This document shows positions 1 through 41,834 of a stretch of 41,834 bases of DNA, piece after piece. The DNA is taken from NCBI GenBank assembly GCA_001275005.1, contig JWZX01003115.1, positions 1 to 41,834 of the forward strand. Direction: 5' to 3'. Positions within the stretch are counted from its first letter, which is position 1, and each line of letters begins with the position of its first letter. Position numbers and translations under genes: made by a program. Source of the stretch: Chrysochromulina tobinii. Taxonomy: Eukaryota. The notes beneath the pieces are model-generated. The model searched no databases and was not told the DNA's origin. It saw nothing but the letters and a program-made list of their open reading frames with translations.

Positions 1-499
1 CTAACCCAAGTCCGTGCTGGGAGCACGGCGCCTTCACTTAACTTGACAGAGTTAGTGAGCCACCACGAGCGTGATCGTTACGGCAATAGAACAGGAAAGA
101 AGGAAAGAAGTAGAATTTCCAGTCGTGAAGGCGCCGCCTTTAAGGGCAAAAGGTCACAAAGTAAGGTCTGTCGCGGTCCCCTGCGCCCACGGCACCGTCC
201 CAAAGGACGCTCCGGCAAAATCTAAATCAGTCACCAGACCGGAAACCCCATCAGTGAAGTGCCCATTGGAAGTGCCCCGTCGGGCGCGCCCACCAGATGT
301 CCGGCGACCAGTCTACACTACCTGCGTATGTACTGTACTTCAATGCGGATCCGTCATCCGATGAAGCTCTGCGGTTGCACTCTGCGGGTGTCCTATCCGC
401 CGCGTGTGTACCCGGCAATGAAAACGAGCAACCATGCCACGATGCATTCCTGTCGCTCAGGCCTACATAGTATCCTCGGTGGCGGGCGCGGCGGCCACG

Positions 500-1429
500 T
501 CAGAGCGTGAATTTGGTGCTCTCCCCCGCGTCGGGGACGAGCTTATTGTACTCGGAGTCGCCCACGCCCTTGGTCTTACGCAGCTCGTACCAAGGCTGCT
601 CAGGGTCCTTTTTATGCAGTACGACGATGAGCTTGCCCGTCTTCTTCTTGACGACGCATTTCTCCTGGTCGATCTCCTGGCAGAGCAGCGGGACGTGCAG
701 CCGCAGCTCCTTGTTCTCATGCACGACGCGCAGATCGAAGCTGCGGATGCGGAAGTCGACCGAGATCGCGCCCTCCGCGAGCGTGCCCGCGCCTGCGAGC
801 GGCACCTGCACCTTGATCTCCTTCTCGTCATCGATCATCGCATAGTTGGTGATCGTCGCCTCCGGCAGCTTGGCGGGCTTGACGAACACCGCCTTCGGCG
901 CGGGAGTCGCGATGGGCACCGGCGCCGTCACTACGCCCGTCGGGTCCCTCGCCTTGTGTTTCCCCACCGAGTAATAGTACGAGTTCTCGCCCATCTTGGC
1001 CTGCGACGCGGCCACGGCCGAGCCGGGCGCGGCGTACACGCCCTTTTGCCGCATCTCCTCGGCCGACAGCGCAGCTGACGGCGCAGTGGAAGCGGCGACT
1101 GCGGCAAGGGGGCGTGCCAGTGCCGCACTTGCCGCCTTAGCAGCGGCGGCGGCGGTCGCGACGGCAGCCTCAGCGAGAGGCGCGGGCGCAATGCTGGAGC
1201 GCACGAAGGCATCGGCGTCGGGTGGCAGCCCACAGGGCAGCACCGCGTCCAAAGCGAGCGCGAGGCCACTCTCGTCAACCAGCTCGAGGGACGAGACGCT
1301 GAGCTCGTACCCGGTGCTGCCGTATGCGAGTGCGAACTGGCCGAGCGCCTCGTGAACCGTCATGGGCCTGCCGGAGATTCCAACCTTTGTCGTGAACTCG
1401 GGCGTCGCGTCCTCAAAGTGAAAGTACAT
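500..1429 (-). CDS. CS (p23/SGT1/CacyBP-like) domain co-chaperone-like protein
   Basis: 309-aa ATG ORF. The C-terminal ~95 aa (ITNYAMIDDEKEIKVQVPL...VDFRIRSFDLRV...LCQEIDQEKCVVKKKTGKLIVVLHKK...WYELRK) follow the CS-domain pattern. Ala-rich linker; N-terminal domain unassigned. Confidence 0.7.
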   Translation of the reverse strand: MYFHFEDATPEFTTKVGISGRPMTVHEALGQFALAYGSTGYELSVSSLELVDESGLALALDAVLPCGLPPDADAFVRSSIAPAPLAEAAVATAAAAAKAASAALARPLAAVAASTAPSAALSAEEMRQKGVYAAPGSAVAASQAKMGENSYYYSVGKHKARDPTGVVTAPVPIATPAPKAVFVKPAKLPEATITNYAMIDDEKEIKVQVPLAGAGTLAEGAISVDFRIRSFDLRVVHENKELRLHVPLLCQEIDQEKCVVKKKTGKLIVVLHKKDPEQPWYELRKTKGVGDSEYNKLVPDAGESTKFTL

Positions 1430-1672
1430 TGTCGAGAGTTGGCGCTTTCGAGGCTGTTGACGATCGCGTGAAGCGACGATGAGGTGTGAAGGTGTCGATC
1501 AGTCGATTTGTCTGAGTTCTCACACGTGTGTGTCCCGTCCGGCTCCCCCGGTCTTTTTTTCACAGTGAAGGGCGTTTTCGGAAACTTGTCTGCTTCCAGC
1601 CTGTTCCAGCGTCCCTGTCCAGGGCAGGCCAGGGAGTTGGCCCCAGGGATTGCCCCAGGGGAGCCAAGAGAG

Positions 1673-4600
1673 ATGGCGACTCCATACCCCTCGTTACGCG
1701 TTACAGACCGCATCCTCTATTTCCTCTTGGCGATCGGCTTTTTTGGCATCACGAACGCGCAGCTCTGCGCGGAGACGTGCTACGAGTACGCCTCAGACGG
1801 TGTATGCGACGATGGCGGACCCGGAGCTGAGGACGCAAGCTGTGCGCATGGCACTGACTGCACCGATTGCGGCCCCCGAGAGCATCTTCCGCCACCGTTC
1901 TCGCCGCCCTTGCCGCCAGTACAGCCTCCAAAACCAGCGCAGCCTGGGTGGCACATCGAGCGCCACGGCCGCAGGCGTTACCCTCCCCCACGGGACTATG
2001 CGCAGGAGCTCCAGCCGGGCGGCCACCCGCAGGCGTTCGCACCCCCCAACTGCTTGGCACCAGGGCGGGTGGGCTGCCTCGCGATGCCGAAGCCGGCCCG
2101 TGCCAAGCCTGCAGCAGGCGTTCGAGCTGCGCTCTTGCCACCGGCTTGCTTCGTGTCCTCCGAGCCAGGGTGCCTGCGCCTCCCCAAGCCTTTGGCAAGG
2201 ACGGGGAACGAGCCGCTGGATAGTGGCGAGCCTGTACTTCGATTCAGAATGGATCGCACCGCAGCGCTGCTGAGCGGGCGGGCAACGCTGCCGCCCGGCG
2301 GCAGCGAGTTCACGAGCTCGATCGCGGCGGCGGACGTGGACGGCGACGGCGACCTCGACGTGCTGCTGGGGAACTATGGTAGTCCCAGCCTGGTGCTGCT
2401 CAACGCGGGCGACGGCACCTTCCCGACGAGCATCGAGCTGCCCGGCGGCAGCGCGTCCACGAACTCGATCGCGGCGGCAGACATGGACGGCGACGGCGAC
2501 CTCGATGTACTGCTTGGGAACTATGGTAGTCCCAGCCTGGTGCTGCTCAACGCGGGCGACGGCACCTTCCTGACGAGCATCGAGCTGCCCGGCGGCAGCT
2601 CGGACACGAGCTCAATCGCAGCTGCGGACGTGGACGGCGACGGTGACCTCGACGTGCTGCTTGGGAACTATGGTAGTCCCAGCCTAGTGCTGCTCAACGC
2701 GGGCGACGGCACCTTGCTGATGAGCATCGAGCTGCCCGGCGGCAGCGCGTCCACGAACTCGATCGCGGCGGCGGACGTGGACGGCGACGGCGACCTCGAC
2801 GTGCTGCTTGGGATCAATGCCAGTCCCAGCCTAGTGCTGCTCAACGTGGGCGACGGCACCTTCCTGACGAGCATCGAGCTGCCCGGCGGCAGCTCGGACA
2901 CGAGCTCAATCGCAGCGGCAGACGTGGACGGCGACGGCGACCTCGACGTGCTGGTTGGGAACAATGACAGACCCAGCGTTGTGCTTCTCAACGCGGGCGA
3001 CGGTACCTTCCCGACGAGCATCACGCTGCCCGGCCGCAGCTTCGGCACGAGCTCGATCGCGGCGGCGGACGTGGACGGCGACGGTGACCTCGACGTGCTG
3101 CTTGGGAAATATCTTGGCGGTTCCAGCCTAGTGCTGCTCAACGCGGGCGACGGCACCTTCCCGACGAGCATCGAGCTGCCCGGCAGCAGCGCGGGGGGCA
3201 CGAAGTCGATCGCGGCGGCGGACGCGGACGGCGACGGCGACCTCGACGTGCTGCTTGGGATCGATAGCGGCGGTCCCAGCCGACTGCTCCTCAACCTGGT
3301 CAACGTGGGCGACGGCACCTTCCCGACGAGCATCGCGCTGCCCGGCAGCAGCGCGGGGCACACGAGCTCGATCGCGGCGGCGGACGTGGACGGCGACGGC
3401 GACCTCGACGTGCTGCTTGGGAACTATGGTAGTCCCAGCCTAGTGCTGCTCAACGCGGGCGACGGCACCTTCCTGATGAGCATTGAGCTGCCTGGCGGCA
3501 GCGCGAACACGTACTCGATCGCGGCGGCAGACGTGGACGGCGACGGCGACCTCGACGTGCTGGTTGGGAACTGGGGTAGTCTCAGCCACGTCCTGCTCAA
3601 CGCGGGTGACGGCACCTTTCCGACGAGCGTCGAGCTGCCCGGCGGCAGCGAGTACGGGAGCTCAATCGCGGCGGCGGACGTGGACGGCGACGGTGACCTC
3701 GACGTGCTGCTTGTGAACTATGACAGTCCCAGCCTAGTGCTGCTCAACGCGGGCGACGGCACCTTCCTGACGAGCATCGAGCTGCCCGGCGTCAGCACAT
3801 CCACGAACTCGGTCGCGGCGGCGGACATGGACGGCGACGGCGACCTCGACGTGCTGCTTGGGAACTATGGTAGTCCCAGCCTAGTGCTGCTCAACGCGGG
3901 CGACGGCACCTTGCTGATGAGCTCTGCGCTGCCCGGCGGCAGCTCGGACACGAGCTCAATCGCAGCGGCGGACGTGGACGGCGACGGCGACCTCGACGTG
4001 CTGCTTGGGAACTATGGCAGTCCCAGCCTAGTGCTGCTCAACGCGGGCGACGGCACCTTCCTGACGAGCATCGCGCTGTCCGGCGGCCGCTCAGGCACGA
4101 GCTCGATTACGTACACGAACTCGATCGCGGCGGCGGACGTGGACGGCGACGGCGACCTCGACGTGCTGCTTGGGAACTATGGTAGTCCCAGCCTAGTGCT
4201 GCTCAACGCGGGCGACGGCACCTTCCCGACGAGCATCGAGCTTGGCGGCAGCGCGAACACGTACTCGATCGCGGCGGCGGACGCGGACGGCGACGGCGAC
4301 CTCGATGTGCTGCTTGGGAACTCGGGCGGTCCCAGTTATCTTCTGCCCTTCATCAGATGCTCTCAGCCTGGCACTGCACGCAGTCGCTTCGGCAACGGAT
4401 GCATCCGCTGCCCCGCTCCCTCTTCACGCCGCGACGACCATTTTGATATCTGCTACGAGTGCGAAGAGCACACGGAGCTCGACTACCGCGGCGAATGCTC
4501 CTCCTGCAAGCCCGGCAGCGATCGCTCCGTGGGAGCCACGGAGTGCACCGCCTGCCCGCGCGGCAAGCGCCAAGGTAAGGCTGGCACCTTCTGTGTCGAC

Positions 4601-6109
4601 TGCTCCCCGGGCACGTACGCTCCGTTTAATGGCCTGTTCGGCCCCACGTGCTTACACGCGCCGCCGTCTATACCTGCTATGATTGCAGCTGTGCGTGGCG
4701 TGGAGGGACGCCCATATGAGGTGGGCCTCTCCCTAATATGGGCCCTCGCCTGCAGTGTTGCACTTGTTCTCGTTGCGCTCGTCTTTTTGTGGCGGCGGCG
4801 GCGGCATAGGCACAAACGGATGTGCCAGCTGCATGAGAGGAGCTCCGTGTCCATGCAGGGGTTGCCCCTTTTGGCGCCCCGGCCGTTGGATCGCCTCACG
4901 AATTCGGGCGGAGGCCCCGACATGACCGTCTCCGATGTGCGTTCCGACGATGCGACGCAGCTCGAGGTGCAGGACTTCTCGACGCTTACGATGGGCAGGC
5001 CGATCGGCAAAGGCGGCTTCGCGACCGTCTGGACTGCGCGGTGGCAAGGCAACCACCTCGCTGTCAAGGTGCTCGACGTCTCGTCCGCACAGCAGGAGAT
5101 GGCCATGCTCCAGGAGGTGGCCATTCTGCGTCGCCTGCGCCACCCGTGCATCTGCGCCCTCTTCGGCCACTTGCGGGTCGACCAGCGGCCCGCGCTCGTC
5201 CTCGAGTACATGGCCGGCGGTTCTCTCGCCGCATACCTCTTCAAGTCAAGATCGATCCACGAAGAAGCGTCAACGAATGTGGACTGGCGTCACACAACCA
5301 GCAAGCGGAGGCCATCCCTCGCCCTCGACGTCGCCTCAGCGCCTGTCGCCTCAGCGCCTGTCGCACCGCAAGCGTTGCTCGTCCCGGGCGACAACAAGAT
5401 TTGCTTCGCCGTGCAGCTGGCGAGCGGGCTGTGCTTCCTCCACTCGCACGGCATCCTGCACCACGATATCAAGACTGATAATGCACTGCTCGACGCGAAC
5501 CACTCGGTGTGCAAGCTCGCCGACTTTGGGTTGGCGAGCCTCATCCTGGCGAAGGGCAAGAATACGGTTACAGTGGGGGGCACACTGCGGTATCTGGCGC
5601 CCGAGGTGGTGGAAGATGCGCACCGTCAAGCGCGCGAGATGCGCGATCGTGGCGACGCCCGTAGCGTCAGCAGCAGCCTCAGCCTCAGCCTGGGCCGTAC
5701 GCTCGTCAGCTTTGAGGACCGGGCCGATGTCTATGCCTTCGCACTCTTGCTCTGGGAGCTCATGCATGAGCGCCGCGCCTTTGAGGAGTTGACGGCGCAC
5801 GAGGCATTCATGAGCGCCAGAAAGGGGATTCGGCCAGAGCTCTCGAAGACTTCAAAGGGCGATGGGATCCAAACACACACGGTCGAGTGTTGGGCGCAGC
5901 GTCCAGAGGAGCGCCCGAGCATGGGCGCCGTGCTCGAGAGGCTCGAAATGTGCATGCAAGACCTCTCGGCGACACAGAGTGTGACGCGGACGGAGTCGTC
6001 GCTGCAGGAGTCCACACCATCCGCTTCCAACTACATGCTGAGGGGGTCCCCGATGGAAATGACGGTTATTCCCTTACGTTCGATGTTACATGGCACGGGA
6101 TCGAGGTGA
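1673..6109 (+). CDS. Single-pass receptor-like TKL-type kinase with FG-GAP/VCBS repeat ectodomain
   Basis: First ATG at 1673 within ORF 1508..6109. Domain order: hydrophobic leader (ILYFLLAIGFFGITNA), Cys-rich CDDGG module, Pro-rich linker, 14 DxDGDGDLD repeats, CxxC-PG Cys-rich repeats, TM helix (LSLIWALACSVALVLVALVFLW-RRRR), kinase with GKGGFA, LAVK, HHDIKTDN, DFG, GTLRYLAPE. Confidence 0.88.
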   Translation: MATPYPSLRVTDRILYFLLAIGFFGITNAQLCAETCYEYASDGVCDDGGPGAEDASCAHGTDCTDCGPREHLPPPFSPPLPPVQPPKPAQPGWHIERHGRRRYPPPRDYAQELQPGGHPQAFAPPNCLAPGRVGCLAMPKPARAKPAAGVRAALLPPACFVSSEPGCLRLPKPLARTGNEPLDSGEPVLRFRMDRTAALLSGRATLPPGGSEFTSSIAAADVDGDGDLDVLLGNYGSPSLVLLNAGDGTFPTSIELPGGSASTNSIAAADMDGDGDLDVLLGNYGSPSLVLLNAGDGTFLTSIELPGGSSDTSSIAAADVDGDGDLDVLLGNYGSPSLVLLNAGDGTLLMSIELPGGSASTNSIAAADVDGDGDLDVLLGINASPSLVLLNVGDGTFLTSIELPGGSSDTSSIAAADVDGDGDLDVLVGNNDRPSVVLLNAGDGTFPTSITLPGRSFGTSSIAAADVDGDGDLDVLLGKYLGGSSLVLLNAGDGTFPTSIELPGSSAGGTKSIAAADADGDGDLDVLLGIDSGGPSRLLLNLVNVGDGTFPTSIALPGSSAGHTSSIAAADVDGDGDLDVLLGNYGSPSLVLLNAGDGTFLMSIELPGGSANTYSIAAADVDGDGDLDVLVGNWGSLSHVLLNAGDGTFPTSVELPGGSEYGSSIAAADVDGDGDLDVLLVNYDSPSLVLLNAGDGTFLTSIELPGVSTSTNSVAAADMDGDGDLDVLLGNYGSPSLVLLNAGDGTLLMSSALPGGSSDTSSIAAADVDGDGDLDVLLGNYGSPSLVLLNAGDGTFLTSIALSGGRSGTSSITYTNSIAAADVDGDGDLDVLLGNYGSPSLVLLNAGDGTFPTSIELGGSANTYSIAAADADGDGDLDVLLGNSGGPSYLLPFIRCSQPGTARSRFGNGCIRCPAPSSRRDDHFDICYECEEHTELDYRGECSSCKPGSDRSVGATECTACPRGKRQGKAGTFCVDCSPGTYAPFNGLFGPTCLHAPPSIPAMIAAVRGVEGRPYEVGLSLIWALACSVALVLVALVFLWRRRRHRHKRMCQLHERSSVSMQGLPLLAPRPLDRLTNSGGGPDMTVSDVRSDDATQLEVQDFSTLTMGRPIGKGGFATVWTARWQGNHLAVKVLDVSSAQQEMAMLQEVAILRRLRHPCICALFGHLRVDQRPALVLEYMAGGSLAAYLFKSRSIHEEASTNVDWRHTTSKRRPSLALDVASAPVASAPVAPQALLVPGDNKICFAVQLASGLCFLHSHGILHHDIKTDNALLDANHSVCKLADFGLASLILAKGKNTVTVGGTLRYLAPEVVEDAHRQAREMRDRGDARSVSSSLSLSLGRTLVSFEDRADVYAFALLLWELMHERRAFEELTAHEAFMSARKGIRPELSKTSKGDGIQTHTVECWAQRPEERPSMGAVLERLEMCMQDLSATQSVTRTESSLQESTPSASNYMLRGSPMEMTVIPLRSMLHGTGSR
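2315..4335 (+). repeat. Coding tandem array of 14 FG-GAP repeats, basic period 147 nt
   Basis: Near-identical units containing GACGTGGACGGCGACGGCGACCTCGACGTGCTG; 14 copies counted in the translation. Confidence 0.95.
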
Positions 6110-6451
6110 GGGGTACGTGTTGTACACGTGTTCAGTGTTGTGACAAAATGTGGAGTGCCCCATCGGCGCAGAAGCTGGGCAAGCCATTGGGCGCAAGCTC
6201 TAAGCAAGCTCGGATAATTGACCCATATTTTCCCTTCACCTGTTTGGGAATTGAACCATTTGTTGACCCAAATCGGCGAAATAGGGGACGGGATCGGGAG
6301 TGTGAGCGTGGTCTATTGTCTACTCTTTTTCAAGTTTATTATATTATGGAGTATTAAGGGCCCATCCCCACATACCTGTTTGGGGATTGAATGGCTGGCT
6401 CTACGTGTGTCTGAAAAGTTGACACGGGGGGCACAGAAGGACACGGGACTC

Positions 6452-6494
6452 TCAGTTCAGTTCAGTTCAGTTCAACTGATCTGAACTGAACTGA
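6452..6494. repeat. Inverted (TTCAG)n/(CTGAA)n microsatellite palindrome
   Basis: TCAGTTCAGTTCAGTTCAGTT-C-AACTGATCTGAACTGAACTGA; arms pair at 20 of 21 positions; CTC on both flanks. Confidence 0.85.
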
Positions 6495-6608
6495 CTCACA
6501 CCTTTTGTCGTGTGTCGCTCATGTCGCGACAACTTTGAGAAAAAAGCTCCGAGAAAAAAGCCTGTACTGTGCAGAGCAGAGCCGCGTGGTCTCCCTCCTG
6601 TTCGTGAG

Positions 6609-8477
6609 ATGGCGGAGGCGGCATCCTCATCGGACGCGTACCCCGCCGATCCGCCAGAGGACGACGTGGGGCCCGGGGAGGCTGAGGAGGTGCTACCGGA
6701 GGTCTCCCTCGAAGTGTTCAACGTGATCAAGTCCTCCCAGGCGCAGCATGGCCTGCGCCACGGCGACTACGTGCGCTACAGGCAGTACTGCTCTCGCCGG
6801 CTACATCGCGTGCGCAAGGCCGTCGGCTTTCTGCACGGCAAGGGCCGCTACGTCAAGAAGCAGCTCGAACCGCGTATGGTCAAGGACAGCCGGTTCCTCC
6901 TCATCCCGCTCTACTGCGCCGAGCGCGCATGGGCGTTCGCAATGGCGCTCAAGCGCGAGGACGTGGTAGCGCAGCCGCGGTTGCGCTTCCGCCTGCTCCA
7001 TCGGCTAAGCAAGGCGGCCCAGTGGGCCACCGGGCTCGCGAAGCTCTGCGCCATCCGCGGCGACAAGCGTACGGCGCTCGAGGCGGAGGCTTACGCGGGG
7101 TTCATCGTGGGCAACATGCACCTGGAGCGTGAGCGATGGGCGCAGGCGATCTCCAACTTCCGGCGCACGAAGACGATCTGCACCGAGCTGGCGCGCGTGT
7201 CCATGTCCGACCAGGCGCACCTGTACACGAAGGTCGTCGCCGAGGTCCAGCCGTCGATACGCTTCTGCGCGTACAACCTGCGACGGACTGGCGAGGCCGT
7301 GGGCGAGGCCGAGGGCGACGAGGACGGCGACGTAGAGGGGATGCTGCAGGACGAGGACGGCGGGTCGGGCTCCGACATTCTGCGCTCCAAGCTCGAGGCC
7401 GTGCGCCAGGAGAGCCGCGCGCGCCAGGCGCAGGACCTGACTGAGGTCGAGGTGCTCGGCGAGCGGGTACCGGTGCGTTCCGACAAGGTGCGCATCGCGA
7501 TGCTCGCATCGCAGCAGAAGGAGGTGGAGATCGAGCACCTGTCGGCGCCTGCGGGCATGCCGCCGCCCGCGGGCCTCATGGAGAAGTACGATGAGCTCTT
7601 CGTGGCCTTCAACGACGCCCTTGAGGGCGTGCGTGCCGACCTACGCGCGGCAGCGAAGGAACAGACGGCACGCTCGGGGGCGGCCGAGAGCGCGCTGCTC
7701 AAGCTGCAGGCGTCCCTTACGTGGCAGAAGCTCCATCACACGGTGCGGCGCACGCTGCTGCTCGTCGAGTCGCTCAAGCGCTCCCTTGCGGGCGATTCGG
7801 GCGCGGGCGCGAAGCGCGTGGCTCCCGACGATATCGTCCGGCTGTACGATGCATGCATCTCGAGCTTGGGCGAGATGGGGCAGCTCGAAGGGTACCGGGA
7901 GGACGAAGTGCTGATGAGCCAGGTCGCCGCGCGCCTCGCAGGTGCCAAAGCCTGCCGCTGCTTCTTCCTTGCCGAGTCCTACGGGGTAGCCACGCGCTAC
8001 CTCGAGGCTCAGGCTCTCTATGGCCGCTCGGAATTCCTCATGCAAGAGGCCGAGGCGATGCTCGAGGAGGCCGGGTACACGGTCGAGACGCCCGAACGAG
8101 TGGCGCTCGCCAAGCTCGAGCAGATGATCGACGGCGCGCGCGCGCGCGCCCACGCGCAGGCCTTCGTCAACACGCTCACAGGCGGGCCCGCCGCCGCCGA
8201 GGCAGAGGGCGCGCTCGCCTCGCTCGAGCTCAATGGCGAGGGCGACGTCGCGGGCGCGGGCGAGCGCTCGCTCTACGACTCTCTCGAGACGTTTGAGCGT
8301 CCGAATCCGGAGCACCTCATCCCGTTCCCGCCGGATTTTGAGACGACGCCGTGCAAGCCCCTACTTTTTGACATCGCACGCAACCAGCTCACGGGACCCG
8401 ACCTCTCCGCACGTATCAAGGGCGGCAAGTCGGGCAGCAGCTGGGGAGTCGTACCTCTTCGGACGCTCGTGAGCTGA
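6609..8477 (+). CDS. SRP68: Signal recognition particle subunit SRP68
   Basis: N-terminal signature AQHGLRHGDYVRYRQYCSRRLHRVRK, AERAWAFAM, QPSIRFCAYN, and C-terminal LIPFPPDFETTPCKPLLFDIA. ATG at 6609. The last few codons may be frameshifted (see findings). Confidence 0.93.
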   Translation: MAEAASSSDAYPADPPEDDVGPGEAEEVLPEVSLEVFNVIKSSQAQHGLRHGDYVRYRQYCSRRLHRVRKAVGFLHGKGRYVKKQLEPRMVKDSRFLLIPLYCAERAWAFAMALKREDVVAQPRLRFRLLHRLSKAAQWATGLAKLCAIRGDKRTALEAEAYAGFIVGNMHLERERWAQAISNFRRTKTICTELARVSMSDQAHLYTKVVAEVQPSIRFCAYNLRRTGEAVGEAEGDEDGDVEGMLQDEDGGSGSDILRSKLEAVRQESRARQAQDLTEVEVLGERVPVRSDKVRIAMLASQQKEVEIEHLSAPAGMPPPAGLMEKYDELFVAFNDALEGVRADLRAAAKEQTARSGAAESALLKLQASLTWQKLHHTVRRTLLLVESLKRSLAGDSGAGAKRVAPDDIVRLYDACISSLGEMGQLEGYREDEVLMSQVAARLAGAKACRCFFLAESYGVATRYLEAQALYGRSEFLMQEAEAMLEEAGYTVETPERVALAKLEQMIDGARARAHAQAFVNTLTGGPAAAEAEGALASLELNGEGDVAGAGERSLYDSLETFERPNPEHLIPFPPDFETTPCKPLLFDIARNQLTGPDLSARIKGGKSGSSWGVVPLRTLVS

Positions 8478-8840
8478 CGCTCGTGAGCTGCCGCCCTACC
8501 CCTTTCCATCTCTGCCCTCCCTGCCCTCGCATCGCAGCCTGCTCGCGCCCCCCTTGGCCGGCGCCACGCATCGCCCCCAAGCGGTAAGCACGGGCGAGGC
8601 GCGTCGCCGACGACGAGCGACGACGCGGACGCTGCAAGGCCGCCTCGCATGCGCGGCATGAGGCACGCAGGATGCACGGCGACGGGGCCTGCAGCCGCCA
8701 CTGGTGCTGCGGTGCCTCCCCTTTCTCTCGCATGCTTGCATGACTTATGCATTATTCGGTGACTCGGGCGCGCCCGCGCCATGGCATGGGTGGCACCGCG
8801 CCTGTCGGGGGGATAGTTTTTATCTAATTCATTTTGCCCA

Positions 8841-9935
8841 ATGCAATGCTTTGAAGAGAGTCTGTCGTGTGAACGTTCACACGCCCTTCCGTGGTGTGCA
8901 ATGCCCGGGCCACTTAGAGGTGCCTTAGACCTCCACTTAGAGCTGCCTACTTGCGCGACCAGCATCTTCGACTCTTGTGCCACAGAGCAACTTGCTCCGG
9001 CAATCTCAACACCGTTGCTCAAGCAGGTGACCCACGCTTACCTGATCATGTACTCTCGCGATCGAGTTCGCAGTGTATGGCAGCGTGTGCAGCTGCCCCA
9101 GATTGGCATCAACACGACGATTATCACTGGCAACGATGCGGAAGAGCTCGGGCACCGTACGCTGAAGTGCCTCTTTGGATCTGAGCGACCAGAGCTGTCG
9201 CTCAAGTACGCTTCGCAGCTCGTCAAGCTCTGGACCGCCGTGTATCTTATGGTTCAGACCGGCGTCTCACGGGCGCTCTTCTTCGAAGACGACGTGGTGG
9301 TGCGCTTCTCGCATCTCGCGAGCATCGATCGGGCTCTGGTGTACCTGGACACGCACACCCCGGAGTGGACGGGTCTCTTCCTTTCCAGCTACAACCCGAG
9401 CGGCGAGGATTCGCTGTGGAACGGCCTCCTGCCTAGGCGAGCGGGAGCTCCCTGGATTCCCTATCGAGCAGGTGGGATCATGGCTGGCGTGGGCAACGTG
9501 TTGTCGGAACGGGGCGCTCGGCACCTTCTGCACTCACTTCCGATCCGCGCGCACGGGCTCGATGCTGCGCTCTCGGACTCGCGCGAGCCATCCGCCGCAG
9601 CTGACGGCGGCTACTTTCTCAAGCCCTACCCGTTCATTGCGGGCGCCTTCGGTAAGCAAAACCTTTTCGAGTGCAACTTCTCAGTCACGTGTGAGAAGGC
9701 CTTTGTGAAGCACTTTGTGACCAGTGCCCACGCTGGGCCTCCGCGCGCCACGGAGCTCTCTCAATACCTGCGACGTGGCTGGAGAGTCCCGATCCGCCCA
9801 TGGACGCGCGTGAGCAATTGCGTGCGCGATCTGTCGTGCTCAATGTGGGCATTGCTGACCCTGCCGTTCGTGAGCGAGAGCGTGGGTCCGAGCTTACAAG
9901 GGAGGGCTGGGGGCGACTTGCGGACTAAGTTGTAA
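8841..9935 (+). CDS. Putative glycosyltransferase, GT25-like
   Basis: AYLIMY..DR near the N-terminus and ALFFEDDV (the LILEDD-type motif of GT25), later LSERGARHLL. Start codon and C-terminal end uncertain. Confidence 0.55.
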   Translation: MQCFEESLSCERSHALPWCAMPGPLRGALDLHLELPTCATSIFDSCATEQLAPAISTPLLKQVTHAYLIMYSRDRVRSVWQRVQLPQIGINTTIITGNDAEELGHRTLKCLFGSERPELSLKYASQLVKLWTAVYLMVQTGVSRALFFEDDVVVRFSHLASIDRALVYLDTHTPEWTGLFLSSYNPSGEDSLWNGLLPRRAGAPWIPYRAGGIMAGVGNVLSERGARHLLHSLPIRAHGLDAALSDSREPSAAADGGYFLKPYPFIAGAFGKQNLFECNFSVTCEKAFVKHFVTSAHAGPPRATELSQYLRRGWRVPIRPWTRVSNCVRDLSCSMWALLTLPFVSESVGPSLQGRAGGDLRTKL

Positions 9936-10741
9936 CATGATCGAACCTGGTACATGCGGTCCGTCGTCCCCCCGATGTCGTCAGAAAGTAATAAACGGAT
10001 TGTTAAAGCATGTCTCCACGCCAAGACGTAAAGTCGATTTAATGCTTAGACCAGACGCGTATCTACGAACAAGCAACAGCGGTCTACCGAGCTGTAAGTG
10101 ACGCGTTGTTGGCCAGGAAAGAGCGTAGCAAATAGTGGACGTAAGGAAACGTTCTTAATCTTATCTCACCGATATCGTCCGACGTCGTCATGCACGATTG
10201 CTAAACCGTACAGTAGGTCGGGGATAGTATGTTCCTTTTTTCCCCGTATCGGCACGGTATGTCCCATCTCCCCATGCCTCGGCCCTCGCCACGGCCCAAC
10301 GCGTCTCGACCAGTCTGGCCCGAATCCACTCGCTCGCCTCTCGACGGATAAGGTGAAGAAGGGAGTGCAGGAGCCAGGACTAGAATGGACCATCACTAAG
10401 TGCACTCTCCATTCAGAGAGCGAGGTCCGCGATCTCCGCGATCTCCATTCAGAGAGCTTCGAAGAAGGTCGAGAGGAGTGACCATGGAGGTCTCACACGA
10501 GGCGAGCGTGCGCGTCTCGCGAGAGGTGGGCATTGCATGCTGTTGAGCTGCAGCGGCGATCGGGAGCTGGAGGCGTGCAGGAGCCAGGACGCTGCTCGCC
10601 ATCGGTTGGGGTGCTATCTCGGAGATAATTAGGTATCTGCCGGGCTAGGTATCTGCCGGGGGAATCTATCCACGCGAGGGGTCGAGGGGCACCGAGGAGA
10701 CTTCGGGATCCCTAGGTCGGGGAGGACCATTCAGTAACTAG

Positions 10742-12313
10742 TCAGGCAGGCTCAGGGGACGGACCGACGGACTGGGCGAAGAGCTCGTCGAGCAGCGCCG
10801 CCACCCGCTGAGACGACTTTTCGATGCGCTCGATGCGAATCGGAAGCAAGAGTTCCTGCTCGTGCTCCGCAGCAAGCCTAGCGACCAACGCACTCTTTGG
10901 GCTCGGGGGCCTCGGCTCGACCGTTGGGTCCGGCGGTGGAAGGAGAGCTTGGGCCGCCTCCCTATTCTGCTTCTCCTTCTCTGATGTCCACTTGATAAAC
11001 GTGATGAAGTGATTCACCTCCTCGTCTGTCATCGGAGGGGATGGCGGCGCGACAAACTTGTCGAGGAGCACGGCGACGACGACGTTGGTAAGCACCATGT
11101 TCGTGAGGATGATGAAGGAAATAAAGAACGCGCCAGCCGTGAAGGTGCTCTTTTGGTACAGCCCGAAGACCAGCGGTCGTCCAAGCGCCTCGGCCCAAGA
11201 GTCACCCGTCATCAGCTGGAACATCGAGTACATCGCGCGCGTCCAGGTGCCGTAGTACTCCCTGCCGTTGGTGTAGCCGCGCGGCGTGTACGCGTCGTTG
11301 ATGTGGCTGACGTCGTTGAGGTCGTCGGTCATGTACGTGCCGTTCGATCCAAAGTCGCGGAAGAGCTCGACGGCGAGGATGGCGTAGATGCAGAAGAAGA
11401 TGAAGAGGATTATGAAGGCGTTGGCGACGCCCGGGACGGCCGACAGCAGTGCCGTGATAATCTTGTTCAGCGACTTGATGCGCTTGAAGAGGCGGAAGAC
11501 GCGGAAGGCTCGCATCAGCTTGAGCTTGGCCATGCCGCCCAGGTCGATACCCGTCATCAGAAGAATGCCCACCGCCACGATGATAAAGTCGAAGACGTTC
11601 CACCCGCTGCCCCAGAACATTTTGCCGAAGCCGTAGCCGTACATGTTGGCCAGCAGCTCGAGCAGGAAGAGTATGTTGGAGACCGTATCGCAGCCCGACC
11701 AGAATGCTGCGTACTGCAAGTTTGCGACGTCGGGGTCGATCTCCTTCTCCACGATGTTGATGATGAAGTTGGCGATGATTATCAAGGCGACGCTCCACAC
11801 GACAACGGGGTGCATGTAGATTCGGCGCACCTCTCTTTGGTATGGCAGCGTTTTGTTCCTCCCCCGGATCGAGTGGCTCAGAAAGGGCTCGTTCGGCTTG
11901 AATAAATCGATCAACGCGTACAGCCTCGCGAAGCCAAACACGTCGACTGCGTTGCACTTTCCTGAGCTATCTGTAAGATTGGCCTTATTGAGGAGGGGGC
12001 CGGCCTCGTTTATTATGCGCTTGGCCTGCCTCTCCGTCAGGCCCCGACCGAGCGACTCGAGCGCGAGGCACAGCTCGTCTGTCCCCACTCTTTCGCTTCC
12101 GTCTCGATCGCACTTTTGGAAGGCCTTGATGACCACCGGGTCGATCCCGTCGAGTTCATCATTGAAGGACTGGCTTTGCTCTTCTCTCTTCTTCGTTTTG
12201 GGAGCTTCTTGGTTGTTGTTGTCGTCGTTGCCGGAGCGTCCGCTGCCATCTTCATCATTTTTCTGTTGTTCTTTCTTTCGTTTATCATGGATCGCTTTGA
12301 CGAGTGCGGCCAT
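10742..12313 (-). CDS. Single-domain (6TM) voltage-gated Na+/Ca2+-type channel (EukCat-like) with N-terminal degenerate EF-hand
   Basis: S3 WNVFDFIIV, S4 LKLMRAFRVFRLFKRIK, pore MFQLMTGDSWAE, S6 NVVVAVLLDKF, EF-like loop DRDGSERVGTDE. Probable start MAALVK at 12313; the ORF stays open to 12457. Confidence 0.88.
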   Translation of the reverse strand: MAALVKAIHDKRKKEQQKNDEDGSGRSGNDDNNNQEAPKTKKREEQSQSFNDELDGIDPVVIKAFQKCDRDGSERVGTDELCLALESLGRGLTERQAKRIINEAGPLLNKANLTDSSGKCNAVDVFGFARLYALIDLFKPNEPFLSHSIRGRNKTLPYQREVRRIYMHPVVVWSVALIIIANFIINIVEKEIDPDVANLQYAAFWSGCDTVSNILFLLELLANMYGYGFGKMFWGSGWNVFDFIIVAVGILLMTGIDLGGMAKLKLMRAFRVFRLFKRIKSLNKIITALLSAVPGVANAFIILFIFFCIYAILAVELFRDFGSNGTYMTDDLNDVSHINDAYTPRGYTNGREYYGTWTRAMYSMFQLMTGDSWAEALGRPLVFGLYQKSTFTAGAFFISFIILTNMVLTNVVVAVLLDKFVAPPSPPMTDEEVNHFITFIKWTSEKEKQNREAAQALLPPPDPTVEPRPPSPKSALVARLAAEHEQELLLPIRIERIEKSSQRVAALLDELFAQSVGPSPEPA

Positions 12314-12516
12314 CTGCCCGAGCAAGAGCGGAGGGCAGTCGCGCGCTCCGCGCAAGAGTGCGGCGGGCAGATGCGCGCCGAGCTCGAGCCACTGCGCACT
12401 TCCTCGAACGACCAACGAACGTGTGGCGTTTTTTCCTAGATGGTTTGCGTTTTGCATGCTTCCTCGAATTTGGTAAATATGGTTGAACAGATCTTCTCGT
12501 ACGTCGCAACGCGGCC

Positions 12517-15500
12517 ATGAAGCGCTCGCCGCGGAAGCCGATCGGCGGCGCCACTAATCGCCTCGCCGCGCCATTCGCCGAGGCGCACACTCGCGCGCCC
12601 GCACCCAAGATGCCCGCGCCGCCGCTTGCTCCGACGACGATGGGTAATGGGACTGTCCCACCGGACCTCTTTAGCAAGGAATGGCGGCAGAAGACGGAAA
12701 CGACGCGGGGTGCATCCATCGAGGCGATTGCTAGGGCTAAGACAACGGAGGAGTCGAAGGCCAGCGCCGCATCCTCGTTGCCACGCTCCGGCTCCAGTCG
12801 CGTCGGGCGGGTCTTCTTAGGCGGTGGCATGCGTGCGGGCGAGGGCAAGAAGCTGACGGGGCACAGTGAGTACGTGATGCAGGTGATGCGCGAGTTCTTC
12901 CAAAAGCACGATCTGCACGCGCTACTCACCGTCTTCCGGGAGCACGACCACGACAAGAGCGGCACCTTTGAGTTCCCCGAGTTTCGGGATGCGATGCGTT
13001 CGGTCAACCTCGACCTGACGGAGAAGGACATGGTCGCCCTGTTCCGGGCGGCGGACGCGGATGGTTCGGGTTGCCTCGAGTTTTCCGAGTTCATCAACAA
13101 CTTCCGGAAGGAGGGCGCGGGCGACGCCGCCGAGGGCCGGCGCGAGCAATTCTTCTTCAGCCTGTCGCGACCGCGGGATCTGCTCGCGAGGCCCGAGCGG
13201 CTCAAGCTCTCCCGCAAGGTCGAGGGGCCGCCGGTGACGAGCCGCTCATTGGACGAGATGCTCGCGATCATCGAGAAGAAGGTGGACCAGACGGGGCCCA
13301 AGGCCGTCTTCCACCGCTTCGACGAGAACCGCAGCGGTCGGCTCTCCATCCCCGAGTTCGTACTCGCGATGAAGCACTATGGCGTCGACTGCACAGAGGC
13401 CCAGGCGGAGGAGGTGATCACTTCGATCAACAAGGCGTACGGTTCGTCGATGCAGACGAACCTGAACTATGCGCCGTTTGCCGCGTTCTTTACGCACAAG
13501 ATCGACACGGAGAATACGAGCAACACGGCGATGCGACGCCCAAAGAACCTAGGCGACGATGCCGACCGAGACGACGACGAGCATGGGCGCGGCGCGCACA
13601 CCGCCTCGGGCGTGGACTTTAAGCAAATCAAGTCGAGCATGTTCGCCGGGGTGGTCAAGGACAGCGACCGCGTCGACCCGTCCGCTGCTACGGCCGAGCC
13701 CAACATCCAGCTCCTCCAGACGATGCGCAAGCTCTTCAAAGACCACGACATCGGAGCGCTGCGAAAGACGTTCCAAGAGTTTGATGCCGACAAGAGTGGC
13801 ACATTTGAGCTGGCCGAGTTCAAGGAGGCCATGCGCGTCGTCGACCGCACCATGCCGGAGACGGATGTGGAGACTCTCTTCAAGGCCGCCGACGCCGACA
13901 GCTCGGGGCAAGTCGACTTTTCTGAGTTCATGGGCACCCTCAAAAAGGTGGAGGAGATTGGACGTAAGCGCACGGTGACTGAGAGGCGGGCGCGCTACAT
14001 CCCGGCGGCGACGGCCAAGGCGTACGATCTCGAGCCGTCGGAGTACAAGTACGAGGCGGGCGACGAACTCGTGGCGGGCTACCACAACCTTCTCAAGGAC
14101 AAGATTAAGACGCGTTTCGGCGACCTGCGCCGGTGCTTCCGCGCCATCGACGAGGACGGCTCGGGCAAGTGCGACCGTGTGGAGCTCTCGCAGATGCTGA
14201 ACGCCATGTTCAACCTCAACGTGCCCGAGAAGGCCATGCACCGCATGATCGATCTGATGGACTACGACGGCAGCGGCGACATCCAGTTTGACGAATTCGC
14301 ACGGGTCTTCGCCGCTGAAGACATTCGCAACATGAAGACGACGACGACGACGGCGGCTGACGCGAGCCTCATCGAGCCAGATACCATGGCCCATTGGCAC
14401 AAGATGCGCCCGCCGCCGGCCGCGCTCGAGGCCATCGAGATGGCGACGGCGCGTCGGATCGGGATGAACCGGACCGAACTCAAGCCGATCACCCTCGACG
14501 ATGGCTGGGACGGCCCCGATTGGGCCTCCCGAAAAGACCAGAACACGGGCTGGCGCGGCTGGGACCTGCAGGTCCACATGGACAAGCGGGAAGAGTACAA
14601 GACTGGGCGCGACATCGACTGGACCAAGGGCAGCAAAGGTGGCCAGCCCGAATCCAACTTCAGGCCGTCACAGACGGCTGCGCACGTCGAGACGAAAGGC
14701 ATGCCGCGCCTCGTCACGCGCGGCGCGGCGCAGGCGAGGAACGCCGCCGCCGCCGCTTCCGCCACCGCCTCCGCCGAGATGACGACCCTCGAAGGGGTCG
14801 CAGCCTCGCCGCGGGCGCCCGCATCGCCGCGCGGTCCGCAGTCGCCACGAGAGGCAAGGGCTGCGCAGCGAGATGCCTCCCAGACCCTCGGAGAAGCCGA
14901 GGTGACGAAACGCCGCCTCCAAGAGGCTGCTCGGCTCGCCGTCGCTGTGTTCGACCGCAAGACCATGCGTGATGCGTGGGACGCTGGCCTTGTCGCGCCC
15001 TCGCTCGCAAACGTCACGATGAACGAGCGCCTCATGCGGAGCGGCTTACAGCGGAGCCCGCGCGACATCAACGGGAGCAAACCACTGGGCCAGGGTGACT
15101 CGGGCTCGCTCAGTGCGCGGGCGAGCGTGCCCGTGCGACTCGACGGCGGCGTCAGGACCGACGGCGGGCAGCGCGACTTTTCTCTGCTTGACCTCGAGGA
15201 CGCCACACGTACCCGCAGTGTCGCCCAGTGCTTCGCGGACGCGCCCGCCAACTCTCCTGCGTTCAACTCGGAGGCGCGGCGGCTGCGACGCCTCGGCGAG
15301 TCTTCCCTCGGCGAGGAGCAGACAGAGGACCGAGCACGAGAGCACTCCCGTCGGCAAGCGCACGCAGCCCGGGCGGCCAAGTATCGGGACGCGGAGGCAG
15401 AGAGCCGCTCGCGGGCTGACGCGCAGCGCGATGGGTACGATGAGGGGCGGCGCAGGCGCCAGGCACAGTACGGTGCTACTATCAGCGATCTGCAACTAGC

Positions 15501-15759
15501 TGCCGAGTCGAAGATCGAGCTCGAGCATGGGCGCGAGACAGTCCTCGTTGAGCCGCCCGCCTCGATAGGGTGGGGCAACCGGCCTGCGCCGCCGCACCTC
15601 ACGAGCCACTGGAACACGATCTCGAATCACCATGCCGATCCGCCACCGCGCGGTGAACGCGGTGAGGCGAACAAGATCATCTCTTACCGGCGCGGATTCC
15701 CGCCAGGCGGCCTTGCCGGCCTTACCCATGCCTCGTGGGGAGGGGCCCACGCTCAGTGA
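12517..15759 (+). CDS. Large multi-EF-hand Ca2+-binding protein
   Basis: 1080 aa with seven canonical loops (DHDKSGTFEFPEF, DADGSGCLEFSEF, DENRSGRLSIPEF, DADKSGTFELAEF, DADSSGQVDFSEF, DEDGSGKCDRVEL, DYDGSGDIQFDEF) plus one degenerate partner; long low-complexity C-terminal half. Confidence 0.88.
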   Translation: MKRSPRKPIGGATNRLAAPFAEAHTRAPAPKMPAPPLAPTTMGNGTVPPDLFSKEWRQKTETTRGASIEAIARAKTTEESKASAASSLPRSGSSRVGRVFLGGGMRAGEGKKLTGHSEYVMQVMREFFQKHDLHALLTVFREHDHDKSGTFEFPEFRDAMRSVNLDLTEKDMVALFRAADADGSGCLEFSEFINNFRKEGAGDAAEGRREQFFFSLSRPRDLLARPERLKLSRKVEGPPVTSRSLDEMLAIIEKKVDQTGPKAVFHRFDENRSGRLSIPEFVLAMKHYGVDCTEAQAEEVITSINKAYGSSMQTNLNYAPFAAFFTHKIDTENTSNTAMRRPKNLGDDADRDDDEHGRGAHTASGVDFKQIKSSMFAGVVKDSDRVDPSAATAEPNIQLLQTMRKLFKDHDIGALRKTFQEFDADKSGTFELAEFKEAMRVVDRTMPETDVETLFKAADADSSGQVDFSEFMGTLKKVEEIGRKRTVTERRARYIPAATAKAYDLEPSEYKYEAGDELVAGYHNLLKDKIKTRFGDLRRCFRAIDEDGSGKCDRVELSQMLNAMFNLNVPEKAMHRMIDLMDYDGSGDIQFDEFARVFAAEDIRNMKTTTTTAADASLIEPDTMAHWHKMRPPPAALEAIEMATARRIGMNRTELKPITLDDGWDGPDWASRKDQNTGWRGWDLQVHMDKREEYKTGRDIDWTKGSKGGQPESNFRPSQTAAHVETKGMPRLVTRGAAQARNAAAAASATASAEMTTLEGVAASPRAPASPRGPQSPREARAAQRDASQTLGEAEVTKRRLQEAARLAVAVFDRKTMRDAWDAGLVAPSLANVTMNERLMRSGLQRSPRDINGSKPLGQGDSGSLSARASVPVRLDGGVRTDGGQRDFSLLDLEDATRTRSVAQCFADAPANSPAFNSEARRLRRLGESSLGEEQTEDRAREHSRRQAHAARAAKYRDAEAESRSRADAQRDGYDEGRRRRQAQYGATISDLQLAAESKIELEHGRETVLVEPPASIGWGNRPAPPHLTSHWNTISNHHADPPPRGERGEANKIISYRRGFPPGGLAGLTHASWGGAHAQ

Positions 15760-16129
15760 GGGCAGGGCCATGCGTGCGTACGAGGGGTTTGGACGACATC
15801 TCTGACACTGTGTCGCTGCGTGTAAGTGTGGCGTTATGATGACTAGTTGAATACGGGCATGAGAGTGTTCGTTGACGTGTTGAACTTGCAACTTGAAAGA
15901 CCGGACGCTCTTGTTCAGCGTGTCACGGCTCACGGGTCAGAGAGTGCCACGGACGCACACGGACGCACACGGGGACGGGCACCACACCGCACCCGACCCC
16001 GCGGCCCGCGCCGTTGGAGGCATGGTTTGAGCGGAGGACGACAGATTCTTTTGGTAATGAAACGTTATCTTGAATGTGAAGAGCTTAGTTTTCACATGCG
16101 AGATTATGTGCTCGCATGCGCGTGTACAC

Positions 16130-19099
16130 CTACCTCGGCTTCACGGACGGGATGAGGCACGAGAGATCGGCTTCTTCTTGGTTCGCCCTCCTTTGGCCCT
16201 TGTGCCTCCGAGCTGTACGTACCGCTGACGGCCGACGTGGCCGCGCTTGGAAGGCCTGCATCAGCGTGGCGGCGCTCGTGGCGGCGTGATAGTCATATCG
16301 CTTCGAAGGCGACTCATCGGGAGCTCGGGGCGTGAGGTGCACCTCGCCGCGCACGAGCACGATGCCATCTTTAGTCGAGATCGTCACGTGACGTGGCCCG
16401 AGGTACGTGGCCGTCGGTTCCACGTCAGCGTCGAGAGCACCATTGTTCGGTGGGTCGAAGACTATCTTGAGCAGCCACGTGTCCTCGAGACGTTCGAGCA
16501 TGCTACTGCCGATGTGAATGCCCGGACTGAGCCCGATCCTGGTGTGAATGGGAATGCCGAGCCCGAGCCCAAGACCGGCGCCGCGGCCTTGGCGTACCGC
16601 CACGGCCGATGCGATGGCGCCGTCCTCAGCGGCGGTACGGCCGGCGAGTGCCATTGGTCGGCCAGCGAGGCCGTGCTGTTGCACGACGAGCACTTCGAGG
16701 TCGCGGCCGTCGCACCCAAAGCCCGCCGTCTCCGCGAGGGAATGCGAGAGCGGCGTCGCGCACACGACACCAAGCGGCATGTACATGGGCAGCAGCTCCT
16801 CTTTAGCATGCATCCTAGCCGGTAGGACGGCGGCCCCTGCAATCGAAGAGGCACGCACCACCGCCGCCGCATCGAGGGGCTTGGCCTCGATACGCGTCGC
16901 ATACGCTTTACGCAGCCGCTCGAGCGCCGCCGCTTTGTCGTAGAGCGCCTGCTTGAGGCGAGAGTCGAGCTTTGAGATCTGCAGCTCGCTGTCTTCGAGG
17001 CTGGTCTGCAGACGCTCGAGCTGCCGCTCAGCCTGCGCTGCCTCCCAGCTCAGACGATGGCTCGGGGGAGCAGGGGGTCGGCTGGCCGGGGGGCTCGCGC
17101 CGCTCGGACGGTGGCTCGGGGGAGCAGGGGGTCGGCTGGCCGGGGGGCTCGCGCCGCCAGCGGCTGACGTCAACCCATCTGGGATTCGTGCTGGACCCTC
17201 ATTGGGTTTCGTGCTGGACCCGACGGCGCTCGGCTGGTGCTGGTGCTGCAGCTCCGCCACCGCCTTGGCCGCCTCCGTCGCGTGCGTTTCCCCAGCGGCC
17301 TTCTTCTCCAGCGCACGGAGGGCCTCGTCTCGTGCTTCTTCGATGGCACGAAGGAGGGCCTCCTTCTCTTCGGTGGCCAGGCGCTGCACCTCGCGCGCCT
17401 GCTTGCGCTGTTCGTCGGCCTCCGCTTTCATCGCCGCCACGCGCGCCTCCGCGTCCGCCGCCATCATTTGGCCTCGATCGAACTCCTCTTGCGCGAGCCT
17501 GCGCAGCGCCTCGAGGTTCGCCTGAGCCTCGGCCATCGCCTCTCTCTCACTCTCGGCGAAGCGCCATTTGACCTCCGCGCGCTGCTGTGCCTCGTGCGCC
17601 AGCTGCAGCGCCTGCGCCGCCTGCGTCGCGTTCTCATCGGCTATTCGAATCTTCTGCAGCACCGTCTCGGAGCGGATCGACTCTGCCTGCAGCGCGTTCT
17701 CGCGTACCTGCTTCCAGTAGCGGCGCTCCGTCTGGACCGCTTGCACCTTGTCGACGTGGCACTTGGCCTCGGCCTCGCGCACCGCCTCCTCGAGCTCACG
17801 CCGAGATCGCTCCGCGCGCGCGAGCCCCATATGGGCGTCCGCTTTGATCGCATCGAGCTCGCGCTGCAGCCGGTCGGCACGCTCGGCCTCGCGCTTGGTG
17901 CTCGCGAAGGCATCCTCGAGACGCTTGGCCGCGCTCGCGCGCAGCTTCTCCTCGAGCTGGCGCAGCGCCTTGGCGTGCCGCTCCTCGGCCGCCTTGAGCT
18001 GCGCCGTGCCGCGCGCCTCAGCGGCGACACGGACCTCTCGTTGTACCTTGCTCAACTCGGCGCGATGCGCTTCGAGCAGCTGGGCCTCTCGCACAGCGGC
18101 CGCGGCCTTGTCGTGCTCCTGTGCCTGGTGGATCTTGTGCTGCTGCTGCAGCTGCTGCTGCTGCTCGTGCCGCAGGCGCGTCAAGCTCTTGGTTGTCGTC
18201 GCCACCGCCTGCCGATGCGCCTCGTTTTCGACACGTTGGGCGACCACGTCGAGCTCTGCCTCCTTGCGACGGATGGTAGCGCGCTCCTTCTCAAGACGGT
18301 CTTCGTAGTGTCGGCGCACGCGCAGCAGCGACGAGCGCGGCGAGGGCGCGCCGATCGCCGGCGAGGGCACCACATTCGTCCAAGTCGAGCCACGTGTATG
18401 GAACGGCAGCGCACCGCCGGCCGCGCTGCCACCAGCACCTGCACCCGCGCCCGTGACGGCGCCTGCACCCGCGCTGCCAGCTGCACCAGCGCCGCCGCCG
18501 CCGCCAAAGCGTGTGGCGGGGGTCCCGCTGCTGTCGCGCCGGACGCCTCCTCGGGCCGTCGTCGGCCGCCGGGAGGACGAGCGACCGGGCGTGGGTGACG
18601 CCCGCTGCGCATCGAGCAAGGTCTGCTGCACTCCAATCTCCTTTTGGATGTATTTAATCGCCTCTGTGCCCTTGAGCACGCGCGGCGGTGACCAGGCGGC
18701 AGTCGAGCTGAGCGGCGAGCCGATAGGCACGTGGAAGGCCGATGACGTAGATTCTGCTCGCGGAGAGGTTTTCACTGGTGGCGGCGGCGGCGGGGAAGAA
18801 GCTCGCAGCGGCGCACCCTCCGGCTTCTTCCTGCCCGCGGCACGCTCGCTCTCGAGCTCCGCAACGGCCTCAGCCTCTGCCGCCTCTAGATCCTGCTGAA
18901 GCGATGCCTCTTTGGAGGCCTCCGAGTCTGCCGCGGACGCTATCCCATGGATGATTTGCAGCCCTTGCCGCAGCTGCGAGGAGCGCGGCAACGAGGCGGG
19001 CGAGGCCGAAGGCCGCGTATTGTCATCGTCGTCATCGTCGGTGTCGTCGGAGGCGCTGTAGATTGGATCGTCATCGTCGTCATCGTCGTCCGAGCTCAT
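16130..19099 (-). CDS. Hypothetical long coiled-coil protein with acidic N-terminus
   Basis: ATG at 19099 (MSSDDDDD). Several hundred residues of E/A/R/Q/K-rich heptad-like sequence and a possible globular C-terminal domain. The stop overlaps AG|GTAGGT, so the gene may be spliced further. Confidence 0.7.
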   Translation of the reverse strand: MSSDDDDDDDDPIYSASDDTDDDDDDNTRPSASPASLPRSSQLRQGLQIIHGIASAADSEASKEASLQQDLEAAEAEAVAELESERAAGRKKPEGAPLRASSPPPPPPVKTSPRAESTSSAFHVPIGSPLSSTAAWSPPRVLKGTEAIKYIQKEIGVQQTLLDAQRASPTPGRSSSRRPTTARGGVRRDSSGTPATRFGGGGGAGAAGSAGAGAVTGAGAGAGGSAAGGALPFHTRGSTWTNVVPSPAIGAPSPRSSLLRVRRHYEDRLEKERATIRRKEAELDVVAQRVENEAHRQAVATTTKSLTRLRHEQQQQLQQQHKIHQAQEHDKAAAAVREAQLLEAHRAELSKVQREVRVAAEARGTAQLKAAEERHAKALRQLEEKLRASAAKRLEDAFASTKREAERADRLQRELDAIKADAHMGLARAERSRRELEEAVREAEAKCHVDKVQAVQTERRYWKQVRENALQAESIRSETVLQKIRIADENATQAAQALQLAHEAQQRAEVKWRFAESEREAMAEAQANLEALRRLAQEEFDRGQMMAADAEARVAAMKAEADEQRKQAREVQRLATEEKEALLRAIEEARDEALRALEKKAAGETHATEAAKAVAELQHQHQPSAVGSSTKPNEGPARIPDGLTSAAGGASPPASRPPAPPSHRPSGASPPASRPPAPPSHRLSWEAAQAERQLERLQTSLEDSELQISKLDSRLKQALYDKAAALERLRKAYATRIEAKPLDAAAVVRASSIAGAAVLPARMHAKEELLPMYMPLGVVCATPLSHSLAETAGFGCDGRDLEVLVVQQHGLAGRPMALAGRTAAEDGAIASAVAVRQGRGAGLGLGLGIPIHTRIGLSPGIHIGSSMLERLEDTWLLKIVFDPPNNGALDADVEPTATYLGPRHVTISTKDGIVLVRGEVHLTPRAPDESPSKRYDYHAATSAATLMQAFQARPRRPSAVRTARRHKGQRRANQEEADLSCLIPSVKPR
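17049..17156. repeat. 54-bp in-frame tandem duplication
   Basis: Two near-identical copies encoding GASPPASRPPAPPSHR(P/L)S on the minus strand. Confidence 0.9.
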
Positions 19100-19359
19100 G
19101 GACTTCCGGCGCGCTGGGCCAGTCCGCACACCACCACAACACGAAAATGACCTCCAATCAGAATTGCTTTTTTCGTTTGGTGGTTTCGCCTTTTTGCAAA
19201 CCACGACCACGTGACCGTGACGCCGAAAGTGAATGCATGCAGATCACATGCATGTATGGACATGCGGTCCCCCTACATGTACGAAAATGCGGTCAGAGAC
19301 GTGTGCTTCCTATAATCTACTTGAGATGAGGTTATGTGGTAAGCGCTCCGCCGCCGCTG

Positions 19360-21415
19360 TCAGCGAGTCGTCGGTTTGGCAGCGTCCCGCGACTGAGCAT
19401 CTACCTCAACCACGTTGTCTTCAGGCAGCTCGCACGCCTCCGCCAGTGCCTCTAGGCGCTTCTGCTCCTGCGCTTCAACAAAGGTCGCCAGGACGAACTC
19501 GGCGACGGTCGCGGCGGCGAGCGTTGGAAGGAAGATGGAGGGATTCTCTTGCGTGAGCTCGAGTAGGAGCACGGAGGCAGTCAGCGGGCTGCGGAAGAGC
19601 GCCCCGAGTGTGGCCGCCGCTCCCACGATCGCATACGCCGGGGCGGCGGCAACGTGGAGGATGGGCAGCACCCCCCACGAGCCAGGGACCACATCGAGGG
19701 AGAGCTGAAGCGACACGAGGTTGGTGGCTGCAAACTCCGTCGCGCTCGCCACGAGGGAGTGGAAGGCCGCGCCGGCAGTGGCGCCGATGAAGAGAGAGGG
19801 AGCAAAGAGGCCACCGACGAGACCAGCCCCGAGCGAGAAGGCAGTCGTCCCTATCTTGAGGAAGGAGTAGCCGAGGAGTGAGAGGGGCGGCTCGGGCTGC
19901 GTGTTGGCGAGGATGGCATTGAGTGTGGCGTAGCCGTTGAACAGGATGCGCGGGAACGCGATGCCAATGCTGCCGACGACCGCCGCGGCAGCCATCGGCC
20001 GGAGGAGAAGCGGCACACTCGAGCCGATTGCGCCCTCATCGGACCACACAGACAGAGAGGTTGTGCGAGCTTCGCGCACCTGACGAGGGAGGTAATCATC
20101 AGTCATCATCAGTCATCATCGGTCATCATCAGTCATCATCGGTCATCATCAGTCATCATCAACGCGCACAAGGATCGCGAGAGCGCCCGCGAGCACGCCG
20201 AGGCCGAGGTAGAAGGGCATCTCGAGCAGCGGCGACTCGAGCGTGAACTCGGGCGACTGCAGTCGAAGGGAGCCCTGGAGGATAGCCTCACTCACCAGAG
20301 CGGCACATGACGCCGAGAGCGCGACGGCGGCTACGCGGAGAGTGACGCGGGCGGGCGAGGCCTGCCACATCCGCGCGCGGCGCAGAGAGATCCGTTGGGC
20401 GGACATCTCGCTCGTCTTCATCTCGTTGAGAGCCTGCGCGTACGCAAGCCTCATCTCCGTCTCCGCCTCCTTCTCTCGCGCCCTTCCACCTTCCGTGGCC
20501 GCAATACCGTCCAGCTGGCTCCGGACCTCAGCTGCGTTGTTGTCCGTTCCCGTCGAGAGCAGAGCAGAATCATCGCACAAGGCTTCGACAGTCACATCTG
20601 GATTGAAAAAGGGCTCGATGGTCGAAGCATACGCATCGCCATACTCGGTGAATCTCTCCTGAATCGGTAGCCGCGTCCTTCCTTTGGGCTCCGGCGGGCG
20701 CAGTGCCCTGGTAGCCCGTGCCCACCCACGTGAGATCAGGGGCCGGAGCTGTAGCGCAGGCCGGCCACCTTCTGGCGCCACGGTCTCGCAGGCGAAGACG
20801 ATGCCGGCAATAGGAGCGGAGAAGCCGGCGGCGACACCGGAAGCCACGCCCGCCGCTACAAGGATCGTATCTCGCTCCTCGCAAAGACCGCCGAAGATCC
20901 GGGCAGCAATGCCTCGCCCGATGTCCACCGCGGGGCCCTCCGGCCCGAGGCTGTTGCCCGTGCCGAGTGTAGCTGCTGCTGCGGATGCCCGAGCGACGCC
21001 GCGTCTGCTCCAGTCGAACAGAGATTCATCCGGCTTTGGCGGCTTGTCAAAGCCTGGGGTGCCTACTCTCAGCACACCGACGGCCAAGCCACCGAGCATT
21101 GGCGTCGCTACCGAAATGACCTCTGGTGGCAGAGCCTGAATCCAGAACGCGTTCGGATTCAATACGATGGGTTCAATGCCCTCGATGCCAAGTTTGAGGC
21201 ACGCGACGCCGACCCCAGTCAAACAACCCAACGCTACCGCCCGAGGCAGCAGAGTGGATGCAAATTGTGGTAGTGGAGTTGGGAATGCCGGTACTGGAGG
21301 AGTATCTTGGGCCATGCGTGCAGGTGCGATGCGCACCTGAGGCACGGCTGCGGCAAAGGTGTGATAGCCATTGGCAGCCGGCACGGAGGAACACGAGCAG
21401 CCACCGATCAAGCAT
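19360..21415 (-). CDS. CLC chloride channel/transporter family protein, probably plastid-targeted; two exons (21415-20170, 20079-19360)
   Basis: Motifs GNSLGPEGPAV, AAGVASGVAAGFSAPIAG, GGLFAPSLFIGA, RSPLTASVLLLELT. The two ORFs join in frame across a 90-nt GT-AG intron. The ATG at 21415 is 1 nt out of frame with the body; the next in-frame ATG is at 21315. Confidence 0.85.
20080..20169 (-). mobile_element. 90-nt phase-0 spliceosomal intron, candidate introner copy 1
   Basis: Gene-sense: GTGCGCG-TT-(GATGATGACY)x6-GATGATTACCTCCCTCGTCAG | GTGCGCG. It contains an in-frame stop; removal gives GALAIL-VREART. The intron call is strong; mobility is inferred. Confidence 0.8.
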
Positions 21416-21589
21416 CGGCGCCCTTCACAGGCGTCGTATAATTAAATCTCGCGATGCCCTCAACGCGCGACAAAATATCTGTGACGATAGAAACTTCCCA
21501 ACTCACGTCAGCACAGCACGAAGACATTCACTTTCGAGAAATAAGGAACTTTCTCATCTGAACTTTCTTGTAAAGGGAAGGGAAGAAAA

Positions 21590-22486
21590 ATGCTACTGAT
21601 CGACGTCACTCTGATTCATCCGAGCACGCTGATCGCTACGAGCAGTGACGTCAACCTACAGGCTACCGTCGTCGCAGGTGCACTCTCAAAGCTCGCACGC
21701 GATAGCGTGTTGCATCCGCTGGACACGCTGAAGACGCGCTCGCAGATTCTGAGTGAATTGCAGCGAGAGGCAGCGCAGCAAGGCTCGCTCTATGCCGGCG
21801 TTTTGCCGACGCTGTTGCTTAGTCTGCCTGCGGGTAGCGCCTACTTTGGCTTGAATGAGGTGTGCAAGGACTTGGGCGGTAGCGCGGAGTGCGCGGCGGC
21901 GCTTTCAGCCACTGGCTACTGGTTTGTCCGTACACCGTCCGAGTTGCTCAAGACACGTGCGATGACGGAGACGGATGACCTGCAGCCGTTTCTGCAGGGT
22001 GACGTGCGCCGCTTCTCGTCACTGCTGTGTAACGAGGGCGTGGGCGCCTTGTGGACCGGCTTTGGCGCAACAGTGCTTCGCTCGATTCCCTTTGAGGTTT
22101 TGCGGCTCTCATGCTATCCGATCCTACTTGAAGCGTTCTCAGCGACTGCGGCGAACGACAGCGGCATCAGCGGGGCGCTCGCTGGCTTCACGGCGAGCAG
22201 CGGCGCCGCGTTGCTCACGCAGCCGCTCGACACCATCAAGACCTCGCTGCAGCTCACGCGAGAGGCCAGCGAATGGGACGAGTCGGCCGCTACCTCGTCG
22301 CAGGTGGACCGTTTCGCGAGTGCGGTGACCACGATACTTGCCAACGGCGGGCCTGCAGCCTTGTATCGCGGTGGGCTGTACCGCGCGGCCATTGCCGGGC
22401 TCGGAGGTGGCATCACGTTTGGAACGTATCAGATAGCTTTGCCGTGGGTGGAGCATGTGTTGCATGGTTTTGGTGGTCCCTCATAG
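21590..22486 (+). CDS. Mitochondrial carrier family (SLC25) protein, SAM-carrier-like
   Basis: Three PxD/ExxK signatures: HPLDTLKTRSQ, TPSELLKTRAM, QPLDTIKTSLQ; 298 aa. Confidence 0.9.
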   Translation: MLLIDVTLIHPSTLIATSSDVNLQATVVAGALSKLARDSVLHPLDTLKTRSQILSELQREAAQQGSLYAGVLPTLLLSLPAGSAYFGLNEVCKDLGGSAECAAALSATGYWFVRTPSELLKTRAMTETDDLQPFLQGDVRRFSSLLCNEGVGALWTGFGATVLRSIPFEVLRLSCYPILLEAFSATAANDSGISGALAGFTASSGAALLTQPLDTIKTSLQLTREASEWDESAATSSQVDRFASAVTTILANGGPAALYRGGLYRAAIAGLGGGITFGTYQIALPWVEHVLHGFGGPS

Positions 22487-22621
22487 GGGCCGGGCCGGCG
22501 GCCGCGTCGAGGAGAGCAGGCTGGAACGGTGAAAGCTGAGGAGTGATGTGTGGAGAATGCAGAGAAGAACAGTCAAAGACTGCATTCATGTAAGCGGCTG
22601 TTGGCCACATGAGCCTAGACA

Positions 22622-24484
22622 CTACCCGCGTTTCGGATGGCGCGCGCGGAATTCGTCCCTGATGTTGAAGTTCGCCTTGGTTTCGCCACGGTCCGCGCGC
22701 TCTTTCGCAGCCAGGAGGAGCCTATCCTCATTGGCCTGGGCCTCGTGGTCGAGCAGATCGCCTGTCTCTTGCGAGCGGCCTACGCCCAGCAGCACGCGCC
22801 CCTTGCGGCGCAGGTGCTCGCGCACGACGACCTTTTTGGCGCGGGGTGCCACGTCGGCGGTCGGATCAACCTGGATGACGGTTCCCTCGACGACCTTGAT
22901 GGCGAGCGCAATCGAGGCGAAGGTGCAGTCCATCTTGACGCGGTGCTCGCACGCGGCCTCGCATATGATCGAGATGAAATCTCCGATCTGGTCGAAAAAG
23001 GTGGGCGAATCTCGCGCGAGCTCGACCATCGTCTGGATCTTGGCGCAGAAGCCATCGAGGTCCCGCAGCTCGCTGGGCGCAGGGGAGCGCTCTGCCATCA
23101 TCCGGGCGGCGCGAGCGCCGTCGTACTGAATGAAGGAGAGCAGCACGTTGAAGAGTGTCTCGTGATCCGCGACCGGGTAGCGCACGGCGATGCCCGCATC
23201 GAGGAAGGTGAGTTGCACGTCGGTCGGGTCGCCTGTCGGTCCTTCGGCAACGAAGATGTTGCCCGGGTGCAGATCGCCATGCACGAAATTGTCGAGAAAG
23301 ATCATCTGGAGGACTGCATCGATGCCATCGGCGCAGACGCGCCGACCCTCAGGGGAGCCACGTGGCAGCTCCGCCGCCCATTCGAGAAAGGGGCGTCCAT
23401 GCACAAAACTCTCGACGAGCACCTCGCGCGACACGAAGGGTGCCATCGGCTCGGGGAAGGCCACTAGCGGGCATGGCTTCCCGTGGCGTGCATGCTCCGC
23501 CGAAGGGGGGAAGGCCGCGCGGAAGCGCTCGAGGTTGGACGCCTCGACGCGCAGATCGAGCTGCTCGGTCAGCATGGACGCGAACTCACGCAGCATCGCC
23601 TCCGGGTTCAGCCATCGAAGCGACGTCAGCATGAGGAGCTGCGCGACGCCCTCAAGCAACCATATGTCGACCGCCATGTGCGCAGCCATATGCGGGTGGA
23701 GCACCTTGATGGCTACCGGCCTCCACGTGCCCTCCTCAGGCGTGACCACCAAATCCAGCGCGCCACTCTCGCCGCCGCTGCCACTGTTGCCGGCGCCGGC
23801 GCCGGCGCCGCTGCTGCTGCCGCTGTTCGCCTGCCGCAAGAGACCGCGGTAGACCTGGGCGATGCAACCGGATCCGATCGGCGTGCGCTCGATGTGCAGA
23901 TCGCGCCGCCACTCGGGTCCAAACATGGCGTCGAGCGAGAACTCCGTTTGTTCCCACGGGTGCTCAGGCGTGTTGTCTTGCAGGTGCTTGAAGCGTCGGC
24001 AGACCGAGGCGCCAAACATGTCTGGTCGCGAAGAGCCCCATTGCGCCAGCTTGATGAGGAGCGCACCCGAGCGCTCGAAGCTACGCACGCACCACCGCCA
24101 CCAAAACTCCTCTGCCCACGTCCAGCGACACAATGGATACAGCAACAGCAGGGGTCCAAAGAACACGATCAGAAACAGGGCGCGCCGCACGCAAGCGAGC
24201 ACCAGCAGGGTCTTACTGCGAGGCGACGTAAGAATCTTCGTCACTATGACTGGTTCCGCCGCCGCCGGCGACGCCTCGCACACTGCTTGTGGCAGGCGTG
24301 GCCACAGGTGGGAGTGCACAATCAGCCCAGCGCTTAGTGCAGATGCGGTGAGGCATGCTGGCCGCATGGTTGCACGTGTTGCGATGGCGAGTTCCAAGTT
24401 ACGCAGCGGTTCAGCTCGTAGGCAGTAGGCACGCACACTGACGCGCGCTCTCGCCCTCAGAGGAAACATCGTGCGACGCAGCAT
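22622..24484 (-). CDS. ABC1/UbiB atypical kinase (ADCK2-like), probably mitochondrial
   Basis: IKLAQWGSSRPD, IGSGCIAQVY, VAIKVLHP, FVHGDLHPGNI, LDAGI. Arg-rich presequence-like start MLRRTMFPLR at 24484; the ORF is open to 24757. Confidence 0.88.
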   Translation of the reverse strand: MLRRTMFPLRARARVSVRAYCLRAEPLRNLELAIATRATMRPACLTASALSAGLIVHSHLWPRLPQAVCEASPAAAEPVIVTKILTSPRSKTLLVLACVRRALFLIVFFGPLLLLYPLCRWTWAEEFWWRWCVRSFERSGALLIKLAQWGSSRPDMFGASVCRRFKHLQDNTPEHPWEQTEFSLDAMFGPEWRRDLHIERTPIGSGCIAQVYRGLLRQANSGSSSGAGAGAGNSGSGGESGALDLVVTPEEGTWRPVAIKVLHPHMAAHMAVDIWLLEGVAQLLMLTSLRWLNPEAMLREFASMLTEQLDLRVEASNLERFRAAFPPSAEHARHGKPCPLVAFPEPMAPFVSREVLVESFVHGRPFLEWAAELPRGSPEGRRVCADGIDAVLQMIFLDNFVHGDLHPGNIFVAEGPTGDPTDVQLTFLDAGIAVRYPVADHETLFNVLLSFIQYDGARAARMMAERSPAPSELRDLDGFCAKIQTMVELARDSPTFFDQIGDFISIICEAACEHRVKMDCTFASIALAIKVVEGTVIQVDPTADVAPRAKKVVVREHLRRKGRVLLGVGRSQETGDLLDHEAQANEDRLLLAAKERADRGETKANFNIRDEFRARHPKRG

Positions 24485-24876
24485 GTCGGCACGCGGAAGC
24501 GCACCAAGACAAAAGTCATGAAAATCGAGCGCGTGACGGGGTGCGTGACGCGTCGCCGACGCCAACTTTTGCAGTGACCTCAAAAGGTGACCAGGTGACC
24601 TGGTTCGATTTGAGGAGTGTTTCAGGGCGCCGCTCTCATCAACAGCACCAGAACACCCATTAGCAGCACACGGGGCCCCCATCGGTGCGCGCCTCCCGTC
24701 CTTGAAGGTGATCATCCGACCCGCAGCTGTCACACCGACACACCGACAGTGCATCATGTGTTATGAGTTGCTACGCGCGCTCGCGCAGCAGCAGCAGCCC
24801 CTCGCCCTCTCGCCCCGCCGTGCAGTGCATCGTGCTCGTCGGCTTCCACGCTTTTTCCACGCCGTCTCCTCCTCCG

Positions 24877-27053
24877 CTACTGCGGCGGCGCGCCACTGCC
24901 ATACCAGTTCCACACGCATATGCACGCGTCCTTGCCGACGGAGACAACTTGTTTCCCGTCGGGCGCCCACTTGGCCATGGTGACTTCGTCGGAGTGCGCG
25001 GCGCCGATCGAGAGGAGCGCGGACGTGCGCAGGTCCCACACCTGCACTTCACCCGAGGCGGTGCATGCAAGCAGGAAGTCTGACGAAGAGCCGTCCATAG
25101 GTGGCGAGAGGTCGATGTGGGTGAGGCGACGGTCCTTGTTGGGATCCTGCTGAGGAGACCACGTGAGCATCATGGAGACTGGTTGCTCCTCGTCGGTGTC
25201 CCAAAATTTGAGCGCGCCCGACGTATCCGCCGTGATGAGCTCGTACTCGCCCCGATCCATCTGCACCATCGACTGCATCGCACCCTCCTTGACGGTGAAG
25301 CACTTGACCCTCCGTGCTTGGTCGAGGTCGATCGACACGATCTTCTTGTCCTCGCCACAAGAGTGGATGACCTTGGAGCGCGCATACGGGTTGCAGTCGA
25401 CGCAGAGCGACGTGATACGCTTCGAGTGCTCGTCAAAGTTGCCGTGCAGCTGGCGAGACGGCCCGTCGCCCCACACGCGCACTGCTCCGTCCCGGCCGCC
25501 GCTGACGATGTAGAGAGCGCAGCGCACCTGATGAGGGAGGCAATTAGGTGTCATCAGGTGTCATCAGGTGTCATCAGGTGTCATCAGAGGTCATCACAGG
25601 TGACGAGGTAGAGAGCGCAGCGCACGATGCAAGAGACGCCCCCGCGGTGCGCCTTGACGATTTCCCACAGCGGCGCGCCGGTGCGCGCGTCGTAGCAGCG
25701 CACGTTGCCGTCGCTCCAGCCCGAGAGGCACTCGAGCGTGTCCTTGTCGATGGAGAGGCATTCGGCGCGCACGACCGCGTACGCATCCGTCGTCTTGACG
25801 GGTGGAGGTGTCTCAAACTCGACTCCATAGTGAGAGAGCTCCCACCGCCGCAGATGGCCAGATTCGGCGGAGCTGATGAACCACTCGGAGCTGCCGCCGA
25901 AGCTGATGCAGTTAATCGGCTGCGGGTGCGACGCGAGCAGCGGCTCGTAGCGCGCCGCATAGTTGCCGTCCGGTCCCAACGGTCGCAAATCGCGCGCGTC
26001 GAGCAGGTAGATGTTCCCCAAGCTCGTGCCCGCGAGAACCTGACGCCCGTCGGCCGAGACGGTCACGGAGCGCACCTCCCCGTCGAGCTGTGCGTCGGCG
26101 AGGCAGGTCCACTGCAAGTCCTCGCCCTGGAGCAGCTTGAGGGTGCCGTCGCCCATGCCGCAGTAGGCGAGGGGCGCGGTGGCGCTCCCCTCGCCAAAAG
26201 GGTCGCCCGCATCACGCACCGCGAGCGACAGCAGCCCGCCCTTGGAGACGGGTACGCACGCACGGAAGACCATGGCGGCCGCGTTGAAGACGCACAGCTC
26301 GCCCGCGCTTGAGCCGCACACGAGGAACCATGTGCCGCTCGCGTTGCACACGGCTGTCGCGCAGTGGTACTCGCGCGCCAGCCCCGAGGAAGGCAACTGG
26401 AAGAGAGACTGCTTGATGTTGAACTGCATGGTGTGCACGTCAAACTCCATGAGGTACTTGATGACCTTGCTGTTCGCAGCCGTCTGAAGCTGGTACGCCG
26501 CGTGCTTCTGCGTCTTGCTGCGCGACGGGATCACCTCGCCCCACGCGAGGAAGTTGAGCTGCCGCTGCTGCGTCTTGGAGAGCACTGCGAGCTGACCCGT
26601 GTTCGTATGCCACACGCACAGCTTGGCGCCGCCGGGCTGGTCATCGCTGCCCGCGAGGAACAGGTCATCGGGCGAGAAGGCGAGCACGCGCACGCGGTTG
26701 CGCGAGAAGGCGATGCCGTCGTGCAGCTCCATGAGCCGGTAGAGCGGCTGCCTCGATGCGTAGTCCCACACGATCACCATCGCCTCCGAGTTGGGTACGC
26801 GCGTGGTCGACGTCTGGCCCGAGGCGATCAGCGCGCCTGATGGCGAGATGGCCATGCACGTGATCGCCTCGTTGTGCCCGCGCAGGAACTCCTGCTGGTG
26901 AGGGTCCTTGACGTCCGAGATGACAATCAAACAACCGGTGAACGAGATCATGACCGACGCGTCCGTCGGGTGGTACTGGACCGAGCCGCCGCACGAGCCG
27001 TCGAAGCCCATCATGTGCTCCAGCTCGAGCGGGTCGAGCTGTTGCTCCTCCAT
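24877..27053 (-). CDS. CFAP52: CFAP52/WDR16-like WD40 axonemal protein; two exons (27053-25626, 25527-24877)
   Basis: N-terminus LELEHMMGFDG...QQEFLRGHNEAITCMAISPSGALIASGQ, GWSDGNVRCYD, IVSGGRDGAVRVW, and C-terminus HSDEVTMAKWAPDGKQVVSVGKDACICVW. Exons join in frame across a 98-nt intron. Could be a paralogue rather than the orthologue. Confidence 0.72.
25528..25625 (-). mobile_element. 98-nt phase-0 spliceosomal intron, candidate introner copy 2
   Basis: Gene-sense: a 25-nt copy of the next exon's start (24/25 identical), then a 10-nt array (TCATCAGGTG x3 plus variants on the + strand), then AATTGCCTCCCTCATCAG. Removal gives GVSCI-VRCALYIVSGG. Confidence 0.82.
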
Positions 27054-27193
27054 CGTCAATGCAATGTCTTCGTGTGCGAGGGGCAGCGGCGGAGCGAAGC
27101 GACAGTACCAACGGGCGATACACAACGTGATGACCAATACGGCGCGCCGAAGCAGAGCAAGACTCCCCACTTCGGCCCTTCCTGGTCCTCGTT

Positions 27194-28156
27194 CTAGGCG
27201 CCTAGCCACGCGCCCTCCTTCTTGGGCAGCGCCGCGACGCTGACCTCGCGCCGGCGCGCTGCGTCCTTGACTCGCTTCGCGAGCAGCTCGCGAACCGCGT
27301 GCGCGCGCGCCTCGGCGGAGCCCGCTGCCTCGGCGGAAGCCGCCCTGCCGCCGTCGAGCACGGTGGCCGCGACGACGGTGCCGTCGGCTTTGATCGTGTG
27401 CACCTTGTAGAAGATGACGAGCACCCATCGCTCACCAAAGCTGATTGGATTGGATTGGTGCCACACTCGAGAGTCGAGCAGCGCAGCGTCGCCCGCGGCG
27501 ATCGGGTACACAAACTCCTCGGTCTCGTTCTCGCCGTCCCACACGGTGAGCCCGCCGCTGTCGCCGAACGCGCTGTACGTGGGCAGCCCGAGAACGAGTG
27601 AGCCGTCCACGTTGGCGCCGTCGATGTGCCGCGGTAGGTGCGTCTCATCGGGGCTCGGCCGGTAGCGCGTCACGAAGCTCTGGAGCCGGACGAGCTCGCG
27701 CGTGGCGCCGCGCGGGCATGGGTGCAGCGTCTCCCACCACGGCAGGAAGACGGCATCGCACGCTGCGAGGATCGGGCCGCACGCCGCGAGCATTGGTGCG
27801 CCTGCGGCGAGGTTCACGCTGCCCGCAGCGACGCCATTCGAGTACTCCATGAAGCACGACAGCTTCCAGTGGTTCTTTCCGTACGCGGCATTGGAATAGT
27901 CCACCTGCTGTGGCGCGAAGGCGCAGCGGATCGCTTCGAATGCACGCTCAAGCATCGCCGGATTGACCGCCTTCGCGACGCACTTGTGCCGTAGCGCGAG
28001 CCAGCGGTGCCGTGTGAGCGCCGCGACCGTCGAGGGCGGCAGAAGGCTCACCATCGGTGCAAACGCGGAACGCCGGCGCGCACGACGCACCAGTAATGCC
28101 ATCGCCAGCGCGCAGATGGTGAGCGCGAGCTTCTCCTCGGCGGCGTTGGATATCAT
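27194..28156 (-). CDS. 2-oxoglutarate/Fe(II)-dependent dioxygenase (prolyl/lysyl hydroxylase-like)
   Basis: FVTRY...LPRHIDG (HxD), WHQSNPISFGERWVLVIF (distal His and 2OG-binding Arg); hydrophobic N-terminal anchor. Confidence 0.8.
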   Translation of the reverse strand: MISNAAEEKLALTICALAMALLVRRARRRSAFAPMVSLLPPSTVAALTRHRWLALRHKCVAKAVNPAMLERAFEAIRCAFAPQQVDYSNAAYGKNHWKLSCFMEYSNGVAAGSVNLAAGAPMLAACGPILAACDAVFLPWWETLHPCPRGATRELVRLQSFVTRYRPSPDETHLPRHIDGANVDGSLVLGLPTYSAFGDSGGLTVWDGENETEEFVYPIAAGDAALLDSRVWHQSNPISFGERWVLVIFYKVHTIKADGTVVAATVLDGGRAASAEAAGSAEARAHAVRELLAKRVKDAARRREVSVAALPKKEGAWLGA

Positions 28157-28266
28157 GGATTCGACTCACCTCACACCTGTGTAGAAGTGTGAACAGACTG
28201 TTAAGCATAAAATTACAATGGCATGCCGACCCAGATCAACAAGAATGACCGATAGCGATCCGCAAA

Positions 28267-31200
28267 TTACGCCCTCAGCATGCGCGTGCGCGAGCGGGAG
28301 AGCGCCTTCTTGCAAAACGGGCACTTGAGTTCTATGGCTACCAGCCCGCTCGTCGACTCCACCAGCCTGCCATGGTCAGGATCGTCCGGGGTGAGCCAGC
28401 GCCCGAGGCAGTCAAAGTGTGCCGTCTGCCCGCAGCATGGGGTGTATCCCCACCCGCCGTCGGGCTCGGACGGGTCTGGTCGATCGCGCGCCGTGCCGAT
28501 CAAGGTCACTTCCCCGCCCAAGCAGCAGCCGAAGCAAGGACCCTCCTCCTCCGATTCCACTTCCATCTCCACCTCATCCAACTCGTCGTTGTTGCCAGCA
28601 TGCTCCACGTTGAAGCTGGAAGAAGCGCCTTGCATGTGAGCCGGTCGGCCGTCCAGCCACTGTCGCCTTTCATAGGGAAGGCCCGCCTCTGTGACGGAGG
28701 CTGACAGGGCCACAGCGAGCTGCATGCCCTCCTCGTCCTCGTACCAGTCCTCGGCCTCCTGTGGGCGCTTGCGGCTGCTGCCGCTCGAGCGCTGCGGCGT
28801 TGATGGGAGCATTGCAGGCGCTGGGCGCGCTGCTGGCGAGCAGGCTGCTTGCAGGCCAAAGTCCACGGCGAGCTGGCGGCGCATGTCCCGCCGCTGGACG
28901 CACTCGAGGTCGTCACACAGGTGCTCCGGCGCATTGTGGCTGCACTGGCCATGCGAGCTTGTGCGCATATGCGACTTGAGGCTTCCCGACCGCGAGAAGC
29001 GCTTGCCGCAGCCCTCGTGGTTGCAGGCGAACGGCCGCTCGCCCGTGTGCGTGCGCTTGTGCGCCGTGAGGTGGCCCGACCGCGAGAAGCGCTCGCTGCA
29101 GCCCTCGTGGTCGCAGGCATACGGGCGCTCGCCCGTGTGCGTGCGCTTGTGCCTCGTGAGGTTGTCCGACCGCGAGAAGCGCTCGCCGCAGCCCTCGTGG
29201 TCGCAGGTGTACGGCTGGTCGCCAGTGTGTGTGCGCTTGTGCGTCGTGAGGTGGCTCGACCGCGAGAAGCGCTTGCCGCAGCCCTCATGGTCACAGGCAA
29301 ACGGGCGGTCGTCTGTGTGCGTGCGTATATGCGTCGTGAGGTGGCTCGACTGCGTGAAGCGCTTGCCGCAGCCCTCGTAGTCGCAGGCAAACGGCCGCTC
29401 GCCCGTGTGCGAGCGTATGTGCGCCGTGAGGTGGCTCGGATCCGAGAAGCGCTTGCCGCAGCCGTCGTGATCGCAGGCGTACGGCTGGTCGCCCGAGAAG
29501 CGCTTACCCCAGCCCTCGTGCTCGCAGCTTGCTTGGGGTTCCCGCTCACCTTGCGCTGTCATCTGGAGCGCTGAAGCTGGGACAGTGACCTCGAGATCGG
29601 GTGATGGAACATGGGAAGGGTCTATATGCTGCGGCTCCGGCGCGGCATGGCTTGAGCTCGCACTAGAGCTCCCAGCACCACTCCCAGCCCCACTGCTCTT
29701 ATTGCCACGAGAGGAGGGTGGGCCGGGCGGGATCGAGTTGGGCGGAGACTCTGGACGCAAAGCCCCACCACCCCTAGGGTCAGTCCGCAGTTCAACCGCG
29801 TTAACGTTAACGCGGTGTTCGAGCAAGCACAGGTCGAGCTGGGCGCGTTCGCGCGAGACTCGGAAGTGATCGGCCAGGCGGCGATAGCGATGACAGACGC
29901 ATAGAAGAAGCAGAAATGACGTCAGAAATGCTGTCGCCAGGAATGGTATCAGAGGAGAGACTGGGGGCAGCCCTGGTGGCACTGGTGGCACTCGCGGCGG
30001 GAGCAGAGGCCGCGATGGAGGGGATGGAGGCGGCGGCATGAGACGAGCAGCAAAGCAAGCTCCTACGTCTCCACTTCTTTTGAGTGTGCTCGAGCCGAAC
30101 GATGCCTCGCTGGTGAAAGAGCCTGTTACAAGAGCACCGTCGACGCCATCTTGGGCGCCTGCGCCCACGTAGGCGATGCTCTTGCCAAAGTCACTCAGCT
30201 TGCCACCCCCCTGGATGGCCCAGTCGATGGTGCCCGATGCTGTCACGTGCATCACGAAAACGTCGGAACTGCCTCGGCTTGTGAGCAACGTCGAGCCGAA
30301 CGATGCCTTGCCGCTGAAAGTGCCCGTCACGAGAGCACCTCCGCTGCCGCGATTGTATGCGACGCCGGAGCCAAAAGAGTCGGCCGTGCCGCCCGCCTGG
30401 ACGGCCCAGTCGACGACGCCTGCCGCCGTCACGTGCATCACGAAAGCGTCGGCACTCGTGTCTCCGCTTGTGAGCACTGTCGAGCCAAACGATGCCTCGC
30501 CAAAAAAGTAGCCCGTCACAAGAGCACCGCCGCCGCCATCATTCGCGATGCTGCGTGCATACGTATAGTCCGTGCCGCCCGCCTGGACGGCCCAGTCGAT
30601 GGCGCCCGCCGCCGTCACGTGCATCACGAAAGCGTAGGGAAGGCCTCGGCTTGTGAGCACTGTCGAGCCGAACGATGCCTCGCCGCTAAAGGTGCCCGTC
30701 GCAAGGGCACCGCCGCCGCCATCATTCGCGATGCAGCGTGCATACGTTGAATCCATGCCGCCGGCCTGGACGACCCAGTCGATGGCGCCCGCCGCCGTCA
30801 CATGCATCACGAACGCGTCGTCACTGCCTCGGCTTATGAGCGACGTCGAGCCGAACGATGCCTCGCCACTAAAGGAGCCTGACACGAGAAAACCATCAAC
30901 GCCATCGTGGCCGCCCACGCGGGCGATGCTGTTGCCTGAGTCAAACAGCGCGCCACCCGCCTGGAAGGCCCAGTCGATGGCGCCCGATGCTGTCACGTGC
31001 ATCACGAAAACGTCGGAACTGCCTCGGCTTGTGAGCAACGTCGAGCCGAACGATGCCTTGCCGCTGAAGTCGCCCGTCACGAGAGCACCACCCGCGCCAT
31101 CGTATGCGACGCCGAAGCCCCAAGAGTCGGCTGTGCCGCCCGCCTGGACGGCCCAGTCGACGACGCCTGCTGCTGTCACGTGCATCACGAAAGCGTCGAC

Positions 31201-31407
31201 ACTCGTGTCTCCGTTTGTGAGCACTGTCGAGCCAAACGATGCCTCGCCATAGAAGTAGCCCGTCACAAGAGCACCGCCGCCGCCATCATTCGCGATGCCG
31301 CGGCCATACGTCGTGTCCTTGCCGCCCGCCTGGACGGCCCAGTCGATGGCGTGGTGCATGTCTGGGTGCGAACTTGGGAGCGGCGGGAGCTGGAAGGGGA
31401 GCTTCAT
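28267..31407 (-). CDS. Chimeric protein: 7-repeat beta-propeller, Pro linker, TM helix, six C2H2 zinc fingers, UIM-like motif, RING-like domain
   Basis: One uninterrupted 1046-aa ORF: seven DWAVQAGG-type repeats, TM LIPFLATAFLTSFLLLLCV, CxxxxC...H...H fingers with TGERP linkers, EEGMQLAVALSAS, and CFGC...CCGQTAHFDC...CPFC. Confidence 0.85.
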   Translation of the reverse strand: MKLPFQLPPLPSSHPDMHHAIDWAVQAGGKDTTYGRGIANDGGGGALVTGYFYGEASFGSTVLTNGDTSVDAFVMHVTAAGVVDWAVQAGGTADSWGFGVAYDGAGGALVTGDFSGKASFGSTLLTSRGSSDVFVMHVTASGAIDWAFQAGGALFDSGNSIARVGGHDGVDGFLVSGSFSGEASFGSTSLISRGSDDAFVMHVTAAGAIDWVVQAGGMDSTYARCIANDGGGGALATGTFSGEASFGSTVLTSRGLPYAFVMHVTAAGAIDWAVQAGGTDYTYARSIANDGGGGALVTGYFFGEASFGSTVLTSGDTSADAFVMHVTAAGVVDWAVQAGGTADSFGSGVAYNRGSGGALVTGTFSGKASFGSTLLTSRGSSDVFVMHVTASGTIDWAIQGGGKLSDFGKSIAYVGAGAQDGVDGALVTGSFTSEASFGSSTLKRSGDVGACFAARLMPPPPSPPSRPLLPPRVPPVPPGLPPVSPLIPFLATAFLTSFLLLLCVCHRYRRLADHFRVSRERAQLDLCLLEHRVNVNAVELRTDPRGGGALRPESPPNSIPPGPPSSRGNKSSGAGSGAGSSSASSSHAAPEPQHIDPSHVPSPDLEVTVPASALQMTAQGEREPQASCEHEGWGKRFSGDQPYACDHDGCGKRFSDPSHLTAHIRSHTGERPFACDYEGCGKRFTQSSHLTTHIRTHTDDRPFACDHEGCGKRFSRSSHLTTHKRTHTGDQPYTCDHEGCGERFSRSDNLTRHKRTHTGERPYACDHEGCSERFSRSGHLTAHKRTHTGERPFACNHEGCGKRFSRSGSLKSHMRTSSHGQCSHNAPEHLCDDLECVQRRDMRRQLAVDFGLQAACSPAARPAPAMLPSTPQRSSGSSRKRPQEAEDWYEDEEGMQLAVALSASVTEAGLPYERRQWLDGRPAHMQGASSSFNVEHAGNNDELDEVEMEVESEEEGPCFGCCLGGEVTLIGTARDRPDPSEPDGGWGYTPCCGQTAHFDCLGRWLTPDDPDHGRLVESTSGLVAIELKCPFCKKALSRSRTRMLRA
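28950..29490 (-). repeat. Coding array of six C2H2 fingers, 90-nt period
   Basis: Recurring GAAGCGCTTGCCGCAGCCCTCGTG-type units on the + strand at 90-nt spacing. Confidence 0.92.
30080..31350 (-). repeat. Coding array of seven ~61-aa beta-propeller-type repeats
   Basis: Repeated GCCTGGACGGCCCAGTCGA on the + strand. Units 1-3 are closely duplicated as units 5-7. Confidence 0.9.
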
Positions 31408-31676
31408 CGTTTGCTGTAGTTCTTGCGTCGGCTGATTTCCGCCCGGTATCTGCTGAGTGTGCCCTAAAAATAGTTCAAGTTTACCTCGAGGTTGGTCGAG
31501 GCTTACTGTAAGGAGGCGAAGTTCGGAAAAATCGATTCGGCTGCACAGCGCATAGGAAATAACTGTGGCGCAGTGTCGAGTGTGTCATACCCTCGCCGCT
31601 GAGTGTTGACCCCCTCCCCAACGAACGTCCTCCGATGCTCGGGGGGTCATAGGCCTGCTTCCGGGGCGAGCTGCCG

Positions 31677-32561
31677 TCACAGATCGTCGAACAACGTCGG
31701 CGGCGCCCGTATGCACCTACGCTTACGCGCGCGCTTACCAGTGCGCAGCTCGGCGACGAACGCCCTCGTGCGCTCCTGAAGATACTCGATGGCCAGGCGG
31801 CGCTCCCACCTACGAATGCGCGTGCGCCACGCGCCTTGGATCGTCTCCACTGCGCGATCCTCGATGGCATCGAGCCTCAGTGCACGCGCATCCATGACTG
31901 CGCACCAGCGCCGCCACGACGCCGTGATCACCGTCGCGGACGCGTGCCGCAGTCGGATGGTCTTGCGGCAGTGGACACCGAGCAGGTGGCTCTGGATGAC
32001 CATAGCCGCGCGGTCCTCGGGTGTGATGGTACGTCGGCGGATGGTCAGCTCGAGACGCCCGATTGCAGGCCGCAGCACATGGGCTGCATCCTCGCCGCTG
32101 GAGAGCTGCCACTCTTGGCCAGTCGCAACGAGGCGCACCTGGCAGATGACGTCACCCCATCTGAGGCCGTGGCGCCATGCCGTGCCGTACGGCTCGATGC
32201 ACTGCAGCTCTGCACCATCGTCGCCATGCTGCGAGTGGAAGCGGACGCCAAGCGGGACACCTTTCCGCTTGGTCAGTGGCAGCACCTCTGTGCGACGGCG
32301 TGGCGGTGGAAGGACCGTGCGCATCGTTGGAGGAGGCGTGCGCATGGGTGGTGGAGGCGTGCGCACAGCAGCCGGCGGAGGAGGAGGAGGCGTGCGCACA
32401 GCGGATGGATGTGCGCGCGCGGGTGGCATAAATTTGAAGTCAGTGTTCGAAGCATATTTGTCGCCGAGCGGGACGGGCGCAAGCATGGGCGCATCCTTCT
32501 GGAAGATGCTGCTCAATAGGCTGCCAGAGCGCGCGCGACCGCCGTGAGTAACAGGAAGCAT
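31677..32561 (-). CDS. Protein with Pro-rich segment, PDZ-like domain and IQ-like motifs
   Basis: GVPLGVRF...GTAWRHGLRWGDVICQV (PDZ-like); AAMVIQSHLLG, SATVITASWRRW, AVETIQGAWR (IQ-like). Confidence 0.6.
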   Translation of the reverse strand: MLPVTHGGRARSGSLLSSIFQKDAPMLAPVPLGDKYASNTDFKFMPPARAHPSAVRTPPPPPPAAVRTPPPPMRTPPPTMRTVLPPPRRRTEVLPLTKRKGVPLGVRFHSQHGDDGAELQCIEPYGTAWRHGLRWGDVICQVRLVATGQEWQLSSGEDAAHVLRPAIGRLELTIRRRTITPEDRAAMVIQSHLLGVHCRKTIRLRHASATVITASWRRWCAVMDARALRLDAIEDRAVETIQGAWRTRIRRWERRLAIEYLQERTRAFVAELRTGKRARKRRCIRAPPTLFDDL

Positions 32562-32660
32562 TTCGTCGCCGACTAGAATCGATCGATTTTGGGGTCACCC
32601 TACGATCGATGAGACGCCGAACTCCCCAAAGTTGTGTTTCGTCCAAGCTCACAGACCCGA

Positions 32661-32681
32661 CAAGTCAAGTCAAGTCAAGTC
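32661..32681. repeat. (CAAGT)4 pentanucleotide microsatellite
   Basis: caagtcaagtcaagtcaagtc in the divergent intergenic region. Confidence 0.85.
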
Positions 32682-33016
32682 TAAGACTAGCGGCCCGGAA
32701 TTCACACGATCTGAAGACATAGGAATCTATTGCCAGGCCAGATGAGACGTTTCACCTTCAGGCCCATGAAAGCGGGGTATTCGGACGGACGGAGCGCGAG
32801 TTGATCGAGCGACCCATGGCGCGTCCCACGCCGCTTTGAATGTATCGACATGTTCATGTTAACTTACGCTCGTGATTTAACGATTCATGAACGTCGTGCT
32901 GGGCGCTCGCAATGACCGCAATGAGGTCGAGCTCACCACCGCCCGCGGGCGGGCGGGCGGCGCTCGCTCGCTCGCTCGCCCCCAAAAGGGCGCACACGGC
33001 CGCATCCATCGGAGCC

Positions 33017-33889
33017 ATGAAATTGCGCCTCGCGATGCGTCTCGTGCTGCTCAGCGCCCTGGCTATCTGCTCGGACGGCTTCACCGTCTCACCTTGGTTG
33101 CCCAGGAGGCCACGCACGCTGATACATACGCATGGTGCGTCGATGATGTGCACGTACGAAGCGATCCGCCCTACACGACCACCGCCTCCCACCATGGACG
33201 AGCTGAAGACGGTCGTCAAGCCGGCGGGCGACATGGGTATGGGTTGCTTCGCGGCGGAAGATGGTGCCGCTGACACGTGGGTTTGCCAGTACGTGGGCGA
33301 GCCAATTACATTGCTGGAATCCACGCACAAATACGCCGACAAGGATCCACAATATCTCTTTCAGATCACTCCCGACCTCTACCTGGACGCAGAGGAATCG
33401 ACCCATCATTCACGCTTCTTCAATCACGCGCAGTTCGCCAACCTCAAGTTCACCGTCGATGTGCAGCGCCAGCGCGTCGACTTTTGGCTCCAGCGCGACG
33501 TACGGGCTGGGGATCAGCTCATGTTCGACTATGGCATGGCATACTGGTTGGGACTCGGCATCACGCCAGTGGGTGACACGCGCAACTTCACAAGGCCCAC
33601 GCCACACTCGCGCTCGCGCCAGCCCACAGGTCCCAAGCCCATAACGCCGACGAGCCCGGTGCAGCTCGCGGAGGTGCTCGCCCTCGCCGAAGGGCAAGCA
33701 CGCCCGGCACTGCTGCGCGCTCTGGAGTACTTTGGAGCGATGCGGTTGGGCGAGGGCGTGCTGCGTATCCGCTTTGGCCTCGGCGAGGGCACCCCGACGC
33801 GCGACGTCGACCCGGAGAAGGTCGAGCTTGGGGTGCTGCACGAGGCGGCCGCCGCGTGCATCGCACAGGCCTCGCGGGCTCGGCCATGA
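33017..33889 (+). CDS. SET-domain lysine methyltransferase with signal peptide (probably plastid-targeted)
   Basis: GMGCFA, QYVGE, SRFFNHA, QLMFDYG SET motifs. Leader MKLRLAMRLVLLSALAICSDG-F from ATG 33017. Confidence 0.82.
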   Translation: MKLRLAMRLVLLSALAICSDGFTVSPWLPRRPRTLIHTHGASMMCTYEAIRPTRPPPPTMDELKTVVKPAGDMGMGCFAAEDGAADTWVCQYVGEPITLLESTHKYADKDPQYLFQITPDLYLDAEESTHHSRFFNHAQFANLKFTVDVQRQRVDFWLQRDVRAGDQLMFDYGMAYWLGLGITPVGDTRNFTRPTPHSRSRQPTGPKPITPTSPVQLAEVLALAEGQARPALLRALEYFGAMRLGEGVLRIRFGLGEGTPTRDVDPEKVELGVLHEAAAACIAQASRARP

Positions 33890-34000
33890 AGCATGCTGCC
33901 CTTTGAGAGTACGTAGTATCAAGCTCATGAGGCCCGGTCCTCGCCGCTCCAATTCGAAAACTTACATCGGAAGTCATCGGAGAACCTTAAAAGACGTTCT

Positions 34001-35000
34001 ATGTCCGACGACAACAAGGTTCTCGTTCTCCAGGCCACCGGCAAGGCCGGGCGCAACATCGCCCTCGCTCTGAAGAATGCTGGCTTCGAAGTGTTCGGCA
34101 CCACTCGCTCCGCCAAAAACAACCTCGCGTCGAAGGGCATCACGCCCGTCATCGCTAACTACACGGTACAGGCTGACATTGACCGCGCGATCAAGGAGTC
34201 CGGCGCGAAGAAGGTGATCGGCATCACTGACTTCTTTAAGGCCGCGAAGTCCAGGGGCGCGGTCGAGATCGCGCACGGCCAGGCGCAGTTCGAGGCCTGC
34301 AAGGCCGGCGGCGTCGCGCACTACATCTTCGTCTCTGTCGTGCAAGCCAGCGATATCGCGTGGCCGGCTGTCTGCAAGCACATCTCTACGAAGGCCGAGA
34401 TGGAGAAGAACCTGAAGGCGTCCGGCATTCCGCACTCCATCCTGCGCCCGTGCGTCTTCTTCGAGAACTTTGACGACGCAGCCAATTATAACCCGCTCAA
34501 GAAAGGCGCAGTGAAGTTCCTCTCCAAGTGCGTGACCCCAACCGGGGCTTACAAGTGGGTCTCCACATACGACGTGGGTCGCGCCGCCGCCGCGCACTTC
34601 AAAGACCCCGCCAAGTACCTCGGCACGACTCTCGAGTGCATGTCGTGGCAGGGCAGCCTCGATGACGTCGCACGCGCACTGCAGACGGTCTCCGGCGTGC
34701 CTGTGAAGGCCTCGCTCGCTATGCCCATCTGCCTGCGCAAATTGTTCCTGAAGGACCTCGATGGGATGTGCAACTTCTACGACGAGGATGGCCTGAAGGA
34801 CCACATTGCCGAGTTTAAGGCAGTCGTGCCGGACCCGCTGGATGCAGAGGGCTGGTTCCGGTTGGTACCTCCCTTACTTCTCTGACCTCCCTTACTTTCT
34901 TTCTGTACTCTCTTACTTCCTACTGTCTTACTTCGTACTGCCTACTTCCTACAGGTTCCACAACCGCTACGCCAACGGAAAGAAGATCGTCGACACGTAA
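34001..35000 (+). CDS. NmrA-like atypical SDR (Rossmann fold); two exons
   Basis: VLVLQATGKAG, HISTKAEME, SILRPCVFFENF, WVSTYDVGRAAA. A pyrimidine-rich intron ending TACAG at 34954 leads to terminal exon FHNRYANGKKIVDT*. Confidence 0.88.
34855..34954 (+). other. Short phase-2 spliceosomal intron built from degenerate CTTACTT repeats
   Basis: Sharp switch to C/T-rich repeats; acceptor CTACAG|G. Donors at 34855 (GTTCCG) and 34861 (GTTGGT) both preserve frame. Confidence 0.75.
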
Positions 35001-35323
35001 GTCTCCTACGCGCTGACCACGGAGACCACCCCGAACCGGAGTTGCGCACACATCGGGCCATACGAGCGACTGGCCTCTGCCGTGATGCTGAGAGAGTGAG
35101 AACTTAGCGCAGCCGAAAAGAGGGTTTTTTCCGATAACGAAGATAGCGAGAATCTCCCGAGAACCTACCTCCGGTATTCATCCGATACACGGAGACACAG
35201 AGGGATCTTTACGTTTACCGTACGGCATCGACGGTTCGCTCTTTGGACCGACGGATACCGCGATACGGATTCAACATTCCGATCGTAACTGCTGACGCGG
35301 TGCGAGTCCAAGGCCCGGCCGGT

Positions 35324-35357
35324 TGTAGAAGGACGTAAGATTTTACGTCCTTCTACA
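35324..35357. repeat. Perfect 15-bp inverted repeat with 4-nt loop
   Basis: TGTAGAAGGACGTAA-GATT-TTACGTCCTTCTACA. Confidence 0.92.
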
Positions 35358-35821
35358 GGTCCTCGGGTGTCCAAAGACAAAGGACTCTTCGGTCAGAGCC
35401 GCTCCGGTCAGACATGCCGAATTGTCTAGACTCAATTGCGCGGTCAGAGGACAGAGCGATCGGTCTTGGACGCCCTGTTTTGTTTATCGGCGGGATGCCG
35501 GCCGATGCGATGGGGCATGGCCCATCTCCGCCGATCGATGACGTACACACTCACGGTACCGACGTAACGCCGAAGGATACACACAAGGTTTCGGCCCGAC
35601 GCACACAAGGTGCGCCACACACAATCAAGGTTTCGGCTCAGCCAATAGGTACCCAACCGTTGGCCTCTTGCTCGACCGGGTAACTCTCCCCCTGGCTCAC
35701 TGGTTCCGATGTGGGAAACACCCCAGCCCCCACTGACGCATGCCCGTCGTCAGCCGAACCCGCCGCCCAATCCGATCGTCGAGTCGGCCTGTCGCGCACG
35801 ATCGTGCGACACGCCAAGCGC

Positions 35822-37639
35822 TCAGAGCTTGGCGATCATGCTGCTTGTGTAGCCCAGCTGGTCGAGCACCGTGCCTTGGCGCAGCGCGCGTTCCTCTCGT
35901 GGCCCACACAGCGCCGTGTAGAGCGCGGGCGGCCCGCAGATGAAGCAGAGCGTCTCCTTGGACGGCGCGAAGGCATACTTGCTCAGCTTGGCTTTGTCAA
36001 CCTCTCCGCTCTCGGCCACGTATGTGTCCGTGGTCTTCCACCCTTCGGGCGGCGCCGCGTCGGGCGCGTCGCCCACCACGTGCACGACGGTCAGCCGGTG
36101 CGGCAGCGCGCGCGCCCACTCGTCGAGCTCGCGCCGCAGCAGGATGTCGGCGGTCGTGCGGCTGTGGTAGATGAGCACCGCCTTGCGCTCGTCCGCCGGG
36201 ATGAAGAGCATCTTCCATAGGATTTGGTACATGGGGGCGAGGCCCATGCCGCCCGCGAGCATGTTGAAGCGCTCCTTGCCCTCGAAAGGGTACTGCTCCT
36301 TGAGGCAGAGGGCCGGGTGACGGAACGCGACTTTCGAGCCAATAGGGAGTTCATGCAGCCACGCGGCAACCTCATCGGGGGGCTCGGAGCCCCGTCTCAC
36401 CATGAGTTCGAACGTGCCTTGCAGGCCGGGGTCGGATGTGGGGAAGTAGGCGCGCATGGCGTCGCGCCCTTCCTTACCCCTGGCGGGCGCGCGCACGAGG
36501 AGGCACGCGCAGGCGGGCAGGCGCAGCGTCTGCGTCGGCTCCGGGAGGCCAAAGCCGTACACTGCGGTGTCGTGCGTGTGGTCGCGCCGGGTTCGTAACG
36601 GCAGCTCGAGCCATTCGCACGGCACGACGCACGAGGAGGCGTACGTGAGCGAGGCCGGGTGCGGCGCGAGCCGCGTGCATCCGAGCTCGAGCAGCTTTTC
36701 CCACGCAGCCGCAAAGTCGGCAAAGAAGCTCTTGGAGTCGCTCGCGTACTTTTCTGCATACACCCGCAGCTTCGGGTCGCGAAGCAACGCGTGGTCCGTG
36801 GGCAGCATGATCGTGCTCCCGTCAGAGCTACGCAGGAGCACCCCCGCTGAGCCACATGCCGACGGCTCGTATTTCTTCGAGAGCAACTCGACGTAGTACG
36901 AGTTATCGAAGCGGTTCGGATGCTCCGTCCAAGGGCCGCCACCTGGCGCCCCGTTGGGTGGCTCATATTCCCCGAGGGTGTGACGGCCACACAGGGCGAC
37001 GATCTCACGGTCGGTGAAGCCCTTCCTGTGGAAGATGACGCGCAGGTGGTCGGCCATGTGCTCCGACGGCGACGCCTCGGCACCGCTCGCGAGGTCGTCG
37101 GGCAGCCGGCCGGCGGCCGATGGCACAGAGTCAGCCGACGTCGCCGCGTCCCGCCGCCCGAATCGGCTCAGGATGCTCGGCCCACCGAGGGCCTCGATGG
37201 CCACGTTTGCGGCGTGGGCCCACAGATCAGCGCGCGAGATGTTCGGGTACTGCGCCTTGATCGGCTCGAGGAGCGGCACCGCGCGCTTCGCCAGAAAGGC
37301 GTTGCAAGGAAAGGCGCCCTCGCCCCTGTCGGCAAAGCGCAAGGCAGCATTGGGACCACCTCCACCAAGGGCTGCGCTGTACGTGGCGGCATCGGCAAAG
37401 GCAAGCTGCACAAAGACTGGCCCGCACTTTTCACGCTCGATGAGGCCGCGCACGTCCGCGGTGAGCTGCCCATAGTCCCAGGCGACCGCAAGAGCAGCGG
37501 CGCGCTCGTACAGCATGTCGGCGATGGCTGCGAGTGGTTGCGGCCGCTCCTCCTCTACGCAGATGGCGACCGCGTCAGAGAGCACGGCCTCGAGCTGATT
37601 GATCTCCAGGTACTCGCCCACGGCATCGAAGGACGGCAT
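35822..37639 (-). CDS. Fusion of RIIa/DPY-30-like docking domain, class I heme peroxidase fold (APX/CcP-like, distal residues lost) and cytochrome b5 reductase-like FAD/NAD module
   Basis: ATG at 37639. EYLEINQLEAVLSDAV...RPQPL; CGPVFVQLAFADAATY, ISRADLW, GRRDA, GRLPD, IVALCGRHTLG, GPWT, FDNSYY, MLPTD; then MRAYFP, MLAGGMGLAPMYQ, FICGPP. Confidence 0.85.
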   Translation of the reverse strand: MPSFDAVGEYLEINQLEAVLSDAVAICVEEERPQPLAAIADMLYERAAALAVAWDYGQLTADVRGLIEREKCGPVFVQLAFADAATYSAALGGGGPNAALRFADRGEGAFPCNAFLAKRAVPLLEPIKAQYPNISRADLWAHAANVAIEALGGPSILSRFGRRDAATSADSVPSAAGRLPDDLASGAEASPSEHMADHLRVIFHRKGFTDREIVALCGRHTLGEYEPPNGAPGGGPWTEHPNRFDNSYYVELLSKKYEPSACGSAGVLLRSSDGSTIMLPTDHALLRDPKLRVYAEKYASDSKSFFADFAAAWEKLLELGCTRLAPHPASLTYASSCVVPCEWLELPLRTRRDHTHDTAVYGFGLPEPTQTLRLPACACLLVRAPARGKEGRDAMRAYFPTSDPGLQGTFELMVRRGSEPPDEVAAWLHELPIGSKVAFRHPALCLKEQYPFEGKERFNMLAGGMGLAPMYQILWKMLFIPADERKAVLIYHSRTTADILLRRELDEWARALPHRLTVVHVVGDAPDAAPPEGWKTTDTYVAESGEVDKAKLSKYAFAPSKETLCFICGPPALYTALCGPREERALRQGTVLDQLGYTSSMIAKL

Positions 37640-37788
37640 GCCGACGACGGCGCACTTCTCCGTGTGCTGTGAACGCGTGTGTGAACTTGGGTGTGAACGT
37701 GGCAGACATTTATTTGTAGTGGATATAAAAGCTCTTTTACATGTACGAGTACCAAAACAGGGTTTTCTCTGCAACTCCTCTGCACAGC

Positions 37789-40008
37789 TCACGTCGTGTT
37801 GAAGCCGGCAAGGAACCCGTTCGACACCCACGGGAAGCCGATCGCGCCGTTGTGCACGCGCGGCTGGCGTAGCGGCGCGCGGAAGGGGTTGAGCTCAATC
37901 GGCACTGAGAGCTCGAGGCCGTGCGCTTGGGCACGGTGCACACCGCGCTCGATCGAGTACTCGGAGTAGTCCGTCAGGAAGAAGGGCGTGCGGCGCTGCT
38001 GCAGGTAGTCGAGTGATGGGGACCAAAGATACTCACGTGCGGCGAGGCCCGCGTTGAGCGCGATCGCAACGTCGGCCGGCGGCAGGTGGGGCGCGGCCTT
38101 ATGGTACCAGCCGCCACTGCCGCCATGGGCGCGCACCGTCACGCTCCCGCCGAGCCGTCCGTCGTACTTGACCGACTCGGGCAACGGCACATCGACCGGT
38201 CCGGCCATCTCGATGGTGATCGTCGTGCTGGGCATGAGCACCGCGAGCTCCTTGAAGAGAGGCAGCAGCCAGAGCTCCTTCTCCGGCCCAAGGTAGTGCA
38301 CGCTCAGTGGGCGTGCCGAGTCACGCATCCCAAGTTTCGTCAGCGCATGGTAGACGGTCAGTGGGAAGCTGAGCAACACGGCGAGCGGGGAGGCAGGCGA
38401 GAGGCTCCTCGAGGCATAATAGCTCGCCCAGTCAGTAGGGGGCGCCGTGAGCGTGGGCGCGCCGTCGAGGGCGTCCACGAGGTGGCGGTGCGGCGAGGGC
38501 GCGCTCGCGCAGCCGCAGAGTAGACGGTACGATTCCTCCTGGTGAACGCCAATCGCCTCGAGCACCTCGCAGTACGAGACCTCACACCGGTGATCCATCG
38601 AGGCACGCAGCCACGCAGGCTCTGTCGCGCCGAGGTGCACACGTACGTCGCGCTTCATGTAGCGTCCCATGTCGTCGCAAGTTGTCGAGGCTTGGTCATC
38701 GGCTGAAGTCCCCAAGTGCTTCAATGCATCTTGAGCCTGGCAAGCAGCTGAGCAGTAGCTGATGCATTCGCAGCGCCCGCAAACCATCGCGCTTGGGGTG
38801 GCCTTGCCGCACACGGCACAGCTGAGGAATCGCACTGTGCCCGCACCCTCGGCAGGGGAGACTAGCGGCGGAAGCGGCAATGGCGTGCTGCTGCCGGCGG
38901 TGGTGGCAGAGGGCGCTGTCTTGGACGCTGCCTCCGCGGAGGCGGCAGACGTCGGGCTGCTGCCACGGCTGCTGCGGCCGCGGCTGGTGGAGGAGCCCGT
39001 GTCACCCGTCGCGCCACCCATGCTGCCTGTGCCGCCCGTGCCGCCCGCGTCCTTCGCCCTCGCCTCACCTTCGCCCTCGCCTTCGCCTTCGCCTCGAGCC
39101 ACCGCCGCATCCTCCTCGAAGGCGCCTCGATGGAGCGCTTCAAAGACACGCGTCCGCACATCGTCCCAACGGCCGCGCGCTCGCACGGTCTCGTCGAGCA
39201 GCTCCGTCACCTCGAGCAGCGCGAGCTCGCGCGTGGTCCGCGGCGGCGCCCTCTGCTGCTTGCGCACCGCCTCCTCCTGGGCCCTCATCAGTGCACGCAC
39301 GTCAGGCACATGCGACAGCTGCGCCGCAGCGAGCACGTGCTCGAGAGGCGCGCCGAGAGTCCAAAAGGGGGGCTCGAGCGCCGCGAGCGCCATGTCGCGC
39401 CGCTCCTCGGGCCGCCGCACCCGCTCCAAGAGCTCCGCTTGCTGCCACAGGCAGCACGCCCATCCAGGGTTATTGGCAGTGCCTCGCTCCATGGCCACGA
39501 GTGCGGCGGTCTCGTCGCCGCGCTCGAGCTGGTAGCGCGCGAGCTGAGCCCACACGTCGGGAAACCCGGTGCCGGCCTTGAGCAGCAGGAATTGCGGCAG
39601 GCCCAGCTTGCTCTTGCCAAACTCGCCCGCCTCGTAAGCTTTGCCGCCCGCCTCAACGCAAGCGGCAGAGGCAGCCCGCACGAGCTCAGCGTCGCCACCA
39701 CTGGCGTCGGTCTCCACGGCCACGCGCCGCGCAAACTGAGCAATCGTACCCATCGGCTTCAAGGTGAGCGACGCAAGGTCCACGTCACGGTCGCTAGCTT
39801 GCGCGTGCGTCGACACCACCACCGCTGTACCCACTTTTCCAATCGGCCAGCGCAGCAGGCCGAGCACGCCACGCGACGCTTCCACAGAGCGTGCAAATGG
39901 TGCAACTAGCGGGTGCAGACCGCGCGTCGGCAGAGCGTCGGGCGTCGCATGCCCTTGCAGCTTGAGCATGGCTGCGAGTGCTGGGCGACTCGCCAAGATC
40001 CGACTCAT
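37789..40008 (-). CDS. PAB (chloroplast ATPase biogenesis)-like N-terminal domain, MYND zinc finger and MSS51-like C-terminal domain
   Basis: GLHPLVAP...LLRWP...FPDV...GDETAALV...PFWTLG resembles plant PAB from memory. CAVCGK...CGRCECISYCSAACQAQD is MYND. LSFPLT, VHYLGPEKEL, ALNAG, NPFR match the MSS51-type C-terminus. Start MSRILASR at 40008. Confidence 0.7.
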   Translation of the reverse strand: MSRILASRPALAAMLKLQGHATPDALPTRGLHPLVAPFARSVEASRGVLGLLRWPIGKVGTAVVVSTHAQASDRDVDLASLTLKPMGTIAQFARRVAVETDASGGDAELVRAASAACVEAGGKAYEAGEFGKSKLGLPQFLLLKAGTGFPDVWAQLARYQLERGDETAALVAMERGTANNPGWACCLWQQAELLERVRRPEERRDMALAALEPPFWTLGAPLEHVLAAAQLSHVPDVRALMRAQEEAVRKQQRAPPRTTRELALLEVTELLDETVRARGRWDDVRTRVFEALHRGAFEEDAAVARGEGEGEGEGEARAKDAGGTGGTGSMGGATGDTGSSTSRGRSSRGSSPTSAASAEAASKTAPSATTAGSSTPLPLPPLVSPAEGAGTVRFLSCAVCGKATPSAMVCGRCECISYCSAACQAQDALKHLGTSADDQASTTCDDMGRYMKRDVRVHLGATEPAWLRASMDHRCEVSYCEVLEAIGVHQEESYRLLCGCASAPSPHRHLVDALDGAPTLTAPPTDWASYYASRSLSPASPLAVLLSFPLTVYHALTKLGMRDSARPLSVHYLGPEKELWLLPLFKELAVLMPSTTITIEMAGPVDVPLPESVKYDGRLGGSVTVRAHGGSGGWYHKAAPHLPPADVAIALNAGLAAREYLWSPSLDYLQQRRTPFFLTDYSEYSIERGVHRAQAHGLELSVPIELNPFRAPLRQPRVHNGAIGFPWVSNGFLAGFNTT

Positions 40009-40388
40009 TGCGATGTGTGTGCCGCGCCGACGACGTCGGCTTTTGTCTGCCCTCGCGCGGGGAGGGCACGACCTTTTCAACAGTGAACGACTTGATGCCT
40101 TCTACCGAGAAACCGCAAGCTACGGCTCACAGACTTTTCACAGAAAGCTGGGAGAGCTCCTTCGGCTCAACTTTTTCTGCACTTTCATTCCCACAAGCCA
40201 ACAAACACGTTCAACGCAATCTCAAATACCGGGTACATTTTACGTGAAAGGCAGCACCTCGTACACTTTCACCGTCAGGTATCACTTTTATGAGGGGGTC
40301 ACGATTGCAATCAGTGCGTTTCCAGGGTTTCGTTGAGATTCGTCGCTGGCCCGGTTTTCCGTGCAGGTTTTCTGGTTTTTAGCATGAA

Positions 40389-41216
40389 ATGGAACACGCA
40401 CCCATCGTGGGCCCCGATTTCCAGCGAGCCGCACAGCGAATGGCGCCGCTCGTACGCAGTTTGCTCGTGGAGCATGCAGATCCTGCCAAGGTACCGGTCG
40501 ATTCCCTTCTCATTGCGCTCGGGCGGCGTGGCGATCACGCGGCGATCAGAGCCGCACGCAAGGAGTTTGATGTCCTTCATGTGCCAGCGGCACTATCATC
40601 TGCCTCGTGTGCATCGCTGCGCAGCGCCGTCGATTGCGAGCGGCGACTGCTCGCCGATAGCGTCGACCAGTGCCCGGAGCATCAGCGGAATCTCAACTCT
40701 GAGGAACTTGAGAAGCTCCTCGGCGCAGAAGCGTTTGGCAGGCTGATAAGCTTGCCGCATGTGTACGAGAAGCGGCGCGATGGCGCGGCACCCTCGTCCG
40801 TAGAAATGGATGAAATCGAAGACGCTGAAGCCCGCGCCACAGGCATCTTGACGCTGCGCGAGGCTTTCATCCGGCGATACAGCAGCGACACGCGGCCTTG
40901 GAATCCCTTCCATCAAGATGCGTACCGCACCACCGTCAACGTGGCCTTGTCCGCGGATGAGGCGCACGTGGGAGGCCGGCTCCTCGGGTGCTATGCTGGC
41001 AAGGTGCAGGTGATCGAACGAGCCGAGGGTGAAGCCACAGTGCACAGCTCGGAGCTCTTGCACGCTGTCAGCCGCATGACAAGCGGGGTGAGGTACTCTC
41101 TCATCTTATTCTTCGACCCGCGCCCCAGGGTCGTGCGCAAGGACGGGCTTGTTGAGGCCCGCTGGGCGAATCGGCGATGGGTTCCGCCATCTGGGAACGA
41201 GCGATGGTGGGAGTGA
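40389..41216 (+). CDS. 2-oxoglutarate/Fe(II)-dependent dioxygenase (PLOD/P4H-like)
   Basis: FIRRY...FHQD...TVNVAL...GG.L...LHAVSRMTSGVRYSLILFF. Confidence 0.85.
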   Translation: MEHAPIVGPDFQRAAQRMAPLVRSLLVEHADPAKVPVDSLLIALGRRGDHAAIRAARKEFDVLHVPAALSSASCASLRSAVDCERRLLADSVDQCPEHQRNLNSEELEKLLGAEAFGRLISLPHVYEKRRDGAAPSSVEMDEIEDAEARATGILTLREAFIRRYSSDTRPWNPFHQDAYRTTVNVALSADEAHVGGRLLGCYAGKVQVIERAEGEATVHSSELLHAVSRMTSGVRYSLILFFDPRPRVVRKDGLVEARWANRRWVPPSGNERWWE

Positions 41217-41740
41217 TCGCCGCGCTGAGCTTGCCATAGACTGAGAGGAGTGGACTCATAAGAAAACCTGAGAAGGTCAACGCGCAGCCACGCACGGAGC
41301 GAGAGCACACGGCATTCGGCGCACTCGCATGATTCACCGTGTTTTTATCCTCAGTAATTTTGGCTCCGGTTGCAGCCTGCACGTTGGTGCATCGCATACA
41401 CTAGCCGAGAGCTTGAAACTTGAGGTCAACGCAGCGGAGCGCAAAGCGGCGTAAGCGCGCAAAGAATCATGATACAGATACGCAACAGATACGCATGATG
41501 TGTACATGATATATTGACGAAGAGTATAGAGAGTTCAGCGCTCAAAATTGACACAATCGATCCAACCGCCATGACCCATGTGTGTGAGTCGTCACCAATA
41601 GGAAATGGATCACAGTGCAGAGGTGTAAGGGTCGAGCCGCAGCCTGATATGAACAGAGCGCTGGAACCAGAAACGCCGGAGCACGAAATCAATCAATGGT
41701 GAATGAATGCATGCCGCCCTGGCCAATTTTACTGCCATAA

Positions 41741-41834
41741 TCAGGTCCTCAGCATGCGCGTGCGCGAGCGGGAGAGCGCCTTCTTGCAAAATGGGCACTT
41801 GAGCTCGATGGCCACCAGCCCGCTCGTCGACTCC
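41741..41834 (-). CDS. 3' end of a gene running off the window; RING-like C-terminus paralogous to the 28267 gene
   Basis: Translates ESTSGLVAIELKCPFCKKALSRSRTRMLRT*; 84/88 nt identical to 28273-28360. Confidence 0.8.
   Translation of the reverse strand, partial: ESTSGLVAIELKCPFCKKALSRSRTRMLRT

Follow-up and report, generated by a model that had tools for sequence, protein, structure and literature searches.

The CLC gene of Chrysochromulina tobinii carries a spliced intron that belongs to a family of roughly a thousand copies and was apparently gained recently, and our leading explanation, to which we give a little less than even weight, is that it was made by templated repair of a staggered break, in which a family intron already present elsewhere served as template and its 3′ end was copied into a new gene. 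Splicing, the common end, the flanking duplication, presence or absence between close lineages and turnover of the array at one locus were observed directly. The window, that is, the whole stretch analysed, comprises 41,834 nt of eukaryotic DNA at 63% GC (contig JWZX01003115.1). The following features define the CLC gene and its intron:

20170 to 21415, minus strand: CLC exon 1 (Pfam PF00654, N-termini of homologues)
20169 to 20080, minus strand: CLC intron, 90 nt, GT-AG, phase 0, removal of which joins two Voltage_CLC halves
20163 to 20169, minus strand: 5′ copy of the duplicated exon start, identical at 7 of 7 positions to 20079 to 20073, supplying the GT donor
20097 to 20162, minus strand: 10-nt tandem array with units GATGATGACY (TRF period 10)
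20080 to 20096, minus strand: family 3′ end with the acceptor AG, matching the end of the WD40 intron
20056 to 20079, minus strand: start of CLC exon 2, the duplicated target, with a match of 7 nt in the window allele and 24 nt in long alleles
19360 to 20079, minus strand: CLC exon 2 (Pfam PF00654, E 1e-28)

PF00654 was matched on both sides of the intron. RNA contigs from runs X14 (record 9) and X15 (record 15) skip exactly 90 nt and the X16 contig breaks at the junction, so the CLC intron is a spliced spliceosomal intron, a GT-AG segment removed from RNA in two of three RNA runs. TRF placed the array at 20095-20161 (period 10, 6.7 copies, 92%), and the span of 20073-20169 given in the first-pass annotation corresponds to the intron plus the downstream 7-nt copy. 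In exon 1, one base at window position 21385 was absent in four of four runs; without it, the CLC frame continues to an ATG at 21415, in agreement with the N-terminus of related proteins, and the extra base is likely an assembly error.

Alleles of the CLC gene were compared as translated proteins. Prokaryote-style gene calls run into the intron, which makes its ends visible as peptide, and both the allele codons and the pairing of 5′ with 3′ halves are inferred from these translations. Among 35 listed proteins, 21 cover the intron site: 14 read VRADDD-stop, two read VRVDDD-stop (the window type), two read VREARTASDDD-stop and three are uninterrupted. In the long form (P0116 and P0126), eight exon codons (24 nt) are copied ahead of the same DDD-stop array start. 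At the level of reconstructed codons, one 15-nt deletion would turn this form into the VRADDD majority form and one transition would then yield the window form, and the 7-nt copy in the window is probably what erosion has left of a duplication of 24 nt. Protein distance to the intron-less lineage (14 and 18 versus 17 differences) does not polarise the long against the short duplication. Six listed downstream calls start in the intron or cover its end, and the five that are 249 residues long have a common array-derived head, which probably reflects a single insertion event. P0124 and P0140 read His where the window has Arg in the family 3′ end, which probably corresponds to one mismatch fewer to the WD40 end.

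Two of the uninterrupted proteins, P0117 and P0141 (95% identical), are single ORFs on contigs of 18.8 and 9.0 kb, lengths that point to DNA of a lineage without the CLC intron. P0127, which is also uninterrupted at the intron site, lies on 2.2 kb and is probably a transcript. The empty orthologous site in the sister lineage suggests that the CLC intron was recently gained, with loss in that lineage as the alternative.

A second member of the family interrupts the WD40 (CFAP52-like) gene of the window:

25625 to 25528, minus strand: WD40 gene intron, 98 nt, GT-AG, phase 0, removal of which restores the ORF
25599 to 25625, minus strand: 5′ duplicate of the exon start, matching at 24 of 25 nt
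25545 to 25600, minus strand: 10-nt tandem array, mostly CTGATGACAC, with a first unit of the family's common CCTCTGATGA type
25528 to 25544, minus strand: family 3′ end, with a summed DNA-contig depth about 1,000 times that of single-copy sequence

Splicing of this intron was seen in one of three RNA runs: the X14 contig (record 12) skips the 98 nt, and the X15 and X16 contigs break there. At the single position where the two duplicate copies differ, the WD40 RNA contig shows the exon base, as expected if the intron is cut at the first GT. By TRF, the array covers 25546-25596 (period 10, 5.1 copies, 95%). Alleles P0096 and P0109 have Thr at codon 9 of the exon, as in the L-V-T of the intron copy, and the relative P0003 has Leu-Val-Thr at this site; at the level of reconstructed codons, this suggests that the intron copy preserves an ancestral 27-nt duplication. 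The WD40 orthologues with 82% and 49% identity are single ORFs on contigs of 6.2 and 24 kb, and orthologous positions without the intron were found in outgroups for two of two family members tested. The 90% protein cluster of the WD40 gene includes a Chrysochromulina parva gene model (P0107), and the cluster of the EF-hand gene also has a C. parva model, which places the host at or very near C. parva. P0107 retains seven extra residues, which apparently come from the use of a later GT in the duplication as donor.

The first-pass annotation had placed the two introns in one family. This was borne out by 3′-terminal 17-mers that agree at 15 of 17 positions, a shared period of 10, a duplication flanking each intron and the thousand-fold depth, and the sequence features that it had described were all present (duplications of 7/7 and 24/25, exon starts in GTGCGC and phase 0 in both). 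With the terminal CAG fixed, the probability of at least 12 of 14 positions matching is 7e-6 at window composition and 2e-3 if a per-base match of 0.45, a generous value, is assumed. No further family end was found in the window at up to four mismatches except one array-less match with three mismatches at 20282. When one DNA run was mapped to 25498-25647, summed depth was 39,009-39,764 in the final 25 bases of the intron and 39-40 in the single-copy flanks, which suggests a family of about 1,000 copies at 85% likeness, to be read as an order of magnitude since depth is not a copy number. Some contigs that map to 25498-25647 have the family end and then another array within 6-40 bases, representing either tandem copies or assembly loops.

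Scans of metagenomes and genomes provided five further distinct introns in three genes, with ends 0-2 mismatches from the WD40 end. The DNA-level set thus comprises seven distinct introns, and the two window introns are the RNA-verified members. Removal of the five further introns restores open frames, with predicted phases of 1, 1, 2, 0 and 1, and their arrays are commonly built from units of the TGATGACCTC type and include 11-nt variants. The metagenome scan used a 7-base spacer (both window introns have 8) and for that reason returned only six loci: three near-duplicates of one gene fragment, two alleles of one gene and one other. The two alleles, L001 and L002, share 484 of 490 exon bases. 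Two of their arrays differ in size (666 versus 196 nt and 275 versus 215 nt) and in the dominant unit, and the third intron measures 128 nt in both. These allelic arrays, together with a WD40 read-through peptide that varies among alleles, uphold the earlier proposal that arrays were amplified locally, and place this amplification after insertion. The second intron of L001 has a duplication of about 12 nt whose exon copy differs at two synonymous positions alone; the other four introns have 2-4 nt, which may represent erosion or a different footprint.

The three near-duplicate loci (L003, L005 and L006) were considered as new insertions and rejected, as they represent a truncated copy of the L001 gene; around 1430-1600 of these loci, the gene copy begins inside the second intron array. 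A scan of prokaryote genomes gave one family match, L016, on a 1.4-kb haptophyte-like contig in a Gemmatimonas bin, which is likely bin contamination, and the other 14 matches correspond to the control rate. Four scans of a viral collection returned 0, 9, 2 and 0 matches, and these 11, which have no family structure, were taken as chance.

By two criteria, similar introns at unrelated loci and an empty orthologous site, this family is an introner family in the broad sense. Its members are not similar from end to end: likeness is confined to the last 17-30 nt or so, lengths range from 90 to 666 nt and units differ. At the far end of the insert, the family introns have a direct repeat of the local exon. 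The two window insertions likely began with similar long duplications, which removes the 7- versus 25-nt contrast that the first-pass annotation had treated as a feature of insertion; among the 18 listed intron-bearing CLC proteins, two read the 24-nt form.

Both window introns are followed by GTGCGC, which had been taken, together with phase 0, to indicate a target preference or selection for a ready-made donor. Relative to the depth of the family end, depth after CAG is 0.42 in positions +1 to +5 and 0.014 in the next five bases, values in which the aligner's end handling may matter. Exact-match models built from window ORFs give, for the same two intervals, 0.08 and 0.0004 with random flanks, 0.25 and 0.001 with G, 0.53 and 0.008 with GT, and 1.0 and 0.29 with GTGCGC. 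In most family copies, the base after CAG is G, generally as part of GT but not of GTGCGC. A GTGCGC or phase-0 target is therefore not sustained: depth beyond +5 is 0.014 versus the 0.29 predicted, none of the five other introns is followed by GTGCGC, and their phases vary. GTGCGC is the commonest GT hexamer in window ORFs (68 of 2419), two sites have the same hexamer about 1% of the time (a null based on 41 ORFs and 50.6 kb, shadow ORFs included), and the reservation attached to the earlier claim, that such exon starts might be no commoner than chance, largely applies. The actual constraint on insertion sites is G(T) after CAG.

GT occupies 4.8% of ORF positions in the window, and the C. tobin genome is about 40% coding DNA according to the accessible text of its description (PMC4580454). 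By our own arithmetic, GT-blind insertion followed by selection would lead to about 6% GT-flanked copies, unless copies in non-coding DNA are lost quickly, whereas the depth ratio implies roughly 75%. Selection alone thus seems too weak to account for the G(T) rule, which is probably built into the insertion step.

Inserts were also found at sites that are empty in the window:

20671 to 20694, minus strand: empty site in CLC exon 1; in P0115 and P0120 the 8 codons occur twice, on either side of an 11-codon filler of period 10, and the insert stays in frame and has no acceptor end
20530 to 20559, minus strand: empty site in CLC exon 1; in five alleles the 10 codons occur twice, on either side of an 11-codon filler, and the insert stays in frame
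23848 to 23857, minus strand: empty CAG/GT site (23854) in the ABC1 kinase gene, with an ORF break in a 94-95% identical lineage

The two inserts in CLC exon 1, 57 and 63 nt long, are in-frame duplications with filler and do not have the fixed family end. The 10-codon duplication and its filler are carried by P0116, P0122, P0123, P0126 and P0127, and are retained in the full-length P0127. P0121 also leaves the frame near the 20694-20671 site. For the filler of P0115 and P0120, there is exactly one period-10 DNA solution, and none of 1301 control windows of 12 residues admits a period of 7, 8, 10, 11, 13 or 14. The second filler fits period 10 over seven residues alone, a weaker result as eight-residue fits occur by chance. 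The reconstructed filler units are alike in opposite orientation and loosely like the intron units; they are sufficiently unlike the latter that the fillers may belong to another family. No further in-frame fillers were found in the protein clusters of the other five to six window genes (clusters were obtained for 6 of 10 window proteins, and one cluster mixed two genes).

At the ABC1 site, P0173, P0176 and P0178 end in VYH-stop, and P0174 and P0175 restart as MAPDCPAQ-VYR, on contigs of up to 26.6 kb. The insert in this related lineage has at least 7 nt duplicated and a tail that is family-like but shorter, and the site is apparently filled there by a family-like intron.

According to the repair model that we tentatively favour, a target site would be opened by two nicks, one in each strand, with a spacing of about 24-30 nt, and one broken end would anneal via G(T), sometimes CAG/GT, where a family intron meets its downstream exon, the template being either DNA or unspliced RNA. 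The annealed end would copy the acceptor and part of the array, rejoining would proceed by short homology between the array and the other end, and fill-in would leave the duplication, whose first GT would serve as donor and thereby leave the mRNA unchanged. Slippage would later homogenise and resize the array and erode the duplication, and priming elsewhere would generate the duplication-plus-filler inserts, which would survive in exons only if in frame. Several observations argue for this model: the long duplications of 24 codon-level nt in the long CLC alleles and 25-27 nt in WD40, the final bases of which also appear to fit the repeat unit, the use of CAG/GT as target at two sites (L016 and ABC1 23854), and the two CLC exon fillers, which point opposite ways and have no fixed end. 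Priming on a template that reads CAG/GT would always leave GT after the end and so would explain the G(T) rule, and the model also explains fillers in both orientations and short junction overlaps. A bolder version, possible though doubtful, is a transposon-free chain reaction in which staggered-break repair is templated on CAG/GT junctions and each new intron templates the next. Such a process would also leave unspliced in-frame inserts in exons, would still be segregating among lake and culture lineages, and would have been missed by introner screens as its arrays diverge fast.

A point against templated repair is that a variable duplication, a fixed 3′ end and a ragged 5′ end are also the classic footprint of retroposition, and the two explanations overlap if the repair polymerase copies pre-mRNA. 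SINE-like retroposition, which we consider less likely but which is the one other explanation left standing beside repair, would rely on target-primed reverse transcription by a non-LTR or Penelope-like reverse transcriptase. The template would be an RNA whose 3′ end lies at the acceptor or slightly beyond it, and the copies would be 5′-truncated with variable duplications; candidate RNAs are an element transcript, pre-mRNA or the excised intron. All three parts of this footprint are seen in the family, with duplications of 24-27 nt, about 12 nt and 2-7 nt (erosion blurs the old copies), and family sequence is present in RNA contigs (bin 25008-25674). Variable-length target-site duplications (TSDs) are described for LINEs and PLEs in the accessible part of PMC9977147, and an entry in supplement file 8 of PMC12130899, as far as that source is available, classes a Pavlovales introner as non-LTR with 'co-opt 5′, carry 3′'. 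However, the fixed end has no poly-A or other tail and the sense strand ends at CAG; if the insert is read antisense, the array would be the tail, but the fixed end would then be the 5′ end. In addition, the fixed end is missing from the in-frame CLC fillers, copying of an excised intron would place no G(T) constraint on the bases after CAG, and the model requires a reverse transcriptase partner.

It is improbable that the family derives from a cut-and-paste DNA-transposon introner (MITE) that was later overgrown by the minisatellite. The splice-site logic would be the same, with an element that carries the acceptor and a TSD that acts as donor (available text of 10.1101/2020.10.14.339549), and the last 7 nt of the 3′ end are complementary to the repeat unit and fold with one in the array (predicted RNA folding of -11.6 and -18.4 kcal/mol, values given no weight as evidence). 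This complementarity is not at a fixed 5′ terminus, and neither a pair of terminal inverted repeats (TIRs) nor a fixed TSD length was found across the seven distinct introns. Every known class has a single TSD length, which lies between 3 and 8 nt, and transposons with a fixed-length TSD are excluded here by the duplications of 24-27 nt and by 5′ ends that are not conserved, in introns of 90 to 666 nt.

We give very little credence to the proposal that these are old introns that share a 3′ end through gene conversion or acceptor consensus, with duplications that arose by local slippage. Arrays do turn over fast and several copies are almost without duplication, as this would predict, but the CLC site is uninterrupted on long contigs of a 95%-identical lineage, the WD40 orthologues are single ORFs, and the ABC1 site is empty in the window and broken in relatives. 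A generic acceptor, which the first-pass annotation had named as the explanation that would undo its family, also conflicts with the intron of the NmrA-like gene (34861-34954, plus strand), which ends differently. This intron is 94 nt long, GT-AG, with 7-nt pyrimidine-rich repeats, P0238 has the spliced C-terminus, and it possibly represents a second repeat-intron family. Least probable is a route in which excised introns are reverse-spliced into new transcripts, with subsequent reverse transcription and recombination. This fits the exact 3′ end at AG and the apparent concentration at GT-flanked, genic sites, but the inserted intron should then be complete, bring its own donor and have no long duplication; the route is excluded for the CLC and WD40 copies, whose donor region copies the local exon.

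Other repeats were seen in the window. Two similar copies of a repeated element lie at 28260-28480 and 41720-41834, and 28267-31407 contains zinc-finger-like repeats of 90 nt and 183 nt with high mixed depth. At 2293-4335, 147-nt coding repeats (12 copies) form part of an ORF of 1478 codons with a kinase-like region at its end, and a short inverted pair of 5-nt arrays (6452-6494) is upstream of the 6609-8477 gene.

The origin of new spliceosomal introns is an open question, for which the two main models are transposon-derived introners and double-strand-break repair. The family described here combines the copy number of introners with the footprint of repair or retroposition and, if the repair reading is true, would be a way to gain introns without a transposon. 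As filled and empty alleles exist at CLC and ABC1, and unspliced sibling inserts in CLC, mechanism and selection are separable by population sequencing of a culturable alga. The genome paper of Emiliania huxleyi by Read and colleagues in 2013 is said to report 10-11 bp repeats enriched in introns. The family also reveals a gap in detection: a screen that relies on similarity between introns scores zero families in C. tobinii, and the WD40 gene model of C. parva retains the seven extra residues noted above, apparently through use of the later GT. That 2025 introner screen lists 0 families for assembly GCA_001275005.1 in the accessible supplements of PMC12130899. No published description of this intron family was found in the literature searched, although supplements or repositories may hold one. 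The family motif is absent from the available content of the PMC9860276 supplement and of 12 of 14 PMC12130899 files, and the family is not described in the accessible portions of PMC4580454, PMC2784329, PMC4028052, PMC12480563 and PMC11282704.

MITE-type introners are known in Symbiodinium, Polarella and Aureococcus. As described in the available text of 10.1101/2020.10.14.339549, the introners of Symbiodinium and of Polarella classes 4/5 and 6/8/10 resemble the present family in that the acceptor is on the element, the donor comes from the duplicated target, the mRNA is unchanged, copies are many and phase is set by the target. Unlike these, with one TSD length of 3-8 nt per class and inverted repeats in the Symbiodinium elements, the C. 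tobinii family reaches 24-27 nt and has a fast-changing minisatellite body and no conserved 5′ end. Haptophyte introner families were compared by their published descriptions. Family 5 of a Chrysochromulina TARA MAG, with a 4-bp TSD, carries the donor and is the reverse arrangement (accessible part of 10.1101/2022.06.06.494994), whereas E. huxleyi fam24, listed with five copies, '10bp terminal direct repeats' and an unknown mechanism, and the non-LTR Pavlovales fam1 bring their own acceptor and co-opt a donor, as the present family does, according to the available entries of PMC12130899 supplement file 8. SINE and non-LTR retrocopies share the fixed 3′ end, 5′ truncation and variable TSD, but the present introns have no tail, no tRNA- or 7SL-like head was seen, and there is a strong requirement for G(T) after the end. 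The neo-introns of Daphnia pulex attributed to staggered breaks are comparable in their exon-derived direct repeats, population polymorphism and early length change; in the accessible text of PMC4202315, their repeats are 4-12 bp and they are not described as one sequence family, whereas in C. tobinii about 1,000 inserts have one common end.

What the first reader, a model, noticed from the sequence alone, without database searches (positions are those of the whole stretch)
25503..25625. Candidate intron-generating element: variable target duplication + 10-nt tandem array + conserved acceptor end (clearest copy)
Seen: the 98-nt intron opens with GTGCGCTGCGCTCTCTACCTCGTCA, a 24/25 copy of the next exon's first 25 nt. 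Between the two copies lies a 73-nt insert made of about six 10-nt units and ending ATTGCCTCCCTCATCAG. The duplicated target supplies the GT donor and the insert supplies the AG and branch-like CTGAT/CTAAT motifs, so splicing removes the insert plus one target copy without a scar. Known: the best-characterised introners (Micromonas, Aureococcus) are non-autonomous DNA transposons with TIRs and fixed short TSDs. Inference: long variable TSDs, no TIRs, and a constant head with a repeat tail (read on the antisense strand) fit target-primed or telomerase-like reiterative synthesis at staggered breaks better. I cannot tell whether this family is already published.
Basis: partly seen in the sequence, partly recalled or inferred. 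Interest (0 to 1): 0.9.

Follow-up and report, generated by a model that had tools for sequence, protein, structure and literature searches.

The report
Algal introns built from intron halves
In a freshwater alga, this intron and many relatives consist of a duplicated piece of the gene's own coding sequence joined to the rear half of a shared intron sequence, which likely means that existing introns seed new ones by being copied, probably from their RNA, into splice-site-like spots of working genes.

Summary
Observation confirmed. 25528-25625 (minus) is a 98-nt phase-0 intron in a WD40 (CFAP52-like) gene of a Chrysochromulina parva-like haptophyte; an RNA contig reads across the scarless junction and homologues run through the site without a gap. 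It belongs to a family of roughly 10^3 sites: 73 of 145 copies carry an exon-start duplication (8-55 nt; 1.7% in shuffles), 128 of 145 downstream exons begin GT/GC, and copies lie on the sense strand of coding exons, clustered in some genes. The telomerase-like reading is not supported: a second family with an unrelated, array-free 3' half shows the same footprint (23 of 48), mirror-image introns duplicate the exon end, and arrays change by local slippage between strains. Best reading (0.42): the 3' half of an existing intron is copied into a donor-like site, likely by partial reverse splicing plus microhomology repair; DNA-only template switching is close behind (0.30). No empty allele or enzyme was found. 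The scan noted this family before on another piece of this genome (e1-2577349). Ten paper searches found no description; known donor-from-TSD introners have fixed 3-8 nt duplications.

The parts
25528..25625 (-). Intron A, 98 nt, phase 0
   Evidence: homologues contiguous across the site
25601..25625 (-). Intronic copy of the exon start (25 nt, 1 mismatch); supplies the GT donor
   Evidence: (D17)
25503..25527 (-). Exonic copy: first 25 nt of exon 2 (VRCALYIV)
25541..25600 (-). Six 10-nt units, five with a CTGAT/CTAAT branch-type motif; last motif puts a likely branch A at 25544 (-17)
   Evidence: branch role inferred
25528..25544 (-). Constant family 3' end ATTGCCTCCCTCATCAG with the AG acceptor
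25599..25604 (-). Inner in-frame GT (GTCACC) used as donor in the public C. parva model P0083
   Evidence: coordinate deduced from the 7 extra residues
25626..27053 (-). Exon 1 coding part of WD40 (CFAP52/WDR16-like, name recalled) host gene, 476 aa
24877..25527 (-). Exon 2 coding part, 216 aa plus stop
20080..20169 (-). Intron B, 90 nt, same 3' end, different 10-nt unit, 7-nt exon-start duplication, in a CLC-type channel gene

Best explanation
This is a spliced intron made of a duplicated exon start plus the 3' half (branch-motif region and acceptor) of a large intron family, and it was likely born when that half was copied from another family intron, probably from its RNA, into a donor-like GT site on the sense strand of a coding exon. 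Shown: the anatomy, the splicing, the family, the donor-like and sense-strand targets, the 3-4 nt overlap at the duplication/array junction, shared tails between some neighbouring introns, and repeated re-duplication of the unit. Inferred steps: (1) the 3'-OH of an excised intron still held by the spliceosome would be joined to the target G (first step of reverse splicing only), giving the exact CAG|G junction; (2) a break in the other strand 4-55 nt downstream would prime copying of exon start and intron tail; (3) the copy would stop short of the intron's 5' end and be joined by microhomology to the filled-in upstream end, which duplicates the exon start; (4) selection keeps events whose duplication starts with a usable donor and gives an intron of at least about 50-60 nt; (5) slippage then grows the array and re-duplicates or collapses the unit. 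No dedicated transposase or element-specific end sequence would be needed.
For: Exact 3' junction, variable 5' junction with overlap mean 3.4 nt (14 of 73 measurable) against 0.34 in the control. Unrelated 3' halves share the footprint: 73 of 145 and 23 of 48, so it is tied to being an intron end, not to one sequence. Downstream flank is sense-coding in 94, antisense in 13, non-coding in 6 of 113, whereas AG|GTR sites in the same loci split 124/108/105 of 337; Pfam hits 10 of 138 sense frames, 0 of 91 antisense frames. G follows the head in 139 of 145; AG precedes the first copy in 31 of 60. Neighbours within 2.5 kb share longer tails (7.8 vs 5.9 nt, permutation p 0.0008, 57 pairs); L139's second unit has an 18-nt duplication and the unit type of its neighbour L140, not of its own first unit. 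The copy starts at exon base 1 in 48 of 65 strong matches, with one clear imprecise mosaic, as expected if most duplications arise at birth. Precedent for exact 3' and truncated, microhomology-joined 5' junctions: linear group II intron retrohoming (PMC3280974); model of reverse splicing into R-loop DNA (PMC4540971; PMC11146597).
Against: [quoted passage not shown] Inserts have a median of 59 nt, well beyond the branch at -17, so the template must be debranched or read through. Mirror-image introns (constant 5' half, exon-end duplication) need an extra assumption, while a DNA switch gives both forms symmetrically. In about 6 of 11 introns whose first exon-start copy follows a head, the intron begins with little or no duplication, and 38-44 nt units occur in tandem: many long duplications are plainly secondary. 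Most neighbour pairs do not share tails (54 of 57 below 20 nt). The exact-match search may under-sample decayed non-coding copies. No empty allele was seen in the strain pairs aligned.
Confidence: 0.42

Rival explanations
1. DNA-only template switching. A stalled strand slips by microhomology into the array of its own or a nearby intron, copies through the acceptor (or donor) and returns at an AG|GT match; one switch re-duplicates an existing intron end, two switches seed a new site, and collapse between GT matches leaves an apparent long TSD.
For: Explains both mirror forms, multi-copy units (21 of 73), unit-number differences between strains (L118 1 vs L151 3), intermediates, junction overlap and clustering (69 further family introns within 3 kb of 24 focal sites, 63 on the same strand) with ordinary repair chemistry.
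Against: 5 of 24 focal sites, and both window copies, have no family intron within 3 kb, so distant donors are needed, and these should also fill neutral non-coding AG|GT sites on either strand, which is not seen. Imprecise collapse products are rare (1 clear of 65). No excess match to the donor's -4 base (T in 10 of 60).
Confidence: 0.3
2. Non-autonomous HUH (Replitron/Helitron-like) elements. Read on the antisense strand, the constant end is joined behind an RC dinucleotide by strand transfer and the other end is fuzzy, with a variable TSD.
For: Replitron-1 of Chlamydomonas inserts orientation-specifically behind RG with variable TSDs and fuzzy ends, and a Replitron protein is reported at one locus of C. 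tobinii (PMC10288648). Here RC precedes the constant end in 128 of 145, and one head variant is a 7-bp hairpin beside 10-nt repeats.
Against: Unrelated ends share the footprint; the commonest head variant barely pairs; non-coding DNA is avoided; no transposase family in 229 flanking frames; that paper found no TSDs in other Replitron families.
Confidence: 0.1
3. One reading: a short antisense RNA with a constant head and repeat tail is written in by target-primed or telomerase-like reiterative synthesis at staggered breaks.
For: Variable 8-55 nt duplications, overlap at the tail junction, 10-nt arrays.
Against: Array-free family with the same footprint; unit variants private to each intron and polymorphic between strains; sense-coding restriction; neighbour-shared tails.
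Confidence: 0.08
4. An ordinary introner with its own donor and a 0-4 nt TSD inserted whole; all long duplications are later remodelling.
For: Full-length forms starting GTACGTTGATTGC exist and link the array to the second family's core; Chrysochromulina MAG introners with 4-bp TSDs that carry the donor are published (10.1101/2022.06.06.494994).
Against: Downstream exons begin GT in 52 of 72 introns even where no duplication is detected, so the target itself must be donor-like at birth; few imprecise mosaics.
Confidence: 0.08

Closest known systems
Symbiodinium and Polarella glacialis ILE classes 4, 5, 6, 8, 10 (bioRxiv 10.1101/2020.10.14.339549; parts 1-2 of 4 read)
   Same: Element supplies the acceptor, the TSD supplies the donor; conserved G at exon +1; phase bias follows the exonic dinucleotide
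   Different: Fixed TSDs of 4 or 8 nt per class, TIRs in Symbiodinium, whole-intron similarity; here 4-55 nt, no TIR, only half of the intron is shared
Chrysochromulina sp. MAG introners (10.1101/2022.06.06.494994, Fig. 2C legend; passages read)
   Same: Same genus, no TIRs
   Different: 4-bp TSD, carry the donor and co-opt the acceptor: the polarity of the rarer mirror form seen here; that survey removed low-complexity and part-length matches.
Micromonas IEs and fungal ILEs, R-loop reverse-splicing model (PMC4540971, PMC11146597; passages read)
   Same: Always on the coding strand, short, non-coding, clustered insertions
   Different: Modelled as clean whole-intron insertion without TSD; here half-introns with a long duplication
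Linear group II intron retrohoming (PMC3280974; passages read)
   Same: Exact 3' junction by partial reverse splicing, truncated 5' junction joined through microhomology
   Different: Ribozyme with its own RT/endonuclease, engineered assay, no target duplication reported
Replitron-1 of Chlamydomonas (PMC10288648; passages and section 9 part 1 read)
   Same: One exact end at a dinucleotide, one fuzzy end, variable TSD
   Different: RG not RC target, 0.9-3.6 kb elements with terminal direct repeats, not intron-forming
Intron gain by tandem duplication or double-strand-break repair (summarised in PMC3296678; passages read)
   Same: Direct repeats flank new introns; microhomology
   Different: Single events with unrelated or no filler; here the filler is always an intron half from a few families

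Membership tests
Introner, broad sense | Similar introns at many unrelated genes | tested here: met
   146 introns on 100 contigs; 10 unrelated Pfam host families
Introner, broad sense | Spliced out without changing the protein | tested here: met
   RNA contigs for A, B and L054:4012-4113; scarless 692-aa P0085
Introner, broad sense | Position absent from orthologues | tested here: met
Introner, broad sense | Presence/absence polymorphism within the species | tested here: inconclusive
   None in 7 locus pairs aligned; P0085 may be mRNA or an empty allele
Introner, broad sense | End-to-end similarity between copies | tested here: not met
   Only the 3' part is shared; 5' part is local exon sequence
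MITE-type (DNA transposon) introner | Fixed short TSD | tested here: not met
   8-55 nt above threshold, 4-7 nt cases too
MITE-type (DNA transposon) introner | Terminal inverted repeats | tested here: not met
   No conserved 5' end of inserts (by eye); only a hairpin inside the last 20 nt
MITE-type (DNA transposon) introner | Copies outside genes and in both orientations | tested here: not met
SINE / non-LTR (TPRT) | Variable-length TSD | tested here: met
SINE / non-LTR (TPRT) | Insertion regardless of gene strand, common outside exons | tested here: not met
SINE / non-LTR (TPRT) | Partner RT element or source RNA sharing an end | not testable with these tools
   No genome held; no RT family in flanking frames
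Replitron | Left end behind RG, short terminal direct repeats | tested here: not met
   RC in 128 of 145; no terminal direct repeat seen by eye
Replitron | Rep HUH transposase with matching ends; fuzzy end traceable to parent | not testable with these tools
   needs the genome
Reverse-splicing IE/ILE type | Coding-strand only, short, non-coding, no TIR | tested here: met
Reverse-splicing IE/ILE type | Whole intron inserted without TSD | tested here: not met

The most novel reading that the evidence does not exclude
Chrysochromulina parva carries the genome-wide footprint of spliceosome-driven, half-completed reverse splicing into DNA: any intron's 3' half can be planted at a cryptic donor with a break-derived duplication, so introns beget introns without a transposon, and a cultured alga with about a thousand such sites makes the long-proposed intron-transposition route directly testable.
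Probability: 0.35. Interest if true: 0.92.

Novelty: new variant of a known kind. Interest (0 to 1): 0.7.

Why it matters
How new spliceosomal introns arise is an open question; published introner surveys leave about 72% of elements unclassified (PMC12130899) and filter out low-complexity or part-length families like this one. Here the birth scar is legible at hundreds of sites in a cultured species with public genomes, on several unrelated intron halves and in both mirror forms. Either leading explanation (RNA-based half reverse splicing, or DNA template switching between introns) would be a transposase-free route by which introns multiply. It also shows why gene models of this alga carry false short residue duplications (P0083).

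Tried and rejected
Whole genome not held and metagenome records not searchable by handle, so no genome-wide table. Viral contigs: 11 hits to the 17-mer, none with arrays, judged chance; 0 hits to the 19-mer. GTDB genomes: 0 hits. One metagenome hit (L142) judged chance and dropped but still inside the 145. Laying RNA on L054 gave thin cover and one junction only. A lax core pattern for the second family pulled in coding noise (138 candidates) and was replaced by a strict one (48). The mirror-form scan (44 of 205 vs 1% null) is inflated by duplications inside arrays; only examples picked by eye are used. Strain pairs showed no empty site. Assembly artefact rejected: same element and flanks in independent assemblies and RNA junctions. 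Coding tandem repeat or intronised exon rejected: stops in all frames of the insert region read through and shared tails. Read et al. 2013 (E. huxleyi 10-11 nt intronic repeats, recalled) is not held and is not used as evidence. No structure or complex prediction was relevant.

Full report
Observation. The window is 62-68% GC, intron-poor eukaryotic DNA. At 25528-25625 on the minus strand lies a 98-nt GT-AG segment whose first 25 nt repeat the first 25 nt of the following exon at 24/25. The 73 nt between the copies are six 10-nt units and CCTCCCTCATCAG. Removing the 98 nt gives a 692-aa WD40 protein. In Logan contigs of three RNA runs the gene breaks at 25527/25608, and the X19 contig continues from 25527 into 12 letters of the upstream exon, which is the spliced form. 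A contig of run X2 holds head plus exon 2 unspliced, so retained or DNA copies are also present. The second window copy, 20080-20169, has a 7-nt duplication and is skipped by RNA contigs in 2 of 3 runs. These are contigs, not raw reads, and the runs may be one campaign.

Host and empty site. The protein's 90% cluster contains a Chrysochromulina parva model, P0083, identical at 691 of 692 aligned residues but keeping VRCALYL twice, i.e. using an inner GT; P0085 is the scarless 692-aa form. Of 44 homologues examined, 27 had both flanks placed: 25 abut exactly and 2 have a few extra residues.

The family. Among 145 distinct terminal heads (one chance hit and a few allelic pairs included), the exon start is duplicated within 400 nt upstream in 73, against 1.7% of shuffled pairings; the next exon begins G in 139, GT in 106, GC in 22, against 4.5% GT and 12.9% GC in window coding DNA. 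Duplications above the threshold run 8-55 nt (median 19), 32 of 73 are perfect, 21 of 73 have two or more unit copies, AG precedes the first copy in 31 of 60, and the duplication end overlaps the array phase by 3.4 nt on average (14 measurable of 73) against 0.34 (chance extension from both sides would give about twice the control). Shorter matches of 4-7 nt directly before the array are common in the other 72, of which 52 also have GT-starting exons. Duplication and insert length are inversely related (rho -0.46, n 40; shortest single intron 50 nt). Eleven same-site pairs among 10,073 cross-assembly pairs put the number of exact-match sites near 900 (rough, assumes one species).

Targets. A codon model trained on the window (103 of 110 correct when left out) of 107 downstream flanks sense, with phases 0:1:2 of 49:15:25, in the order of GT availability, 343:147:294. 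With a non-coding class added, flanks split 94 sense, 13 antisense, 6 non-coding of 113, while AG|GTR sites in the same loci split 124, 108, 105 of 337. Pfam hits 10 of 138 sense and 0 of 91 antisense frames, none a transposon family. Copies cluster: 69 further family introns lie within 3 kb of 24 focal sites, 63 on the same strand, yet 5 of 24 stand alone (size-biased sample). Neighbours share slightly longer tails than unlinked pairs (7.8 vs 5.9 nt; 3 of 57 vs 51 of 10,509 at 20 nt or more; pairs are not independent).

The footprint is not tied to the array. An unbiased search for exon-start duplications turned up a second family whose shared part is a 24-nt core beginning GCATGCAAGTGCTCA followed by a pyrimidine tract and CACAG, without 10-nt units, and a third end, CTCCCTCATTGCATGCAG. 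In the second family 23 of 48 carry the duplication (8-40 nt; null 3.2%) and 38 of 48 exons begin GT/GC. A full-length form beginning GTACGTTGATTGC joins array units to that core, and several introns with this start duplicate the end of the upstream exon instead (L060 23 nt, L132 27 nt, L081 19 nt, L084 19 nt, L042 22 nt; picked by eye). Strain pairs 98-99% alike differ in array length and in unit number (L118 one, L151 three) but showed no empty site (7 pairs). Of 65 strong matches in 142 introns, 48 start at exon base 1, most others differ by early mismatches, and one (L066) is a clear mosaic; in 11 introns the first copy follows a head, about six of them after a 5' part with little duplication. 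L139's second unit has the repeat type of its neighbour L140.

Mechanism. What is copied is an intron half; what is targeted is a donor-like site in a transcribed exon; one junction is exact and the other is a microhomology join; and the same event recurs on existing introns. I rank partial reverse splicing with break-primed copying first (0.42) because it alone predicts the avoidance of neutral non-coding sites for unlinked donors and the indifference to tail sequence, and because linear group II introns leave the same pair of junctions (PMC3280974, passages). The duplication by fill-in is my inference and is not in that paper. DNA-only template switching (0.30) explains the mirror forms and re-duplications more simply and surely accounts for part of the long duplications.

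Comparison with print. Ten searches found no description of this family. Read as passages or sections: 10.1101/2022.06.06.494994, PMC12130899, 10.1101/2020.10.14.339549 (parts 1-2 of 4; 45, 46), PMC11146597, PMC10288648, PMC4580454 (70: one intron per gene on average, about 40% coding, no mention of these repeats in the passages shown), PMC3280974, PMC3296678, PMC4540971. No supplements were opened; the introner catalogues and subscription papers may hold the full-length form.

Verdict. Real, recurrent and mechanistically informative: a new variant of introner-like intron gain, interest 0.70. The footprint is shown; the route is inferred; no enzyme, source RNA or empty allele was found.

Noticed in passing
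L013, L024, L027, L029, L035, L045, L046, L056, L061, L070, L081, L083, L115: Second intron family with a conserved 24-nt core (GCATGCAAGTGCTCA...) and no 10-nt array, carrying the same variable exon-start duplication (23 of 48).
   Followed up: yes
L060:-559, L132:-142, L081:-893, L084:-2181, L042:+4074, L013:-2875, L116:-1542: Mirror form: donor-side sequence of the family followed by a 19-30 nt copy of the upstream exon end.
   Followed up: partly
L027, L060, L089, L099: Full-length form starting GTACGTTGATTGC that joins array units to the second family's core; may be the ancestor of both and related to the published Chrysochromulina introners.
   Followed up: partly
L019:+715, L022:-1602, L024:-4210, L037: Third 3' end, CTCCCTCATTGCATGCAG, with 12-32 nt exon-start duplications.
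   Followed up: partly
L067:1-4500: One stretch holds about 15 family introns within 4.5 kb, while this window has 2 in 42 kb.
   Followed up: no
window 34861-34954 (+): Probable 94-nt intron of TACTT-type repeats in an NmrA-like gene (name recalled); contains CCTCCCTTACTT, resembling the family head; exon 2 and intron both start GTT. Not covered by RNA lays.
   Followed up: no
window 21385: One base is left out in the DNA run and two RNA runs laid: likely an assembly error or allele in the CLC-type gene.
   Followed up: no
window 28270-28800 and 41748-41834: Multi-copy sequence (depth about ten times the baseline in the DNA run) at the end of a C2H2-type zinc-finger ORF with 90-nt repeats; its start recurs at the window end.
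   Followed up: no
window 2293-4335 and 30162-31351: Coding tandem repeats of 147 nt (12 copies) and 183 nt (6 copies), beta-propeller-like.
   Followed up: no
P0083 (public C. parva model of this gene): Gene model uses the inner GT and so shows a false or minor 7-residue duplication; similar errors are likely at many family introns.
   Followed up: partly
L115:-319 to -430: Two family introns separated by only 9 nt, a possible micro-exon.
   Followed up: no

What the first reader, a model, noticed from the sequence alone, without database searches (positions are those of the whole stretch)
35822..37639. Docking domain + pseudo-peroxidase + b5-reductase-like fusion
Seen: the class I peroxidase distal motif RLAWHDAGTY reads QLAFADAATY (about 37380-37410), so Arg, Trp and His are all replaced. 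The proximal His (GRHTLG), Trp (GPWT) and Asp (LPTD) remain. Known: distal Arg and His are needed for Compound I formation in APX/CcP. The fused reductase is also atypical (RAYF for RxYT, GGMGLAP for GGTGITP, no clear GxxS). Inference: either a flavo-heme electron-transfer or gas/redox-sensing protein with an open distal pocket, or a double pseudoenzyme anchored by an RIIa/DPY-30-type domain of the kind found in flagellar proteins.
Basis: partly seen in the sequence, partly recalled or inferred. Interest (0 to 1): 0.72.

Follow-up and report, generated by a model that had tools for sequence, protein, structure and literature searches.

The report
Anchored dead peroxidase-reductase fusion in haptophytes
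A freshwater alga keeps and transcribes one gene joining a predicted docking tag, a heme-peroxidase fold missing all three residues that split peroxide, and a likely crippled cytochrome-b5-reductase fold; it likely acts as an anchored, non-catalytic regulator, while a relative in Prymnesium parvum keeps the catalytic residues and may be a self-feeding peroxidase.

Summary
Confirmed. 37639..35822 (-) is one intronless, transcribed 605-aa gene of a Chrysochromulina (it matches Ctob_003020, auto-annotated 'ascorbate peroxidase'): DPY-30/RIIa-like docking helices (1-52), class I peroxidase fold (53-324), b5-reductase fold (344-605). Arg38/Trp41/His42 read Gln/Phe/Ala; the proximal His-Trp-Asp and 8 of 9 other pocket residues stay; the reductase lost Thr66 (to Phe) and GxxS. 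It is not decaying: 10 silent against 3 replacement differences between strains. It belongs to a family I found in no paper (16 three-domain clusters; the named members are haptophytes). Prymnesium parvum keeps every catalytic residue; the distal His was lost about three times and the proximal His in five lineages, so neither peroxidase catalysis nor heme is the family's common function. Residues 1-52 are predicted to homodimerise like a docking domain. Against the flagellar idea: expression is low (1.6-4.1 FPKM) and lacks the mid-dark peak of 11 of 11 core flagellar genes inspected. Best reading: an anchored double pseudoenzyme that probably still holds heme (0.5); rivals are a heme ligand sensor (0.22) and a flavohemoglobin-like oxidoreductase (0.12). 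New variant of a known kind; no activity was measured.

The parts
35822..37639 (-). Whole gene, 605 aa, intronless; docking domain + pseudo-peroxidase + b5-reductase-like
   Evidence: RNA contigs without joints in the frame; same length and same shown residues as Ctob_003020; AF2 pLDDT 95.3, pTM 0.90
37484..37639 (-). Residues 1-52: three helices, DPY-30/RIIa-like dimerisation/docking domain (predicted)
   Evidence: profile hit to N-terminus of Chlamydomonas flagellar enolase 7n6g, E 0.0046; Foldseek ranks 1-9 are DPY-30 D/D chains, E about 1; VIA top 5 Z 5.0-5.8; homodimer model through residues 6-51
36668..37483 (-). Residues 53-324: class I (APX/CcP-like) heme peroxidase fold
   Evidence: VIA Z 36.9, rmsd 2.1 over 266 residues to T. 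cruzi peroxidase 7opt
37379..37408 (-). Distal motif QLAFADAATY: Arg38->Gln78, Trp41->Phe81, His42->Ala82
36971..36988 (-). Proximal motif GRHTLG: His220 kept; Arg219 is typical of the family (0 of 115 non-family domains have it); the following loop lacks the His169/Arg172 equivalents
36926..36937 (-). GPWT: proximal Trp237 kept
36794..36805 (-). LPTD: proximal Asp282 kept
36611..36667 (-). Residues 325-343: conserved inter-domain linker (H327, P328, S330, L331, Y333, C337, P340, W343 invariant in 8 of 8 rows)
   Evidence: bridged by RNA contigs X13 record 11 and X12 record 5
36314..36610 (-). FAD-binding lobe of b5-reductase fold; RAYF (Thr66 equivalent -> Phe399), DEVA for GxxS, Y417G
35822..36271 (-). 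NAD-binding lobe; GGMGLAP, CGPP kept, C-terminal Phe -> Leu giving -AKL
   Evidence: VIA Z 30.0, rmsd 1.9 over 242 residues to yeast Cbr1 7rom

Best explanation
The gene encodes a transcribed, selectively conserved three-part protein whose peroxidase fold lacks Arg38, Trp41 and His42 and whose reductase fold lacks the flavin-contacting Thr66 and GxxS; it likely works as a non-catalytic (double pseudoenzyme) regulator that is predicted to pair up through its N-terminal docking helices and would be tethered to an as yet unknown anchoring helix. Steps: (1) shown: one gene, three folds, purifying selection, low flat expression; (2) follows from established APX/CcP chemistry: no Compound I, so no real peroxidase activity; (3) inferred: hydride/electron transfer from NADH is weak or absent; (4) predicted: homodimer through residues 6-51, forming a D/D groove for an amphipathic partner helix; (5) inferred: this lineage probably still binds heme b through His220, as a structural or passive cofactor, while the function shared by the whole family is binding or scaffolding that needs neither heme nor turnover; (6) inferred: the ancestor was an intact NADH-reductase/peroxidase fusion like the Prymnesium parvum protein.
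For: Distal triad 0 of 3 while 54 of 62 conserved non-pocket positions are kept, as many as in the intact P. parvum member (51 of 62). Family tree of 27 rows: 18 lack the distal His; at least 4 changes are forced by starred branches (about three losses and one regain or retention). Proximal His replaced by Lys, Arg, Arg in 3 of 13 scorable rows of the Phe/Tyr clade and by Asn and Gln in two other lineages, against 111 of 115 kept outside the family. Reductase sites decay differently in different lineages (P0005 40 of 63 conserved positions, P0028 46 of 64, window 50 of 64; stand-alone median 94%, minimum 81%). Thr66Val alone cuts porcine b5R to about 9% and 4% activity (PMC9687028, passages); here it is Phe. 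Selection: 10 silent/454 sites vs 3 replacement/1361 sites, p 1.2e-4; L002 6 silent, 0 replacement in 404 codons; the His-less pair L003/L004 8 silent, 2 replacement, with 7 and 0 in the peroxidase part. Dimer model: score 0.70, best control 0.00, runs agree in 96% of contacts, pLDDT at least 89; the mark was reached by 21 of 30 solved pairs and 0 of 23 single chains in microbes, 17 of 29 and 0 of 30 in eukaryotes; D/D dimers are solved, so the pass may be from memory. The organism has at least two CcP-type genes with intact RLAWH expressed up to 111-120 FPKM, so peroxide removal does not rest on this gene.
Against: In the window's own subclade the rest of the heme pocket is better kept (8 of 9 in all 4 rows) than in the intact-looking members (6 and 7 of 9), Phe is in 6 of 6 and Ala/Ser in 6 of 6 rows, proximal His in 5 of 5: this looks like selection on a heme site with an open distal side. 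The pocket positions were mapped from recalled APX contacts, not from coordinates. The reductase keeps Arg396, Tyr398, Ser402, GxGxxP and CGPP, and some His-less relatives have near-intact reductase motifs (P0212; P0213 and P0006 in part), so 'dead in both halves' may not hold family-wide. No partner for the docking groove was found. D/D assignment has no significant single hit (Pfam none; Foldseek E about 1; Z under 6). No activity was measured.
Confidence: 0.5

Rival explanations
1. Heme-based ligand or redox sensor: in this subclade heme b stays bound through His220-Asp282-Trp237, the Gln/Phe/Ala distal side leaves a five-coordinate iron open to O2, NO, CO or a larger ligand, and binding is relayed through the rigid linker or the docking dimer; the reductase fold is an output or nucleotide-sensing module.
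For: Non-distal pocket 8 of 9 in 4 of 4 rows; Phe and Ala/Ser in 6 of 6, proximal His in 5 of 5 rows at 56-78% identity; low, flat expression as for a regulator; an APX His42Ala mutant has been crystallised (2vcs; that it keeps heme is recalled).
Against: Proximal His lost in five other lineages of the same family, so sensing cannot be the shared function; His169/Arg172 propionate contacts are absent; 130 of 266 columns are invariant in the 4 rows anyway, so keeping one His is weak evidence; no known sensor output domain.
Confidence: 0.22
2. Working flavo-heme oxidoreductase: NADH reduces FAD, FAD reduces the heme in the same chain, and the ferrous heme with its stripped distal pocket turns over O2/NO (flavohemoglobin-like) or passes electrons on.
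For: Heme fold joined to an FNR-type reductase in a confidently modelled chain (pTM 0.90), invariant linker; Arg396, Tyr398, GxGxxP, CGPP kept; flavohemoglobin reductase domains share the fold (Z 19.7-23.2); several His-less relatives have Val at the Thr66 site, the change that stabilises a neutral semiquinone in b5R.
Against: In this copy five FAD-side positions are changed (P397A, T399F, Y417G, G422D, S425A); heme ligand lost in sister lineages; 1.6-4.1 FPKM is low for a detoxifying enzyme; heme-FAD distance could not be read from the model.
Confidence: 0.12
3. Residual or altered peroxide chemistry (slow peroxidase, peroxygenase or peroxynitrite sink) in an enlarged cavity, as described for the Leishmania pseudoperoxidase.
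For: Proximal triad intact; a pseudoperoxidase of the same fold decomposes peroxynitrite at moderate rates (PMC12398798, passage citing Bose 2012; fold match 5via Z 23.8).
Against: Both Arg38 and His42, called crucial for heterolytic H2O2 cleavage (PMC8069737, passages), are gone; low expression; intact peroxidases exist in the organism.
Confidence: 0.07
4. Structural axonemal or haptonemal component docked by its D/D domain.
For: Best sequence hit of the N-terminus is Chlamydomonas central-pair enolase (enolase in the C1b arm: 10.1101/2022.01.23.477438, passages); radial-spoke and axoneme chains lead the VIA list; the organism has two flagella and a haptonema.
Against: FPKM 1.6-4.1 with its highest value at L10, whereas 5 of 5 IFT, 5 of 5 radial-spoke and 1 of 1 outer-arm dynein rows shown peak at D6 with 31-372 FPKM; of the 5 rows labelled only 'flagellar associated', 2 peak at D6, 2 at L10 with low values and 1 is silent, so the test is not absolute; D/D domains also occur in PKA and COMPASS. 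One unreplicated time course.
Confidence: 0.06
5. A gene in neutral decay, or a mis-joined pair of genes.
For: Low expression; many motif losses; no single RNA contig spans the whole frame.
Against: Silent changes exceed replacements about tenfold per site; Q78, F81, A82, H220 unchanged in all of the 15 cluster members compared that cover them; same three-part frame in 16 clusters down to about 43-50% identity; RNA contigs bridge both domain junctions.
Confidence: 0.03

Closest known systems
Class I heme peroxidases: APX, CcP, hybrid-type A APx-CcP (Leishmania 3riv/5amm, T. cruzi 7opt)
   Same: Fold (Z 36.9, rmsd 2.1, 266 residues), proximal His-Trp-Asp, distal Asn113
   Different: Arg38, Trp41, His42 and the His169/Arg172 loop absent; fused to a docking domain and a reductase; the only fusion named in the passages read of the superfamily survey is to WSC domains (PMC4232752)
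APX-L / TL29 (plant ascorbate-peroxidase-like pseudoenzyme)
   Same: Class I fold stripped of catalytic residues yet kept by selection; same route via Trp41Phe and His42Asn appears in the sister subclade (PMC8069737)
   Different: Keeps His163 and most of the pocket; distant from TL29 (Z 18.2, 23% identity); multidomain; haptophyte, independent origin (inferred)
Leishmania major pseudoperoxidase (5via)
   Same: Peroxidase fold without normal distal catalysis (fold Z 23.8)
   Different: LmPP is single-domain with a different ligand set (recalled: Cys ligation); 23% identity; no reductase or docking domain
NADH-cytochrome b5 reductase / nitrate-reductase flavin domain (7rom, 1cnf)
   Same: Two-lobe fold, Arg-x-Tyr, GxGxxP, CGPP
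   Different: Thr66->Phe, GxxS->DxxA, His49 absent (also absent in its stand-alone algal relatives), C-terminal Phe->Leu
Flavohemoglobin and Ncb5or (heme domain + FNR-type reductase in one chain)
   Same: Architecture logic: heme domain followed by FAD/NAD reductase (reductase folds match, Z 19.7-23.2)
   Different: Heme domain is a peroxidase fold, not a globin or cytochrome b5; reductase degenerate in this copy
DPY-30 / RIIa dimerisation-docking domains, e.g. N-terminus of Chlamydomonas flagellar enolase
   Same: Helix pattern, Y-L...L...V...P..P-L signature, predicted X-type homodimer
   Different: No Pfam hit; transcript not co-timed with axonemal genes; partner unknown

Membership tests
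Ascorbate peroxidase (APX) | Arg38, Trp41, His42 | tested here: not met
   Gln78, Phe81, Ala82; definition from PMC8069737
Ascorbate peroxidase (APX) | Proximal His163 | tested here: met
   His220 in CGRHTLG
Ascorbate peroxidase (APX) | Ascorbate-binding Arg172 | tested here: not met
   Loop after His220 reads GEYEPPNGAPGG, no Arg
APX-R | Arg38, Phe41, His42, His163, no Arg172 | tested here: not met
   Phe41, His163 and no Arg172 fit; Arg38 and His42 missing
APX-L / TL29 | All of positions 38, 41, 42, 163, 172 replaced | tested here: not met
   His163 kept; by that paper's scheme it is a 'hybrid' arrangement
Peroxidase-catalase superfamily, class I fold (PF00141) | Pfam match above cut-off and fold | tested here: met
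   123.6 bits vs cut-off 27; Z 36.9
Peroxidase-catalase superfamily, class I fold (PF00141) | Heme b bound; peroxidase activity | not testable with these tools
   Needs purified protein; heme rode along but was not scored
NADH-cytochrome b5 reductase | FAD_binding_6 + NAD_binding_1 fold | tested here: met
NADH-cytochrome b5 reductase | RxY(T/S) motif with Thr66 | tested here: not met
   RAYF; Thr in 29 of 30 stand-alone relatives; motif from PMC8745658
NADH-cytochrome b5 reductase | GxxS with Ser127 (flavin phosphate contact) | tested here: not met
   DEVA
NADH-cytochrome b5 reductase | GxGxxP and CGPP | tested here: met
   GMGLAP, CGPP
NADH-cytochrome b5 reductase | FAD content and NADH turnover | not testable with these tools
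   Needs assay
DPY-30/RIIa D/D domain | Pfam Dpy-30 or RIIa match | tested here: inconclusive
   0 of 16 N-terminal segments and 0 of 21 full rows match; short divergent domains often escape
DPY-30/RIIa D/D domain | Fold like solved D/D domains | tested here: inconclusive
   Top ranks all D/D but E about 1 and Z 5.0-5.8; profile E 0.0046 to enolase N-terminus
DPY-30/RIIa D/D domain | Homodimer through the helices | tested here: met
   Model only: score 0.70 vs 0.00, interface residues 6-51; may be from memory of solved D/D dimers
DPY-30/RIIa D/D domain | Binds an amphipathic anchoring helix | not tested
   No candidate partner known
Flavohemoglobin | Globin heme domain | tested here: not met
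   Heme domain is a peroxidase fold
Axonemal proteins of C. tobin | Transcript peak at D6 with other flagellar genes | tested here: not met
   Peak at L10, 1.6-4.1 FPKM vs 11 of 11 core genes at D6
PTS1 peroxisomal proteins | C-terminal [SAC]-[KRH]-[LM] conserved among orthologues (consensus recalled) | tested here: inconclusive
   Window ends -AKL, but only 6 of 14 complete C-termini fit; residues 602-604 form a strand of the fold; stand-alone relatives already end -xKF

The most novel reading that the evidence does not exclude
Haptophytes built a self-contained flavo-heme enzyme on the peroxidase fold: the intact form (Prymnesium parvum) feeds its own heme from NADH through a fused b5 reductase, needing neither ascorbate nor cytochrome c, and the Chrysochromulina branch has hollowed out the distal pocket to turn it into an anchored gas-binding hemoprotein, a convergent flavohemoglobin or NO/O2 sensor on a peroxidase scaffold.
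Probability: 0.15. Interest if true: 0.85.

Novelty: new variant of a known kind. Interest (0 to 1): 0.6.

Why it matters
It is a domain architecture for class I peroxidases that my searches found in no paper, and it comes as a natural series: intact in Prymnesium parvum, distal side stripped but pocket kept in Chrysochromulina, heme ligand also lost in sister lineages, all under selection. That series makes a standing question testable: what pseudo-peroxidases such as APX-L do and how an enzyme turns into one. The intact member is a candidate NADH-fed heme peroxidase in one chain. Practically, the gene is annotated 'ascorbate peroxidase' or 'NAD(P)H-flavin reductase' and will be miscounted as antioxidant capacity in transcriptomes of bloom-forming haptophytes.

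Tried and rejected
No whole genome is held for the window or for L001, so paralogue number and other D/D-bearing genes in this organism stay uncounted. ESM Atlas gave no usable hit for the whole protein or residues 1-52. Pfam gave no D/D family. A search with residues 1-130 of the P. parvum protein returned only itself among 2464 candidates. Earlier findings of the scan: nothing by sequence or words. Paper searches for the fusion: 0 papers, 0, 2 listed and not about it (passages of PMC4232752 read; PMC12286260 listing only); the library lacks most subscription papers and RedoxiBase could not be searched. One search returned only globin pseudoperoxidase papers; one search gave no passage with H42A kinetics, so the size of the activity loss is recalled, not cited. 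A flavin-photoreceptor idea (haptophyte photopigment unknown, PMC2781859, passages) was dropped: the FAD site is the damaged one and nothing ties the protein to a flagellum. PTS1 targeting by -AKL judged inconclusive. dN/dS between window and L003 (dS 0.94, dN 0.50) is near saturation and not used. Several family rows (P0010, P0045, P0060, P0242 and others) are truncated or read through introns; positions past the break were not scored. No RNA contig spans the whole gene; gaps in cover prove nothing. P0063 carries a similar N-terminus but lies outside the fusion clade and was used as outgroup. The C. tobin supplement is cut in storage (rows to about 7900 seen, 16,777 genes in the genome), so further paralogues or flagellar genes in it were not visible.
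Full report
Observation. The minus-strand frame 37639..35822 is open for 605 residues; the ATG is the first in frame and matches the MPS start of homologues. Pfam places peroxidase at 61-301, FAD_binding_6 at 346-442 and NAD_binding_1 at 460-577. Aligned to Leishmania peroxidase, RLAWHEA becomes QLAFADA, while the proximal His, Trp and Asp are kept. Such a triple loss is rare: among non-family peroxidase domains fetched, Arg stands in 105 of 106, Trp and His in 96 of 105 each. An AlphaFold2 model on a 50-row alignment has pLDDT 95.3 and pTM 0.90; its halves match T. cruzi peroxidase (Z 36.9, rmsd 2.1, 266 residues) and yeast Cbr1 (Z 30.0, rmsd 1.9, 242 residues).

Organism and expression. The window is a gene-dense eukaryotic stretch of about 63% GC. 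A neighbouring carrier gene clusters at 90% with a Chrysochromulina parva protein. In the C. tobin genome paper (PMC4580454; passages and supplement rows seen) gene Ctob_003020, 'ascorbate peroxidase', is 605 residues and the 400 or so shown read as this protein by eye; FPKM D6 2.57, D10 2.46, L1 1.88, L4 1.61, L6 2.40, L10 4.09, D1 3.12. Contigs of 6 RNA runs from 5 studies cover the frame in pieces with no joint inside it; records bridge the docking/peroxidase junction (X11 record 15, X12 record 23) and the peroxidase/reductase junction (X13 record 11, X12 record 5). The same libraries splice a GT-AG intron in the neighbouring NmrA gene and leave the bin 35166-35376 uncovered in 4 of 4 runs, so they hold mRNA. 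No single record spans the gene.

Not decaying. Thirteen strain differences inside the frame are 10 silent and 3 replacement, on 454 and 1361 sites (Fisher p 1.2e-4). L002 differs by 6 silent and 0 replacement changes in 404 codons; L003 and L004, which lack both histidines, by 8 and 2, with 7 and 0 in the peroxidase part. None of the 15 cluster members compared changes Q78, F81, A82, H220, W237 or D282 where covered.

A family. Of 251 proteins held, 76 carry the N-terminal segment or both enzyme folds; they form 33 clusters at 90%, 16 of which have all three parts. The named members are Prymnesium parvum KAL1504311.1 (P0027) and a Prymnesium sp. MAG protein (P0048). Their peroxidase domains form one clade (15 of 45 rows, 100/97) beside intact algal APX-like proteins (the sister type also dominates loci L005-L027); their reductase domains group together within a clade of algal stand-alone b5 reductases (10 fusion rows plus one fragment, SH-aLRT 90). 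One fusion event in a haptophyte ancestor is the simplest reading (inferred).

Intact and dead members. P. parvum keeps R-W-H, H-W-D, RPYT, GxxS, GTGITP and CG; P0039, P0243, P0010, P0060, P0210 keep R-W-H where covered. In a tree of 27 rows (6 of the 33 clusters left out as too short; the scored columns removed), 18 lack the distal His and at least 4 changes are forced: a large Phe/Tyr clade of 16 rows (15 without His), the pair P0028/L003, and P0244. The proximal His is Lys or Arg in 3 of 13 scorable rows of the large clade, Asn in P0028/L003 and Gln in P0244. So neither catalysis nor heme ligation is what the family has in common; the docking segment, fold cores and linker are (67 invariant positions in 1-325 of 11 rows, 59 in 326-605 of 8 rows).

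This copy. The window protein sits in a subclade of 6 rows with Phe in 6, Ala or Ser in 6 and the proximal His in 5 of 5. Of nine other strongly conserved pocket positions (mapped from recalled APX heme contacts) it keeps 8, as do the other 3 full rows, against 3-7 in the other 7 full rows of the clade and 6-7 in the intact-looking ones. Heme binding is therefore likely here, with an emptied distal side; Arg38 and His42 are described as crucial for H2O2 cleavage (PMC8069737, passages), so real peroxidase activity is unlikely. Its reductase keeps 50 of 64 positions conserved in 31 stand-alone relatives (median 94%), and the losses cluster at the flavin: P397A, T399F, Y417G, G422D, S425A. Thr66Val leaves about 9% and 4% activity in porcine b5R (PMC9687028, passages); motif roles from PMC8745658 (passages). 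Against full death: Arg396, Tyr398, GxGxxP and CGPP remain, and some His-less relatives have near-normal reductase motifs.

Docking domain. Residues 1-52 fold as three helices (pLDDT 92.3). A 16-row profile hits only the N-terminus of Chlamydomonas central-pair enolase at E 0.0046; Foldseek ranks 1-9 are DPY-30 D/D chains at E about 1; the top 5 of 48161 VIA rows are radial-spoke, axoneme or PKA docking chains at Z 5.0-5.8, below what the tool calls decisive; Pfam is blank. Two copies of residues 1-330 model as a dimer through residues 6-51 (score 0.70, best control 0.00; 96% contact agreement; pLDDT at least 89; mark reached by 21 of 30 solved pairs and 0 of 23 single chains, in eukaryotes 17 of 29 and 0 of 30; possibly from memory of solved D/D dimers).

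Flagellar or not. The paper reports flagellar genes peaking at D6. In the supplement rows shown, 5 of 5 IFT, 5 of 5 radial-spoke and 1 of 1 outer-arm dynein genes peak at D6 with 31-372 FPKM; of 5 rows labelled only 'flagellar associated', 2 peak at D6, 2 at L10 at low level, 1 is silent (only the first 5 rows per term were seen, of 6, 8, 1 and 25). Ctob_003020 is ten- to hundredfold lower and highest at L10, which argues against a stoichiometric axonemal part. One unreplicated time course.

Mechanism. Best: a D/D-anchored homodimeric double pseudoenzyme acting through binding, probably still holding heme in this lineage (0.5). Rivals: heme ligand sensor (0.22), flavohemoglobin-like oxidoreductase (0.12), residual peroxide chemistry (0.07), axonemal structural protein (0.06), decay or artefact (0.03). 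Shown: gene, folds, residue losses, selection, expression, family pattern. Predicted: dimer. Inferred: loss of activity, heme retention, scaffold role, intact ancestor.

Known relatives and novelty. Pseudo-peroxidases are known (APX-L/TL29, PMC8069737; Leishmania pseudoperoxidase, PMC12398798 passage), and heme-plus-reductase chains are known (flavohemoglobin, Ncb5or). [quoted passage not shown] Searches found no paper on a peroxidase-b5-reductase fusion; passages of the superfamily survey PMC4232752 name only WSC fusions and no haptophyte; subscription literature and RedoxiBase were not searchable. Verdict: new variant of a known kind, interest 0.6.

Noticed in passing
window 34001-35157 (+): NmrA-like gene with a 94-nt GT-AG intron (about 34860-34953) spliced in 3 RNA runs; the matching Ctob_003019 swings from 56 to 1539 FPKM over the day.
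   Followed up: partly
window 35690-35754 and 37666-37701: Short stretches flanking the gene that match several unrelated contigs in DNA and RNA runs: probably small dispersed repeats in untranslated DNA.
   Followed up: no
window 1673-6109 (+): 1478-aa frame with at least 13 FG-GAP repeats followed by a protein kinase domain, a receptor-kinase-like architecture.
   Followed up: no
window 16130-19099 (-): 989-aa frame with no Pfam match and a strong AT skew (-0.37 at 17001-18000).
   Followed up: no
window 37789-40080 (-): MYND finger + MSS51_C protein with a long N-terminal region, covered by one RNA contig 37805-40040.
   Followed up: no
window 19360-21315 (-): Voltage-gated chloride channel in two frames, probably split by an intron.
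   Followed up: no
proteins P0029, P0032, P0034, P0062: Large proteins (1095-2731 aa) with two or more tandem class I peroxidase domains, some with His42->Gln or Arg and one with the proximal His replaced: other pseudo-peroxidase arrays.
   Followed up: no
protein P0063: An intact R-W-H peroxidase with a similar N-terminal docking-like segment but outside the fusion clade: the tag may have been added to peroxidases twice. C. tobin Ctob_015668 ('dpy-30 motif') has a like N-terminus by eye.
   Followed up: partly
proteins P0009, P0011, P0218: Dinoflagellate-type peroxidases with an MG..CC start (P0011, P0218) and an extra domain before the peroxidase that looks PDZ-like by eye (recalled pattern).
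   Followed up: no
L001:1-9815: Identical to window 31825-41639 over its whole length; not independent evidence.
   Followed up: yes
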